A stretch of 62,412 nt of DNA, filler included. It is 4 parts of 4 records of this genome, joined end to end, with 100 filler letters (N's around TTAATTAATTAA, not from the genome) between each part and the next. Parts side by side here need not be neighbours in the genome. Positions count along the whole stretch, not along the records: positions 17,709 to 38,471 come from DRR723986_5071; 3 more parts are not named here. One strand, 5' to 3'. The notes under the pieces were generated by a model, which worked only from the letters and a program-made list of their open reading frames with translations, made no database searches and was not told where the DNA came from. Made by a program: the position numbers and the translations under genes. Shown here one piece after another: positions 1 to 62,412 of this stretch (within the stretch, counting starts at the first letter, position 1; each line of letters begins with the position of its first letter).

Positions 1-11
1 TGTGCCGCGGC

Positions 12-40
12 GGTGCACGGGGGGTGCACGCAAGGTGCAC
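12..40. repeat. Three copies of GGTGCAC (palindromic core GTGCAC) at 11-bp period
   Basis: GGTGCAC starts at 12, 23 and 34, just downstream of the hpt stop; may continue left of the window. Confidence 0.7.
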
Positions 41-66
41 GCATGTCACCCTCCGGAATGTGAGCG

Positions 67-615
67 TTATTCTGCATCTGCGACAAATCGCACCTTACCA
101 ATGAATGGCAGGTTCCGGTTGCGCTGCGCGTAATCAATGCCATACCCCACGACAAATTCATCTGGGATCTCAAATCCAATCCAATCGGATCTGAAGTCAA
201 CCTCGCGTCGGCTGGGTTTGTCCAGAAGCGCAATGGATTTCAAACGCTTGGGGTTGCGGCTTTGCAGCAGCTGGGTCACGTGGTTCAGGGTGTGACCGGT
301 GTCGACGATATCTTCGACGACCAGTACATCGCGCCCTTCAATTGCGCCTCGCAAGTCTTTGAGAATGCGCACTTCTCGGCTGCTCTCCATGGAGTCTCCG
401 TAAGACGACGCCTCTAGAAAATCGACCTCAATCGGCAGGTCCAACTCACGGACGAGGTCAGCGATAAAGACAAAACTACCGCGCAAAAGCCCCACAACAA
501 CAAGCTTGTCGGTGTCGCCAAATTCATTCACAATTTCATGACACAGCTCTTCGATCCGGGCCGCAATAGCCTTGGCCGAGATCATTGTATCTATCACATA
601 TGCGCGGTCGCTCAT
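67..615 (-). CDS. hpt: Hypoxanthine phosphoribosyltransferase
   Basis: [16 protein letters not shown]-binding [20 protein letters not shown]; start moved to ATG 615 (MSDRAY). Confidence 0.95.
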
Positions 616-687
616 CGCTGCCCCCTTGATCTTTCGCGCGCAACATACGACATGACGCGCCATTGTCACCCAATAATGCAGGCCCCT

Positions 688-1131
688 ATGCCCACCCACT
701 CAGAAACCAGACCGCTGCCGTACACCGCTCAGCAAATGTACGATCTGGTCGCTGACGTCGCCAAGTATCCGCAGTTTTTGCCATGGTGCGCAGCGGCTCG
801 TATTCGCCGTACTGTTCCGCAAGGGGACGCCACGATGATGGAGGCGGATTTGGTGATTTCTTTCAAGGTGTTCCGCGAACGGTTTGGCAGTCGCGTAGTG
901 CTGTTTCCTGACGATCTAAAGGTGGATACCGAGTACTTGGATGGTCCATTCAAATATATGAAATCCACCTGGAGCTTTGTAGACACAGAGCAGGGGTGCG
1001 AGGTCTCCTTTTTCGTGGATTTCGAATTCAAGAACGCCATTCTGCAGGGCATTATCGGCGTTGTCTTCAACGAAGCCATGCACCGCATTGTTCGTGCCTT
1101 TGAAAAACGCGCAGCGGATCTGTACGGATAA
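688..1131 (+). CDS. RatA/PasT/Coq10-family START-domain protein
   Basis: [46 protein letters not shown]; start ATG 688. Confidence 0.9.
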
Positions 1132-1167
1132 GCTTTACCATGCTGATATGGGCGCTAGACTGCCCTT

Positions 1168-2469
1168 ATGACACAGTTTTCTTCTTCTTTGGCTGCATTT
1201 GCAGCTGATCCTGTAACCACCACTGGCGCTGCCCGTTTGGTGACATCTCTGTCTGCGCTTGATTGGATCTCGGTTGGTCGGGCAGGTGTAACGGAACCCG
1301 TTTCTCAGATAACACGCGATATGGTGCTTGATGAATCCGGGGCGGGTCAGGCAACGCTGTTTGGCACAGGATCGGCCCCGGCGCGGTCTGCGGCTTTGGT
1401 GAACGGGACTACGTCCCATGCGCTGGATTACGATGACACCCATTTCGCCCATATTGGTCACCCGTCTGTTGCCGTGTTTCCCGCAGCCTTGGCGATGGGA
1501 CAGGTGGAAAACAAACCCCTTGTTGATGTGCTCGAGGCTGCGTTGGTCGGGATGGAGGTCTCAATCCGTGTCGGCTTGTGGCTTGGGCGGGATCATTACC
1601 AAACCGGATTTCATCAAACTGCAACGGCGGGCGCATTTGGTGCGGCAGCAGCAGCTGCGCGCCTTGCGGGTTTGAAGAGCGAACAAATACAAATGGTTCT
1701 GGGCCTGACCGCCACCCGCGCCGCTGGCCTAAAGGTACAATTCGGGACCATGGGCAAACCGTATAACGCAGGCCTTGCCGCATCAGCTGGTGTTGAAGCA
1801 ACGGAATTGGTCAAACGCGGTTTCGTTTCACACCCCGAAGCACTGGAAGGCGCCTTTGGATTTGGCGCAACGCACCATGGACAGCAGGACGTGCAGGCCG
1901 GGCTGGACGGGATCGGGGATGAATGGCTGTTTGAATCCGTCAGTCACAAGTTCCATGCCTGTTGTCATGGGCTACATGCCGCGCTTGAGGCAGCTCGGAC
2001 ATTGGATATAGCCGAGCCTGAAGTGGCTGAAATTCAAGTGAAAACAAGCCCCCGCTGGATGAGCGTTTGCAATCAGATTGCTCCGACTACCGGATTGGGG
2101 GCCAAGTTCTCATATCGCACTGTCTTGGCGATGCGCGCTATTGGATATGACACCGCTAAGTTGGAAAGCTATTCAGACGACGTCTGTGCAGATCAACGTC
2201 TGATCCGGCTCAGGGATCGGATCAAAGTCCAAGCAGATGAAAACCTCTCAGAAACAGAGGCTCAACTGACCATCCTAAGACGGGATGGCGCGCGATTAGA
2301 GGCGCATCACGACTTGCAATCGCCACTGTCGCTTTCGGATCGCGAGGATCGTGTGCGGCGCAAGGCCAAGCTGTTGATCGGAAACCAGATGGCAGACGAA
2401 ATCTGGTCTATGTTGCAAAGCGGCGGCAGCGCGCATGGGTTTGCGGATTATTTGACGGTAACGTCTTAA
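1168..2469 (+). CDS. MmgE/PrpD family protein
   Basis: NGTTSHALDYDDTH, GHPS, GFHQT, KFHACCHG. Confidence 0.88.
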   Translation: MTQFSSSLAAFAADPVTTTGAARLVTSLSALDWISVGRAGVTEPVSQITRDMVLDESGAGQATLFGTGSAPARSAALVNGTTSHALDYDDTHFAHIGHPSVAVFPAALAMGQVENKPLVDVLEAALVGMEVSIRVGLWLGRDHYQTGFHQTATAGAFGAAAAAARLAGLKSEQIQMVLGLTATRAAGLKVQFGTMGKPYNAGLAASAGVEATELVKRGFVSHPEALEGAFGFGATHHGQQDVQAGLDGIGDEWLFESVSHKFHACCHGLHAALEAARTLDIAEPEVAEIQVKTSPRWMSVCNQIAPTTGLGAKFSYRTVLAMRAIGYDTAKLESYSDDVCADQRLIRLRDRIKVQADENLSETEAQLTILRRDGARLEAHHDLQSPLSLSDREDRVRRKAKLLIGNQMADEIWSMLQSGGSAHGFADYLTVTS

Positions 2470-2471
2470 TC

Positions 2472-2511
2472 AAAAAAGGGCCGGTTCATGCGGAACCGGC
2501 CCCTGATTTTT
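2472..2511. terminator. Bidirectional intrinsic terminator
   Basis: GGGCCGGTTC-N5-GAACCGGCCC (2478-2502) flanked by A6 and T5 between convergent genes. Confidence 0.85.
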
Positions 2512-2515
2512 GGTC

Positions 2516-3964
<1,449 letters not shown>

Positions 3965-4194
3965 CTAGTAACCCCTATGCATAAGCCCGTTTGACGGCCA
4001 CCCTATCGCATGGATTGCCAGCAGGGGAAAGCCCCCAAGCGCAGACTGTGTTACACAGGCACTTTTCTACAATTTCGCGCAGCAATCGCAAAAAACGACG
4101 CCACGAACAAACAACGTGCCGCTCTCTGGCCTTTCCCTTTCTGTCGAAACCCATATCTTGCCACGAAACGCGCAACACCAAAGGCAGTCCTCGA

Positions 4195-6243
4195 ATGACA
4201 ACCGATCCTCTCGTCGTCTTCACTCCATCTGGCAAACGCGGGAACTTTCCCGTTGGCACGCCGATTCTGACCGCAGCACGCCAGTTGGGTGTCGATTTGG
4301 ATTCGGTCTGTGGCGGACGCGGAATTTGTTCCAAATGTCAGATTACCCCATCTTATGGCGAATTTCCCAAACACGGCGTCACCGCATCCGAGGGCGCTCT
4401 GTCGGAATGGAACGCAGTGGAGCAGCGCTACGAGGATAAACGAGGGCTCAAAGCTGGGCGTCGGCTGGGCTGTCAGGCAACTGTTTTGGGCGATATCGTG
4501 ATTGACGTCCCCCCAGAAAGCCAAGTCCACCGTCAGGTGGTACGCAAAGCCGCCGCAGCGCGTGCTATTACGATGGATCCAGCAACGCGGCTGTACTTTG
4601 TCGAGGTCGAAGAGCCTGACATGCATTCACCAACGGGTGATTTGGAACGCTTGGAACGTGCGCTCAAGGATCAATGGGGCATTCCAGCGATCACCGCTGA
4701 CCTGTCTCTGATGTCAAAATTGCAGCCTGTTTTGCGCAAAGGCAAATGGCAGGTCACCGTCGCCGTGCACAAAAGCCATTCTGGCGCAACCGCTAGTATC
4801 ACCGAAATCTGGCCGGGCCTGCACGAAGGCGGGCTTTATGGGCTGGCCATCGATTTGGGGTCCACAACAATTGCCGCTCACCTGACGGATCTGGAAACAG
4901 GAGAAGTCACTGCATCGTCGGGATTGATGAACCCGCAGATCCGTTTTGGTGAGGATTTGATGAGCCGCGTCTCGTACGCAATGATGAACCCGGGCGGCGA
5001 TAAGGAGATGACCCGTGCGGTGCGCGAAGCGATCGATGATCTGACTAAGGACATCGCCGAAGAAGGCAACATCGATCCCAACCTGATCGTCGAAACCGTG
5101 TTTGTCTGCAACCCAGTGATGCACCATCTGCTGTTGGGTTTGGATCCCGTTGAGTTGGGGCAGGCACCGTTTGCACTGGCAACATCGCAAAGCATGTCAC
5201 TGGACGCGCGCAATCTTGATCTGACGACCATGAATGACCGGGCACAAGTGTACATTCTACCCTGTATCGCCGGTCACGTTGGGGCGGATGCTGCGGCAGT
5301 TGCGCTAAGCGAAGAACCCGGTAAATCCAAAGACTTGGTTTTGATAGTTGATGTTGGAACCAACGCTGAAATTCTACTTGGTGATACCTCACGTGTACTG
5401 GCGTGTTCGTCCCCAACAGGGCCAGCGTTCGAGGGTGCCCAGATCAGCTCTGGACAGCGCGCCGCGCCCGGCGCGATTGAACGGATTGAAATTGACCCGG
5501 CCACCAAAGAACCACGCTTCCGTGTGATCGGGTCAGACATCTGGTCCAACGAAGATGGTTTTGATGCGGTTATTGCAACCACCGGCATCACCGGCATTTG
5601 TGGGTCAGGAATCATTGAGGCGGTCGCTGAATTGCGCATTGCGGGTCTGCTTGATCCGTCTGGTTTGCTTGGGTCTGCGGCGCAAACAGGAACGGAACGG
5701 ATGATCCCCGAGGGGCGCACCCATTCCTATTTGATCCATGACGCAACGGCCGAGGGCGGTCCACGTATCACAGTGACCCAAGGCGATATCCGGGCTATTC
5801 AATTAGCGAAATCAGCGCTCTATGCTGGGGCGCGGTTGTTGATGGATGAAATGGAAGTCGACAAAGTTGATCGGGTTGTTTTGGCCGGGGCCTTTGGCGC
5901 GCATATCTCAACAAAACATGCAATGGTTTTGGGCATGATCCCCGATGCACCACTGGAAAGCGTGTCCAGCGCCGGGAATGCTGCGGGTACAGGCGCGCGG
6001 ATTGCCTTGTGTAATATCGCAGCCCGGGTCGAGATTGAGCGTGTGGTTGGTGAAATCACAAAGGTTGAGACTGCAATTGAACCAAAGTTCCAGGAACACT
6101 TTGTTGCAGCGAATGCGATCCCACACAAAACCGACCCGTTTCCTGAACTGTCCAAAATTGTGAACTTGCCAGACCTGACGTTCAACACAGGCGGTGACTC
6201 AGACTCCGCTTCGGGTGGACGGCGTCGTCGGCGTCGGGGCTAA
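4195..6243 (+). CDS. ASKHA-domain 2Fe-2S protein (RamA/RACo-like corrinoid reactivase, DUF4445)
   Basis: CGGRGICSKC...RLGCQ ferredoxin, AIDLGSTT, DVGTNAE, GPAFEG, GICGSG, LAGAFG; start ATG 4195. Confidence 0.88.
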   Translation: MTTDPLVVFTPSGKRGNFPVGTPILTAARQLGVDLDSVCGGRGICSKCQITPSYGEFPKHGVTASEGALSEWNAVEQRYEDKRGLKAGRRLGCQATVLGDIVIDVPPESQVHRQVVRKAAAARAITMDPATRLYFVEVEEPDMHSPTGDLERLERALKDQWGIPAITADLSLMSKLQPVLRKGKWQVTVAVHKSHSGATASITEIWPGLHEGGLYGLAIDLGSTTIAAHLTDLETGEVTASSGLMNPQIRFGEDLMSRVSYAMMNPGGDKEMTRAVREAIDDLTKDIAEEGNIDPNLIVETVFVCNPVMHHLLLGLDPVELGQAPFALATSQSMSLDARNLDLTTMNDRAQVYILPCIAGHVGADAAAVALSEEPGKSKDLVLIVDVGTNAEILLGDTSRVLACSSPTGPAFEGAQISSGQRAAPGAIERIEIDPATKEPRFRVIGSDIWSNEDGFDAVIATTGITGICGSGIIEAVAELRIAGLLDPSGLLGSAAQTGTERMIPEGRTHSYLIHDATAEGGPRITVTQGDIRAIQLAKSALYAGARLLMDEMEVDKVDRVVLAGAFGAHISTKHAMVLGMIPDAPLESVSSAGNAAGTGARIALCNIAARVEIERVVGEITKVETAIEPKFQEHFVAANAIPHKTDPFPELSKIVNLPDLTFNTGGDSDSASGGRRRRRRG

Positions 6244-6315
6244 CTTCCTTTATTGCCTGCGTCCTGTTATCTTAACGGTGGCAGGGCAGCTGGCGAATAC
6301 CTCCGGTACCAATGC

Positions 6316-6344
6316 AAAAAGCCTGCGTAAATCACGCAGGCTTT
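6316..6344. terminator. Intrinsic terminator between convergent genes
   Basis: AAAAA GCCTGCGT-aaatc-ACGCAGGC TTT. Confidence 0.8.
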
Positions 6345-6378
6345 AAAATGACGGGTCGGTCACTTTAGAGGGCAGGGA

Positions 6379-6948
6379 TCAGCGGCCCCAGGTCCTGACA
6401 TCACCGCAATCCATGTGGACGAAGTTAGAGCTGGAATACCGGCCCACACCGCCTGCACGGCACGACGAAGCCGCTCGTGCGATTTGACTAACTGACCGGG
6501 AAGACAACCGTAAATCGGCGGCTTTACCCTGCATATGAAGAGAATTCTTGGCGACCCCGCGTGAGCGACGACGCAACATGGCGTTGGTCTTTGGGCTGCG
6601 ATAGCCAGACAACATCATGTAAGGTTCGCTGATATCCATCAGGTTGTGTGAGGCGGCCATGATATCGATTGTGCGCAGATCAATGCCCTTGACCTGATCG
6701 GTGCGCCAGTCTCGCATGAAGTGGTTCACTTCTTTCACGGCGTCTTTGATGTATTTTCCGTCGATCCAATACACCATATCGATCCGTTCGCCGGTGCGTC
6801 CTGAATACATTCGAATGCGTCGAATGTCGCCACCCCCGCGAAGAAAGCCTGCTGCGTTGGAATAAGTCGGCGCGGCGATTACAGCTGTTGCTGCGAATGC
6901 TCCCAGTAGCGCGCGCCGGGTCATGCCCGATGAGCTAAGTTCTGTCAT
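6379..6948 (-). CDS. YcbK/DUF882 (MepK-like, M15) peptidoglycan peptidase, Tat-exported
   Basis: Tat signal TRRALL; SGYRSPKTN, SLHMQGKAAD, FVHMD. Confidence 0.9.
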   Translation of the reverse strand: MTELSSSGMTRRALLGAFAATAVIAAPTYSNAAGFLRGGGDIRRIRMYSGRTGERIDMVYWIDGKYIKDAVKEVNHFMRDWRTDQVKGIDLRTIDIMAASHNLMDISEPYMMLSGYRSPKTNAMLRRRSRGVAKNSLHMQGKAADLRLSSRSVSQIARAASSCRAGGVGRYSSSNFVHMDCGDVRTWGR

Positions 6949-7320
6949 TTCTTGCGTCCGTCCCGTATGTCGTCCTGCCTGCGCCCGATGTTACGTGCGC
7001 ATTGGTTAATATCCATCCCCGGATGTGCTGTGTATGCCACAGGTCGATTCCCTCGCCAAGAAGTGTTTGCCCGAGGCACTGATAAGGGGGAATTTTCGGC
7101 AGAAATTTGCGCAAATGCAGTTTCTTTGACTGAAAACTGTATGAAGTTTGTGTGCAGGACGCCCCCTCAAAAGACTGGGGTGAACGCGCCTTTCACATCT
7201 CATCTGTTTTGAATAATTCGCAGCTCATGGATTTGTGAGTAGACTTTTCCCCGTGATTTTTCACAAAATGAGTTGGATATTCGCCCCTTATACCTTTGCG
7301 CCCCTCCCAAGGAAGTTTCT

Positions 7321-8934
7321 ATGATTCCCCGATTCGCTCAGCCATCTGGCAAAACTTTGACAAAATACCTGAGTGTTGCCTGGTTGGTTCTGAGTGGGGT
7401 GGGGCCGGCATCGGCTCAAATCACGGCGTTTAAACAAGCCGTGGCAGAGGCCGCTTCGGGTAGCGAAGGTGTTTCAGCCTTTTACCGGGACAGTGGGTAC
7501 AAGCCGATCTGGACAGGACAAGACGACCTTTCTACGGCGCGCCGTGCTGCGTTGTTTGATGCGCTGTCTTTGGCTGATTTGCATGGGCTTCCACAGGACC
7601 GCTACAATATCGAATCCCTGAAGGCGCAAATGGCTGGTGTTCGCTCGGTCCGGGATCTTGGACAGGTCGAGGCCGCGTTGAGCCAAATCTTTGTGACATA
7701 TGCCCGAGACCTACAAAGCGGCTTTATCAAACCGTCGACCATCGACAAAGATATCGTGCGCAAGATTACCCGGCCTGCGCCTGGCGTTTTGTTGAGTGAT
7801 TTCTCAACGTCCAAGCCGTCGGCCTATTTGCGGGGATTAGCCCCTGCGTCTGCGCAATACCGGGCCTTGCTCAAGGAGAAAATCACCCTAGAGGAATTGC
7901 TTGCAACAGGTGGTTGGGGGCTTTCGGTTCCTGTTCGGAAAATGAAACGTGGGGACACAGGTCGAGACGTGATTGTATTGCGCAATCGGTTAGTCACCAT
8001 GGGGTATTTGGGGCGAACAGCGACCTCACAATACGACACTTCAATTCAAAAGGCCGTCGAGAGCTTTCAACAGGCACACGGTCTCGAGGTAGACGGTGTC
8101 GCCGGAACCGGGACCATCAAAGAAATCAACAAATCTGTTGCTGATCGTCTGAAATCCGTGATCGTTGCCTTGGAACGTGAGCGGTGGTTGCCGCGTGAAC
8201 GCGGTAAACGGCATATATTGGTGAACCAAACGGATTTCTCGGCGCAGATCGTTGATGAAGGCTATGTAACGTTCCAAACCAGATCAGTTATTGGCAAGAA
8301 CGTAGAGGGACGGCGTACCCCTGAGTTTTCTGATGTAATGGAACACATGGTCATCAACCCAAGTTGGTACGTCCCGCGGTCAATCATCACCAAAGAGTAT
8401 CTGCCAAAGCTGCGGGCCAATCCGAATGCTGTGTCTCACATCGAAATCACGGACAGCCGTGGCCGCCGGGTCAATCGGGGTGCCGTCAATTTCTCGAACT
8501 ATTCTGCAAAAACATTTCCGTTTTCGATGCGTCAGCCGCCAAGCAAACGGAACGCACTTGGTTTGGTAAAGTTCATCTTTCCAAACAAGCACAATATCTA
8601 CTTGCACGATACGCCGCAAAAACATCTCTTTGCACGAGAGGTTCGGGCCTATTCCCACGGTTGTATCCGGTTGTCTCAGCCGTTTGAATTTGCCTATGCG
8701 CTTCTCGCTCATCAGGAAGAGAACCCCAAAGACTATTTCCATAGTGTTCTCAACACAGGAACAGAAACCAAAGTCCCGCTGAAAACTCAGCTTCCTGTGC
8801 ATATTATTTATCGGACAGCCCTTATCACAAATACGGGCAAGGCTGAATTCCGCAAGGATATCTATGGGCGGGATGCAAAAATCTGGGAGGCAATGCGTCG
8901 CGCAGGGGTGGCCCTGTCCGCCGTTCAGGGGTAA
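7321..8934 (+). CDS. L,D-transpeptidase (YcbB/LdtD-like) with PG-binding domain
   Basis: [30 protein letters not shown] 7321 after AAGGAAG. Confidence 0.92.
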
Positions 8935-8972
8935 GCACATCAGACCACCACAGTCACCTTGGGGTCTTAGGC

Positions 8973-10049
8973 ATGGAATTTACAGTGCAACACATCGCGG
9001 ACGCTCTTGGAGCCGAAGCAGCGGGAAACAAAGACCTAATTGTATGCGGGGCATCAGAACCTGCTGATGCAACCGCACAGGACCTTGCTTTGGCAATGTC
9101 GCCTAAATACGGTGACGCCCTTCGCCAAGGCCAGGCGCGCGTAGCGATTGTATGGCCCGGCGCAGATTGGCAGTCATTTGGGCTAGAGGCTGCGATTTTC
9201 ACGCCGAGACCTCGGATGGCGATGGCGGGTGTCACGCTGATGATGGATGCGGGGCAGGGTTTCCCAGAGGGGGTCCATCCGGCTGCGGTTATCGATCCCA
9301 GCGCCATTATCGAAGAGGGCGTGTCGATCGGCCCCTTAACCGTGATTGGTGCCAGAGCGCGCATTGGGGCTGGATCAGTGATCGGGGCCCATTGTTACAT
9401 CGGGATGGAGGCCACAGTTGGTCAGGGTACAGTTCTGCGAGAAATGGTCAGTATCGGTGCCCGGGCCATCATCGGTGATCGGTTTATTGGACAGCCCGGC
9501 GCGCGCATTGGCTCGGATGGCTTCAGTTTTGTAACGCCAGAGGTGTCCGGGGTCGAAAACGCGCGAAAGTCGCTAGGTGACCAGGGGGATGCCAAAGCGC
9601 AAAGTTGGATGAGAATTCACTCGATCGGGGCCGTCGAGATTGGCGATGATGTAGAAATAGGTGCCAATTGTACCATCGATAATGGAACCATACGGAACAC
9701 CTACATTGGATCTGGAACCAAGTTGGATAATTTGGTTCACATCGGACACAATGTGCGTATCGGAAAAGACTGTCTGGTATGTGGACAAACCGGTATTTCC
9801 GGATCTGTTGAGGTTGGCAACAACGTTGTGTTTGGCGGGCAGTGCGGTGTGTCTGACAATATTTTTGTCGGAGACGGTGTTGTCGCAGCTGGTGGAAGCA
9901 AAATCTTGACCAACGTTCCTGCGGGGCGTGTCGTTATGGGATATCCTGCGGTAAAGATGGAAACACATACAGAGATTTACAAAGCACAAAGACGCCTGCC
10001 ACGTTTGCAACGTGACGTAGCTGAGCTAAAAAAGACGGTTTCCAAATAG
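8973..10049 (+). CDS. lpxD: UDP-3-O-(3-hydroxyacyl)glucosamine N-acyltransferase
   Basis: Hexapeptide repeats, [22 protein letters not shown]. Confidence 0.92.
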
Positions 10050-10096
10050 AGGCTGAGCGATTAAATCATCCTCAGATCAACATGTAGAGGATCGTC

Positions 10097-10354
10097 ATGA
10101 ACATCAACGACCGGGTCATCGCCATCATCGCGGAGCAGGCCGTTTTGGAACCTTCCGATGTCACACACGAAAGCACTCTTGAAGATTTGGGAATCGACAG
10201 TCTGGGACTGGTAGAGAGCATATTTGCTATTGAAGAGGAATTTGATATTTCCATCCCCTTCAATGCCAATGAAACCACACAAAGCGAATTTGATCTTTCA
10301 AATGTGGCGGCTATTGTCGCAGGGATCGAAAAGCTTGTAGCGGAAAAGGTTTAA
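10097..10354 (+). CDS. Acyl carrier protein (non-canonical paralog)
   Basis: DLGIDSLGLVE phosphopantetheine site, acidic, 85 aa. Confidence 0.92.
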   Translation: MNINDRVIAIIAEQAVLEPSDVTHESTLEDLGIDSLGLVESIFAIEEEFDISIPFNANETTQSEFDLSNVAAIVAGIEKLVAEKV

Positions 10355-10367
10355 CCGGCGTCATATC

Positions 10368-11576
10368 ATGAAACGCGTTGTTATAACCGGGGCCGGTACC
10401 ATAAATGCCCTGGGTCACACAGTGCCTGATACGTTAGCTGCAATGCGCGAAGGGCAGTGCGGGATCGGTGCGCTAGATTTTCGCGATGTTGACAGGCTTG
10501 CCATAAAAATCGGTGGTCAGGTTCATGGATTTGAAGTTGACGGCCGGTTCAACCGTCAGCAGATGACCCTTTATGATAGGTTCACCCAGTTCACTTTGAT
10601 CGCGGCCAAAGAAGCGATCACGCAATCTGGGATCGTGTTCAGTGGCGAAATGTCGGCCCGATCTGGTGTTGTTCTTGGAACCGCTGGTGGTGGCGTGAGC
10701 ACATGGGACGACAATTATCGGTCCGTCTACGAAGACGGCAAAAACCGTGTGCATCCGTTTGTTGTTCCAAAATTGATGAACAACGCAGCGGCCAGCCACG
10801 TGTCTATGGAATATAACCTCAAGGGGCCATCATTTACGGTTTCTACCGCCTGTGCTTCCTCCAACCATGCCATGGCACAGGCCTTTACGATGGTTCGGAG
10901 TGGCCTGGCTCCGGCTATGATTACCGGCGGGTCTGAATCGATGCTGTGTTTTGGCGGGGTCAAAGCCTGGGAAGGGTTGCGCGTCATGTCCAAAGACGCC
11001 TGTCGCCCCTTTAGTGCCAACCGAAATGGCATGGTGCAGGGCGAAGGCGCCGGTATTTTTGTTTTCGAAGAATATGAACATGCACGCGCCAGAGGGGCCG
11101 AAATCCTGTGCGAAGTGGCAGGGTTTGCCATGTCGTCAGATGCGACAGATATCGTGATGCCCTCGAAACAGGGCGCGGCACGGGCAATGGCCGGCGCCCT
11201 CTCAGACGCACGGATCAATGCCCAAGACGTGGGCTATATCAATGCACACGGAACGGGCACGGCGGCCAACGACAAAACGGAATGTGCGGCGGTGGCTGAT
11301 GTATTTGGCCCCCATGCAGATAACCTCATGATCTCTTCAACCAAATCAATGCATGGGCATCTGATCGGCGGAACCGGGGCTGTTGAACTTTTGGCCTGTA
11401 TCATGGCTCTGCGGGACGGCGTGATTGCCCCTACCATAGGGTATGAAGAAGCAGATCCCGAATGCGCGCTGGACGTTGTGCCGAACGAGGCCCGCGATGC
11501 CAATGTGGATGTTGTTCTGAGCAATGCGTTTGCTTTTGGCGGTCTCAATGCCGTGCTCGCCTTGCGCAAAATCTGA
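10368..11576 (+). CDS. fabF: Beta-ketoacyl-ACP synthase II (FabF-like)
   Basis: STACASS, NAHGTGT, KSMHGH, NAFAFGG. Confidence 0.85.
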   Translation: MKRVVITGAGTINALGHTVPDTLAAMREGQCGIGALDFRDVDRLAIKIGGQVHGFEVDGRFNRQQMTLYDRFTQFTLIAAKEAITQSGIVFSGEMSARSGVVLGTAGGGVSTWDDNYRSVYEDGKNRVHPFVVPKLMNNAAASHVSMEYNLKGPSFTVSTACASSNHAMAQAFTMVRSGLAPAMITGGSESMLCFGGVKAWEGLRVMSKDACRPFSANRNGMVQGEGAGIFVFEEYEHARARGAEILCEVAGFAMSSDATDIVMPSKQGAARAMAGALSDARINAQDVGYINAHGTGTAANDKTECAAVADVFGPHADNLMISSTKSMHGHLIGGTGAVELLACIMALRDGVIAPTIGYEEADPECALDVVPNEARDANVDVVLSNAFAFGGLNAVLALRKI

Positions 11577-11597
11577 AACTTGAAACGCCTTAAAAGG

Positions 11598-11631
11598 AAA
11601 AGCCGACCCTCTGAAAAGGGCCGGCTTTTTT
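11598..11631. terminator. Bidirectional intrinsic terminator
   Basis: AAAAGCCGACCCT...AGGGCCGGCTTTTTT between convergent fabF and ialB. Confidence 0.8.
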
Positions 11632-11653
11632 GTTTTAGGTCACAATGCTGAAC

Positions 11654-12262
11654 TCAGTTGGTGACAACATCTACAATGTCATAGCCCGCAGTGAACCCTT
11701 TCAGCGACATTGTCAGTTCAATGATCTGATCAGGCGCGGGGGCAGGAACCAAAGAAATCTTGGCCTCGGCCCCTTTTTTGAAGGCATCGATATCTGCCTG
11801 CGTCAGGCCAATCTGCGCGACACAGCCGATGGGGTTACAGAACGAGTAATTGTATCTCTTGCCCGGAGCGCCATCGACTGAAATTGTCAATTGTGCTGGA
11901 AGCAAGGTTTCGAGCGGCACAACAATTGTCGCGCCCGCAACTGCGGCTTGACCTTCCTCTAGGCGAAACAACGAAAATTCGGCCATTGGATTGTTTGCTG
12001 GGTCTGTCAAAACTTGCAACAAAGAGCAAGGATCCGTTTCGGCCTCGGTTTTGATGCAAGCCAAATCCCACGAACCAAAAGTTTCTTTGGAATACCGCTG
12101 CCCCAAGGCCGGGCCTTCGGGCACTGGTTGACCAAGATCGAGAACCTCTTCAACCGGTTTCGCGTCTTGGGTTTCGGGCGTGGTTGTGTCTTGGGCCGTT
12201 ACACCCACTGTCATTGTCAACAGCGCAAGCGCGCTCACCGCGGAGAGTCGTGTAATGTTCAT
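11654..12262 (-). CDS. ialB: Invasion-associated locus B (IalB) family exported protein
   Basis: Signal peptide, FGSWDLAC, PLETLL, FCNPIGC, MSLKGF; ATG 12262 follows GAGG (12274 is an alternative start). Confidence 0.8.
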   Translation of the reverse strand: MNITRLSAVSALALLTMTVGVTAQDTTTPETQDAKPVEEVLDLGQPVPEGPALGQRYSKETFGSWDLACIKTEAETDPCSLLQVLTDPANNPMAEFSLFRLEEGQAAVAGATIVVPLETLLPAQLTISVDGAPGKRYNYSFCNPIGCVAQIGLTQADIDAFKKGAEAKISLVPAPAPDQIIELTMSLKGFTAGYDIVDVVTN

Positions 12263-12386
12263 CTGGTGCCTCATTCATCGAAACTGCTTGAAAATCGTCT
12301 AGCATGGCCGGGTTCTACTGTCAGTCTCAATTGAGGGACGTAACTGGGAATTGACGAAAAATCGCTGATCTGATCGCGCGGGAACC

Positions 12387-12462
12387 AAAAGAAAAAGGAG
12401 ACCGCATATCGATCTCCTTTTTCCTTGTTTTTCTCCCCGTCGGACTGGCCGACTTAGTTATT
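12387..12462 (-). ncRNA. Candidate ~76-nt small RNA
   Basis: Follows a sigma70-type promoter; hairpin GTCGG-CCAGT-CCGAC, purine-rich linker, terminator GGAGATCG-atatg-CGGTCTCC then TTTTTCTTTT. Confidence 0.6.
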
Positions 12463-12468
12463 GAGCGG

Positions 12469-12497
12469 AGGTTACGAAAGGGGGAGAGAACGGTCAA
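12469..12497 (-). promoter_or_regulatory. Sigma70-type promoter of the candidate sRNA
   Basis: TTGACC (12497-12492), 17-bp spacer, TAACCT (12474-12469). Confidence 0.65.
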
Positions 12498-12719
12498 CAG
12501 CTAACAGAAAATTTTGTGACAAGATTTTTGATAGCCTGAAAACCGTTATGCCTGTTTGGCCATGAAAAAAGGCCGTGCCCAAGGGCACGGCTAGTCTGAC
12601 AGGGAGGAAAATGTCCCCGCACAGAAACCGAAAGTGCACGGGAACAGAAAGAACTATCGCAGCCAAAGGTTAACTTTGTATGGTTGGCACAGAACGATAC
12701 AATTTGAGGCAATAACTCC

Positions 12720-14261
12720 ATGAGTACAGAGGTTTTTCTTGGCGGCGGTGGTGAGTCCTATGGCGAGCGCCAAGGCTTGTCGTTGAAGTACGCAAACAGG
12801 CATGGCTTGATCGCAGGTGCGACAGGTACTGGCAAAACCGTGACCCTGCAAATCCTGGCCGAGGGGTTCTCGAAAGCGGGTGTTCCGGTGTTCATGGCCG
12901 ATGTAAAGGGCGACCTGTCCGGCCTCGCCAAAAGCGGCAGTGCAGACCACAAATTGCATGATGCCTTTGTCGCGCGGGCTAATACTATCGGATTTGAAGA
13001 TTTCACTTACGGCAGAACCCCAGTCACCTTTTGGGACCTGTTTGGTGAACAGGGGCATCCTGTGCGCACAACGGTCACCGAAATGGGCCCGCTGCTGCTG
13101 TCACGCTTGTTGGAATTGTCTGAAGCGCAAGAAGGAATCTTGAATATTGCCTTCCGGTTGGCCGACGAAGAGGCATTGCCGTTGCTTGATCTGAAAGACC
13201 TACAATCCCTGCTGGTCTGGATCGGTGAGAACCGGAGTAAACTCTCGCTACGGTATGGGAATGTTTCCACCGCCTCGATCGGAGCGATCCAACGCCGGCT
13301 GCTGGTGATCGAAAACCAAGGTGGGGCAAAACTGTTCGGGGAGCCGGCCTTAGAACTGGCCGACCTGATCCGGACCGATAAAAACGGGCAGGGCATGGTG
13401 AATATTCTTGCCTCTGACAAATTAATGTCTGCGCCTGGTCTCTATGCGACGTTTCTCCTCTGGCTGCTAAGTGAATTGTTCGAAGAACTGCCCGAGGTCG
13501 GTGATCCCGACAAACCCAAGCTCGTGTTCTTTTTTGACGAGGCGCATCTACTGTTTGATGACGCGCCCAAGGTTCTGATCGACAAAGTTGAACAGGTGGC
13601 GCGCTTGATCCGCTCTAAAGGGGTCGGTGTCTATTTCATCACGCAGAACCCAGCAGATGTGCCCGAGGATATTCTGGGCCAGCTTGGAAATCGCGTACAG
13701 CATGCGTTGCGTGCGTTTACCGCCAAGGACCGAAAGAACCTGAAATTGGCGGCTGAAACCTATCGCGACAATCCACGGTTCAAAACAGAAGATGCCATTC
13801 GCGAAGTCGGTGTCGGTGAAGCGGTCACGTCTATGCTGCAAAAGAAGGGGGTGCCAGGCATAGTGGAGCGGACGTTGATCCGGCCGCCTAGCTCGCAACT
13901 GGGGCCTCTTACTGTTTCTGAACGACAGGCAATTCTTGCGGCGTCGGATATGGCGGGCAAATACGATACCACCAAAGATCGCCGGTCCGCTTATGAAATT
14001 CTGGCAAAGCGGGCTGAGGTTGCTGCACAAGCGGCAGAAACGGCCGAAGCTGAGGAAGAAGAACAGCCAGCCATGCAGCGGGAATATTCAGCTGCGCGCC
14101 GTTACTCAGGCAGCCGGGTCAGCCGATCCTCATCCCGCTATCGCAGAAAGAAAGATACCTTTGCCTCTGCCATGAGCGAAGCGGTCATCAAAGAGCTGAA
14201 AGGCACGACAGGGCGGCGGATTGTGCGCGGGATTTTGGGCAGTCTATTTAAGGGGCGCTAA
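12720..14261 (+). CDS. DUF853/YjgR HerA-like ATPase
   Basis: [39 protein letters not shown]. Confidence 0.92.
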
Positions 14262-14286
14262 TCTGCGTTTCCGGCAGGTCTACATG

Positions 14287-14326
14287 AAAACGCCGCGCTC
14301 TCTGCAGAGCGCGGCGTTTCGTTTTT
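14287..14326. terminator. Bidirectional intrinsic terminator
   Basis: AAACGCCGCGCTCT-ctgc-AGAGCGCGGCGTTT perfect stem. Confidence 0.88.
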
Positions 14327-15629
14327 ACTTTTCGGGGATCAGCCCGCGTGGGCTAAACCTGAGAACCAAAAGCAATATGACCCCCATCGTAAGCAACCGC
14401 ATATGCGCCGCGCTATCGATGAGATGCTTTTTGAGACCACTGTCGTCTGCCATTCCCGATGTGATCAGTTCCATAAAGAACAATCCCATCGGTTCAACCT
14501 GTACCCAGAGGAACCAAATAAGCATGGCCCCCAGAACAGCACCAAAGTTGTTGCCTGAGCCACCGACAATCACCATTACCCAAATCAAAAAGGTAAAGCG
14601 CAACGGCTGATACGTGCCCGGTGTCAACTGACCGTCCAGCGTGGTCATCATGGCCCCTGCAATGCCACAGATCGCCGACCCAAGAACGAAAATTTGCAGA
14701 TGGCGTTTTGTGACGTCTTTGCCCATGGCCCGTGCTGCAACTTCGTTGTCACGAATGGCGCGCATCATGCGACCCCATGGGCTTTTCAGCGCCATTTGCG
14801 CCATCCAAAGCAGAACCAAAAGCACCACTGTGAATAGAACCGAATACCCTAGCTTTACATAAAGCGTGGATGCCGTCACCGGATCCAAGCCCAATGAGGC
14901 GGCGGATTCAACAAAACCGGGATCGTTTTGAAGGTCGATCTCGTTTGGCAGTGGGCGCGGCAAGCCGATGACGTTTTTAACACCACGTGCCAGCCAATCT
15001 TCGTTTTTCATCACGGCAATGATGATCTCTGCAATACCGAGCGTTGCAATCGCAAGGTAATCAGACCGCAGACCCAAAGCTGTTTTACCGATTAACCAAG
15101 CGGCCCCGGCAGCCAGTAGGCCACCAGCAGGCCATGCCAACAGGACAGGCAGGCCCAGTCCACCGATATTGCCTTGTGCAGCCGGGTTGATCTTTTCGAT
15201 GCCAGAGACTGCCGGATCAAAAACCGCACGGAACAGAAAGAAGCCGCCAATCAAAATCGCCAGCATGACCAAAGTACGCGTGCGGCCAGGTTGAATCATC
15301 TTGTTCAGCACAGTTGCAGCAACGATTGTCATCGCGCCAAGGATCAACGCCATGATCACGCCGATCCCGCCACTGGTCCAGGCGCCTGGTGTTGGCACTT
15401 CGGCGATCAAGACCACGGCTAAACCACCTAGGGCTACAAAACCCATGATCCCAACGTTGAACAGCCCGGCAAATCCCCATTGAAGATTCACACCAATCGC
15501 CATGATGGCTGAAATCAGCCCCATGTTCAGGATAAAGATCGCCGAGTTCCAGCTTTGGTAAAAGCCAGTGATCAGGATCAACCCAGCAACAAGCGCAAAG
15601 AGCGCGGTGTTTTTCATCATCTCGCTCAT
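14325..15629 (-). CDS. livM: Branched-chain amino acid ABC permease (LivM-like)
   Basis: LRSDYLAIATLGIAE, AIRDNEVAARAMG, VIVGGSGN. Confidence 0.85.
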   Translation of the reverse strand: MSEMMKNTALFALVAGLILITGFYQSWNSAIFILNMGLISAIMAIGVNLQWGFAGLFNVGIMGFVALGGLAVVLIAEVPTPGAWTSGGIGVIMALILGAMTIVAATVLNKMIQPGRTRTLVMLAILIGGFFLFRAVFDPAVSGIEKINPAAQGNIGGLGLPVLLAWPAGGLLAAGAAWLIGKTALGLRSDYLAIATLGIAEIIIAVMKNEDWLARGVKNVIGLPRPLPNEIDLQNDPGFVESAASLGLDPVTASTLYVKLGYSVLFTVVLLVLLWMAQMALKSPWGRMMRAIRDNEVAARAMGKDVTKRHLQIFVLGSAICGIAGAMMTTLDGQLTPGTYQPLRFTFLIWVMVIVGGSGNNFGAVLGAMLIWFLWVQVEPMGLFFMELITSGMADDSGLKKHLIDSAAHMRLLTMGVILLLVLRFSPRGLIPEK

Positions 15630-16639
15630 ACCGATTTCCCTTTGAAGAGGCCCGTAGGCTTGAACAGAAGAACGATCAGCAGAATGACAAAGCTGACAGC
15701 GAACTTATAGTCCGTGCTCAAAAGCTGGACGAGACTGGAGGGTTCAAGGTTTTCCGGCAGCAAGTACTTAAGCACTTTTTTCCAGGCATAAGTCACGGTG
15801 ACCTCGGAAAACGCGATGACAAACCCGCCTGCAATGGCACCCAAAGGATTGCCAAGACCGCCAACGATGGCAGAGGCAAAGATAGGCAGCAACAGCTGGA
15901 AATAGATAAAGGGTTTAAAGGTTTTATCGAGGCCGTACAAAACCCCAGCAACAGTGGCCAGGGTCGCCACGATAAGCCACGTGTACATAACAACACGTTC
16001 TGGGTTGATACCAGAGAGCAGCGCCAGATCTTCGTTGTCCGAATAGGCGCGCATGGATTTACCGGTCCGCGTTTTGTTGAGGAACCAGAACAGCAACGAC
16101 ACACAGATGATTGCGACAACAACGGTCAAACATTGCGTGGTTTTGATCGCCAAACCTTCGCGCAGACCTGTGAGTTGCTTAAACTCACGCGCAGAAATCA
16201 GAAACCGCTCACCATCCGCAAATTTCTGATCACCGGGACCGATGATGAAACGCACGAGGCCGTTCATGATGAACATGACACCCATCGACACGATCACAAG
16301 GATCACTGGCTTTGCTTTTTGTTCGCGGTAGAACTTGTAGACAACTCGGTCCGTAAACAGCACCAACGCCATACAACCAAGTATACCAAAGGGCAGGGCG
16401 AGCAAGGCCGTTGGAAGTGGCCCAAGGTTGATTCCGATGCTCTGCATCCACCACGTGATCAGAACGGTGATCATCGCACCGAATGCCATGGTGTCACCAT
16501 GGGCAAAGTTGGAAAACCGCAGGATACCATAGATCAACGTCACACCCAAAGCACCCAGCGCAAGCTGGCTGCCATAAGCAATGGCGGGGATCAGAACAAA
16601 ATTAGAGAGTGCCACGAGGGCGTTGAGGAAATCGACCAT
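15626..16639 (-). CDS. livH: Branched-chain amino acid ABC permease (LivH-like)
   Basis: LIYGILRFSNFAHG, GKSMRA, IVGGLG. Confidence 0.85.
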   Translation of the reverse strand: MVDFLNALVALSNFVLIPAIAYGSQLALGALGVTLIYGILRFSNFAHGDTMAFGAMITVLITWWMQSIGINLGPLPTALLALPFGILGCMALVLFTDRVVYKFYREQKAKPVILVIVSMGVMFIMNGLVRFIIGPGDQKFADGERFLISAREFKQLTGLREGLAIKTTQCLTVVVAIICVSLLFWFLNKTRTGKSMRAYSDNEDLALLSGINPERVVMYTWLIVATLATVAGVLYGLDKTFKPFIYFQLLLPIFASAIVGGLGNPLGAIAGGFVIAFSEVTVTYAWKKVLKYLLPENLEPSSLVQLLSTDYKFAVSFVILLIVLLFKPTGLFKGKSV

Positions 16640-17353
16640 TTAGCCCCCCAAAAATGATTTGCGCACTTCGGGATCTGCGAGCAATTCCTTGCCAGTTCCC
16701 GTATATGCGTTGGCACCTTGAACCAGGACATAACCTTTGTCCGCGATTTCAAGGGCTTGTTTGGCGTTCTGTTCGACCATCAGGATCGGCAGACCAGTAC
16801 GGCTCACCTCAATGATGCGATCAAACAGCTCGTCCATGACAATGGGCGATACACCAGCTGTGGGTTCATCCAGCATCAGGACTTTGGGTTGGGTCATCAA
16901 CGCACGACCAACGGCAACCTGTTGACGCTGACCGCCTGACAACTCACCCGCTGCTTGATATCGCTTGTCTTTCAGGATTGGGAAGAGATGATAAACCTGT
17001 TCCAAAGTATCCGAAAAATCATCAGTGCGAATGAACGCACCCATTTCCAGATTTTCTTCGACAGTCATCGAGGTAAAGATGTTGTTGGTCTGGGGAACAA
17101 AACCCATGCCCTTGACCACACGGGCTTGCGGGCTGAGTTTGGTAATGTCTTCGCCATCCAGTCGGACGGACCCTGACCGCACATCCAGCATCCCAAACAC
17201 GGCCTTCATCGCGGTGGATTTACCAGCGCCGTTCGGGCCAACGATGACGGCAATTTCGCCGGGGTTCACAGCAATGGTACAATCGTGAAGAATGTCGGGG
17301 CCTTTACCGTAGCCACCGGTCATCGTGTCCCCGATCAGAAACGGTTCTGACAT
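16640..17353 (-). CDS. livF: ABC ATP-binding protein (LivF-like)
   Basis: GPNGAGKS, LSGGQRQ, LDEP, VEQN. Confidence 0.9.
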   Translation of the reverse strand: MSEPFLIGDTMTGGYGKGPDILHDCTIAVNPGEIAVIVGPNGAGKSTAMKAVFGMLDVRSGSVRLDGEDITKLSPQARVVKGMGFVPQTNNIFTSMTVEENLEMGAFIRTDDFSDTLEQVYHLFPILKDKRYQAAGELSGGQRQQVAVGRALMTQPKVLMLDEPTAGVSPIVMDELFDRIIEVSRTGLPILMVEQNAKQALEIADKGYVLVQGANAYTGTGKELLADPEVRKSFLGG

Positions 17354-17432
17354 CGGATCGCTCCTTGTTTGTGTTGGCCAAAAACATCACGCAAACAGGG
17401 GGAGGACCCCCGGAAAACAGAAGTCACAACGT

Positions 17433-17608
17433 TCATGCCTGCTCCAGTTTTTCTTTGTTTTTCAAGCCAGTGCCCAGATAAGCTTCGATCACCTGCTCGT
17501 TGGCTTTGATTTCAGCAAGCGACCCTTCGGCGAGAACCTTGCCTTCGGCCATACAGATGACAGGGCCGCAAATTTTACCGATGAAATCCATGTCGTGTTC
17601 GATCACGA
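17433..17608 (-). CDS. livG: ABC ATP-binding protein (LivG-like), C-terminal fragment cut by gap
   Basis: Hand translation IEHDMDFIGKICGPVICMAEGKVLAEG...VIEAYLG ending at TGA; not in the ORF track. Confidence 0.85.
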
Positions 17609-17708
17609 NNNNNNNNNNNNNNNNNNNNNNNNNNNNNNNNNNNNNNNNNNNNTTAATTAATTAANNNNNNNNNNNNNNNNNNNNNNNNNNNNNNNNNNNN
17701 NNNNNNNN
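17609..17708. other. Artificial contig linker
   Basis: N44-TTAATTAATTAA-N44 (stops in all six frames). Confidence 0.98.
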
Positions 17709-17709
17709 C

Positions 17710-18495
17710 GTCGATGTGGTGGGCGGCATCCCGCATTTCGAACGCACCATGGCCGATGGCGCGCGGTCCGTCACGCGGCTGGCAGAGATTGCGGCGGACC
17801 GGGGCCTGATGCTGGATCTGCATTGCGACGAAAGCGACGATCCGATGTCGCGCCATGTGGAAACGCTGGCCTATGAGACAACGCGCCTTGGCCTTGGCGG
17901 GCGAGTCACCGCAAGCCATGTCACCGCGATGCATTCCTATGACAATTACTATGCCTCGAAGCTCATTCCGCTGATCGCGGAAAGCGGCATGAACGTGGTG
18001 CCCAATCCGCTGATCAACATCACCCTTCAAGGCCGGTCCGACACCTATCCGCGCCGTCGTGGCCTGACACGCGTTCCGGAATTGCGCGCGGCGGGGGTGA
18101 ACGTGGCCTTCGGGCAGGATTGCACCATGGACCCGTGGTATTCGCTCGGCTCTGCCGACATGCTGGAGGTGGCGCATATGGGCGTTCACGCGGTTCCGAT
18201 GACCTCGCGCGAGGCGATGGAGTGGGCCTTTACTTCGGTCACGCAGAACGGTGCCAAGGCCATGGGCCTGCCCGACCCCACGATCCGCGAAGGCGGCCCG
18301 GCCAGCATGGTCGTGCTACAAGCCAAAGACCCGATCGAGGCGGTAAGGATGAAGGCCACGCGGCTGGCCGTTCTCAAGAACGGCAAGGTGCTGTCACGCA
18401 CCGCCCCGCGCACCGCGGCGCTCTCCCTGCCCGGCCGCCCCGATATGCTGGACCCGGCAGACTATGCGCCGGTTTCTGCAGACCAACCGAAATAA
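17710..18495 (+). CDS. Cytosine/creatinine deaminase-family amidohydrolase, 5'-truncated
   Basis: GGIPHFE, LHCDE, ASHVTAM, NITLQGR, AFGQDCTMDPWY (CodA-like). Confidence 0.88.
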   Translation, partial: VDVVGGIPHFERTMADGARSVTRLAEIAADRGLMLDLHCDESDDPMSRHVETLAYETTRLGLGGRVTASHVTAMHSYDNYYASKLIPLIAESGMNVVPNPLINITLQGRSDTYPRRRGLTRVPELRAAGVNVAFGQDCTMDPWYSLGSADMLEVAHMGVHAVPMTSREAMEWAFTSVTQNGAKAMGLPDPTIREGGPASMVVLQAKDPIEAVRMKATRLAVLKNGKVLSRTAPRTAALSLPGRPDMLDPADYAPVSADQPK

Positions 18496-18535
18496 CAACA
18501 AGACCAAGATTGACCCAAACAGAGAGGATCCACTC

Positions 18536-19519
18536 ATGAAACTCACCACCAACCGCCGTCAGCTGATGGTCGGCGCTGCCGCGACCCTGGCGATGCCCGC
18601 CTTCGTGCGCCGCGTGAATGCACAATCGGCGGTCCGCATCGCTGGCGTTCACATGTCGCCCGTCGAAAACGCCTGGAACAGTCGCATCCATGTGGCCATG
18701 CAAGAGGCCGCAGCCTCTGGCCTGATCGAGTACGAATTCTCCGAAGGCGTGGCCCCCACCGACTATCCCCGTGCGATGCGCGAATATGCCGAGGGCGGTG
18801 CGCAGATCATCTGGGGGGAATCCTACGCCGTAGAACGCGAGGCGCGCGAAGTGGCGGGTGACTATCCCGAAACCGCCTTCCTGATGGGGTCGTCCGGTGG
18901 CCCCGAGGGCGACAATTTCGGCGTCTTCGGCACCCGCAACCACGAAGCGGCATATCTTGCCGGGATGCTGGCCGGTCACATGTCCGAAAGCAATGTCTAC
19001 GGCTCGGTCGGTGGCTATCCGATCCCCGAGGTGAACCTGCTGATCAACGCCTTCCGCATGGGGGTATCCGAAGTGAACCCCGACGCGACCTTCCTCAACG
19101 GCTTCATCGGCGCATGGTTCGACCCGGCCCGCGCGCAGGAAGCTGCGATTGCCCAGATCGACGCGGGTGCGGATATCCTCTTTGGCGAACGCATCGGCAC
19201 CGCAGACGCGGCGCAGGCGCGCGGCGTCAAGGCCATCGGCTCGCTCATCGACTATACGCCGCGCTATCCCGGCACCGTCTTCGCCAATGCGATCTGGAAC
19301 TATGGTCCGACGATTGAGGCCATCGTGGCGGACGTGCAGGCGGGCAATGCCACGGGCCGCAATTACACGGAGTATTCCTTCATGGCCCATGGCGGGAATG
19401 AACTGATCTACGTGGCTGACGAAGTGCCAGCAGACGCCATCCCGGCAATGGAGGCCAAGCAGGCAGCCATCGCATCGGGCGAATGGGACGTTCCGATCGA
19501 CGAAAGCGAACCCGCCTGA
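18536..19519 (+). CDS. BMP-family ABC substrate-binding protein (nucleoside/nucleobase type), Tat signal
   Basis: TNRRQLM, EAAYLAGMLAG, WFDPARA; ATG 18536 after GAGG. Confidence 0.88.
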   Translation: MKLTTNRRQLMVGAAATLAMPAFVRRVNAQSAVRIAGVHMSPVENAWNSRIHVAMQEAAASGLIEYEFSEGVAPTDYPRAMREYAEGGAQIIWGESYAVEREAREVAGDYPETAFLMGSSGGPEGDNFGVFGTRNHEAAYLAGMLAGHMSESNVYGSVGGYPIPEVNLLINAFRMGVSEVNPDATFLNGFIGAWFDPARAQEAAIAQIDAGADILFGERIGTADAAQARGVKAIGSLIDYTPRYPGTVFANAIWNYGPTIEAIVADVQAGNATGRNYTEYSFMAHGGNELIYVADEVPADAIPAMEAKQAAIASGEWDVPIDESEPA

Positions 19520-19532
19520 TCGGGGCGCGACC

Positions 19533-20891
19533 GTGACCGACGCCACGGCCCTTGCCGCTGCCATTGCCGAAGGGCGGGTCTCCGCCACGGACGTGATGGA
19601 GGCCAGCCTTGCCGCCTGCCAAGTGCAGGGGGCCTTGGGGGCCGTGGTGCATCTTGATGAAGACATGGCCCGCACGGGCGCAGCGGCGGCAGACGCTCTG
19701 CCCGCTGACCGGCGCGGGCCGTTTCATGGCGTTCCATTTCTTGTGAAAGATCTGGGCGGAGTGGCCAAGGGCCTGCCCCAGGGCGCCGGATCGACCGCAA
19801 TCCGGGCAGAGGCGCGCAGGCCCGAGGCGGACAGTCATTTGCTGCACGACCTGCGCCGCACTGGACTGATCCCTTTCGGCATCACCGCGACGCCCCCGTT
19901 CGGCCTGTCCCTGACCTGCGAACCCGAAGGGCTGCCCCCGGCCCGCAACCCGTGGAACCCCGCGCTGACCCCCGGTGGGTCGTCGGGCGGCGCGGCGGCG
20001 GCAGTCGCGGCCGGGATCGTTGCCATCGCCCATGCCACGGATGCAGCCGGGTCCATCCGGGTGCCCGCCGCCTGTTGCGGGTTGACGGGGCTCAAGCCTT
20101 CTCGCGGGGCGGTTCCCGGTGGCCCCGATTTTGCCAATCACCTGATGGGGATCGCATCGGAACTGGTGTTGGCGCGGTCTGTTCGCGATGTGGAGGCCGC
20201 GTTCAACGCCGTCTACCAGCCGCTCGCCCCCGTTCACCTGTCCGACCGCCCCCGCATTGCGCTGGCCCTGCCCGACCGCTGCGGCCCCGATCAATGCAAG
20301 GCCGCGAAAGAGGCCGCCGATGCGCTGCGCGATGCGGGCTGCGAGGTGCATGACGCCCCTGCCCCCGACCGCATGGGGGCCGAGGCCCACGCCATTGCCC
20401 GTACCATCCTGTCCGTGTCGCTGGCCGAATGGCTGACCGCCCTGAAAATCCCTGACGCGTCCGTGCCACCCCTTGCCGCCGCCATGGCCGCCGAGGGCCG
20501 CGCGACACCCGTCACGGCGCTGTTCGCGGCCTCCCGGCAACTGGCACGACTGACCAATCGGGCCCGAAAGCTCTTTGCCAATGCCGATGCGATGCTGATG
20601 CCGGTGCTGGCCTCTGCTCCGTTGCCCGTCGGCGCGCTCGACCTCTCTGGCACCGATCCGCATGCCCATATGGCGCGGCTGGAACGCTTCGCCCCGAATG
20701 CAGCGCTGGCCAATGTCGCGGGCCTGCCTGCTCTGGCACTGCCCTTTGGCATGGCAGACGGATTGCCCCTTGGTGTGCAGCTGATCGGCCCGCCCGGCGC
20801 CGATTTCGCGCTGCTGTCTCTGGCCGCGATGCTGGAATCCCGCGCCCCCACCCTGTTCTTCCCGTCCCCAATCGCAGGCCTGCCCCTATGA
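19533..20891 (+). CDS. Amidase-signature family amidase
   Basis: FLVKDL, GGSSGG, DAAGSIRVPA (Lys-Ser-Ser triad intact). Confidence 0.92.
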   Translation: MTDATALAAAIAEGRVSATDVMEASLAACQVQGALGAVVHLDEDMARTGAAAADALPADRRGPFHGVPFLVKDLGGVAKGLPQGAGSTAIRAEARRPEADSHLLHDLRRTGLIPFGITATPPFGLSLTCEPEGLPPARNPWNPALTPGGSSGGAAAAVAAGIVAIAHATDAAGSIRVPAACCGLTGLKPSRGAVPGGPDFANHLMGIASELVLARSVRDVEAAFNAVYQPLAPVHLSDRPRIALALPDRCGPDQCKAAKEAADALRDAGCEVHDAPAPDRMGAEAHAIARTILSVSLAEWLTALKIPDASVPPLAAAMAAEGRATPVTALFAASRQLARLTNRARKLFANADAMLMPVLASAPLPVGALDLSGTDPHAHMARLERFAPNAALANVAGLPALALPFGMADGLPLGVQLIGPPGADFALLSLAAMLESRAPTLFFPSPIAGLPL

Positions 20892-22408
20892 CCAAGGTTC
20901 TGGAGCTTCATGGCATCACCAAACGGTTTGGTGCCCTGACCGCTAATGACGACGTGACCCTGACGCTGGATCAGGGGGAAATCCTTGCGCTGCTTGGCGA
21001 AAACGGTGCTGGCAAGACGACGCTGATGAATATCCTCTTCGGTCATTACGCCGCCGATGAGGGCAGTGTTCGGGTATTCGGTCAAGACCTGCCCCCCGGC
21101 CTGCCCCGCGCCGCGATCGAGGCGGGGGTGGGAATGGTCCATCAGCACTTCACTCTGGCAGGCAACCTGACGGTGCTGGAGAACGTCATGCTGGGGTCAG
21201 AACCGCTGACGCGGCTGAGATCGGCGCGGGGCGAGGCGCGGAAGAAACTGATGGAGATCGCGGACCGCTTCGGTCTGCCGGTGAAGCCTGAAGCAAAGGT
21301 CGGTTCGCTGAGCGTTGGCGAACGGCAGCGGGTGGAGATCCTGAAAGCGCTCTACCGCGATGCGCGGGTGCTGATTTTGGATGAACCCACGGCGGTTCTG
21401 GCCCGGCCAGAGGCGCAGCGGCTGTTCGAGACGCTCCGCGATATGACCAAGGAGGGGCTGTCGCTGATCTTCATCAGTCACAAGCTGCACGAGGTCATGG
21501 CAGCATCTGACCGCGTCGCGGTGCTGCGCGGCGGAAAGATGGTGGCAGAACGCAAGACGTCCGAGACAAGCCCCGGTGAACTGGCGGAACTGATGGTGGG
21601 CCGCAAGGTGGAACGGCCCGTGCGCCACGACCACCAGATCGGCGCGCCGGTTCTGATGGCCGACACCGTGCGGGTGGAAGATGGCGGTGAAACCCGGCTC
21701 GATGACGTGTCCTTCACGGTCCATGCGGGCGAAATTCTGGGCATAGTCGGCGTCTCCGGCAACGGTCAGGCGGCGCTTGGCGCGCTGTTGTCCGGCCTGA
21801 CGCATCCCGCGTCCGGCAGGCTGACGCTGGCAAATCAGGACGTCGGCCATCTGGGGCCACGCGGCATGATCCGGGCGGGGGCTGGCCGGGTGCCGGAGGA
21901 TCGCCATGCGGAGGGCGTGGTGGGCGAGCTCAGCCTCTGGGAAAACGCGGTTCTTGAACGGCTGCGCACGCCCGAATTTTCGCGCCGGGGCTTCGTGCGG
22001 CAAGGGGCGGCGAAGGCTTACACCAATGACCTGATCAAACGCTTCGACATTCGCGGCGCCGCCCCCGACACGCGCATCCGGCTGCTGTCCGGCGGCAATA
22101 TGCAGAAGCTGATCCTTGGCCGCGTCCTGTCCAACGGCCCGCGCTTTGTGCTGGCCAATCAACCGACACGGGGCCTCGACGAGGGCGCGATTGCCGCCGT
22201 CCATGCGGAACTGCTGGCGGCCCGCGCGGAAGGTGCCGCGATCCTTCTTATATCAGAAGAACTGGAGGAAGCCGTGGCCCTGTCTGACCGCATTCAGGCC
22301 ATCGTCAAGGGCCGCCTGTCGGAGCCCATTTCGGCGGATGAGGCCGACCCGCAGCGGTTGGGCCTGATGATGGCGGGTGTCTGGACGGAGGACGATCATG
22401 CGGCTTGA
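20888..22408 (+). CDS. Nucleoside-type ABC ATP-binding protein (two ABC domains)
   Basis: GENGAGKT, LDEPT, LSGGNMQK. Confidence 0.92.
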   Translation: MTKVLELHGITKRFGALTANDDVTLTLDQGEILALLGENGAGKTTLMNILFGHYAADEGSVRVFGQDLPPGLPRAAIEAGVGMVHQHFTLAGNLTVLENVMLGSEPLTRLRSARGEARKKLMEIADRFGLPVKPEAKVGSLSVGERQRVEILKALYRDARVLILDEPTAVLARPEAQRLFETLRDMTKEGLSLIFISHKLHEVMAASDRVAVLRGGKMVAERKTSETSPGELAELMVGRKVERPVRHDHQIGAPVLMADTVRVEDGGETRLDDVSFTVHAGEILGIVGVSGNGQAALGALLSGLTHPASGRLTLANQDVGHLGPRGMIRAGAGRVPEDRHAEGVVGELSLWENAVLERLRTPEFSRRGFVRQGAAKAYTNDLIKRFDIRGAAPDTRIRLLSGGNMQKLILGRVLSNGPRFVLANQPTRGLDEGAIAAVHAELLAARAEGAAILLISEELEEAVALSDRIQAIVKGRLSEPISADEADPQRLGLMMAGVWTEDDHAA

Positions 22409-23441
22409 ACGACGGTCCCATGTGCCCCTGCATCTGGCCATCCTCGCCCCTTTGGCGGCGGTCTTTGCGGCGTTGCTGCTGGCCTCTGGCCTCATTGCAG
22501 CTGCGGGGGTGAACCCGTTGACCGCCTATGGCGAGATGCTGCGGGGCGCGCTCGGGTCGCGGCTGTCGATCACCGAGATGCTGACCCGCGCGACGCCGCT
22601 TATCTTCACAGGCCTTGCCGCCGCTGTCGCCTTCCGCGCGCGGCTGTGGAATATCGGCGGCGAGGGGCAGTTCTTTGTCGGCGCTTTGGTGACGGCGTGG
22701 ATCGGCCATTCGCTCGGGCTTCCGGGCTGGATCGGTGTGCCGCTTTTGATGCTGGCGGGCATGGCCGCAGGGGCCGCGCTGCTGGCAGGGCCTGCATTCC
22801 TGCGGCTCCGCTTCGGGGTGGATGAGGTGGTGACGACGCTGCTGCTCAATTTCATCGTGATCCTGTTCGTGGGTCTGATGATCGAGGGCCCCCTGCGCGA
22901 TCCGCTGGCCTTTGGCTGGCCGTCTTCCGTGCCGGTGGACGGCGATTTCCGCCTGCCCGACCTTGTGCCGCGCACGCGTCTTCATATCGGGTTGCTCTTT
23001 GCCATCGGGGCCGCCGGGGCGGTTTGGCTGGTGCTGGCGCGCACGGTCTTCGGGGCGGAAACGCGGGCGGCTGGCCTCAATGCCTCGGCCGCGGCATTCG
23101 CGGGCATCTCGTTGCCAAGGACGATCATGGGCGTGGCGTTGCTGTCTGGCGCGCTGGCGGGCCTTGCCGGGTCGGTCGAGGTCATGGGCGTCACGGCGGG
23201 CGTCACCACCACGATGAGCCCCGGTTTCGGCTATGCCGGTATCGTCGTTGCGATGCTGGCGGCGCTGCACCCTGCGGGCGTCGTTGCCGCTGCTGTCTTT
23301 GTCGCCACCGTCTTCGTCGGTGCCGACGCCATGAGCCGCGCAACCGGCGTTCCCAGCTTCATCGCCGATGTGATCGTGGCGCTGTGCCTGTTGACAATGA
23401 TCGTGGCCCTTCTGTTCACAACCTACCGGGTGCGCCGATGA
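22398..23441 (+). CDS. Nucleoside-type ABC permease
   Basis: WNIGGEGQ, EVVTTLLLN, GFGYAGIVVA; ATG 22398 after GGAGG. Confidence 0.9.
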   Translation: MRLERRSHVPLHLAILAPLAAVFAALLLASGLIAAAGVNPLTAYGEMLRGALGSRLSITEMLTRATPLIFTGLAAAVAFRARLWNIGGEGQFFVGALVTAWIGHSLGLPGWIGVPLLMLAGMAAGAALLAGPAFLRLRFGVDEVVTTLLLNFIVILFVGLMIEGPLRDPLAFGWPSSVPVDGDFRLPDLVPRTRLHIGLLFAIGAAGAVWLVLARTVFGAETRAAGLNASAAAFAGISLPRTIMGVALLSGALAGLAGSVEVMGVTAGVTTTMSPGFGYAGIVVAMLAALHPAGVVAAAVFVATVFVGADAMSRATGVPSFIADVIVALCLLTMIVALLFTTYRVRR

Positions 23442-24379
23442 CTGATGCGATTGACCTGCTGCTGAACACGAGCCTCTGGGCGGCCGTCCTGCGCCTTGCC
23501 ACGCCGTTGATCTTCGGTGTCCTCGGGGCGCTGCTCTGCGAACGCTCGGGCGTTCTGAACCTCGGGATTGAAGGCATCATGACCATGGGCGCCATGAGCG
23601 GCTGGCTGGCCGTCTACATGGGCGCGCCGTTGCTGGTCGGGCTGATGGTGGCCGCCTTGTGTGGCGCTCTGATGGGGCTGCTGCACGCGGCGCTTACGGT
23701 GCCGCTTGGCCTGTCGCAGCATGTGTCGGGGCTTGGCATCACGCTCTTTGCCTCGTCGCTGGCCTATTACCTTTACCGGCTGATCGTGGTGGTGGGGGAA
23801 ACCCCGCCCGCGATCGAGGCGTTCCAGCCGCTGGACCTGCCCATCCTGTCGGACCTGCCGGTGATCGGACCGATCCTGTTTTCACAAAGCGTGCCGACCT
23901 ATCTGGCGCTGTTATCCGTTGCGGTCATGGCCTATGTGCTGGCGCGGACACCGCTTGGGCTGGCCATTCGCATGACCGGCGAGAACCCCCACGCGGTCGA
24001 GGCGCAGGGGCTGAACCCGATCCGCATCCGCATTGGCGCGGTGGTGGCGGGGTCCGCCTTGATGGCCGTTGGCGGGGCCTTCCTGACCACCGCGGCGTTC
24101 AACAGCTTTTTCCCCGGCATGGTGCAGGGACGCGGCTGGATCTGCATCGCGCTTGTGGTTTTCGCCAGTTGGCGGCCGGGCAAGGCGCTGGTGGGGGCGT
24201 TGCTGTTTGCGTTCTTCGACGCCTATCAGCTGCGCCTGCAAACCGCGATCGAGGGTGTGCCCTATCAGCTGTTCCTGATGGCGCCCTATGTGCTGTCGAT
24301 CGTGGCGCTGATCCTGGTCGCACGCCGGGCAGAAGTGCCGGCCGCCCTGATGGCGCCCTACCGGCGCGGTGAACGCTAA
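23438..24379 (+). CDS. Nucleoside-type ABC permease
   Basis: ERSGVLNLGIEG, GRGWICIALV; ATGA overlap with the previous gene. Confidence 0.9.
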   Translation: MTDAIDLLLNTSLWAAVLRLATPLIFGVLGALLCERSGVLNLGIEGIMTMGAMSGWLAVYMGAPLLVGLMVAALCGALMGLLHAALTVPLGLSQHVSGLGITLFASSLAYYLYRLIVVVGETPPAIEAFQPLDLPILSDLPVIGPILFSQSVPTYLALLSVAVMAYVLARTPLGLAIRMTGENPHAVEAQGLNPIRIRIGAVVAGSALMAVGGAFLTTAAFNSFFPGMVQGRGWICIALVVFASWRPGKALVGALLFAFFDAYQLRLQTAIEGVPYQLFLMAPYVLSIVALILVARRAEVPAALMAPYRRGER

Positions 24380-25047
24380 TCGCCGAAGCGCTCGTCCATG
24401 GCCACCATGGTGTGTTCCAAACCGCTGCGGATATGGGTTTCCAGAATGGCCTGCGCAGTGGCGGAATCGCGGGCAAGGGCGGCTTCGAACATCTGCCGAT
24501 GTTCACGCGCTGCGACATCGCCACGATAGGTCAGGACCAGCATCTGATAGCGCAGGTATTTGTCAAACAGCGTGGCGTGCAGGGACAGGAGGTTCTTCGA
24601 ATTGCACGCCTCGATCATCGCAAGGTGAAATTCCCAGTCGTAGCGCTTCCACTGTTCCTTGTTGGTTTCGTCCCCTGACATCATCTGCTTTTCCATCAGG
24701 TGCAGCTTGTGGTGGGCGGCTACCAGGTTGCCCTCCCAATCCGCATCGCCGTTTTCAATCGAGGCCTTGAGCGCGCTGCATTCCAGCAAAACCCGCAGAT
24801 CCGCGATCTCGATCAGATCTTCACGCGACACCGGCGTCACGAAGAACCCGCGCTGTTCTTCGGCGGCAACAAAGCCTTCGCTGGCCAGTCGGTTCAGCGT
24901 TTCGCGCAAGGTGGACACGCTGGCGGCATAGCGCGATTTCAGCGGCTCCAGCTTCAGCTTCGATCCCGGCGCCAAGCGTCCGAAAATGATATCGCGTTTG
25001 ATCGCGTCATAGGTGGTTGAGCCAACCGTGCTCAGGGACTTCACCAT
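24376..25047 (-). CDS. GntR/FCD-family transcriptional regulator
   Basis: HTH SVSTLRETLNRL, QRGFFV, FCD domain FH...H; ATG 25047 after GGAG. Confidence 0.92.
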   Translation of the reverse strand: MVKSLSTVGSTTYDAIKRDIIFGRLAPGSKLKLEPLKSRYAASVSTLRETLNRLASEGFVAAEEQRGFFVTPVSREDLIEIADLRVLLECSALKASIENGDADWEGNLVAAHHKLHLMEKQMMSGDETNKEQWKRYDWEFHLAMIEACNSKNLLSLHATLFDKYLRYQMLVLTYRGDVAAREHRQMFEAALARDSATAQAILETHIRSGLEHTMVAMDERFGD

Positions 25048-25138
25048 ACCGATCTCCTGCCCGGTATTCCATTGTATTGCCGACAAGTAGCAACTTGTCT
25101 GACCGGCTTCAATCTAGGAGCATTTTTTACGTTTTGCA

Positions 25139-25182
25139 AAATATCATATATTATTGATTTCATCTGCTAGTATGTCTATTGT
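25139..25182 (+). promoter_or_regulatory. Candidate operator AAATATCATATATT next to a sigma70-type promoter
   Basis: Dyad AATAT-CAT-ATATT, then TTGATT (25154)-N17-TATTGT (25177); same motif at 33259. Confidence 0.65.
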
Positions 25183-25308
25183 CGATTCGACAGATGAAGC
25201 CTGAGGCAAGACGACCTCATACCAGACCGGGACAGAACCGAACGTGACCAAGACGGCCCACACACAGACCATCTGCAACGGTTGCCCTGGCATCGGGCGT
25301 TCAAAGCC

Positions 25309-26385
25309 ATGAGCGCTTCGACACGTATCGCGATTGTCGGCGCGGGGCTGGTAGGACGGCGTCACGCAGAGGCCATCTGGCGCAACCCGCACGCAGATGT
25401 GTCTGCCATCGTCGACCCGAGTGACGAGGGCCGCCGGTTCGCGGCGGAACATGGCATTGCCTGCCACAGCAACCTCGCAGAGCTTTTTGCCACCGACCAT
25501 CCCGATGGGGTCATTCTGTCTACCCCGACGCCGCTGCACGTGGATCAGGGGTTGGACTGCGTCCGCAACCGCTGTGCCTTGCTGGTCGAGAAACCCATTT
25601 CGAACAGTGCTGAAGACGCGATGCAGCTGGTTCTTGCCGCCGAGCGTGCCAATGTACCGCTGTTGGTGGGCCATCACCGCCGCCATAATCCGCTTATCCA
25701 GAAGGCCAAGCAGATTATCGAGAGCGGGGCCGTCGGTGACATCCGCGCCGTGCATTCGCAGTGCTGGTTTTACAAGCCGGACCACTACTTTGACATCGCG
25801 CCGTGGCGCACCCAGAAGGGCGCCGGGCCGGTCTCGGTCAATCTTGTCCATGATGTCGACTTGCTACGCCATCTTTGTGGAGAGATCGTCAGCGTTCAGG
25901 CGCAAGTGGCACCCTCAAGCCGAGGGTTTGCCAATGAAGAGGTCGCAGGCGCAGTCTTGCGCTTTGACAATGGCGCAATCGGCACATTGACACTGTCTGA
26001 CGGGATCGTCGCTCCCTGGAGCTGGGAACTGACCGCGCGCGAACATCCGGTTTATCCCGCCACGTCCCAAAGTTGCTATCTCATCGGCGGCAGTGAGGCA
26101 TCGCTATCCCTGCCCGATTGCACGTTGTGGAACCAGAACGGCAAGCGGGACTGGTGGGAGCCGATCAACGCCACAACGATTGCGCGGCCGTCATCGGACC
26201 CGCTCGACAACCAGATCGCGCACTTCCTTTCGGTCATCGCGGAAGAGGCCGCACCGCTGGTATCAGGCCGGGAAGGCACCAAAACACTCAGCGTGATAGA
26301 AGCGATCCAGAAATCCGCACGGACCGGACAGGCGGAAACACCGCTGAATTTCGAAGACGCACCCTCGGTCGAGGTGGCGATATGA
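25309..26385 (+). CDS. Gfo/Idh/MocA-family NAD(P) oxidoreductase
   Basis: GAGLVG, LVEKP, VGHHRRHNP, HDVD. Confidence 0.92.
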   Translation: MSASTRIAIVGAGLVGRRHAEAIWRNPHADVSAIVDPSDEGRRFAAEHGIACHSNLAELFATDHPDGVILSTPTPLHVDQGLDCVRNRCALLVEKPISNSAEDAMQLVLAAERANVPLLVGHHRRHNPLIQKAKQIIESGAVGDIRAVHSQCWFYKPDHYFDIAPWRTQKGAGPVSVNLVHDVDLLRHLCGEIVSVQAQVAPSSRGFANEEVAGAVLRFDNGAIGTLTLSDGIVAPWSWELTAREHPVYPATSQSCYLIGGSEASLSLPDCTLWNQNGKRDWWEPINATTIARPSSDPLDNQIAHFLSVIAEEAAPLVSGREGTKTLSVIEAIQKSARTGQAETPLNFEDAPSVEVAI

Positions 26386-26506
26386 CAAGTGAACGCAGAC
26401 AAGAGAACCTTTCAGAACCCCGCAAGCGGAGCCTATCGGCCCGCTGCGGGCACACGACCCCAAACCGCTGACAATCCAGCAAAACCAGTGTCAGGGAGGA
26501 CACATC

Positions 26507-27520
26507 ATGAAACTGAACATCACACGCAGAGCCGCCATGTCGGCAACCCTTGCAGCGGGCCTTCTGGCCAGCGTCTCGGGCGCCGCCTTCGCAGATGGCC
26601 ACATGATCCAGCTGCGGCTGTCCATGTCCGGGTCGGAAACCGATCAGCGTTCCGTGGCCATGGCAGAAGTCTTCGGTCCCGCCGTGTCCGGATTCGCCAG
26701 CTACGAACCGGCCTATAACGCGACGCTCTTCGCGCAGGGCACCGAACTGGAAGCCATCAGCCGGGGCAACCTTGAAATGTCGATCACCTCGGCCCAGGAA
26801 CTGGCGCAGTTCTTCCCCGAGTTCTCGATCTTCACCGCGGGCTATGTCCATCAGAACGCAGCCCATCAGGTTGCCGTCTTCAACGATCCGCTGTTTGAGC
26901 CGTTCAACCAGCGGGTGATCGACGATCTTGGCGTCCGCCTGCTGTCGGTCATGTATCTGGGCCGTCGTCAGGTGAACCTGCGCCAGACCCGCGAAGAGCT
27001 GGAGGTGATGACCCCCGCCGATCTGGCCGGTGTGAACCTGCGGATGCCGGGCACCGACGCATGGCAGTTCCTGGGCCGCGCCCTGGGGGCCAGCCCGACG
27101 CCGATGTCCTTCAGCGAGGTCTATACCGCTCTGTCGACCGGCGCTGTTGACGGGCAGGATAACCCGCTGCCGACCGTTGTCGATGCGCGCTTCTACGAAG
27201 TGACCAACCAGATCGTTCTGACCTCGCATCTTGTGGACCTGAACTATATCGCCATTTCCGAAGCTGTCTGGCAGAGCATGGATGCCGACCAGCAGGCGAT
27301 TGTGCAGCAAGCGGCAGATGACGCAGCCGAACTTGGCCGCCAGCGTCAGCTGCAACTGGAGGACGAACTTGTCGCCTTCCTCGAAGAGCAGGGTATGGAA
27401 GTCTACGAGCCCGATCTGGCCGCCTTCCGCAATCAGGTGCAGGCGATGTATCTTGAGAGCGAATTCGCCGAGACCTGGCCCGAAGGCGTACTTGAACAGA
27501 TCAACGCGCTCGGCAACTGA
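26507..27520 (+). CDS. dctP: TRAP transporter solute-binding protein (DctP)
   Basis: Signal peptide, NLRMPG, FSEVYTALSTGAVDGQDNP. Confidence 0.92.
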   Translation: MKLNITRRAAMSATLAAGLLASVSGAAFADGHMIQLRLSMSGSETDQRSVAMAEVFGPAVSGFASYEPAYNATLFAQGTELEAISRGNLEMSITSAQELAQFFPEFSIFTAGYVHQNAAHQVAVFNDPLFEPFNQRVIDDLGVRLLSVMYLGRRQVNLRQTREELEVMTPADLAGVNLRMPGTDAWQFLGRALGASPTPMSFSEVYTALSTGAVDGQDNPLPTVVDARFYEVTNQIVLTSHLVDLNYIAISEAVWQSMDADQQAIVQQAADDAAELGRQRQLQLEDELVAFLEEQGMEVYEPDLAAFRNQVQAMYLESEFAETWPEGVLEQINALGN

Positions 27521-27555
27521 TCGGCTGACACAGGTTCCGTTCCGGAGGAAACCCC

Positions 27556-28119
27556 ATGCTGGACAAACTTCGCAAGTGGTTCACCCACGGAACGGAATTC
27601 ATCGCCGCGATGATGCTCGCGGCGATGTTCCTGACCTTCCTGATTCAGATCTTTTCACGCTACGTGATGCAGGCCCCGTTCGGCTGGACGCTGGAATTGT
27701 GCCTGATCCTGTGGGTCTGGATCGTCTTCTTCGGCTGCGCCTTCATCGTGAAGGAGCGCGACCACGTTACGTTTGACATCTTTTACCTCTCAGGCGGGCG
27801 CAAGACACGTCAGGTTCTGGCGCTTGCTGCGGCTGCCGCCATCGTCATCGGCATGGGCATCTCGTTCCTGCCAACATGGGACTATATCGACTGGATGCGG
27901 ATGCGCCGCACCTCGACCTTGGAAAACCCATTTACCGGCGACCGTATCCCACTGCGCACGATCTTTTCCATCTATGCCATCTTTCTGATCGCGATCATCG
28001 CCCGCTATGCTTGGCGTTTCATCGACGTGCTGCGCAACGGCCCGCCCGACGATGACCACGAAATACCGGGGCACGATCCCGAGCCGCCGCACATCCGCCA
28101 TGGGGAGGACGCGACATGA
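27556..28119 (+). CDS. dctQ: TRAP small permease (DctQ)
   Basis: Four TM segments, WTLE, HVTFD. Confidence 0.9.
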   Translation: MLDKLRKWFTHGTEFIAAMMLAAMFLTFLIQIFSRYVMQAPFGWTLELCLILWVWIVFFGCAFIVKERDHVTFDIFYLSGGRKTRQVLALAAAAAIVIGMGISFLPTWDYIDWMRMRRTSTLENPFTGDRIPLRTIFSIYAIFLIAIIARYAWRFIDVLRNGPPDDDHEIPGHDPEPPHIRHGEDAT

Positions 28120-29405
28120 GCTTCGAGCTTGCCTCCTGCCTTGTCACCCTGTTCGTTCTTGCTGGCATCGGGACACCGATTGGCTATTCGATCATCCTCG
28201 CCTCGCTGGTCTATCTAGGCTTTTCCGGTCTCGATCTGGCTCTGGCCGGTGAAAAAATCCTGCAAGGGCTCTATCGCAGCTTCATCCTGCTGGCCGTGCC
28301 GCTGTTCATCGTCGCCGCCAATATCATGAATGCGGGCACGATCTCGGACCGGTTGTTGCAATTCTGCGTGGCGGCCGTGGGCCGGTTCCGGGGCGGCTTG
28401 GGCCATGTGAACGTAGTGGCGTCCCTGATCTTTTCCGGCATGTCCGGGTCAGCCGTCGCGGATGCCGCCGGCATTGGCAAAATCATCATCCAGATGATGA
28501 CCAAGGGCGGGCGCTATGCGCCGGGCTATGCCGCCGCGATCACCGCTGCCTCTGCCACCATCGGGCCGATCATTCCGCCCTCGATTCCCATGGTGCTCTA
28601 TGCGCTGGTGTCGAATTCCTCCATCGGGGCGCTGTTTCTGGCTGGCATCGTGCCGGGCCTGATCATGGGCGTCGTGCTGATGGCGATGAACTATTACATC
28701 TCGGCCAAGCGCGGCTTTGCACTGGAAGAACCGGTGCCGCTGAAGCAATTGCCCCGGCACACCGCCAATGCCTTCCCTGCCCTCTTGATGCCGGTCATCC
28801 TGCTCTATGGCATCTATGGCGGCGTCACGACACCGACCGAGGCCGCCGCCGTCGCCGCGCTGTACGCGCTGCTTCTGGCCGGGCTGTTCTACCGCGCCCT
28901 GTCGCTGCGCTCGCTCTATTCCATCTTCGTCGAAAGCGCCCGGTCCTCTGCCGCAGTGGGCCTAGTGATTGGCGGCGCGCTGATCCTGAACTTCGTGGTG
29001 GTGTCGGAAAACATCCCGGCCATGGTTGCGACGTCTCTGGTCGGGATCGACATTCATCCGCTGGTGTTCCTGCTGATGGTCAATCTGCTGATCCTCGGCC
29101 TTGGCTGTGTGCTGGACGCCACGACGATCATCCTAGTGATTGTGCCGCTGTTCATCCCCACCTGCCGAGAGCTTGGGATCGACCTGGTGCATTTCGGGGT
29201 TCTGGTTGTGGTGAACTCGATGATCGGGCTGATCACGCCGCCCTATGGGATCCTGCTGTTCGTGATCAATGCGGTGACGGGTATTCCACTGAAAGAGATC
29301 ATCGGGGAAATCTGGGCGTTTCTTGCGGTTCTGATTGGTGCCCTTCTGTTGTTGATCATGTTCCCTGATCTCGTGCTCTTCCTGCCAAGGCTTCTTGGCT
29401 TCTGA
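28116..29405 (+). CDS. dctM: TRAP large permease (DctM)
   Basis: SGSAVAD, IIPPSIP, TPTEA, ITPPYG. Confidence 0.95.
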   Translation: MSFELASCLVTLFVLAGIGTPIGYSIILASLVYLGFSGLDLALAGEKILQGLYRSFILLAVPLFIVAANIMNAGTISDRLLQFCVAAVGRFRGGLGHVNVVASLIFSGMSGSAVADAAGIGKIIIQMMTKGGRYAPGYAAAITAASATIGPIIPPSIPMVLYALVSNSSIGALFLAGIVPGLIMGVVLMAMNYYISAKRGFALEEPVPLKQLPRHTANAFPALLMPVILLYGIYGGVTTPTEAAAVAALYALLLAGLFYRALSLRSLYSIFVESARSSAAVGLVIGGALILNFVVVSENIPAMVATSLVGIDIHPLVFLLMVNLLILGLGCVLDATTIILVIVPLFIPTCRELGIDLVHFGVLVVVNSMIGLITPPYGILLFVINAVTGIPLKEIIGEIWAFLAVLIGALLLLIMFPDLVLFLPRLLGF

Positions 29406-29423
29406 GGCTGAAAGACACATACC

Positions 29424-31316
29424 ATGCCGCTTTCCATCGCCACCTCTGCCGTGCCGGGTGACTTGCCGCAGAAGCTGGAGGCCATTGCTGCGGCCGGTTT
29501 CGCGGGCGTTGATCTGGCCGAAGCGGATTTCACCGGGTTCGACGGCACCGCCAGCGATCTGGCAGAGGTTGTTGCCGGGCACGGGCTGATCCTGACGGCG
29601 CTCAGCCCTTTCGACGGGCTGGACGGGTTACAGGGACCGGACCGCGCCCGCGCCTTTGATCGGCTTGAACGGGTGTTCGACCGGATGGAGATGCTGGGAA
29701 CCGGCCTGTTGGTTCTGCGCGCCTCGTCCCACCCCGAGGCTGATCCAAAGCGCGACAGGGTGCAGGAGGATCTGAGCGAGCTTGCCACCCGCGCCAAGGC
29801 GCGCAAGCTTCGGGTCGCCTATCAAGCGCTGCCCTGGGCGCGCACACTGACACGCGAAACCGATGCCGCCGAGGTGATTGCAGAGATCGGCAACCCGGCG
29901 CTCGGGCTTGGCCTGAACAGCCTCTATTCACTTGCCGATGGCTCTCGTCCGGCGCGGCTTGGCGGAATTGAAGGCGATCAGATCTTTCACGTTCAGCTGT
30001 CGGACGCGCCCAGACTGGACATGGGGCTGCGCTATCTGGCGCACCACTATCAGATGCTGCCGGGTCAGGGAGATCTGAATCTTGCGGGCTTCGTTCGGGT
30101 GCTGGCGCGGGCGGGGTATGCTGGCCCTTGGTCAATGGACACCGCCAATGATTTAACCACCCGCAACGGCCCGATTGCCGTCGCTTCTGATGCCTATAGG
30201 GCGCTCGTCAACTTGCTGGACGAGGTCGAAGGCCCCGAACCGGGCATGGAATTTGACATTCCCGCCCTTCCCAAACGGGTTCGCGCAACGGGATTCGAAT
30301 TCATCGAGTTTGCCGCCGATGACCGCAACGCTGAAGACCTGCGCGCCACCCTGCGATCCATGCGGTTCCGGCGTGAACGCAAGCACCGGACCAAATCGGT
30401 CGAGCTGTGGCGCCAAGGCGCGGTGAACATTGTCATCAACACCGAACAAAGCGGTTTCGCCCATTCCGCCTTTCTCGCCCATGGCCCCACCGTCTGTGAC
30501 ATGGGCCTGCGCGTGGAGGATGCGGCGATGACCGCCAAACGTGCCACCGGACTTGGCGGAGCGCTGTTTTCGCAACCCGTCGGGGCGGGAGAACTGGATA
30601 TTCCGGCGGTGCGCGGTGTCGGCGGTAACGTGGTGCATTTCATCGACGAAAAGTCCGACCTTCACCGGGTCTGGGACATCGAATTTCTGCCCGCTACGCG
30701 GACAGAGGCCACCCAACCCGCCGGTCTTCGGCGGATCGATCATTTGGCTCAGACCATGCGTCACGAGGATATGCAAAGCTGGCTTTTGTTCTATCTCTCG
30801 ACCTTCGAGATGCAGAAATCTGCAGTCGTAGATGTGCACGACCCCGCCGGTCACGTCCATTCGCAGGCGATCCAGACACCCGAGGGCGAAATACGGCTCA
30901 ACCTGAACGGCACGGAGCCGGGAAAGACCGTTGCAGGGGCCTTCATCGCCGACAAGTTCGGGGCCGGTGTGCAGCATATCGCGCTGCTGAGCGACGATAT
31001 TTTTGAAACGTCGGATCTTTTGGCAACGTCCGGGTTTCAGCGGTTGACCATCCCCGCCAACTACTATGCCCATATCCAGTCGAAATACGATCTGAACGAA
31101 GATCTGGTGGCCCGCATGCAGGCGGGAAACATCCTTTATGCCCGAAATGACGGGGGCGAGTATTTTCAGATCTACAGCCTGCCGATCCTTGGCGGATTCT
31201 TCTTCGAGATCGTCGAACGGCGCAATGGCTATGCGGGCTATGGCGCCAGAAACGCCCCCGTGCGCATCGCCGCACAAAGCCGTCTGCTGCGCCCTGCCGG
31301 GATGCCGCTACGATGA
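29424..31316 (+). CDS. QuiC-like TIM-barrel/HPPD-like fusion with degenerate dehydroshikimate-dehydratase site
   Basis: QuiC architecture; HPPD-like half keeps IDH, VQH, FFE; N-domain has YQALPW, LNSLY, SMD where the family has YEALAW, LDSFH, SLE. Confidence 0.85.
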   Translation: MPLSIATSAVPGDLPQKLEAIAAAGFAGVDLAEADFTGFDGTASDLAEVVAGHGLILTALSPFDGLDGLQGPDRARAFDRLERVFDRMEMLGTGLLVLRASSHPEADPKRDRVQEDLSELATRAKARKLRVAYQALPWARTLTRETDAAEVIAEIGNPALGLGLNSLYSLADGSRPARLGGIEGDQIFHVQLSDAPRLDMGLRYLAHHYQMLPGQGDLNLAGFVRVLARAGYAGPWSMDTANDLTTRNGPIAVASDAYRALVNLLDEVEGPEPGMEFDIPALPKRVRATGFEFIEFAADDRNAEDLRATLRSMRFRRERKHRTKSVELWRQGAVNIVINTEQSGFAHSAFLAHGPTVCDMGLRVEDAAMTAKRATGLGGALFSQPVGAGELDIPAVRGVGGNVVHFIDEKSDLHRVWDIEFLPATRTEATQPAGLRRIDHLAQTMRHEDMQSWLLFYLSTFEMQKSAVVDVHDPAGHVHSQAIQTPEGEIRLNLNGTEPGKTVAGAFIADKFGAGVQHIALLSDDIFETSDLLATSGFQRLTIPANYYAHIQSKYDLNEDLVARMQAGNILYARNDGGEYFQIYSLPILGGFFFEIVERRNGYAGYGARNAPVRIAAQSRLLRPAGMPLR

Positions 31317-32206
31317 CCCAGAAGAAAACCATGACGGCCGGGTTGATCGGGCATGGGATCGCCGGGTCGCTCACGCCTTCGATGCACGAGGCCGAAGGGC
31401 GCGCGCATGGCCTCGACTATCGCTATACCCGGCTGGACACCGCCCTGCCCCCTTATCGCGGTCAAAGCCTTGCCCAAATGCTGGATGAGGCTGAACGCGC
31501 CGGTTTCCGGGGCCTGAACATCACCCACCCGTTCAAGGTTCAGGTTCTGCCCCTGCTGGACCAGCTATCGCCAGAAGCCAAGGCCATCGGCGCGGTGAAT
31601 ACGGTTCGGTTCCATGATGGTCAGCGTATCGGACACAACACCGACATTGGCGGCTTCACCACCGCCTTTCGCACGGCGCTGCCGGGTGTGGGCATGGATC
31701 ACGTTCTGTTGCTTGGGGCCGGCGGCGCGGGCGCTGCGGTGGCCCATGCGCTGATTGCGCTTGGCGCGCGGGCGCTGTCGGTGATCAGCAAGGATTCCGA
31801 ACAGACGCGGGGATTGCTGGAAACGCTCGGCGTACTTTACCCCGGTTGTCACCTGCGGGCGTTGAACGGGCTGGACAAGGCAGCGGTGCAGGACGTGCAG
31901 GGTGTGGTCAATGCAACCCCGATGGGAATGGATGCCTATCCCGGCACGGCCATTGACGCAGATCTGCTACGCCCTGACATGTGGGTGTCGGATATAGTAT
32001 ATTTTCCGCTGGAAACTGAGCTATTACGGAAAGCACAAGCCACCCGGTGCCGGACCATGTCCGGGGCTGGAATGGCCATTCATCAGGCCGCTCTGGCCTT
32101 TCAGATCATCACCGGGCGCACGGCAGATGCCAACCGCCTGAGCGCCGAATTCGACAGGCTGACAACGCCTGACCCGATCAAAACAGCATCGTCAGGATAC
32201 CCTTAG
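31313..32206 (+). CDS. aroE: Shikimate/quinate dehydrogenase (AroE family)
   Basis: SLTP, NITHPFK, GAVNT, GHNTD, GAGGAG, DIVY. Confidence 0.9.
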   Translation: MTQKKTMTAGLIGHGIAGSLTPSMHEAEGRAHGLDYRYTRLDTALPPYRGQSLAQMLDEAERAGFRGLNITHPFKVQVLPLLDQLSPEAKAIGAVNTVRFHDGQRIGHNTDIGGFTTAFRTALPGVGMDHVLLLGAGGAGAAVAHALIALGARALSVISKDSEQTRGLLETLGVLYPGCHLRALNGLDKAAVQDVQGVVNATPMGMDAYPGTAIDADLLRPDMWVSDIVYFPLETELLRKAQATRCRTMSGAGMAIHQAALAFQIITGRTADANRLSAEFDRLTTPDPIKTASSGYP

Positions 32207-33019
32207 ATGAGCGACGCAGAAGAGATCCGCCATTGGTGGCGCACTTCCATCATCGACATGGAACCCGGCAAGATCGCCTTTCGCGGTCATCCGATCCAAG
32301 AGCTGATCGGCGCGGTCAGTTTTCCGCAGATGATCTGGCTGATGGTCCGTGGCGATCTGCCCTCGAAACAACAAGCGGCGCTGTTTGAATGCGCGCTTGT
32401 GGCTGGCGTCGATCACGGCCCGCAAGCCCCGTCCATCGCGGCGGCGCGCATGGCGGCGACTTGTGGTGTGGGGCTGAACAACGTGATGGCCACGGGCGTC
32501 AACATGCTGGGTGATGTGCATGGTGGCGCGGGTGAACAATGCGCTGAACTGTACTATGACATCGCCGCCCGGATGGATGATGGCGTGCCTCTTGATCAGG
32601 CGGTGCGCGACGGGCTGGACGCGTGGCGGGCGGAATACGGCAAGATCGTCTCGGGCTTTGGCCACCGCTTTCACAAACCGGTCGATCCGCGCGCGCCCCG
32701 GCTGATGGGTCTTGTCCGGGACGCAGCCCGCGACGGCACGGTAGCGGGTCGGTTCGCGACCATCGGCGAGGCCGTTCAGGACGAACTTGGGCGCCAGCGC
32801 GGCGGACGGCCGATCGCGATGAATATCGACGGGGCCACGGCGGTGATCTTCTGCGAGCTTGGCTTCCCCCCACCCCTGTCACGCGGGCTGTTCTGCCTGT
32901 CGCGGTCCGTCGGTGTGCTGGCCCATGGCTGGGAACAGATGCAGCAGGGTGGCCGCAACAAGGGCCCGATGCCGCCGAAATATCTGCCCGAATACGAGCC
33001 CAAGGGCGACCCCAGCTAA
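32207..33019 (+). CDS. Citryl-CoA lyase (citrate synthase-like family)
   Basis: 270 aa; WRTSI, DHG, VHGGAG, GFGHRFH, DPR, NID, LSR. Confidence 0.85.
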   Translation: MSDAEEIRHWWRTSIIDMEPGKIAFRGHPIQELIGAVSFPQMIWLMVRGDLPSKQQAALFECALVAGVDHGPQAPSIAAARMAATCGVGLNNVMATGVNMLGDVHGGAGEQCAELYYDIAARMDDGVPLDQAVRDGLDAWRAEYGKIVSGFGHRFHKPVDPRAPRLMGLVRDAARDGTVAGRFATIGEAVQDELGRQRGGRPIAMNIDGATAVIFCELGFPPPLSRGLFCLSRSVGVLAHGWEQMQQGGRNKGPMPPKYLPEYEPKGDPS

Positions 33020-33258
33020 CCGCCCAAGGCCTCTCAGATAGACCTGGTTGCCAGATGACAGCCGCGCCATCGCCCGCGCGCTGTCTTTGGCCCGTTGTTC
33101 AGTTTAGCGCCGTTTCCCGCCACGTATGCCGTATGAGCTGTCAATCAGGCTCACACGACGCGTGAGATATGAGTGATCCATGCCCTGCAAAACACTCTTA
33201 TTTCGGGAAAATCCCGAAGCGAAGCTCTTGGGTTTCTCAAAATGATTGATGAATCCAT

Positions 33259-33284
33259 AAATATCATATATTTTTGCTTTCATC
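33259..33284 (+). promoter_or_regulatory. Second copy of the candidate operator/-35 element
   Basis: AAATATCATATATTTTTGCTTTCATC matches 25139-25164 at 24 of 26 positions. Confidence 0.65.
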
Positions 33285-33327
33285 ACATATATACAAATCT
33301 GTATCATGATTCTGCGGAGCTTTCGCG

Positions 33328-34251
33328 ATGGCGAAGACCGATGACCCCCATCTGCACCAGCCGCTCTATTCGCTGGCCCATCTGACGCTGATCGACTGTT
33401 CAGCACCCGAGTTGATCTATATCGCGGCCCGCGCCGGCTATGACGCGGTCAGTCCCCGCTTCATCCCAATGCATGTGCCCGGAGAATTCGCGAACCGCCC
33501 GGACGACAAGCCGTTAGTCGCGGCCACCAAGATGGCGTTGAAGACGACGGGGCTGACCGTTCTGGACATGGAACTGGCCCGGATCACCGAGGATTGCGAT
33601 CCGAAAAGCTTTGAACCCTCGTTGGAACTGGGGGGCGAACTGGGCGCAAAGCGCCTGATCATGAGCGCCTGGACAAACGACCGGAACGACCGGAATTTCC
33701 TTGTCGATTGCTATGGCGAGACCTGTGACATCGCCGCCCAATACGGGCTGACCGTCGATCTGGAATTTCCCTCCTTTTCCCGGCTGAGAACATTGGACGA
33801 AGCGCTCGATATCGTGCGCGCGGCCGATCGGCCCAATGGCGGCATCCTTGTCGATACGCTCTACCTGCATCTCAGCCGCGTCGATATCGGCGAGCTTCTG
33901 CATGTGCCAAGCGAGCTGCTGCATTTCCTCCACATCTCTGACTGTCTGCCCGGCATCGCCGACACCCGCGCGGGGATGATCCAATTGGCCCGCGACGCGC
34001 GGCTTTACCCCGGCGAGGGCTGGATCGACTTCACCGGCATCATCGAGCGGATGCCGCCGGTCGATTACTCCATCGAACTGCCCAATCAGAGCCGCGTGGC
34101 CGAGCTTGGTCTCGAAGAACACGCCCGCCGCTGCCTGATCCAGGCAAAACGCACCTTCGGGGCGGCGCGATCCAAGCGCCTGCACCCCGATCCTGTTCCG
34201 GCGCAAGCCAACACACTCAATGAGGGCCAACATGGGCAAAGACCTAACTGA
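33328..34251 (+). CDS. Sugar-phosphate isomerase/epimerase (IolE/xylose-isomerase-like TIM barrel)
   Basis: SLAHLT, VDLEFP, LVDTL, LHISD, RLYPGEG, SIELP. Confidence 0.88.
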   Translation: MAKTDDPHLHQPLYSLAHLTLIDCSAPELIYIAARAGYDAVSPRFIPMHVPGEFANRPDDKPLVAATKMALKTTGLTVLDMELARITEDCDPKSFEPSLELGGELGAKRLIMSAWTNDRNDRNFLVDCYGETCDIAAQYGLTVDLEFPSFSRLRTLDEALDIVRAADRPNGGILVDTLYLHLSRVDIGELLHVPSELLHFLHISDCLPGIADTRAGMIQLARDARLYPGEGWIDFTGIIERMPPVDYSIELPNQSRVAELGLEEHARRCLIQAKRTFGAARSKRLHPDPVPAQANTLNEGQHGQRPN

Positions 34252-35641
34252 AGACGATCGCCAACTTGTTGCCGACATGCTTGCGCGGGCCCGTGCAGCG
34301 ATGGCAGAGATCGAAGACTGGAGCCAGACCGATCTGGACCGTCTCAGCCAAGCGATTGCATGGTATGCGGGCAATGAGGCCACATTCACCCGGCTGGCAC
34401 AGCAGGGCGTGGATGAAAGCGGGATTGGCGACCGGGATGGCCGCCCCGCCAAGCGCTTCAAGATCCACATGGTGCTGCGCGACGTGCTGCGCACGCCTTC
34501 GACCGGTGTGGTCGAGGTCGACGAAATGCGTGGGCTGGTGAAATACGCCAAACCCGCCGGGGTGATCGCCTCGCTTATCCCGATGACCAACCCGGCGATG
34601 ACCCCGCCAGTAACCGGCGTATCCGCCGCCAATGCGCGCAATGCCGTCATTTTCAGCCCCCACCCGCGCACCGCGCAGACAACATATGAAATGGTCGAGG
34701 TGATGCGCGCGGCCTGCCGGGCCGTGGGCGCACCCGAGGATCTGTTCCAGTCGATCCGCAAGCCCTCCATCCCCATGACGCAGCACCTGATGGAAGTCTG
34801 CGACCTGACCCTTGCCACCGGCGGCAAACCAATGGTGAAGGCCGCCTATTCCTCTGGCCGTCCGGCCTATGGCGTGGGGGCGGGGAATTCATCCATCGTT
34901 ATCGACGACACGGCGGATATCGAGATTGCGGCTGCGAATACGCGGATATCCAAGACCTCCGACTTTGGATCCGGCTGTTCGGCGGATGGCAACATCATCA
35001 TCCAGCGCTCGATCTATGACGCGATGGTCAAGGCGTTGCAGGCCGAGGGCGGCTATCTGTGCAGCACAGAAGAAAAGGCGATGCTGGAGGCCGCCATGTG
35101 GGACGAAAAGGGCAACCGCACCTTCCCCACAATCGCCTGCCGTCCGCAGCAGACCGCCGAGGTGGCGGGGTTCACAATCCCTGAGGATCGCAAGTTCCTG
35201 ATGGTCGAAAACCAGGGCCAGATCGGGCCGGAGCACAAGTTCAGCAAGGAAAAGCTCACCACCCTGATGGCGCTTTACCATTTCGAAACCTTCGATGACG
35301 CTCTGGAAACGGTCCGCCAGATCTACGACACAGGCGGCAAGGGCCATTCTTGCGGCATCTACAGCCACAATGATGAAAATATCGACCGGCTGGCCCGTCT
35401 GGCCCCGGTCAGCCGCATGATGGTGCGCCAACCCCAGTCCAAGGCCAATGCGGGTGCGTGGACCAACGGGATGCCGATGACCTCCAGCCTTGGGTGCGGG
35501 ATCTGGGGCGGCAACATCACCAATGAGAACGTCACAATGAAACACATGATGAACTACACCTGGGTCAGCCGCCCGATCCCCGAGGATCGCCCCTCTGAAG
35601 AGGAGCTGTTCGGTGAGTTCTTCGGACAGGAGGTGGCGTGA
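34232..35641 (+). CDS. CoA-acylating aldehyde dehydrogenase (SauS/SucD/AdhE-N-like)
   Basis: PMTNP, ATGG, GVGAGN, SKTSDFGSGCS, EKL, GHS, LGCGIWGGN. Confidence 0.88.
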   Translation: MGKDLTEDDRQLVADMLARARAAMAEIEDWSQTDLDRLSQAIAWYAGNEATFTRLAQQGVDESGIGDRDGRPAKRFKIHMVLRDVLRTPSTGVVEVDEMRGLVKYAKPAGVIASLIPMTNPAMTPPVTGVSAANARNAVIFSPHPRTAQTTYEMVEVMRAACRAVGAPEDLFQSIRKPSIPMTQHLMEVCDLTLATGGKPMVKAAYSSGRPAYGVGAGNSSIVIDDTADIEIAAANTRISKTSDFGSGCSADGNIIIQRSIYDAMVKALQAEGGYLCSTEEKAMLEAAMWDEKGNRTFPTIACRPQQTAEVAGFTIPEDRKFLMVENQGQIGPEHKFSKEKLTTLMALYHFETFDDALETVRQIYDTGGKGHSCGIYSHNDENIDRLARLAPVSRMMVRQPQSKANAGAWTNGMPMTSSLGCGIWGGNITNENVTMKHMMNYTWVSRPIPEDRPSEEELFGEFFGQEVA

Positions 35642-37422
35642 TGGACGGCGCAGCAGTGCAGGACAAAACCGTCGCGGAACATATCGTCGAATTCCTCGAA
35701 CGACGCGAGGTGCGCCATGTGTTCGGCCTGTGCGGTCACACCAATATTGCGGTGCTGGCGGCGCTGGCAGACAGCCCCATCGACTTCGTCACCGTGCGCC
35801 ACGAACAGATCGCCAGCCACGCGGCGGATGCCTATGCGAGGGTGACCGGCAAGACCTCGGTGGTGCTGTCGCACCTGTCGCCGGGGTTGACCAACTGCGC
35901 CACCGGGGTCGCCAATGCGGCGCTTGATTGCATTCCAATGGTGGTGATCGCAGGCGATATCCCGACGCATTACTACGGCAAGCACCCGCATCAGGAGGTC
36001 AACCTGCACGCAGACGCCGCCCAGTGGGAGATCTACCGCCCCTTCGTCAAACGCGCTTGGCGTGTTGACCGCGCCGACCTGATGGCGGAGATCCTTGAAA
36101 AGGCGTTTCATCTGGCCGAAAGCGGCCAGCCCGGCCCGGTGCTGGTCAACGTCCCGATGGACATCTTCAGCCAGCGCATCCCGGCAGACAGTTTCGAGCG
36201 GATCAGGGACAACACCCGCGCTCTGGTGAAGCCCTCGCTCGACGATGAAACAGCGCGCCAGATCGTTGAACGGTTGGCCAAGGCCGAGAGCCCCGTGGCC
36301 TATGTGGGCGGCGGCATCCTGTTGGCAAAAGCGTCGGAAGAGTTGCGCGCGTTCGTGGACCATATGGGCCTGCCCGTGGCGCATAGCCTGATGGGCAAGG
36401 GCGCGTTGCGCGATGATCACCCGCTGGTCATGGGCATGACGGGGTTCTGGGGAACGAAGCTGGTCAACCAATCCTGTCTGAATGCCGATTATGTCTTTGC
36501 CGTAGGCACACGCTTCAAGGAGGCCGACTGTTCCAGCTGGTATCCCGGCTATACCTTCAACATCCCCGGATCGAAGGTCATCCATATCGACATCGAACCG
36601 CAGGAAATCGGCCGCAACTACCCGACCGAGATCGGCGTTGTGGCGGATGCCAAGGCGGCGCTTCGCGTCCTGACCCGGGTTGCGAAAGAGATGTATCCGG
36701 ATGGGTTCGACCGCTCGGAAAAGAAGACAGAGATTGCCGATTTCCGCACCGCTTTCAGAGCATCAAACGCAGAGATGCAAAGCTCGCCCGCCTTCCCGAT
36801 GATGCCCGAGCGCATCCTGGCCGACACCCGCAAGGCGCTGCCGGAGGACGCGATTATCACCACCGATGTGGGTTGGAACAAGAACGGCGTGGGCCAGCAG
36901 TTCGATATTCTCACTCCGGGGTCAATCCTGACACCGGGCGGCTTTGCCACCATGGGCTTTGGCCCTCCGGCTGCCATTGGCGCCAAGCTCGCCGCGCCGG
37001 ACCGCGTGGTTCTCAGCCTCGTGGGCGATGGCGGGTTCGGGCAGAACCCGTCGATGCTGGCCACGGCGGTCGAGCTTGATCTGGGCATCATCTGGCTGGT
37101 GATGAACAACAACGCCTTTGGCACCATTGCCGGTCTGCAAAAGGCCCATTACGGGCTGACCTATGGCACCACCTTCCCCGGCACCGCAGCCGCGCCCACC
37201 AATGGGCCGGGCTATGCCGAGATTGCACGGGCCTACGGCGCGGAAGGGGTTCGGGTCAGCTCCGCCGATGAGCTGTTGCCGGCATTGCAGGCCGCCATTG
37301 CCAGCGGCAAACCGACGGTTCTGGATGTGGCGATGATCAACAATCCGACACCCACGACCGGGCATTGGAACATCCTAGATATCTATTCACCGGATAAGGA
37401 TGTCAGCCACGTGTCCACCTGA
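35638..37422 (+). CDS. ThDP-dependent enzyme (acetolactate synthase-like fold), substrate unknown
   Basis: VFGLCGH, RHEQ, TDVG, MGFG, GDGG...MNNN ThDP motif. Confidence 0.9.
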   Translation: MMDGAAVQDKTVAEHIVEFLERREVRHVFGLCGHTNIAVLAALADSPIDFVTVRHEQIASHAADAYARVTGKTSVVLSHLSPGLTNCATGVANAALDCIPMVVIAGDIPTHYYGKHPHQEVNLHADAAQWEIYRPFVKRAWRVDRADLMAEILEKAFHLAESGQPGPVLVNVPMDIFSQRIPADSFERIRDNTRALVKPSLDDETARQIVERLAKAESPVAYVGGGILLAKASEELRAFVDHMGLPVAHSLMGKGALRDDHPLVMGMTGFWGTKLVNQSCLNADYVFAVGTRFKEADCSSWYPGYTFNIPGSKVIHIDIEPQEIGRNYPTEIGVVADAKAALRVLTRVAKEMYPDGFDRSEKKTEIADFRTAFRASNAEMQSSPAFPMMPERILADTRKALPEDAIITTDVGWNKNGVGQQFDILTPGSILTPGGFATMGFGPPAAIGAKLAAPDRVVLSLVGDGGFGQNPSMLATAVELDLGIIWLVMNNNAFGTIAGLQKAHYGLTYGTTFPGTAAAPTNGPGYAEIARAYGAEGVRVSSADELLPALQAAIASGKPTVLDVAMINNPTPTTGHWNILDIYSPDKDVSHVST

Positions 37423-37452
37423 CGGCACGGGCCGCATCGCAGATAACGGGCA

Positions 37453-37475
37453 CCTCCCCCACCTTTCGGGGGAGG
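37453..37475. terminator. Hairpin between convergent operons
   Basis: CCTCCCCC-N7-GGGGGAGG, no clear U-tract. Confidence 0.5.
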
Positions 37476-37482
37476 ATCGCGT

Positions 37483-37929
37483 TCAGGGCTTGGCTGTCAG
37501 CATCTCGCACAAATGGCGCACGGCCAGCGTATAGCCATTGACGCCAAATCCCATCAGAACCGCATCCGCCCGCAAGCCAACATAAGACGTGTGGCGAAAG
37601 CTCTCGCGTTTGTGGATCTGGCTGACATGGACCTCGACCACAGGGCCATCAAAAGTGTTGAGTGCATCCAGAATGGCAATCGAGGTATGGGTGTAGGCCC
37701 CGGCATTCAGCACAATCGCGGCAGCTTTTTCACGCGCCTCGTGAATCCAGTCGACTAGTTGACCTTCATGGTTCGACTGCATCTGCACAACCGCAACCCC
37801 AAAGCTTTCCGCCTCGGCCGCGCAATTGCGTTCCACATCCGCCAAGGTGTCATGGCCGTAAAGCTCCGGCTGACGCTGGCCCAGAAGGTTAAGGTTCGGG
37901 CCGTTCAGGATGTAGATAGTCTGGCTCAT
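37483..37929 (-). CDS. aroQ: Type II 3-dehydroquinate dehydratase
   Basis: [43 protein letters not shown] 37929. Confidence 0.96.
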
Positions 37930-38018
37930 ATCGGGTCTTTCCGGGGCATGAGGGGCGGCGTTCGCCATCTAATGGCAGCGAAACCGCGCTGTATCAAGCT
38001 TTTGCACCCTGCCCCGAC

Positions 38019-38396
38019 CTAGAACGAGGCTTCTTCCTCATACTTCGCCAGCTCTTCTTCAAGGATCGGGGTGGACATGGTCATGGCGTGGATTCCCATG
38101 ATGGTCGTCAGCTGGATCACTTCCATGATCTCATCGCGCGTGGCACCTGCGCGCAAGGCATTCTGGATATGGCGCCGCACGCCCGGTGCCCAAAGATGCG
38201 TGGTCGCCGCGTTGATCGCGATAAAGATCAGCTCCTTGTATTTCTGCTCCAGCGGTCCGTGGTTCTGCGGCACCGATCTGAAATGCAGAAAGCCCTCCAG
38301 ATATTCCGGGTCCATCTCGGCCATCTTGTCCCAGACCGGGTTCCAGTCATCGGATTGCCGCTGCGCTTCGGTATAGGGATACGTTTTGTCGGTCAT
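38019..38396 (-). CDS. Carboxymuconolactone decarboxylase/AhpD-like (CMD) family protein
   Basis: KYKELIFIA, HIQNALRAGATRDEIMEV; no CxxC. Confidence 0.82.
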   Translation of the reverse strand: MTDKTYPYTEAQRQSDDWNPVWDKMAEMDPEYLEGFLHFRSVPQNHGPLEQKYKELIFIAINAATTHLWAPGVRRHIQNALRAGATRDEIMEVIQLTTIMGIHAMTMSTPILEEELAKYEEEASF

Positions 38397-38404
38397 GGTC
38401 TTTC

Positions 38405-38470
38405 TCAGTCCTCTGGGGCTCGAGCGTCGCGTATGACGGTCACGCGGTTCATGCAGCGATAGGCGGGAAG
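38405..38470 (-). CDS. Possible C-terminal tail of an unidentified gene cut by the gap
   Basis: Open frame LPAYRCMNRVTVIRDARAPED* ends 8 bp before the CMD start. Confidence 0.35.
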   Translation of the reverse strand, partial: LPAYRCMNRVTVIRDARAPED

Positions 38471-38471
38471 G

Positions 38472-38571
38472 NNNNNNNNNNNNNNNNNNNNNNNNNNNNN
38501 NNNNNNNNNNNNNNNTTAATTAATTAANNNNNNNNNNNNNNNNNNNNNNNNNNNNNNNNNNNNNNNNNNNN
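38472..38571. other. Artificial contig linker
   Basis: N44-TTAATTAATTAA-N44. Confidence 0.98.
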
Positions 38572-39519
38572 GCGCGGGGTGGTCTGGTAGTGCCACTTGA
38601 TGTCACCTGTTGTGGGGTCGATCCCGATGCGGCTGGCCGCGTACAGGTTGTCACCCGCATTGCCATCAACGGGCGTACCTGCGTTGCGCAGGTGGCTGTT
38701 CCACGGGGCAGGGTTCCCGGCGCCAAATACCAGCGTATCGGTATCTGCATCATAGGAACCGCCAAGCCACGTCGCACCGCCGCCGGTTTTCCACATGTCA
38801 CCGGGCCACGTCGCGTTCAGCTCGCCGGTCATGGTGCTTTCTTCGCCGTTCAAAGTGCCCATGTGACCTTCGATTACGGGACGGGTCCAAACCATTTCAC
38901 CGGTTTCCGCATCCCGGGCCTGAACCTCGCCTACGATCCCGAATTCACCGCCAGAGTTGCCGGTGATGACCAAGCCGTTCACGATCAGGGGGGCGGCGGT
39001 ATAGGAATAGCCCGCTTTATAGTCAGCAATTTTCTTTCGCCATTTGACGTCGCCGGTTTTCAGATCCAGCGCAACAATGCGCGCGTCCAATGTTCCGAAA
39101 AAGAACGTGTCGCCATAGATTGCGCCGCCCCGATTGATGACGTCACAGCAGGGGAGAATGCCCTCGGGCAGGCGGGCATCGTACTGCCACAGCTCTTTGC
39201 CAGATTTGACATCAATCGCGTAAACGCGGCTGTATGACCCGGTGATATACATCACGCCGTCATAAATCAGCGGTTGTGTTTCCTGGCCACGTTGCTTTTC
39301 CCCACCGAGTGAGAACGCCCATGCAGGGACCAGATTTTTGACGTTGTCTTTGTTGAGGGTGTCCAGCGGGCTGTACCGCTGTAGGTGGCGCCCCATGCCG
39401 TTGGTGACAATCTGTGTGGTGATAGATTGATCGTTTTTCAAATCGTCTTCGGTGACGCCAGCATGGCCTGGACCCGCCAGCATCAAACCCGCGACAACCG
39501 CTGTGATAAACCGGTTCAT
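38572..39519 (-). CDS. PQQ-dependent alcohol dehydrogenase, ExaF/PedH-like, 3'-truncated
   Basis: Signal peptide, [49 protein letters not shown] then gap. Confidence 0.92.
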
Positions 39520-39619
39520 AAGATTCCTCCCAAGTTTCTCCAATCGAGACCGGTGCCCTCTTAATACGTGCGGGTTGTCCGGCTGTGCATAGTATTGGCG
39601 AGCGAGGCCGTGACGGAAA

Positions 39620-39635
39620 TTGCACAAAGGTCGTA
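39620..39635. promoter_or_regulatory. 16-bp palindrome site 1 (upstream of PQQ-ADH)
   Basis: TTGCACAAAGGTCGTA vs consensus TACGACYWWRGTCGTA. Confidence 0.5.
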
Positions 39636-39746
39636 GATTTAAGCCTTTGATATGGCTTGGAACGGGTCAGAAACGCAAAAAAACCCGGTAACACAGGCTA
39701 CCGGGCTTACAGTTTTAGGGCGAACATTGACCCGCCCTCAGGGAGT

Positions 39747-40163
39747 TTAGTCAGAGATGGCGCTGCCATCGCGGTCAGTAATCGAGGCAAGGTAGCTCAG
39801 CACAAAGTCTTGGACTGTTGGGTCCTGAATGCCGACATGGCGCATTTTTGTGCCGGGCATAAAGCCATCGTTGTCTTCCATCCAGGCGCGCAGGGCTGCG
39901 GGGGTCCAGACAATGCCAGACGCGGCCAGGGCAATGGAAAAATCATAATCTGGGTAGGTCCCGGCAGCGCGGCCAACAATGTTTTTCAACGGGGGGCCAT
40001 AGCTGTCGTCGGTTGATCTGTCCGTATGGCAGCGCCGGCATTTGGCGTCATAGACGGCTTTGCCAGCGTCGACTTTGATCCGGTCATATATGCTTTCTTC
40101 GCTGGCACCTGCGGGCAGACCCGCCGAGAGTGCCAGACAGATGGCTGGGATGATCCGTTTCAT
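39747..40163 (-). CDS. Class I cytochrome c (c2-like)
   Basis: Signal peptide, CRRCH, YGPPL, MPGTKM; ATG 40163 after GGAGG. Confidence 0.92.
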   Translation of the reverse strand: MKRIIPAICLALSAGLPAGASEESIYDRIKVDAGKAVYDAKCRRCHTDRSTDDSYGPPLKNIVGRAAGTYPDYDFSIALAASGIVWTPAALRAWMEDNDGFMPGTKMRHVGIQDPTVQDFVLSYLASITDRDGSAISD

Positions 40164-40251
40164 GTGGTCCTCCGAGAATAAGATCACCCAGAGGATACAA
40201 TAAATGGGTCGCGAGTTCATTGAAATAATCAGTAATTACAATGTGTTCGGC

Positions 40252-40267
40252 CTATACTTTAGTCGTA
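40252..40267. promoter_or_regulatory. 16-bp palindrome site 2 (upstream of cytochrome c)
   Basis: CTATACTTTAGTCGTA. Confidence 0.45.
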
Positions 40268-40292
40268 AGTTTCACCTTGAGACTAGGGGAAT

Positions 40293-40874
40293 CTAGAACA
40301 AAGGTGCATATTTCCAATTATCAGCATCTGGGGTGACCTCGTCTGGATCATACCCCGCTGCTTGCAACCGCTTGGCAACTTTCAAGCCATCTGATGCCGC
40401 TTCGTCTATCAAGGCGCGGCCGCGGATCTCATCCCTGACCACACCATGTCCGCGCAACATGTTCAGGCCATAATTAAACTTGCCAACCGGGTCACCGGCT
40501 TCGGCGGCGCGCCGATCCCATTCGGCGGCGGCATCCGGGTTATAGGCCGCGCCCAACCCGTTGTTATCCATCTGCCCCATCCAGGTCATTGCGCCGGTCC
40601 AACCCGCGTTGGCGCAGCTTTCAAACAGCTTGCGTGCCATTTCATGACGTCCAGATTTGGTAATGTAATATCCGGCAGCGCAGGTGGTCATGTCTGTGAT
40701 GCCTTTGTCGAGATTGCTCATTACGTGGCCAAACCCGCTGTCTTGCGGGTTGAGCGTCCCATATTCATCCTCCACGGTGACCGTGTCTGCCATGGCTGGC
40801 AAAGTACCAAGTAGAACCAAAATTGCTGTTGCGCGTAATATAACGGATCCTCCTGTTGGCAAAGAAGATAGCAC
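40293..40874 (-). CDS. Exported Sel1-repeat protein
   Basis: Signal peptide; AAEWDRRAAEAGDPVGKFNYGLNMLRGHGV; start uncertain. Confidence 0.8.
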   Translation of the reverse strand: MLSSLPTGGSVILRATAILVLLGTLPAMADTVTVEDEYGTLNPQDSGFGHVMSNLDKGITDMTTCAAGYYITKSGRHEMARKLFESCANAGWTGAMTWMGQMDNNGLGAAYNPDAAAEWDRRAAEAGDPVGKFNYGLNMLRGHGVVRDEIRGRALIDEAASDGLKVAKRLQAAGYDPDEVTPDADNWKYAPLF

Positions 40875-40930
40875 AGGCAGGCAAGGTTTTCACCGGTGTC
40901 ATGGTCGTAGAGAGGTTTGCGAAGGTCACC

Positions 40931-41725
40931 CTATTTGCCGGATCGACGTACCAACCCACGGGCAGGATCATATCCCCAAAGCGCAAGCGCCACCCAAATC
41001 AGGCCTGCCAACCCAGTCCACATCAGGGCAATCCCATTGAATTGGCCATAGAGCGCAAACCGGATCAGTTCGACCGAATGGCTGAACGGATTAAAGGCGC
41101 AAATATCATGAAGGAGTTCTGAGCTCTCGGCCATCTTCCACAATGGGTACAGTGCAGTAGACAGGAAAAACATTGGGAAAATCACAAAATTCATAACACC
41201 AGCAAAATTCTCAAGCTGTTTGATGGCCGAAGACAAAGCCAAGCCCAAAGCGCCTAACATGACGCCTGCGACCAGCAAAGCGGGCAACAAGGCGATATAG
41301 CCGTACCACGCAAATCTGATGCCATAGAGCGCGGTGATGGCGAGGAAAACATAGACCTGCAAGACCGAGATGCTGGTGCTGGCTAACAGTCGGCAGAACA
41401 ACAACCACCAGCGGGGCAGGGGGCTGGTTAGCAGCAGACGCATCGACCCCATTTCGCGATCATAGACTAAGGACAGCGAACTTTGCATTCCGTTGAACAA
41501 CAAGATCATGCCGCACAAGCCGGGCACGATATAGACTTCGTAAGTGATGTAGGTCGCATAAGGTGGTGTAATCGACAGGCCAAGCGCGGCGCGAAACCCA
41601 GCGGCAAAGACAACAAGCCACAACAACGGGCGAACAAGGGCGGCAATGAACCGGCCACGCTGACTGACAAACCTGAATGCTTCACGCCCAATAATCGCCT
41701 TTAAGGCAATAAGATACGCATTCAT
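40931..41725 (-). CDS. ABC-2 permease of PQQ-ADH systems (PedC/LutF-like)
   Basis: ALVRPLLWL, YDREMGSMR, LENFAGVMNF. Confidence 0.88.
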   Translation of the reverse strand: MNAYLIALKAIIGREAFRFVSQRGRFIAALVRPLLWLVVFAAGFRAALGLSITPPYATYITYEVYIVPGLCGMILLFNGMQSSLSLVYDREMGSMRLLLTSPLPRWWLLFCRLLASTSISVLQVYVFLAITALYGIRFAWYGYIALLPALLVAGVMLGALGLALSSAIKQLENFAGVMNFVIFPMFFLSTALYPLWKMAESSELLHDICAFNPFSHSVELIRFALYGQFNGIALMWTGLAGLIWVALALWGYDPARGLVRRSGK

Positions 41726-42441
41726 GCGGTGGCTCCGGTCATGGCAAGGAAATGATCGGCCAACGGTTTCCCCGCGCGCAGTTCTCCGGTTCGGCCCTGT
41801 TGCAACAACGCCCCATGATGCAAGATCAACAGTTGATCGGTATCGCGGATTTCATCCGCCAGATGTGTGGCCCAGAGGACGGTCAAACCTTCGGTTTCAG
41901 ACAGAGCATGGACGTGATCAGTTATCGACCGCCGTGCCGCCGCATCAAGGCCAACAGTTGGTTCGTCCAGCAGCAACACTTTGGGGGTATGAACCAAGCT
42001 GCGCGCGATTTCCAAGCGGCGGCGATGCCCACCATTCAGGTTGCGCACGATTTCACCCGCGCGCTCGCGCATATCCAACCGATCCAGCGCCGCGTCGATC
42101 CGGTGTTGCGCGTCTTTGCCAGACAGGCCATGGAGGGCCGCGAAATAGGTCATATTACGCTGTGCCGTCAGGTCGAGATCCAGCGTCGGCTGTTGAAACA
42201 CAACGCCCATTTCTCGCAATGCTTTGCGCGGCGTCCGCCCCATATCATGACCTGCAATATCGATGGTGCCTTGGGCCGATGTGAACAGGCGAGTCAGCAG
42301 GGCAAACAGGGTGGATTTACCTGCCCCATTCGGACCCAGAAGGGCACAAAAAGAACCCTGTTCCACACTGAATGTTACGTCGTTCAGCGCCTGTTTGGCA
42401 CCATAGGCGTAGCTGAGATGATCTACGCGCAGTCCTGTCAC
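41722..42441 (-). CDS. ABC ATP-binding protein of PQQ-ADH systems (PedB/LutE-like)
   Basis: GPNGAGKS, VFQQPTLDLDL, LNGGHRRR, WATH. Confidence 0.9.
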   Translation of the reverse strand: MTGLRVDHLSYAYGAKQALNDVTFSVEQGSFCALLGPNGAGKSTLFALLTRLFTSAQGTIDIAGHDMGRTPRKALREMGVVFQQPTLDLDLTAQRNMTYFAALHGLSGKDAQHRIDAALDRLDMRERAGEIVRNLNGGHRRRLEIARSLVHTPKVLLLDEPTVGLDAAARRSITDHVHALSETEGLTVLWATHLADEIRDTDQLLILHHGALLQQGRTGELRAGKPLADHFLAMTGATA

Positions 42442-42899
42442 TTGATGGTGATCTCCAGCCTTTGGGTTTCACCCGTCGAGCCGGGAACCTTCATGTAATA
42501 GCTGCCTGGTTTGATGGCGACAAATCCGATTTCCATCTCACCGGCTTCATCAAATTCGATGCTGTCCAGGCCGAGCGGGCGAATTTCCAAGCCCTCGACA
42601 ACAATCTCGTCGATCCAAATCGCACGAAAGAATTCAGGCCCGATCAAGGCCAGTTCCTGACTTCCGTCCCCCTGGATTTCGAATTCATAATACGTGCCTG
42701 ACTTTAATACCCACGGAGCGGCAGCCAAAGGTTCACCGGCCGACAGGATGACGGGCGGCAAATCTTCTTTGTTCGAACCTGACAAAAGCCCCGCCAGACC
42801 AAATTCGGGCCCATCGTCATCGTCAGCCTGCGCGATTGCAGGCACCGTCAAAGCCAGAGTGGCACCAAAGATTGTGCTCAGGATGGTCAGTTTGTTCAT
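42438..42899 (-). CDS. Exported acidic protein, possibly cupredoxin-like fold without copper ligands
   Basis: Signal peptide, DDDD, PEFFRAIWIDE, FVAIKPGSY; no His or Cys; ATG 42899 after GAGG. Confidence 0.75.
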   Translation of the reverse strand: MNKLTILSTIFGATLALTVPAIAQADDDDGPEFGLAGLLSGSNKEDLPPVILSAGEPLAAAPWVLKSGTYYEFEIQGDGSQELALIGPEFFRAIWIDEIVVEGLEIRPLGLDSIEFDEAGEMEIGFVAIKPGSYYMKVPGSTGETQRLEITIK

Positions 42900-42942
42900 T
42901 TTGAACCTCTTGAAAAAATGGTCTGCCGTTTGACCCCGCAGG

Positions 42943-43923
42943 TCAAGGGCGCATTGCGGCACCCCATGGGAACCGTCCGACTTTGATGGATTTGATTGCT
43001 TCGCGTTTGGCAACATCGATGACAGTCACATCGCCAGAGACACCGTTTGTGGTGAATAACAACGATTTGTCGGGTGAAAAGGCCATGTGCCAGACACGCC
43101 GGCCAACAAGAATGTAGTCTTCGACAGCGAGCGTTTCGGCATTTACAACCGCGATATGGTTGGAGGGGCCCAAAGCGACAAAGGCGGTTTTTTCGTCTTC
43201 GGTGAATTCAAATCCAACAGGCTGTACGCGGTCAGGGTGAACCCCTTTCACCGCAAACGTGATCTTGCCCTTTTCGGTTTGATCGGCGGTGTTAAACACG
43301 GTGATCGATCCGCCAATCTCTGAACTGACCCATAGTTCGCTGCCCCCAGCGGTGAATTCTGCGTGCCGCGGACGTGCATCGACCAATGTGTTGGCAAACA
43401 GTTTGCGCGTTTCGGTGTCGATCCAATGGGCCATATTGGTGGTTTCAGAAGTTGTGATCGCAATTTTTCCATCAGGTGAGACGGCCATGCCTTCGGGTTC
43501 GATCCCAACATTGATCTGTGCCACAACCGTGCGGGTTTCAGTGTCGACCACCGTTGTCACAGCGTCGTCTTCGTTGGCGATATACAGATGGCGGTCGTTG
43601 GGGTGCAGAACGAATTGTTCTGGATCTTCGCCAGAGGGTAAGTCATGCAAAATCTTACCCGTTTCAGGATCCATGACCTGAACAGTGTCGCTGTCAGAGG
43701 CGCAGATATAGACTCGGCTAAAGTCTTTGGAAAAGGTGATCCCACGGGGCCGCTCACCGGTTTCAATTGTGCGTATCACTTCCAAAGTGTCGATGTCGAT
43801 CACACTGACGGTGTCGTCTTTTTCGTTGGTCACCCAGATTTCTGCTGCAATGGCGGGGGAAGCCAAGCCGAGAAAAAGGGGAAGGCTGAGCAGACGCGCA
43901 AGATGCCTGGAGGGGGAAATCAT
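42943..43923 (-). CDS. YVTN-type beta-propeller protein (PedA2/LutB-like)
   Basis: WVTNEKDDTVSVID, GERPRG, GIEPEG, VGRFPWG. Confidence 0.9.
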   Translation of the reverse strand: MISPSRHLARLLSLPLFLGLASPAIAAEIWVTNEKDDTVSVIDIDTLEVIRTIETGERPRGITFSKDFSRVYICASDSDTVQVMDPETGKILHDLPSGEDPEQFVLHPNDRHLYIANEDDAVTTVVDTETRTVVAQINVGIEPEGMAVSPDGKIAITTSETTNMAHWIDTETRKLFANTLVDARPRHAEFTAGGSELWVSSEIGGSITVFNTADQTEKGKITFAVKGVHPDRVQPVGFEFTEDEKTAFVALGPSNHIAVVNAETLAVEDYILVGRRVWHMAFSPDKSLLFTTNGVSGDVTVIDVAKREAIKSIKVGRFPWGAAMRP

Positions 43924-45089
43924 TGAAAAGCCTCGCAATTGGATTCAGGGCGGTCAAGACCGAGGGTGTCGAGTTCGCTGTGTTGATGCAGATACCCCGG
44001 CAACGGTGCCAGTGCGACCAAGGCACGGGGTTGCGTTAGCGGAATTGGTTGACGCAACTGGCCGTTCCATTGGCGATAGCTTAGCGGGCGCCCTTTGAAC
44101 CCGGCCAATTCAAAGTCATCTGACAGGATATAGTCCCGTAATGTTTCGGTATCTGCCGAATTTGTTCGGGTCACGGCCTCTCCAATCGTGCGAATAGCGG
44201 CCCATGCGGCGTAGTCCTTGGGGCGCATCGCACGCCCGGCAAGTTCCGTAAACCGAGACTGGAGCTGAGCCGCGCCCCATTGTTCAACCACTGGCGACCA
44301 AGCGCTTGCAATGAGCCCTTCAGACCCGGCAACGGGACGGGGCAGCCAGGTATTGTAGGCAATGTAGCGACCAAAATCCTGCACCTCATCCGCGATGAGC
44401 AACAGGTCGTATTTACCAAGATCTTGGGTGAACAGCGGCACCTCTTGCGCGGCGTTGCGGCGCATATCGGCATCAAAAACCCATGTCTTTTCGGATTTCA
44501 GTTTCATACCAAATTTGGTGGCGCTGCGGCGCAACGATTGCGCATAGCTCAGGTCATCGGGATGCTCTCCGGAAATCAGGGCCAACGTATCCCACCGCCG
44601 TGATCGTGCAAATTGCATGATGGCATCGGTTTGCATCAAAGAAGAGGGCAGACTGTGCAACAGGTTCGCACGGCACCCCTGATCCCTCAGCGCGTTTTGT
44701 GCAGATGAAACATTGAATAGGACAGCGCCCTGCGCAGCCTCCAGATCGGCTATGGCAAGAATGTCTGTTGCGGGGGCATCAAGGATGATCAGATCACTTT
44801 CGGCCAGCGCTTCTTTTGCTGCTGCCATGAGATCCCCACCTACGGACACGATCCGTGTGTGCAAGCTGTATTTATGACCTAAGAACGCCCCGGTTGTCAG
44901 ATTGTCCGCCAGCCCGAGTTGAGCGCCCATGTCTCCTTCATCCTCGGGGATGGGATCAAGGTTTGAGAGCACCGGTGGGCGTTCAACCGTTTGTTTTAGA
45001 TAGACAACAGGGATAGAAACCTCAGCCAATGCGCCATGCGTGAATAAGGTAAGATATGTCAGGATGAGGCCGAATTTCGGGAAGCGCAC
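43920..45089 (-). CDS. ABC substrate-binding protein of PQQ-ADH systems (PedA1/LutA-like)
   Basis: ADNLTTGAFLG, EQWGAAQLQSRF, GFKG, WNGQLRQP, LDTLGLD. Confidence 0.88.
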   Translation of the reverse strand: MRFPKFGLILTYLTLFTHGALAEVSIPVVYLKQTVERPPVLSNLDPIPEDEGDMGAQLGLADNLTTGAFLGHKYSLHTRIVSVGGDLMAAAKEALAESDLIILDAPATDILAIADLEAAQGAVLFNVSSAQNALRDQGCRANLLHSLPSSLMQTDAIMQFARSRRWDTLALISGEHPDDLSYAQSLRRSATKFGMKLKSEKTWVFDADMRRNAAQEVPLFTQDLGKYDLLLIADEVQDFGRYIAYNTWLPRPVAGSEGLIASAWSPVVEQWGAAQLQSRFTELAGRAMRPKDYAAWAAIRTIGEAVTRTNSADTETLRDYILSDDFELAGFKGRPLSYRQWNGQLRQPIPLTQPRALVALAPLPGYLHQHSELDTLGLDRPESNCEAFQ

Positions 45090-45154
45090 GTCGGTTCCTG
45101 TGCTCTGTTTAATGTACTGTGATCAACCTACGGTGCCGACTGTTCAACCATCTA

Positions 45155-45170
45155 TTGGACCAAGGTCGTA
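45155..45170. promoter_or_regulatory. 16-bp palindrome site 3 (divergent SBP/cytochrome c550 region)
   Basis: TTGGACCAAGGTCGTA. Confidence 0.6.
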
Positions 45171-45262
45171 TGGTGATCCCGGCGATTTCAAACTTAAGTC
45201 TTGTAGCAAGGACCAGATCGGGTCGGCTAAACTGGCACCTGAAAATACGAACGGGAGGACCC

Positions 45263-45943
45263 ATGATGTTCAGATTGCCCTTGGCCACATTTGGCCTGAT
45301 AGCGACAACGACGATGGCTTTTGCTCATGGGGACGTTGCACCACAGCCCATGGATACGGATACGTTGCCGGATGTTGGCGAGGAATGGTTGATCGAAAAC
45401 CCGTATCGCGGCCAAGGCGACGATGTTTGGAAAACTGCGATTGAAATTGGCGACAGTGGCTACAACCAGAACTGTGCACGCTGTCATGGTTTGGGCGTTG
45501 TCTCTGGTGGTCTTGCCCCGGATCTGCGGTATCTTGAGGCCGAAGAATACGGCGATGAATGGTATGTAGAGCGTTTCCAAACCGGATATACCCAAAACGG
45601 AATTACCAAGATGCCGGCCTTTGGCGAACTGTTGGGGCAAAAAGCGGCTTGGGCGATCCGTACCTACATTGAGACGCGCCCGGATGATGGGGAGCTGGAT
45701 GACGCGACCCCGCGGTTGATCCAAATCCGTGACCAGCTCAAGGCGATGGCGGATGGTGGAGACGGGGATGTCGCGGCCCTTCAGGCGGAACTCAGCAGTA
45801 TTGCGGAAACGGTTGAAACCGGTTCAGGTGCACCCATCGCGGATAGCGTTGCATTCCGCGCAGCCTATCTGATTGGCGGCGACGACCCTAATTTCCTCGC
45901 TGCGGCCGAGGCTTTGACGATCGGCTTGTCAGCGACCAACTAA
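45263..45943 (+). CDS. pedF: Cytochrome c-550 (PedF/ExaB-like) with C-terminal extension
   Basis: AHGDVAPQ, ENPYR, YNQNCARCHG, SGGLAPDLR, MPAF, WAIRTY; ATG 45263. Confidence 0.85.
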   Translation: MMFRLPLATFGLIATTTMAFAHGDVAPQPMDTDTLPDVGEEWLIENPYRGQGDDVWKTAIEIGDSGYNQNCARCHGLGVVSGGLAPDLRYLEAEEYGDEWYVERFQTGYTQNGITKMPAFGELLGQKAAWAIRTYIETRPDDGELDDATPRLIQIRDQLKAMADGGDGDVAALQAELSSIAETVETGSGAPIADSVAFRAAYLIGGDDPNFLAAAEALTIGLSATN

Positions 45944-45961
45944 CACAACAGACTGAGGCAC

Positions 45962-46864
45962 ATGACACCCTATCTAGCAGGACTATTCGTTTCTCTTTTT
46001 GGTCTCAGCGCATTCGCGACAGATGTATCAGCGCGATGTGCGGATCATGTGCCTCAACTCAAGCCCCAGAATGCGTCTCGCGACCGCGTGGGGCAAGATT
46101 TGGATACCATCCAAGAGCGTGGCTATATCACCTTTGCCGCGTATGAGGATTTCCCGCCTTGGTCGTCCGAGGTTGCTGGAAAACCCGTTGGCGTAGACAT
46201 CGATATTGGCCGGCTGATAGCGCAGGATCTCGGGGTTGAGGCCAGATTTAACTTGGTCACTCCGGGCGAAGATCTGCTAACAGATTTGCGCAATTGGATC
46301 TGGAAGGGTCCAATTGTTGGCGGCAGCGTGGCCAACATTATGTTGCATGTCCCCTATGACAGTGAATTTGCCTGTCGCGTTGAACAGGTTGTTTTTACCG
46401 GGCAATACCAAGTCGAAGAAATCGCGATTGCCTATCGTCAGGAGGCCTATCCCGAAGATCCCCCAGTGCCCGCCTATTTCAGGTTCGACACGGTGGCGGT
46501 CGAAAATGACTCAATCGCGGATTTTTATCTGTCTGCCTTTCCCGGCGGGCAGCTTGGCCATAACGTAAATCGCTTTCCCAATATGACCGAGGCGATGGCC
46601 GCATTGGCCGCTGGCGAGACAATGGCTGCGATGGGGGCATTGGCCCAGCTTGAGGCCGGAAAACAGGATGGTATCGGGGTTCATACGCCCCCTTTGCCCG
46701 GATTTGCGGTTGGATCGTGGACCGCAGGCGTCGCCGTGCATTTTGCCTATCGGCCTTTGGCTTATGCAGTGGATGACGCAATTTATGCCGCTATCCAAGA
46801 TGGCCGGATGCAGGCAATCTTTGACGCGCACGGTCTGAGTTATCGCCCACCTGAGCTGCGCTAG
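45962..46864 (+). CDS. Periplasmic binding-protein fold accessory protein of PQQ-ADH clusters (MxaJ/XoxJ-like)
   Basis: Signal peptide, YEDFPPWS, GVDIDIG, MLHVPYD; directly after cytochrome c550. Confidence 0.7.
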   Translation: MTPYLAGLFVSLFGLSAFATDVSARCADHVPQLKPQNASRDRVGQDLDTIQERGYITFAAYEDFPPWSSEVAGKPVGVDIDIGRLIAQDLGVEARFNLVTPGEDLLTDLRNWIWKGPIVGGSVANIMLHVPYDSEFACRVEQVVFTGQYQVEEIAIAYRQEAYPEDPPVPAYFRFDTVAVENDSIADFYLSAFPGGQLGHNVNRFPNMTEAMAALAAGETMAAMGALAQLEAGKQDGIGVHTPPLPGFAVGSWTAGVAVHFAYRPLAYAVDDAIYAAIQDGRMQAIFDAHGLSYRPPELR

Positions 46865-46871
46865 AACAGTT

Positions 46872-47768
46872 TTAGCCCAACGTTTCGATATCACCGTTAA
46901 AGTCGACCAGAGTGACCTCTGTTCCCACCGGCAAATGGCTAAGGGCCTGCCGAATTTCTGCGCGTGACATAACGCTAAAGGCGGTGCTGGTCGCATCGGC
47001 AATGGCTGCTTGATTTGTTTTAACACTGACGGTCGACCAACGAGCGGGCGCATTGGTGATTGGGTGCTGGATGTGGGATGCAGATTTGCCGAGTGACATT
47101 GCGGTTGTGCTTGATGTCGCGATGGCTGTTTCAGTCAAACGTCGGGTGCCCAAGTGACCGTGCTTTGGATCCGACAGGCTAAGGGTGAACGGGCCGCCAA
47201 GGGCCGCATATTCGCCGATGTTGATCAAAGCCTGCTCAAATCCCTCGCGGTACAGGTCAGCGCGGACCAAATCAGTGGCAAAGCCTTGGGCGATGCCGTT
47301 GAAAGTCAGCGCTTGATGCTTGGCGAGTGAAATGGCCTCTGAACTGACGTGCACGCGATCCCATCCGATCGCCCGACGGGCCGTTGATGCGTCTTTGCCC
47401 TGGGCTAGTGCCACCCACAAAGGTTGGATGCTTGGATCAAATACGCCCTGAGTGGCAGTATGCATGTCCGAGCATAGGTCCATAAGCCTCAAGAACTCTG
47501 GGGGCGGCGACTTCAAGCGGCCGGTTCGATTGAGGCGCGACAGGTGTGATGACGGATCGTAGAGGCTGAACAAGTGTTCTATGTCGCGCATTTTGGCGAT
47601 GACACGATCCAATGTCAGTTTGACCTGATCCCTTGGGCCAGAAAGCCGTATGCTGACATTGCTGCCAAAGGCACGACCTGACCAACTGTGCGAGCGGGCC
47701 TGCGCCATTGTCCCGCTGCAAACGCTTGCGGCTGTTATGGTAAGAAACCGGCGGCGAGATAGGGTCAT
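46872..47768 (-). CDS. apbE: FAD:protein FMN transferase (ApbE/NosX), Tat-exported
   Basis: SRRRFL, FSLY, FDPSIQP, NGIAQG, ATS, ADATST; ATG 47768. Confidence 0.9.
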   Translation of the reverse strand: MTLSRRRFLTITAASVCSGTMAQARSHSWSGRAFGSNVSIRLSGPRDQVKLTLDRVIAKMRDIEHLFSLYDPSSHLSRLNRTGRLKSPPPEFLRLMDLCSDMHTATQGVFDPSIQPLWVALAQGKDASTARRAIGWDRVHVSSEAISLAKHQALTFNGIAQGFATDLVRADLYREGFEQALINIGEYAALGGPFTLSLSDPKHGHLGTRRLTETAIATSSTTAMSLGKSASHIQHPITNAPARWSTVSVKTNQAAIADATSTAFSVMSRAEIRQALSHLPVGTEVTLVDFNGDIETLG

Positions 47769-49849
47769 TCGGCGGCCTCTCGGTTTTGGGGGGTGCGTTG
47801 GGTTTGACGGGCTGCAAGGATCAATGGCACGCATCGTTGCTCATCATTGTGGATCGAAACGCAATCCAAGCATCCAAAGCATTCGGAATAGGCGATTTCG
47901 CCGGTTTTCTTGATTGATCCGTAGTTGCATTTCATTTTGCAGAGCTGACAGGGTGATCCGCACTCTTCGCGTCGCGCAATCCAGTCCCGCCCACGTATTA
48001 GACCACCAATCGCCATGACGGCGCCTAGTGGGCAGACATAGCGACAGAACCCTTTGAACAGCACCATGCCTGACAGCAGCCAGAAGGCGGCATAAGCCAC
48101 ATAGTACCATTCGCGAATGAAAAAGGTGGTGATGGCTGTTTTGAATGGTTCAATTTCGGCCACTGTGTCGATGCTATCAGGCGAAACAAAGACAGTTGCA
48201 ACCAATCCAGCGAGCAAAACATATTTCAGGTTTTTTAGGCGGGCATCCCACCGGGCACTGGGTTCAATCTTGGGCATTCGCAACAGGCGACCGATGTGAT
48301 GAGTGAACTCTTGCAGCGCCCCAAACGGGCACAGCCAGCCACAAAACAGCCCACGCCCCCAAAGAACGAAACCAAGAATAGCAAACGCCCAAATCAGCAA
48401 CGAAAACGGATCATAGGCGAGAAACGTAAAGCTGCCGCCCTCAAAACTGGTTCTGATCACACCCAATACAGTGACGATAGAAAGCTGACCTTGCCCCCAC
48501 CAGCCAATGAAGCCGGTGACGACCGCCAAAATAGTCAGGCGGATGGGGGTAAAGATCTTGCTGTCTGCCAAATTGTTCTGCGCAAACAACACCAAAGCCG
48601 TCAGTGCGGTCAGAAACACGGCGAGTATCACCATATCCGTTTGTCGATTGCGCAACGCCTCTACCCAAGGGGGCACAGGTTTGGGTGCAACGGGGCGAAC
48701 AAAAAACCGTTCATCAGTGCTGTGTTCAACCGCGAGATTAATCGACCCAACCTCGGGTCGGAAAATCCCGTGTTTACGAATGGCAGAAACGTTTAGGGTC
48801 CAAGCAGTGGCTGGGTCAAACCCAAGACGGCGGTCCGTTCGCAAGATCAACGCAGTTCCGTCAGGAACCTCGCTTGCTAAATCCACAAACAGATCGCTAT
48901 CGCGCAACGCAATGGGGAGACCATTTTGTTCGGCGGATAACCAATTTGGGGCGGTATTTCGTACGAAATCGGGACTGACAAGGCCATGCCGCGCTGTTTC
49001 AATCACCAAGATGGGCTCGTCATCGGGTGAAATAGCTAGAAACTCGCTTAGCTCGGCAAACCCGTCTTTGGACAAAGCGGCGCGTGCGATTGATTTTGGT
49101 CCAAGGTCGACGATCCACAAATCCAGATATGGGGCGTCGGGGTCGCCTGATGCCTCGGGGTCGTCGTCTTCCCATAGCGTATCGGCGAAGGCCGCGTCGA
49201 TTCCCGCGTTGGTGACGACTTTGTGGGTAACGAGCCCTTGTGCGATCAAATCATCCCAGGTCAAGCTCTCGTCAATGTCGGGATTTGGGTGTGCCGGTGG
49301 ACCAGCTGCAAGCCCTTGCATCTTTTCGCGCGCGACGGCCAGCGCGGCACCCATGACCGACTCGTGCGCGATGCGTACAGATGCGGTCGCTTTGGTAACA
49401 CCGTCCAAATAGACCAGCGAAGACCCGGTATCCCCGCCGCCATAAGGCGTTCCAACAACGATAGAGGAGGAGATCGATAGGCCGGGGTATTGTTCAAAAA
49501 ACTTATGAAATGGGGCTTGGCCCAAACCCGAAACAAAGATGGGTTCATTGTGCTCAATCAACCGGACATCCAGAAACTTCCCCTCTAGATCCAATGTGAC
49601 CAAGACGTTGATGGCCGCGCCAGAAAATCCCGGCAATGGGGCAAGCGGTTCTGTTTCAAAGACATATCCAGCCTCGGCCCCCCCCGAATTCAACAGGGAA
49701 TACACCCCTTTGTCATTCAAAGGCTCGCCCAAAGAAAACGGTGGCATGATGAGATCTGCCAACCTGTCGCGTTCCATTGGTGCGGCCAATGCCGGAGTGA
49801 GCAGGGCTAGCCAGATGAAAAATGAAAAGATAATTTGAATCGCACGCAT
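47765..49849 (-). CDS. NosR/NirI-like FMN-binding 4Fe-4S membrane protein
   Basis: DGVTKAT flavinylation-type motif, CGWLCP, EPFKT, CRYVCP, CGSPCQLC, CFGCLDC. Confidence 0.88.
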   Translation of the reverse strand: MRAIQIIFSFFIWLALLTPALAAPMERDRLADLIMPPFSLGEPLNDKGVYSLLNSGGAEAGYVFETEPLAPLPGFSGAAINVLVTLDLEGKFLDVRLIEHNEPIFVSGLGQAPFHKFFEQYPGLSISSSIVVGTPYGGGDTGSSLVYLDGVTKATASVRIAHESVMGAALAVAREKMQGLAAGPPAHPNPDIDESLTWDDLIAQGLVTHKVVTNAGIDAAFADTLWEDDDPEASGDPDAPYLDLWIVDLGPKSIARAALSKDGFAELSEFLAISPDDEPILVIETARHGLVSPDFVRNTAPNWLSAEQNGLPIALRDSDLFVDLASEVPDGTALILRTDRRLGFDPATAWTLNVSAIRKHGIFRPEVGSINLAVEHSTDERFFVRPVAPKPVPPWVEALRNRQTDMVILAVFLTALTALVLFAQNNLADSKIFTPIRLTILAVVTGFIGWWGQGQLSIVTVLGVIRTSFEGGSFTFLAYDPFSLLIWAFAILGFVLWGRGLFCGWLCPFGALQEFTHHIGRLLRMPKIEPSARWDARLKNLKYVLLAGLVATVFVSPDSIDTVAEIEPFKTAITTFFIREWYYVAYAAFWLLSGMVLFKGFCRYVCPLGAVMAIGGLIRGRDWIARREECGSPCQLCKMKCNYGSIKKTGEIAYSECFGCLDCVSIHNDEQRCVPLILAARQTQRTPQNREAAE

Positions 49850-49886
49850 AGTTCAAAACACTAGAAGCAACCGGGCGTTCACAATA

Positions 49887-49939
49887 TGCGACCTTGGTCT
49901 GATCTGATGGCTCAAAGCGATCCTACGACCAAAGGCCTA
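49887..49939. promoter_or_regulatory. 16-bp palindrome sites 4 and 5 (divergent nosR-like/pqqA region)
   Basis: TGCGACCTTGGTCTGA (49887) and TACGACCAAAGGCCTA (49924). Confidence 0.6.
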
Positions 49940-49999
49940 TACTCGGGGCATACCCTTGCGGCTAGTGTAATCCCATCAACCAAGCCCGAGGAGGATCAA

Positions 50000-50107
50000 A
50001 TGGCCTGGACTGCACCTAAACTCAAAGAAGTGAACTGCGGCATGGAAATCAATTCTTATGCACCGGCAGAGGACGAAGGCCGCGAGCAAGAACGCGACCT
50101 GTTCTGA
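50000..50107 (+). CDS. pqqA: PQQ precursor peptide
   Basis: MAWTAPKLKEVNCGMEINSYAPAEDEGREQERDLF with ExxxY; GGAGG RBS; precedes pqqB. Confidence 0.95.
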   Translation: MAWTAPKLKEVNCGMEINSYAPAEDEGREQERDLF

Positions 50108-50131
50108 TCCGCAATAGACGGATAATAGACG

Positions 50132-51019
50132 ATGCAATTTCTGGTTCTCGGAGCGGCGGCAGGCGGTGGCTTGCCGCAGTGGAATTGCGGTTGCCCAAAC
50201 TGCAATGACGCCCGAATGGGCAAAATCCCCTCCGCGAGCCAGTCTTCACTGGCTGTATCCGTGGATGGCAACAACTGGGCGGTGCTTAACGCGTCGCCTG
50301 ACATACGAGCGCAAATGCAGGCTTGCCCGCGCATGCATCCCCGCAGCTTGCGGGATACGCCAATCTCTTCGGTTTTGCTGACCAATGGGGATATCGACCA
50401 CATCGCGGGCTTGCTGAGCCTGCGGGAACAAACACCGTTTACCTTATTCGGCACCTCTGAAATTCTTGATCTGCTGACAGCAAACCGTGTGTTTGACGCT
50501 GTGAACGCGGAAAAAGTCCCGCGTCGCTCAGTGGCGATTGGCGCCTCTTTCATGATGTTACCCAACCTCGAAGCGCAGGTTTTCCCGGTGCCGGGCAAGG
50601 TTCCCCTGTTCATGGAAGGCGAGACCGTCAAAACCGATCTTGTGGGAGAGCAAACCGTTGGGGTTCGGCTAAGTGATGGCACCCATGTCGCTTATTACAT
50701 CCCCGGTTGTGCAGACGTCACCGAAGATCTGCTGACCACTATCGAAGATGCCGATCAGTTGTTTTTCGACGGAACGCTGTGGCAAGACGATGAAATGATC
50801 CAAAGTGGGACCGGCGTGAAAACCGGCCAGCGTATGGGGCATATTTCGATAAGCGGCCCAGATGGCTCCATCGCGCAGCTTGCGCATCTGAAGGCGCGAA
50901 AAACGTTTATCCATATCAATAACACAAACCCTGTCTGGCAACCCAACAGCCCTGAACGTGCGTTTGTTTTGGAAAATGGCTGGGAAATCGCTGCTGACGG
51001 GATGGAGATCGCGCTATGA
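50132..51019 (+). CDS. pqqB: PQQ biosynthesis protein B
   Basis: LGAAAGGGLPQWNCGCPNC, DIDH, MGH, HINNTNP. Confidence 0.97.
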   Translation: MQFLVLGAAAGGGLPQWNCGCPNCNDARMGKIPSASQSSLAVSVDGNNWAVLNASPDIRAQMQACPRMHPRSLRDTPISSVLLTNGDIDHIAGLLSLREQTPFTLFGTSEILDLLTANRVFDAVNAEKVPRRSVAIGASFMMLPNLEAQVFPVPGKVPLFMEGETVKTDLVGEQTVGVRLSDGTHVAYYIPGCADVTEDLLTTIEDADQLFFDGTLWQDDEMIQSGTGVKTGQRMGHISISGPDGSIAQLAHLKARKTFIHINNTNPVWQPNSPERAFVLENGWEIAADGMEIAL

Positions 51020-51762
51020 CGCACCCTGTTGCCACCCCAGAGATTGAAACGCTTGAGGACCGTCTGCGTGCGATTGGGGCAGAACGCTATCACGACAAGC
51101 ACCCCTTTCATCACATGCTGCATGCGGGGGAATGTAACCCGGACCAAGTGCGGGCCTGGGTCATAAATCGGTGGGCGTATCAAGCGGCGATCCCGATGAA
51201 AGACGCGGCTTTCATGTCGCGCTGTGGGCCGGACATGCGGCGCAACTGGCGCAGCAGGATCGAAGATCACGATGGGGGCGTAGAAGACGGCGGCGGTATT
51301 CGGCGGTGGCTGAAGCTGGCCGAAGCGGTTGGGCTGGATCCTGATTATGTTGCATCTGGTCGGGGTGTGTTGCCTGCAACTCAATTCGCAGTTGATGCAT
51401 ATGTGCGATATGTTCGAGATATGCCGTTGCTACAAGCCGTGGCATCGTCGTTGACGGAACTGTTTGCCCCCTCCATCCATGAACGCCGGATTGAGGGCAT
51501 GTTGAAGCATTACGACTTCGCCAACGCAACTTCGATGTCCTATTTCCAAAAACGTCTGAGCGAAGCACCTAAAGATGTGAAATTTGGCTTGGCTTGGGTG
51601 CTAGAGCACGCCGACACCGCTGAAAAAGAAGATATGGCCTGTGAGGCGTTGATCTTTAAAACGAACGTCCTTTGGGCGCAGTTGGATGCTTTGTGGGGCG
51701 CTTATGTTGAACCGGGTCGTATCCCGCCCGGTGCGTGGAAACCGGGTGAGGGGATGTTATGA
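51016..51762 (+). CDS. pqqC: PQQ synthase
   Basis: [28 protein letters not shown]. Confidence 0.96.
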
Positions 51763-52046
51763 CGCTCAAGCTGTTGGCCGGGGATCGTCCGTTTTTGCCC
51801 CGTGGGGTGCGCATCATTGATGACCGTGTGCGCGGAGGCAAAGTTTTACTCGCGCCGGAAAAGGCGGTTGCATTGGATGCCATTGGCGAAGCGATCCTGT
51901 CACGTGTCGATGGCGAAACCCGGTTTGATGCTTTGATCGCTGATTTGGCCGCGACGTATGATGCCCCTGCGGAACAGATCACAGGCGACGTCCAAACCTT
52001 TCTCGTTGGCCTGAGGGCGCGGATGTTTTTGGCGGTGCATGCATGA
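51759..52046 (+). CDS. pqqD: PQQ peptide chaperone
   Basis: VLLAPE, 95 aa, between pqqC and pqqE. Confidence 0.93.
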
Positions 52047-53125
52047 CGGCGCCCCCACCCATCGCCATGCTGGCCGAGCTGACGCACCGCTGCCCTTTGG
52101 CTTGTCCCTACTGTTCGAACCCAACCGATCTGCTGACGCGCGATCATGAGTTGAACACAGATACCTGGGCCGATGTGTTTCGTCAGGCGGCAGAAATGGG
52201 TGTGTTGCAGCTGCACATTTCGGGCGGCGAACCCGCCTCGCGTCCTGATCTTGTGGACCTGACCCAAGCCGCAGCTCAGGCCGGTCTTTACACCAACCTG
52301 ATAACCAGCGGTGTTGGGTTGACCCCGAAACGGTTGGATGCGCTTGAACAGGTCGGGCTGGATCACATCCAGCTCTCGTTGCAAGGCACCACCGCAGACT
52401 TGGCGGATTGGATCGGCGGTTACAAAGGCGGCTTTGATCGCAAGATGAAAGTTGCAACCGAGATAAAAAATAGGGGCATTCCCCTGACGTTGAATGCGGT
52501 CATGCATCGCCACAACCTTGATGATCTGGAACGCACGATTGAGATGGCGGTGGATTTGGGCGCGCGGCGGCTCGAGGTGGCCTGTGTGCAATTTCATGGA
52601 TGGGCTGAAACCAACCGGGATCAATTGCTGCCGACATTGGAACAGACCCAAGAGGCGAAACGGATCGTATCCGAGGCGGAAAACCGATTGCGTGGAACGA
52701 TGGCATTTGATTTTGTTCCACCAGATTATTATTCCGACTTCCCAAAGGCCTGCATGGGTGGCTGGGGGTCAACAGGGTTGAATGTCACCCCAGATGGAAC
52801 GGTTTTGCCCTGTCACGCAGCGGAAAGCATTCCGCACCTGAAATTCGACAACGCTCAGGACCGGCCACTGTCCGATATTTGGTACAAAAGCGAGGCCTTT
52901 AACGCCTATCGCGGTACCGATTGGTTGCCATATCCGTGTCAGAGCTGCGACCGCAAAGAGATTGATTTTGGTGGATGCCGGTGTCAGGCGCTTGCCTTGG
53001 TCGGGGACGCCAGTGCGACGGACCCGGTCTGCCATAAGTCCCCACATCACCAGAAAGTGCTTCAGGCGCTTGATGTGGCAATGAGCGCGCCTGAGCAGGA
53101 TATGGTTTACCGAAAAATCAACTGA
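52043..53125 (+). CDS. pqqE: PQQ radical SAM peptide cyclase
   Basis: [32 protein letters not shown] cysteines. Confidence 0.97.
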
Positions 53126-53127
53126 CT

Positions 53128-53161
53128 TTAGACCGCCACGATTTTAGATTTGGCGGTCTAA
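53128..53161. terminator. Hairpin between convergent pqqE and acyl-CoA dehydrogenase
   Basis: TTAGACCGCCA-N12-TGGCGGTCTAA. Confidence 0.6.
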
Positions 53162-53181
53162 GTCTGTAAAATCAGCCGCGC

Positions 53182-54423
53182 TTATCGCGGCGGTGGGGTC
53201 AACCAAATCGCAGACCGGCCCCGGTTTGAGGCTTTAATCTCCATCTTTGCGATTGATTGCATATGCACCTCGTCAGGGCCGTCGGCATACCGCAAGGCGC
53301 GCGCCCACGTATAGCTGTCGGCTAGCGGGGTGTCTGGCGTCAGCCCCATTGCACCAAAGGCTTGCATTGCGCGGTCGGTGACTGTCGCGTGCACATTCGG
53401 CGCGACCACTTTGATCAACGAGATTTCTTTGCGGGCGGCTTTGGCCCCCTCCTTGTCGATTTTCCAAGCGGCTTTGAGTGTCAGCAAACGTGCTTGTTCG
53501 ATTTCAAGGCGCGAGCGGGCAATCCATTCGCGGGTAACGCCTTGCTCCGACAGGTATTTCCCAAACGTTTTGCGCTCTTGCAACCGTTCAATCATCAGGT
53601 CCAGTGCCATTTCGGCGGCCCCGATAGAGCGCATGCAGTGATGAATGCGACCGGGGCCTAATCGTGCTTGGGCAAGGGCAAAGCCACTGCCTTCTTCACC
53701 CAACAGATTGCCAGCTGGTATGCGCACATTCTGGAACACGATCTCTGCGTGGCCCTCGGGGTCATGCATGTTCAATATGGTTGGGTTGCGCACAATTTCG
53801 ACACCGGGCGTATCGCGTGGGACAATGATCATGCTTTGCTGTTTGTGGGTTTCGGCGTTTGGGTCGGTCTTGCCCATCACGATCAGGACCTTGCAATTGG
53901 GATGGCAGGCGTTGGTGATAAACCACTTCCGTCCATTGATCACATAGTCATCGCCATCCCGACGAATGGATGTGGTGATATTGGTCGCATCCGATGACGC
54001 AACATCGGGTTCCGTCATGGCAAAAGCAGACCGAATTTCGCCGTTGAGCAGGGGAACCAACCATTCTTTGCGCTGCTGTTCTGTGGCGAACATGTGCAAC
54101 AATTCCATGTTCCCGGTATCCGGCGCGTTGCAGTTGAAGACCTCGGAGGCCCAGCTGACCTGACCCAAAATCTCTGCCAATGGTGCGTATTCCAGATTGC
54201 TCAGGCCGGTGCCCGGTTCGTCGTCGCGAAGGCTGGGTAAAAACAGGTTCCACAGACCTTCGGCTTTGGCCAGTGCCTTGAGATCTTCCATGAAGGAAAC
54301 GGGAAATTGCCCGGCCTCAATCTCGGCTTTGTGGGCCGGGATGCGCGGATAGATATGTGTTTCCATAAACGTCAGCAGTTTCTGGCGCAATTCTTCGGTC
54401 CGTGGAGAATGGTCAAAATCCAT
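53182..54423 (-). CDS. Acyl-CoA dehydrogenase
   Basis: FNCNAPDTGNME, MTEPDVASSDA, GRKWF, LGPGRIHHCMR, ADGPDEVH. Confidence 0.95.
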   Translation of the reverse strand: MDFDHSPRTEELRQKLLTFMETHIYPRIPAHKAEIEAGQFPVSFMEDLKALAKAEGLWNLFLPSLRDDEPGTGLSNLEYAPLAEILGQVSWASEVFNCNAPDTGNMELLHMFATEQQRKEWLVPLLNGEIRSAFAMTEPDVASSDATNITTSIRRDGDDYVINGRKWFITNACHPNCKVLIVMGKTDPNAETHKQQSMIIVPRDTPGVEIVRNPTILNMHDPEGHAEIVFQNVRIPAGNLLGEEGSGFALAQARLGPGRIHHCMRSIGAAEMALDLMIERLQERKTFGKYLSEQGVTREWIARSRLEIEQARLLTLKAAWKIDKEGAKAARKEISLIKVVAPNVHATVTDRAMQAFGAMGLTPDTPLADSYTWARALRYADGPDEVHMQSIAKMEIKASNRGRSAIWLTPPPR

Positions 54424-54518
54424 GGAATACCTCGTCTTGTTTCAGTGAGCGATTAGCTGTGGTTGCGCCCGGGATACCAAGCCCCTTGTCATTCTGGAAA
54501 TTAATATACAGAATTAGG

Positions 54519-54539
54519 ATCATTCACATTGGGAATGAT
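54519..54539. promoter_or_regulatory. LysR-type T-N11-A operator
   Basis: Perfect dyad ATCATTC-N7-GAATGAT at the LysR start. Confidence 0.65.
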
Positions 54540-54540
54540 G

Positions 54541-55452
54541 ATGCGCTTGAATCGACTCGACCTGAATTTGTTTCTGGTCTTTGATACCATCTATACAGAA
54601 CGCAACCTGACCCGTGCAGCGGAACGATTGTCGCTGACCCAACCAACCGTCAGCAACGCCTTGGCGCGGTTGCGACATGCGTTAGATGACCCGTTGTTTG
54701 TCAAAAGCGGGGGCGGGATGCAGCCCACCAGCTTTGCCGACAGTATTGCGGGCCGTGTTTCAGATGCGTTGACCTTGCTTCAATCGGCCTCGCTCAAGGC
54801 GGAACGGTTTGATCCCGCAACCAGTCGTAGGATTTTTCGGCTGAGCGTGCTGGATCTGCATGACGCGGAATTGCTGCCGGATCTTGTGCAAGACCTGAGC
54901 GTTTGCGCGCCCGGTGTCGAATTGCGAGTGCTGCGGTTGCCCCGGTCAGAGCTGCCCCAAGCGTTGGCGCGTGGAACCGTCGAAATCGCGACTGACATTC
55001 CCTTGCGCGATACCACAAACCTAAGCAGCCAGATTGTTGCCAAAGACGACTATGTCTGCGCCATGCGTCCGGGTCACCCGGCGGGCGACCAAGAGCTGAC
55101 ACTTGAAAGGTATCTAGAGCTCAGACACATCCATATTTCGTCGCGCCAACAGGGGGCCGCAGCGGTGGATATTGCGCTGCGCAAGCGTGGAATACGGCGC
55201 CAGTTTGGCCTGCAAATGCAGAACTATTACTCGGTTGTTCCTATCGTGTTAGGAACCGACATGGTGGTGACGGTGACGCGCGATCTGGCTAGACGTTTTG
55301 GCCTGCAGGCGCGGCCTTTGCCGTTGGCGGTTAAACCTTTGGAAATTCATCTGTATCGGCATATCCGCTCAGATGGCGATGCGGCGATTGATTGGTTGTT
55401 CGCGCGCATCTTAGATCTGTCGAAACGGGCTGGCTCAGCCTTGCCGGAGTAG
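54541..55452 (+). CDS. LysR-family transcriptional regulator
   Basis: DLNL, TRAAERLSLTQPTVSNALARLR, DPLF; ATGs at 54535, 54538, 54541. Confidence 0.95.
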   Translation: MRLNRLDLNLFLVFDTIYTERNLTRAAERLSLTQPTVSNALARLRHALDDPLFVKSGGGMQPTSFADSIAGRVSDALTLLQSASLKAERFDPATSRRIFRLSVLDLHDAELLPDLVQDLSVCAPGVELRVLRLPRSELPQALARGTVEIATDIPLRDTTNLSSQIVAKDDYVCAMRPGHPAGDQELTLERYLELRHIHISSRQQGAAAVDIALRKRGIRRQFGLQMQNYYSVVPIVLGTDMVVTVTRDLARRFGLQARPLPLAVKPLEIHLYRHIRSDGDAAIDWLFARILDLSKRAGSALPE

Positions 55453-56994
55453 TCGCAAGGCATTGGCCACAACCGCAAGCGATACACCCACATCTGCGGC
55501 GATTGCCCCCCACATCGACGCCATGCCCAATGCCGTCAAACCCGCAAACAGGGCTTTGGTGGCTAAGGCAAAGCCGATGTTCTGACGAATGATGGTCATG
55601 GTGCGGCGTGAATGATCCACGAGCCATGGCAGTTTGCCGATGTCATCGCTCATCAACGCGATGTCAGCGGTTTCGATCGCCGCATCAGAGCCCACAGCAC
55701 CCATTGCGATTGCGATGTCAGCGCGTGCCATCGCGGGGGCGTCGTTAACCCCATCCCCAACCATCGCCACTACGTCATAGGTTTCGGTCAATTCCTCAAT
55801 GGCTGCGACCTTTTCCTGCGGCAGCAATCCGGCGCGCACCTCATCAATGCCAACTGTTTCGGCGACGGCGCGGGCGGTCGGTTCGTTGTCCCCCGTGAGC
55901 ATGACAATCTTTTTCACGCCTTGTGCATGCAGTTTGGAGATCATAGCGCGCGCATCGGGGCGAATTTTGTCGCGCAGCTCAAGCAGGCCCAGCAGTGTTG
56001 TGCTGTCACCTATAGCGACCAGAGTGCTGCCCGCTGTTTCAAATTGCTGTTTCAGGCTGTCTGGGATTTCAAAACCCTGTTCGCGCGCAAAACGTTCCGA
56101 TCCCAACCACACGTCGCGCCCGTCCACGATGCCCTCGACACCGCGTCCGGGAACGGTGCGGGTTTGTTCGGCAGGGACCGTTTCGCCCGCATACGCCACA
56201 ATGGCGCGGGCAAGGGGGTGGGACGATCTGATCTCAAGCGCGGCGGCGATGTGCAGCAGGCTGGCGTCGTCATCCATGAACGAGTGAACGGACGCGATTT
56301 CCGGCGCTCCCTCGGTAATCGTGCCTGTTTTATCGATAGCCAAGGCGGTCAGGCGGCTGGGGGTTTCAACATATGCCCCCCCTTTGATCAGCACACCGTT
56401 GCGGGCCGAGGCAGCAAGGGCTGCAACAATGGAGACAGGTGTGGAAATAACCAGCGCGCAGGGGCAGGCGATGACAAGCAGAACAAGCGCGTTATATGCC
56501 CAATCCGCCCAAACCGCCCCAAACACAAGAGGCGGGACAAGAGCGATAAAGGTTGCCAACCCCATGATGAACGGGGTGTAGATGCGGGCGAATTTTGTGA
56601 CCCATTGTTCAATGTCCGCACGCCGGGAATGGGCGTCGCTGACCATCCGGGTGATTTTGGCCAACACTGTGTCGCTTGCGACATGGCTTGCCTGAATGGT
56701 CAGGGTGCCTTCGCCGTTGATGGTTCCCGCGAAAACGGTGTCTCCGGCCTCTTTCACCACCATGGCGCTTTCGCCTGTAATTGGGGCTTGGTCGACGCCA
56801 CCGATGCCGCTTTGGACTGTGCCGTCTAGGGGGATGCGATCACCACCTCGCACGATAAAGGTATCACCGATCGCGACCTGTGCGGCAGGAATATCCTGTT
56901 CGGTTTTCCCATCCTTAGACACAACACGGGCCGTTGGCGGGGCCAGATCCAACAGCGCCGCGACCGCATTGCGCGCCCGTCCGACGCTCCAGCT
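55435..56994 (-). CDS. Heavy-metal P1B-type ATPase (ZntA/CadA-like), 5'-truncated
   Basis: TGES, CPC, DKTGT, HP, GDGVNDAP, QN...K, ADVG. Confidence 0.92.
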   Translation of the reverse strand, partial: SWSVGRARNAVAALLDLAPPTARVVSKDGKTEQDIPAAQVAIGDTFIVRGGDRIPLDGTVQSGIGGVDQAPITGESAMVVKEAGDTVFAGTINGEGTLTIQASHVASDTVLAKITRMVSDAHSRRADIEQWVTKFARIYTPFIMGLATFIALVPPLVFGAVWADWAYNALVLLVIACPCALVISTPVSIVAALAASARNGVLIKGGAYVETPSRLTALAIDKTGTITEGAPEIASVHSFMDDDASLLHIAAALEIRSSHPLARAIVAYAGETVPAEQTRTVPGRGVEGIVDGRDVWLGSERFAREQGFEIPDSLKQQFETAGSTLVAIGDSTTLLGLLELRDKIRPDARAMISKLHAQGVKKIVMLTGDNEPTARAVAETVGIDEVRAGLLPQEKVAAIEELTETYDVVAMVGDGVNDAPAMARADIAIAMGAVGSDAAIETADIALMSDDIGKLPWLVDHSRRTMTIIRQNIGFALATKALFAGLTALGMASMWGAIAADVGVSLAVVANALRLLRQG

Positions 56995-56995
56995 T

Positions 56996-57095
56996 NNNNN
57001 NNNNNNNNNNNNNNNNNNNNNNNNNNNNNNNNNNNNNNNTTAATTAATTAANNNNNNNNNNNNNNNNNNNNNNNNNNNNNNNNNNNNNNNNNNNN
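56996..57095. other. Artificial contig linker
   Basis: N44-TTAATTAATTAA-N44. Confidence 0.98.
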
Positions 57096-57140
57096 CACAG
57101 CGACCTCAACGCTGCGCGTCTACCATTCCGCCACAGCCGC
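57096..57140 (-). tRNA. tRNA-Leu(GAG), 5' half; 3' half lost in gap
   Basis: Minus strand GCGGCTGTGGCGGAATGGTAGACGCGCAGCGTTGAGGTCGCTGTG; anticodon arm CAGCG-TTGAGGT-CGCTG. Confidence 0.92.
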
Positions 57141-57262
57141 ACGCCGTGGTAGGTGGGCACCGTTTAGACAAAGATGCAGGGCTTGTGAAGAGGCAATCGG
57201 CAACAAAATGCCCCGCTGCCAACGGGCAACAGGGCTTTGATTTTTCGAAGGTCGGCTGTCGC

Positions 57263-58594
57263 CTATTCGCTGATCGAGAAGGTTGGCAAACCGGAGCTTG
57301 AGGCAGGCTGTACCTGTGGCAATGTGCTGGCCGGGGCGCCTGCCATTCGCATGGAGGCCTGGCGCAGCAGTTCGGTGCGCTCGGGCTGGCCGGGGACAAA
57401 CACCGCAGCGGCCCCTGTATCAGCAGCAGCCAGCGCCGCCTGATACCAGCTTTGCGCCATGTCGATGCGTTTGGCCGGACCAAACCCCTGGCTGAGGTGG
57501 TGACCCATCAATTCGCCATACACCCCCTCGCCCATGGTATAGAGCAGCAGCGCCGATCCGATCGCCACATCCATATTATCGGTGCGATATCCAACGCCAA
57601 GACAGATCCGTGCGGTGCCCGCCAGCTGCGCCGGGGACATGCCGGTGGTCAACACAAAGGACGACACATCCGCCACAACTGCATCGCGCGACTTGAGCGA
57701 GAGCGAGGCGACCTTGTCTTGCATGGCGGGGCCAAAGCCCGCGCATTGCTGGGCAATCTGATCAGGGGTGAAGCCCTGGATCTGGCTGACCAGTTCTTCG
57801 GATTTTGCTATGGCATAGGTCCGTGCGAGACAGAACTGTTCATTGATCGCCACGTTCGGGTCACTCATCGTCGCCAATGTGGTAAAACCGCCGTTAGTGT
57901 TGGTGATCAAGGACACCGTGTTGCAATGGGAGGCCAGCGAGGCCTGCGTGCCTGCGCCCATGAAGTTGGGCAAACCGGTTGTAGCTGGTGCGACAGCGTT
58001 GGCCAGACCCGCCGCCCCGGCCAAAGGCGCGGTGGCAGTAACAACCTGTTGGGTTTGTGGCACCTGCTGCGGTGCGACCACAATGGTGGTGGACGGCGCG
58101 GTGGCGGGTGCCGCCTGCCCGGCCATTTCGGCGCGGTAGGTTTTCAACAATCCGCGCGTGCCGTCGGGCGTGGCGGCGACCTGCTGTTGCACCGCATATC
58201 CCCCCGCCTGCGCGCGGTTGTAGCTTGAGATCAGCAGGTTCTGTTCAAAGGCAGACAATTGCCCCGTGACCGGATAGCCAAGGTAGGCCTGATACTGCGA
58301 CACGGCGTTGCGGGTCTTGCGGCCCAACTGTCCATCAACAGATCCGGCGTCAAACCCGAAATAGTTCAACGACGCCTGAATGTTCTTGCCTTCCTGGGTG
58401 GATGGCAATTTGGAGCGGGACGATTTCTTGCGATAAGTTCTGGTCGAACGTCGCTGCTTTTTCGCATTTGCCCCCACGATCCCGCCAATGATCGCACCAG
58501 CGATGAAATCCCCTGCATCTGCTTCCACACGGTCCGCCGGCAGCAGGCTAAGCGATGCCGCCAAAACGGCACCTGTCATGACCTTAAAGTACAT
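57263..58594 (-). CDS. Exported peptidoglycan-binding domain protein
   Basis: Signal peptide, IQASLNYFGFDAGSVDGQLGRKTRNAVSQYQ; ATG 58594. Confidence 0.85.
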   Translation of the reverse strand: MYFKVMTGAVLAASLSLLPADRVEADAGDFIAGAIIGGIVGANAKKQRRSTRTYRKKSSRSKLPSTQEGKNIQASLNYFGFDAGSVDGQLGRKTRNAVSQYQAYLGYPVTGQLSAFEQNLLISSYNRAQAGGYAVQQQVAATPDGTRGLLKTYRAEMAGQAAPATAPSTTIVVAPQQVPQTQQVVTATAPLAGAAGLANAVAPATTGLPNFMGAGTQASLASHCNTVSLITNTNGGFTTLATMSDPNVAINEQFCLARTYAIAKSEELVSQIQGFTPDQIAQQCAGFGPAMQDKVASLSLKSRDAVVADVSSFVLTTGMSPAQLAGTARICLGVGYRTDNMDVAIGSALLLYTMGEGVYGELMGHHLSQGFGPAKRIDMAQSWYQAALAAADTGAAAVFVPGQPERTELLRQASMRMAGAPASTLPQVQPASSSGLPTFSISE

Positions 58595-58750
58595 TTTCCG
58601 CTCCAAAAATTGAATCACTCTATTGGCATCAAGGCTACCACAGGTTGCTTGGGGGCCAAGCTAAAGTTGATCACAAATCGCGCCTTTGCCCTTGAAACAC
58701 GGCTTTTTCGTGCCAATCTTGGCCGCTTAACCCCCAATTGCGAGGCCCTC

Positions 58751-59428
58751 ATGTCAGATCCAACACCCAAAACCGACGCCCCGGTTATCCAGATTGATAT
58801 CATCTCTGACGTCATGTGCCCGTGGTGCATTGTTGGCTTCAAACAGCTTGAGCAGGCGCTGGGGATGACCGGTGTGGGCGCTTATATCCGGTGGCATCCG
58901 TTCGAATTGAACCCGGCGATGCCGCCCGAAGGTCAGAACCTGACCGAGCATATCGCAGAAAAATACGGTGCCTCGGCGGAGCAATCCGCGCAGAACCGTA
59001 AACATCTGGTCGATTTGGGGCAATCGCTTGGCTTTCCATTCAATTTCGGACCGGACAGCCGGATCGTAAACACCTTTGCCGCGCATCAACTGCTGGATTG
59101 GGCGCAGGAACACGGGTTGCAACATCCGCTGAAGATGGCGCTGTTTGCGGCGCATTTTCAGGATGGCAAGGATGTCTCGACGCAGGAGGTTCTACTGGAC
59201 ACGGCGCAGTCGGTGGGCCTTGACCGGGACGCCGCCGCGGAAGTGCTGGAAAGCGGCAGCCGTGCAGAGGAAACTCGCGCACGACAGCAATTCTGGACTT
59301 CGCGGGGGATTTCGGGCGTGCCTTCGATGGTGTTTGCGGGAAAGTACCTGCTGACCGGGGCGCAAGGCGCAGAAAACTATGCGCAAATGCTGATGAAAGT
59401 GGTGCAAGAGGCCGATGAGGCGGCGTAG
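58751..59428 (+). CDS. DsbA/FrnE-family oxidoreductase
   Basis: ISDVMCPWC, PFELNP, GISGVP; ATG 58751. Confidence 0.92.
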   Translation: MSDPTPKTDAPVIQIDIISDVMCPWCIVGFKQLEQALGMTGVGAYIRWHPFELNPAMPPEGQNLTEHIAEKYGASAEQSAQNRKHLVDLGQSLGFPFNFGPDSRIVNTFAAHQLLDWAQEHGLQHPLKMALFAAHFQDGKDVSTQEVLLDTAQSVGLDRDAAAEVLESGSRAEETRARQQFWTSRGISGVPSMVFAGKYLLTGAQGAENYAQMLMKVVQEADEAA

Positions 59429-59476
59429 CGCCGCCGTGATTGATCCCTTCCCCCGCCTCCAATGACAGGCTAGACC

Positions 59477-60163
59477 GTGCCCATGGTAGAATGGATCACA
59501 ACAGACGGCTTGACCGATTACCGCGAGGCCGAAGCCTGGATGGAGGCCCGCGCCAACGCCATCGCGGCGGGCGAGGCTGAGGAATGTATCTGGCTGGTGG
59601 AGCATCCGCCGCTTTATACCGCTGGCACTTCAGCCAAAATCGAAGATCTAACAGATCCGGGCCGCTTTGACGTCTATGAAACCAAGCGCGGCGGGCAATA
59701 CACCTATCATGGACCGGGACAGCGGGTGGCCTATGTGATGTTGAACGTGGCCGCGCGTGGGCGCGACGTTCGGTGTTTTGTGCGCCAGCTTGAGGCTTGG
59801 GTGATTGCAACGCTGGATCAGTTCAACCTGCACGGCGAGATCCGCGATGGCCGGGTTGGGGTCTGGGTCCAGCGCCCCGAAAAGCCGCCACAGCCCGACG
59901 GCACACCTGCCGAAGACAAGATTGCGGCGATTGGCATTCGCCTGCGCAAATGGGTCAGCTTTCACGGCATCAGTATCAATGTCGAACCGGATCTGGAGCA
60001 TTTCACCGGCATCGTGCCCTGCGGGATCACCCAGCACGGGGTGACGTCGCTGGTTGATATGGGGTTGCCGGTCACCATGGACGATGTCGATGTCGCGTTG
60101 CGTGCAACCTTTGATCAGGTGTTTGATGCGCAACCGGATGGGGCTTGCCCATTGCCAAGCTAA
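59477..60163 (+). CDS. lipB: Octanoyltransferase
   Basis: [34 protein letters not shown]. Confidence 0.97.
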
Positions 60164-60335
60164 CCTGCGGTCAGACCCGCGCCAAACGCCCCCTGGAAAT
60201 TGCCCGCCGATCCGCCCTTTTTGCCCTTGTCAGCGTCAAGAATTTTGTAGCAATAGGCGCAATTAATCCAACCATCCCATTTCGGCCATCGGCAGATTTC
60301 CCATCTCCTTCCCCATGTCGCGCAGGACCACTCAA

Positions 60336-60641
60336 GTGCCAGAACAAGACCCCCGCTCCGATTTCATCCGCCACGTTGTCTTTTTCAGCGCCAAGAACCC
60401 TGATGACATTGACCGCATCGTTGATGGGCTATCGAAACTGGCTGAGATCCCGTCAGTTAAACATTTTGAAGTATCGCGTAACCGGAACGAAGACCGGTTT
60501 GGCAACGAGGTTGACGTCATCGTTTATGCCGAATTCGAAGACGACACGGCGTTGACCGCCTACCGTACCCACCAGATCTACCAAGATTGCATTGATATCG
60601 TGCGCCCGCTTCGCGATTTGCGCATTGCGGCTGATTTTTAG
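60336..60641 (+). CDS. Dabb (stress-responsive A/B barrel) family protein
   Basis: IRHVVFF, YRTH, RIAADF; GTG 60336 (ATG 60315 alternative). Confidence 0.85.
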   Translation: MPEQDPRSDFIRHVVFFSAKNPDDIDRIVDGLSKLAEIPSVKHFEVSRNRNEDRFGNEVDVIVYAEFEDDTALTAYRTHQIYQDCIDIVRPLRDLRIAADF

Positions 60642-61772
60642 GTGACGCAAGACATGTCGGCGGCATCGGTCCTGTTTGACCGGGGGCCGCTTGGGTCAGG
60701 TTCTCTTTTTCGAGATCCCGAAGACATCATCGAGGCTTGGCATCCCGATGAGGTTGGCCCGGCATTGCAAGCGATGGAAGCGGCGCAGCAAGCCGGAAAA
60801 TGGCTCGCAGGCAGCGCGTCCTACGAATTGGGCTATGCGCTGACCCCGGATATTTTTCGAGGGCACCGCGCATCCGGCGACGAACCGCTGCTGCGCTTTG
60901 GTGTGTTTGATCAGGTCATGCCTCCGACTGAGGTGCCCGCAGATAACACTGCCTACCTTGGCACGTTCACGCCAGAGTGGTGCTTTGAGACCTACAAAGA
61001 AGCCTTTGATACCGTTCATGAATTCCTCAAATCCGGCGATATTTATCAGGCCAACCTGACCTTCCCTATCACCGCCACGTATGAAGGGTGCCTCCGGTTG
61101 CTTTATGAAAAGCTCAGGCAAAAGCAATCCGTTCCCTACGGCGCCTTTGTCGATCTGGGCGCAACAAAACTATTGTGCCGCTCGCCGGAGCTGTTCTTTT
61201 CCCTGTCTGTGGAGGGGCAACTGCGGGCGCGGCCGATGAAGGGCACCATCAAACGCAGCGCAGACCCCCTTGAGGATGCCGCGCTCAGGGCGCAGCTGGC
61301 TGGCTCTGAAAAAGATCAGGCCGAAAACTTGATGATCACCGACCTGCTGCGCAATGATTTCGCCCGGATTGCCCAGATCGGCAGCGTACAGGTGCCATCG
61401 CTTTTTGGAATCGAAAGCTATGCCACTGTGCATCAGATGGTTTCCGAGGTCACGGCGCGTATAAGGCCGGACTGCGGGCTTTGCGAAATCCTGCTGGCCC
61501 TGTTTCCCTGTGGATCCATCACCGGTGCGCCCAAGATCCGTGCGATGCAGATTTTGGCGCGTTTGGAGACCGCGCCGCGCGATGCCTATTGCGGTATGAT
61601 CGGTTGGATCGCGCCAGACGGGGCGATGGAGTTCAACGTGGCGATCCGCACCTTGATCTGCGGGCCGACGGGTCAGGCGCGACTGAACGTGGGCGGCGGG
61701 GTGGTTTATGACAGCAGCGCCCAAAGCGAATATGAGGAAGCCCTGCTCAAATCCGCCTTTGCGCAACTTTAG
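60642..61772 (+). CDS. pabB: Aminodeoxychorismate synthase component I
   Basis: GDIYQANL, SPELF, PMKGT, AENLMI, FPCGSITGAPK, VAIRT. Confidence 0.92.
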   Translation: MTQDMSAASVLFDRGPLGSGSLFRDPEDIIEAWHPDEVGPALQAMEAAQQAGKWLAGSASYELGYALTPDIFRGHRASGDEPLLRFGVFDQVMPPTEVPADNTAYLGTFTPEWCFETYKEAFDTVHEFLKSGDIYQANLTFPITATYEGCLRLLYEKLRQKQSVPYGAFVDLGATKLLCRSPELFFSLSVEGQLRARPMKGTIKRSADPLEDAALRAQLAGSEKDQAENLMITDLLRNDFARIAQIGSVQVPSLFGIESYATVHQMVSEVTARIRPDCGLCEILLALFPCGSITGAPKIRAMQILARLETAPRDAYCGMIGWIAPDGAMEFNVAIRTLICGPTGQARLNVGGGVVYDSSAQSEYEEALLKSAFAQL

Positions 61773-62109
61773 GCTTTCGCACCTTTAAATCCACCGGTGC
61801 ACGCCCCGTTCGCTCGATTGAGAGGCGTCATCGCCGGCAGCGCAAGGCGGGGAATCATCGGAATGGCTTTGCCCACCCGCGGCAGGCCTCTGCGCCGCTC
61901 ATCCCCGGCCCTTTTGGGACATTCGGATGCTTTCCCCCAAGATCAGGGCAAATCGGCCCGCTTTCCACCGGACTTAACAAAAATAACCTGCTCCTGCGGC
62001 AAACCCGCCCATTGCCCCCCAGCGAAAGCCGCACTAGAACAAACGGGACTGCGCACCGCGTCAGCCAACAGGCGTGGTGTATCAAAAATCTTTATCTAGG
62101 AGGCACCGC

Positions 62110-62412
62110 ATGGCAGACGCAGCCATTCACGGCCAAGACCACCATGACGATCGCGGGTTCTTTACCCGCTGGTTCATGTCAACAAACCACAAAGACATCG
62201 GTATCTTGTACCTGATCGTATCAGCCCTCGTCGGGTTCATCTCGGTCGCGTTCACCGTCTACATGCGGCTTGAACTGATGGATCCGGGTGTCCAGTACAT
62301 GTGTATGGAAGGCGCACGTTTCTTTGCCGATGCATCGGCCGATTGTACGCCAAACGGCCACCTGTGGAACGTTCTGATCACGGGCCACGGCATCCTGATG
62401 ATGTTCTTCGTG
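62110..62412 (+). CDS. ctaD: Cytochrome c oxidase subunit I, runs off window end
   Basis: MADAAIHG...[19 protein letters not shown]...[18 protein letters not shown]; not in the ORF track. Confidence 0.96.

Follow-up and report, generated by a model that had tools for sequence, protein, structure and literature searches.

What does a QuiC protein do once its dehydratase site has gone? The question is raised by a 630-aa reading frame in a 62,412-nucleotide stretch of DNA (hereafter the window), which consists of four parts separated by runs of N at 17609-17708, 38472-38571 and 56996-57095. The predicted protein has the architecture of QuiC1 from P. putida and of QsuB, an AP_endonuc_2 TIM barrel followed by a C-terminal HPPD-like (VOC) domain (Table 1). 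In the accessible portions of the literature, the HPPD-like half of QuiC1/QsuB is said to have no known role (PMC7442255), and for this half of QuiC-type enzymes only a structural role is proposed (PMC9324987).

A phmmer alignment with QuiC1 (PDB 5HMQ; E 8.5e-123) ran without gaps over query residues 2-240 at a steady two-residue offset, and an AlphaFold model of the protein (pLDDT 90.2) superposed on the same structure with a TM score of 0.90. Because the alignment is gap-free at a fixed offset, residue numbers correspond to those of the QuiC1/QsuB dehydratase site, given in the accessible part of its source as R64, L97, E134, L136, D165, H168, Q191, S206, R210 and E239 (PMC7442255). The register assumed in the first-pass annotation stands, and the alternative is ruled out. 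The metal ligands E134/D165/Q191/E239 read Q134 (CAA, 29823), N165 (AAC, 29916), Q191 (CAG, 29994) and D239 (GAC, 30138), and the site residues R64, H168, S206 and R210 read D64, Y168 (TAT, 29925), A206 and Q210 (CAG, 30051), so that neither set is that of QuiC1/QsuB. L97V is a further change; L136, Q191 and D194 are unchanged. The first-pass annotation had reported an intact 630-aa frame, the codons at 134, 165, 168, 191, 210 and 239, and the alteration of three of the four ligands (E134Q, D165N, E239D) together with the histidine (H168Y), and was right on each of these points; it overlooked R64D and S206A, and listed R210Q without reading it as a loss. The protein scored 464.8 bits against NCBIfam NF042435 (cut-off 1200), a comparison in which no intact alphaproteobacterial QuiC was scored alongside. 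To judge from the alignment and model, the metal carboxylates, H168 and the two arginines are gone from the barrel, which nevertheless still folds and remains under moderate constraint.

The C-terminal domain has kept the His/His/Glu triad claimed for it, H440 (CAT, 30741), H518 (CAT, 30975) and E595 (GAG, 31206), and S480, N493, N495, Q517, Q582, N610 and R614 are invariant in the clade described below. Position 503 is V in the window protein and F, L or I in relatives, and it aligns to a Gln of the HPPD 1CJX; because this Gln is missing, HPPD activity of the domain is unlikely. As far as sequence comparison can tell, the domain keeps a 2-His-1-Glu site and its second shell at enzyme-level constraint. 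Our verdict is that the protein lies outside both the active dehydroshikimate dehydratase (DSD) and the HPPD families.

From 110 relatives identified by a genome scan we kept the best 80, which come mainly from marine Rhodobacteraceae and also from Roseibium, Rhizobiaceae, Puniceispirillum and Arenicellales. Among those of the best 80 that cover the position, E134 occurs in 0 of 78 loci, D165, H168 and E239 each in 0 of 79, R210 in 1 of 79 and R64 in 1 of 77; the commonest states are I/L/M134, F168, K206, G210 and A239. All 80 carry H440/H518/E595, and all 80 carry S480, N495, Q517, Q582 and N610. The frame is open across the matched length in 80/80, with 78 copies full length and two ending at contig ends, and outside Nioella the N-domain is 35-57% identical to that of the window protein. 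A sub-clade of six loci (L103, L105, L170, L173, L175, L176) has lost about 45 aa of the barrel with the C-domain triad intact.

Because these 80 loci were selected by similarity to the query, we picked further loci through the neighbouring gene for a stand-alone TIM barrel, TIM2. Among 57 metagenome loci obtained in this way, 33 have a QuiC-like gene and 24 stop short of its place. Of 401 family-level genomes 25 matched, and the 17 besides G001 with a TIM2 of at least 75% identity have a QuiC-like gene within ~7 kb of it. E134, D165 and E239 are absent and the triad is kept in 33/33 metagenome and 17/17 genome copies. As background, the three carboxylates are jointly kept in 58 of 82 full-length representatives of a 50%-identity library, and in 9/9 intact QuiC from named plasmids; 47 of the 58 intact representatives retain the triad, and 11 have lost part of it. 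When ten related genomes were searched with an intact QuiC, all ten returned the degenerate copy alone, with or without an ordinary HPPD (separate in 7/10), and no intact paralog was found in any of the ten. Loss of the predicted dehydratase site is a trait of the whole clade, not chance. A second altered-site type of QuiC (L177, L179, P0037, P0052, P0053, P0099) has G/N165, H191 and mostly T/I206 and keeps E134, H168, R210 and E239; in G316 it follows genes for TIM2, an aldehyde dehydrogenase (ALDH) and a ThDP enzyme, with an HMGL-like lyase nearby.

In a midpoint-rooted tree of 53 selected C-domain sequences, the dead forms group together with support of 0.988. Their sister group comprises intact QuiC from TIM2-ALDH-ThDP clusters and two further degenerate proteins, and separate site losses occur elsewhere in the tree. 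Under the midpoint root, an intact QuiC would have entered the cluster and its site would have been lost afterwards.

A comparison of dN/dS by domain had been suggested in the first-pass annotation. By the Nei-Gojobori method, over 23 close non-overlapping pairs that are not strictly independent, it came to 0.132 in the barrel against 0.053 in the C-domain, and the barrel was higher in 23/23 pairs. The C-domain value is comparable to those of the cluster core enzymes (0.034-0.065) and the barrel value to those of the shikimate dehydrogenase (SDH) and a cupin-like protein (0.12-0.14); the first, non-catalytic VOC half (aa 285-425) gave 0.044 and the second 0.060. In intact QuiC from Sinorhizobium, Sulfitobacter and Chelatococcus, N was lower than C in 4/4 non-overlapping pairs (N 0.02-0.17, C 0.07-0.24), a control of four pairs only, one with dS above 1 and so near saturation. 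Because both values are low and the six barrel deletions leave the triad in place, the gene is not decaying and the C-domain is its protected part. The earlier proposal of a dead dehydratase site with a retained C-domain is supported by the site loss and the C-domain value, and with both domains far under 1 simple decay is refuted.

The gene lies in a cluster (Table 1) whose members were typed at other loci by targeted tblastn and Pfam, some of the 80 loci ending early. The SDH gene start overlaps the QuiC stop codon. DctP is nearest to PDB 4PF6 (E 1e-149; next match 1e-40), whose ligand we take to be KDO, not quinate. The top folds for TIM2 are IolI, the best match, Lmo2234 and the QuiC1 barrel of 5HMQ (Z 29.4-30.6; next 26.1), and TIM2 is a candidate dehydroquinate 5-dehydratase or ketol isomerase. 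Lmo2234 is presumably the Listeria dehydratase QuiC2. Both QuiC2 and lmo2233 are named in the accessible part of a preprint (10.1101/2025.04.08.647683). AroQ also stands beside more distant clusters (L185/L195, L187). The sole candidates from a promoter and terminator scan were two divergent sigma-70-like sites at ~25126-25178, and complex prediction of the QuiC homolog with TIM2, run without alignments, scored 0.00 twice, which is evidence neither way.

Two extra Gfo genes and a cupin-like gene are inserted in 62-67 of the best 80 of 110 loci. The cupin-like protein, of ~220 aa and encoded between the extra Gfo genes (for example L062:13785-14525 (+) and L006:14594-15418 (+)), occurs in 63 of these 80 and is absent from the window; its reading frame had no Pfam or PDB sequence match, and its Atlas features matched clusters without a name, plus one in which 33% of members carry AUDH_Cupin. 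In the window, a carboxymuconolactone decarboxylase-family gene adjoins aroQ and accompanies the cluster only in the four Nioella loci. The N runs cut an amidohydrolase gene and a reading frame that by eye resembles a PQQ-dependent alcohol dehydrogenase; the latter begins an apparent PQQ alcohol-oxidation and PQQ-synthesis region (38524-53125) with genes for cytochrome c, beta-propeller, ApbE, lactamase-fold and radical SAM/SPASM proteins, for which pqq labels are putative.

Table 1. Features of the window discussed in the text. Locus counts refer to the best 80 of 110 relatives.
Feature	Position	Strand	Basis or occurrence
Amidohydrolase, cut by N run	17716-18495		
GntR/FCD regulator, divergent from cluster	24376-25086	-	72/80 loci
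Gfo/Idh/MocA NAD(P)-dependent dehydrogenase, candidate quinate dehydrogenase	25282-26385	+	70/80 loci
TRAP transporter DctP	26507-27520	+	71/80 loci
TRAP transporter DctQ	27556-28119	+	73/80 loci
TRAP transporter DctM	28116-29405	+	76/80 loci
QuiC homolog, whole frame (630 aa)	29424-31316	+	open throughout
QuiC homolog, N-terminal TIM barrel (aa 1-270), pseudo-dehydratase	29424-30233	+	alignment, model superposition, dN/dS 0.13
QuiC homolog, C-terminal HPPD-like (VOC) domain (aa 285-630)	30276-31316	+	H440/H518/E595 triad; dN/dS 0.053
Shikimate/quinate dehydrogenase, PRK12549 subfamily	31313-32206	+	365.9 bits, cut-off 235; 31/80 loci
Citryl-CoA lyase family, candidate homocitryl-CoA lyase	32207-33019	+	442 bits, cut-off 261; 79/80 loci
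TIM2, stand-alone TIM barrel	33328-34251	+	intact metal site E146, D176, H202, E250 and R225; 73/80 loci
CoA-acylating aldehyde dehydrogenase, SauS/AdhE/EutE-like	34220-35641	+	under curated cut-offs; 72/80 loci
ThDP-dependent enzyme, candidate 1,2-dione ring hydrolase	35638-37422	+	70/80 loci
Type II 3-dehydroquinate dehydratase AroQ	37483-37968	-	4/80 loci, all Nioella
Carboxymuconolactone decarboxylase family	38019-38396	-	
Reading frame cut by N run	38524-39627	-	

Clusters elsewhere vary in ways that bear on the role of the protein. In two genomes (G271, G789) the cluster is present and no QuiC/HPPD-like gene was found genome-wide, which makes the QuiC homolog accessory. In two others (G307, G464) the TIM2-ALDH-ThDP genes stand beside a fully intact QuiC, so that an intact dehydratase and this module are able to coexist. 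The G307 order (L185:1659-6586) runs TIM2-ALDH-ThDP-QuiC and then CoA transferase III, acyl-CoA dehydrogenase, MmgE/PrpD and a MaoC-type dehydratase, a set that replaces citryl-CoA lyase and suggests a different lower pathway. On a plasmid of Azoarcus KH32C (L091:9958-11661) QuiC is split and in reversed order, a C-half preceding a QuiC-N-like barrel with H168Q and E239D, and the pair precedes a CoA transferase, citryl-CoA lyase, ThDP enzyme, SDH and AroD. We considered the 274-aa C-half gene as an intact stand-alone C-domain and rejected it, as the alignment showed it to be truncated, without the second His and adjoining the barrel.

The lyase and ThDP module lies beside SDH and AroD in Azoarcus KH32C, beside SDH in the gammaproteobacterium G789 and one Streptomyces, and beside AroQ and SDH in G480; Rhodobacteraceae, too, have it next to SDH and/or a dehydroquinate dehydratase. 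Around intact QuiC, four annotated plasmid regions had adjacent pca genes in two cases and otherwise SDH, AroQ or transporters, and a lyase or ThDP gene in 0/4. No pca gene was found beside the degenerate QuiC in the window or at those loci for which pca queries were run. PcaH scored above cut-off in 16 of 27 cluster genomes, away from the degenerate QuiC, and LigA was present in 2 of the 11 lacking PcaH; in the other 9 of the 27, three of them essentially single-contig, neither was found.

The reading that we consider best overall, which we hold at a little short of even confidence, is that the protein is a fusion of a pseudo-dehydratase with a live VOC domain, accessory in a cluster for non-aromatic quinate/shikimate catabolism. 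Its parts differ in strength. The protein very probably has no dehydroshikimate (DHS)-to-protocatechuate activity; the cluster probably breaks down quinate or shikimate without aromatising them; and it seems rather likely that the C-domain works as an enzyme with Fe(II), Mn or Co. Several points speak against this best reading: the two clusters without the gene, the Azoarcus C-half without its second His, the intact QuiC of G307 and G464, the presence of PcaH in 16/27 genomes, the inactivity of the QsuB C-domain on protocatechuate together with its proposed part in oligomerisation, the kinship of DctP with 4PF6 and its presumed KDO ligand, and the occurrence of SDH at only 31 of the best 80 of 110 loci.

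We tentatively suggest, as the most economical scheme, that quinate is converted to acetyl-CoA and 2-oxoglutarate via homocitryl-CoA. Quinate would give 3-dehydroquinate through the Gfo protein or SDH, and AroQ would let shikimate or DHS enter at the same compound. TIM2 may then eliminate the 5-OH of 3-dehydroquinate to form a 3,4-dione, in effect the dehydratase reaction moved to dehydroquinate, with a product that would be unable simply to aromatise. Hydrolytic ring opening by the ThDP enzyme, a chemistry found in IolD and in cyclohexane-1,2-dione hydrolase, would yield homocitrate semialdehyde, which the acylating ALDH would convert to homocitryl-CoA for retro-Claisen cleavage to acetyl-CoA and 2-oxoglutarate by the citryl-CoA-lyase homolog. 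Because an active DHS dehydratase would drain such a route into protocatechuate, its loss might be tolerated or favoured. The scheme has no need of the QuiC homolog and two genomes do without it, so the C-domain is in our view an accessory metal enzyme, one that would most likely chelate a reactive alpha-dicarbonyl, enediol or 2-oxo-acid, either an intermediate or a side product of the route, and might remove it, in a side-branch or repair step, through tautomerisation or oxygenative cleavage, with the dead barrel serving as folding and oligomer scaffold. The fullest version of this idea is doubtful: that the HPPD-fold C-domain of QuiC uses Fe(II) to carry out a new reaction, its substrate being a cyclic 1,2-dione, an enediol or a 2-oxo-acid, as part of an undescribed marine non-aromatic quinate pathway ending in cleavage of homocitryl-CoA to acetyl-CoA and 2-oxoglutarate.

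Of the alternatives, the one that survives best, though we think it unlikely, is that both domains are non-catalytic and that the protein is an oligomer scaffold or a binding and channelling subunit among the cluster enzymes, its triad holding a structural metal. The accessible part of the QsuB study reports that the C-domain drives oligomerisation (PMC7442255), the first VOC half is as constrained as the second, and the protein is dispensable in two clusters. However, the triad and five second-shell residues are invariant at all of the best 80 of 110 loci, compared with the partial triad loss in 11/58 intact QuiC, and constraint on the C-domain is raised in the clade relative to intact QuiC.

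It is less probable that the cluster acts on another substrate, a ulosonic (2-oxo) acid such as KDO, or a cyclitol, with the HPPD-like domain oxidatively decarboxylating a 2-oxo-acid. The close relationship of DctP to 4PF6, the parallel of Gfo, TIM, ThDP and acylating ALDH genes with inositol catabolism, the IolI-like fold of TIM2 and the inserted Gfo and cupin genes would all fit. Nevertheless, SDH, AroQ/AroD and QuiC relatives recur by the module in distant lineages, and KDO may be a mimic, as it shares with quinate a ring carbon carrying OH and COOH.

A shade more improbable again, though compatible with the best reading, is a re-purposed barrel in which a metal-free ligand or regulatory pocket senses a carboxylate and gates the C-domain. 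H64, K206, R240, N165 and Q191 recur at 55, 66, 66, 76 and 79 of the best 80 of 110 loci, and the N-domain dN/dS of 0.13 is far under 1; yet D/E64, A206 and T240 occupy these positions in the window protein and in its four relatives from Nioella, and the barrel deletions fall in the same domain.

We regard as very improbable a still active DSD with a rebuilt site, or an HPPD. The window changes are conservative (E to Q, D to N, E to D), and no other QuiC was found in the ten relatives' genomes searched, but I/L/M134 and A239 prevail across the clade, and three acidic metal ligands are common to AsbF, QsuB and Qa-4 in the accessible part of PMC9324987. HPPD is contradicted by the missing Gln at V503, by a TIGR01263 score of 201.7 bits against a cut-off of 277 and by the separate ordinary HPPD of most relatives' genomes. 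Simple decay, a pseudogene-to-be riding along in the operon, is the least credible of all: the gene's absence from two clusters, the six deletions and the low N-domain identity outside Nioella are outweighed by the open frames, the dN/dS of 0.13 and 0.05, and its presence in 33/33 and 17/17 informative TIM2-picked loci.

In the literature searched, with most subscription papers outside reach, we found no description of a dead-barrel QuiC clade or of a non-aromatic route of this kind. Because nature has here removed the dehydratase half and protected the C-domain more strongly, the role of the C-domain becomes testable with a short list of substrates taken from the neighbouring genes. If the best reading is true, the protein would reveal an activity of the QuiC C-domain; the cluster indicates a candidate quinate route that bypasses protocatechuate, and mis-annotation as DSD or HPPD is flagged in many marine genomes.

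Among known systems, the closest are QuiC1 (5HMQ) and QsuB of Corynebacterium glutamicum, which share with the window protein the TIM barrel, the HPPD-like domain and the C-terminal His/His/Glu, and in the case of QuiC1 also the gap-free register, the fold and the length of 630 aa. The window protein differs from them in seven of the ten listed site residues, plus L97V, and the clade differs from intact QuiC in its reversed polarity of selection and in its neighbours, which are citryl-CoA lyase, a ThDP enzyme and an acylating ALDH where canonical QuiC has pca genes. For QsuB, the accessible part of the source reports no activity of the C-domain on protocatechuate, and its authors propose a role in oligomerisation (PMC7442255). 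With HPPD and hydroxymandelate synthase (VOC), the C-domain shares the fold, the 2-His-1-Glu triad and, on a motif-based mapping to Arabidopsis numbering, the second-shell Ser/Asn/Gln/Gln/Asn positions given in the accessible part of PMC6750108. It differs in its identity of ~31%, its fusion to a TIM barrel, the usual presence of a separate HPPD in the same genomes, and the Ser-Asn-Gln-Gln network, of which S480, N495 and Q517 are present and the Gln293-type residue is replaced by V503. Mutation of Gln293, taken here as position 503, lowered the efficiency of Arabidopsis HPPD ~3700-fold in that source (PMC6750108). The cluster as a whole has the same enzyme classes as myo-inositol catabolism (IolG, IolE/IolI, IolD, IolA) and cyclohexane-1,2-dione hydrolase, namely Gfo, TIM barrel, ThDP enzyme and acylating ALDH, although identities are low, IolG falls under cut-off and Cdh matches at E 1e-53, below acetolactate synthases. 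To this inositol-type set the cluster adds citryl-CoA lyase, SDH, AroQ and the degenerate QuiC.
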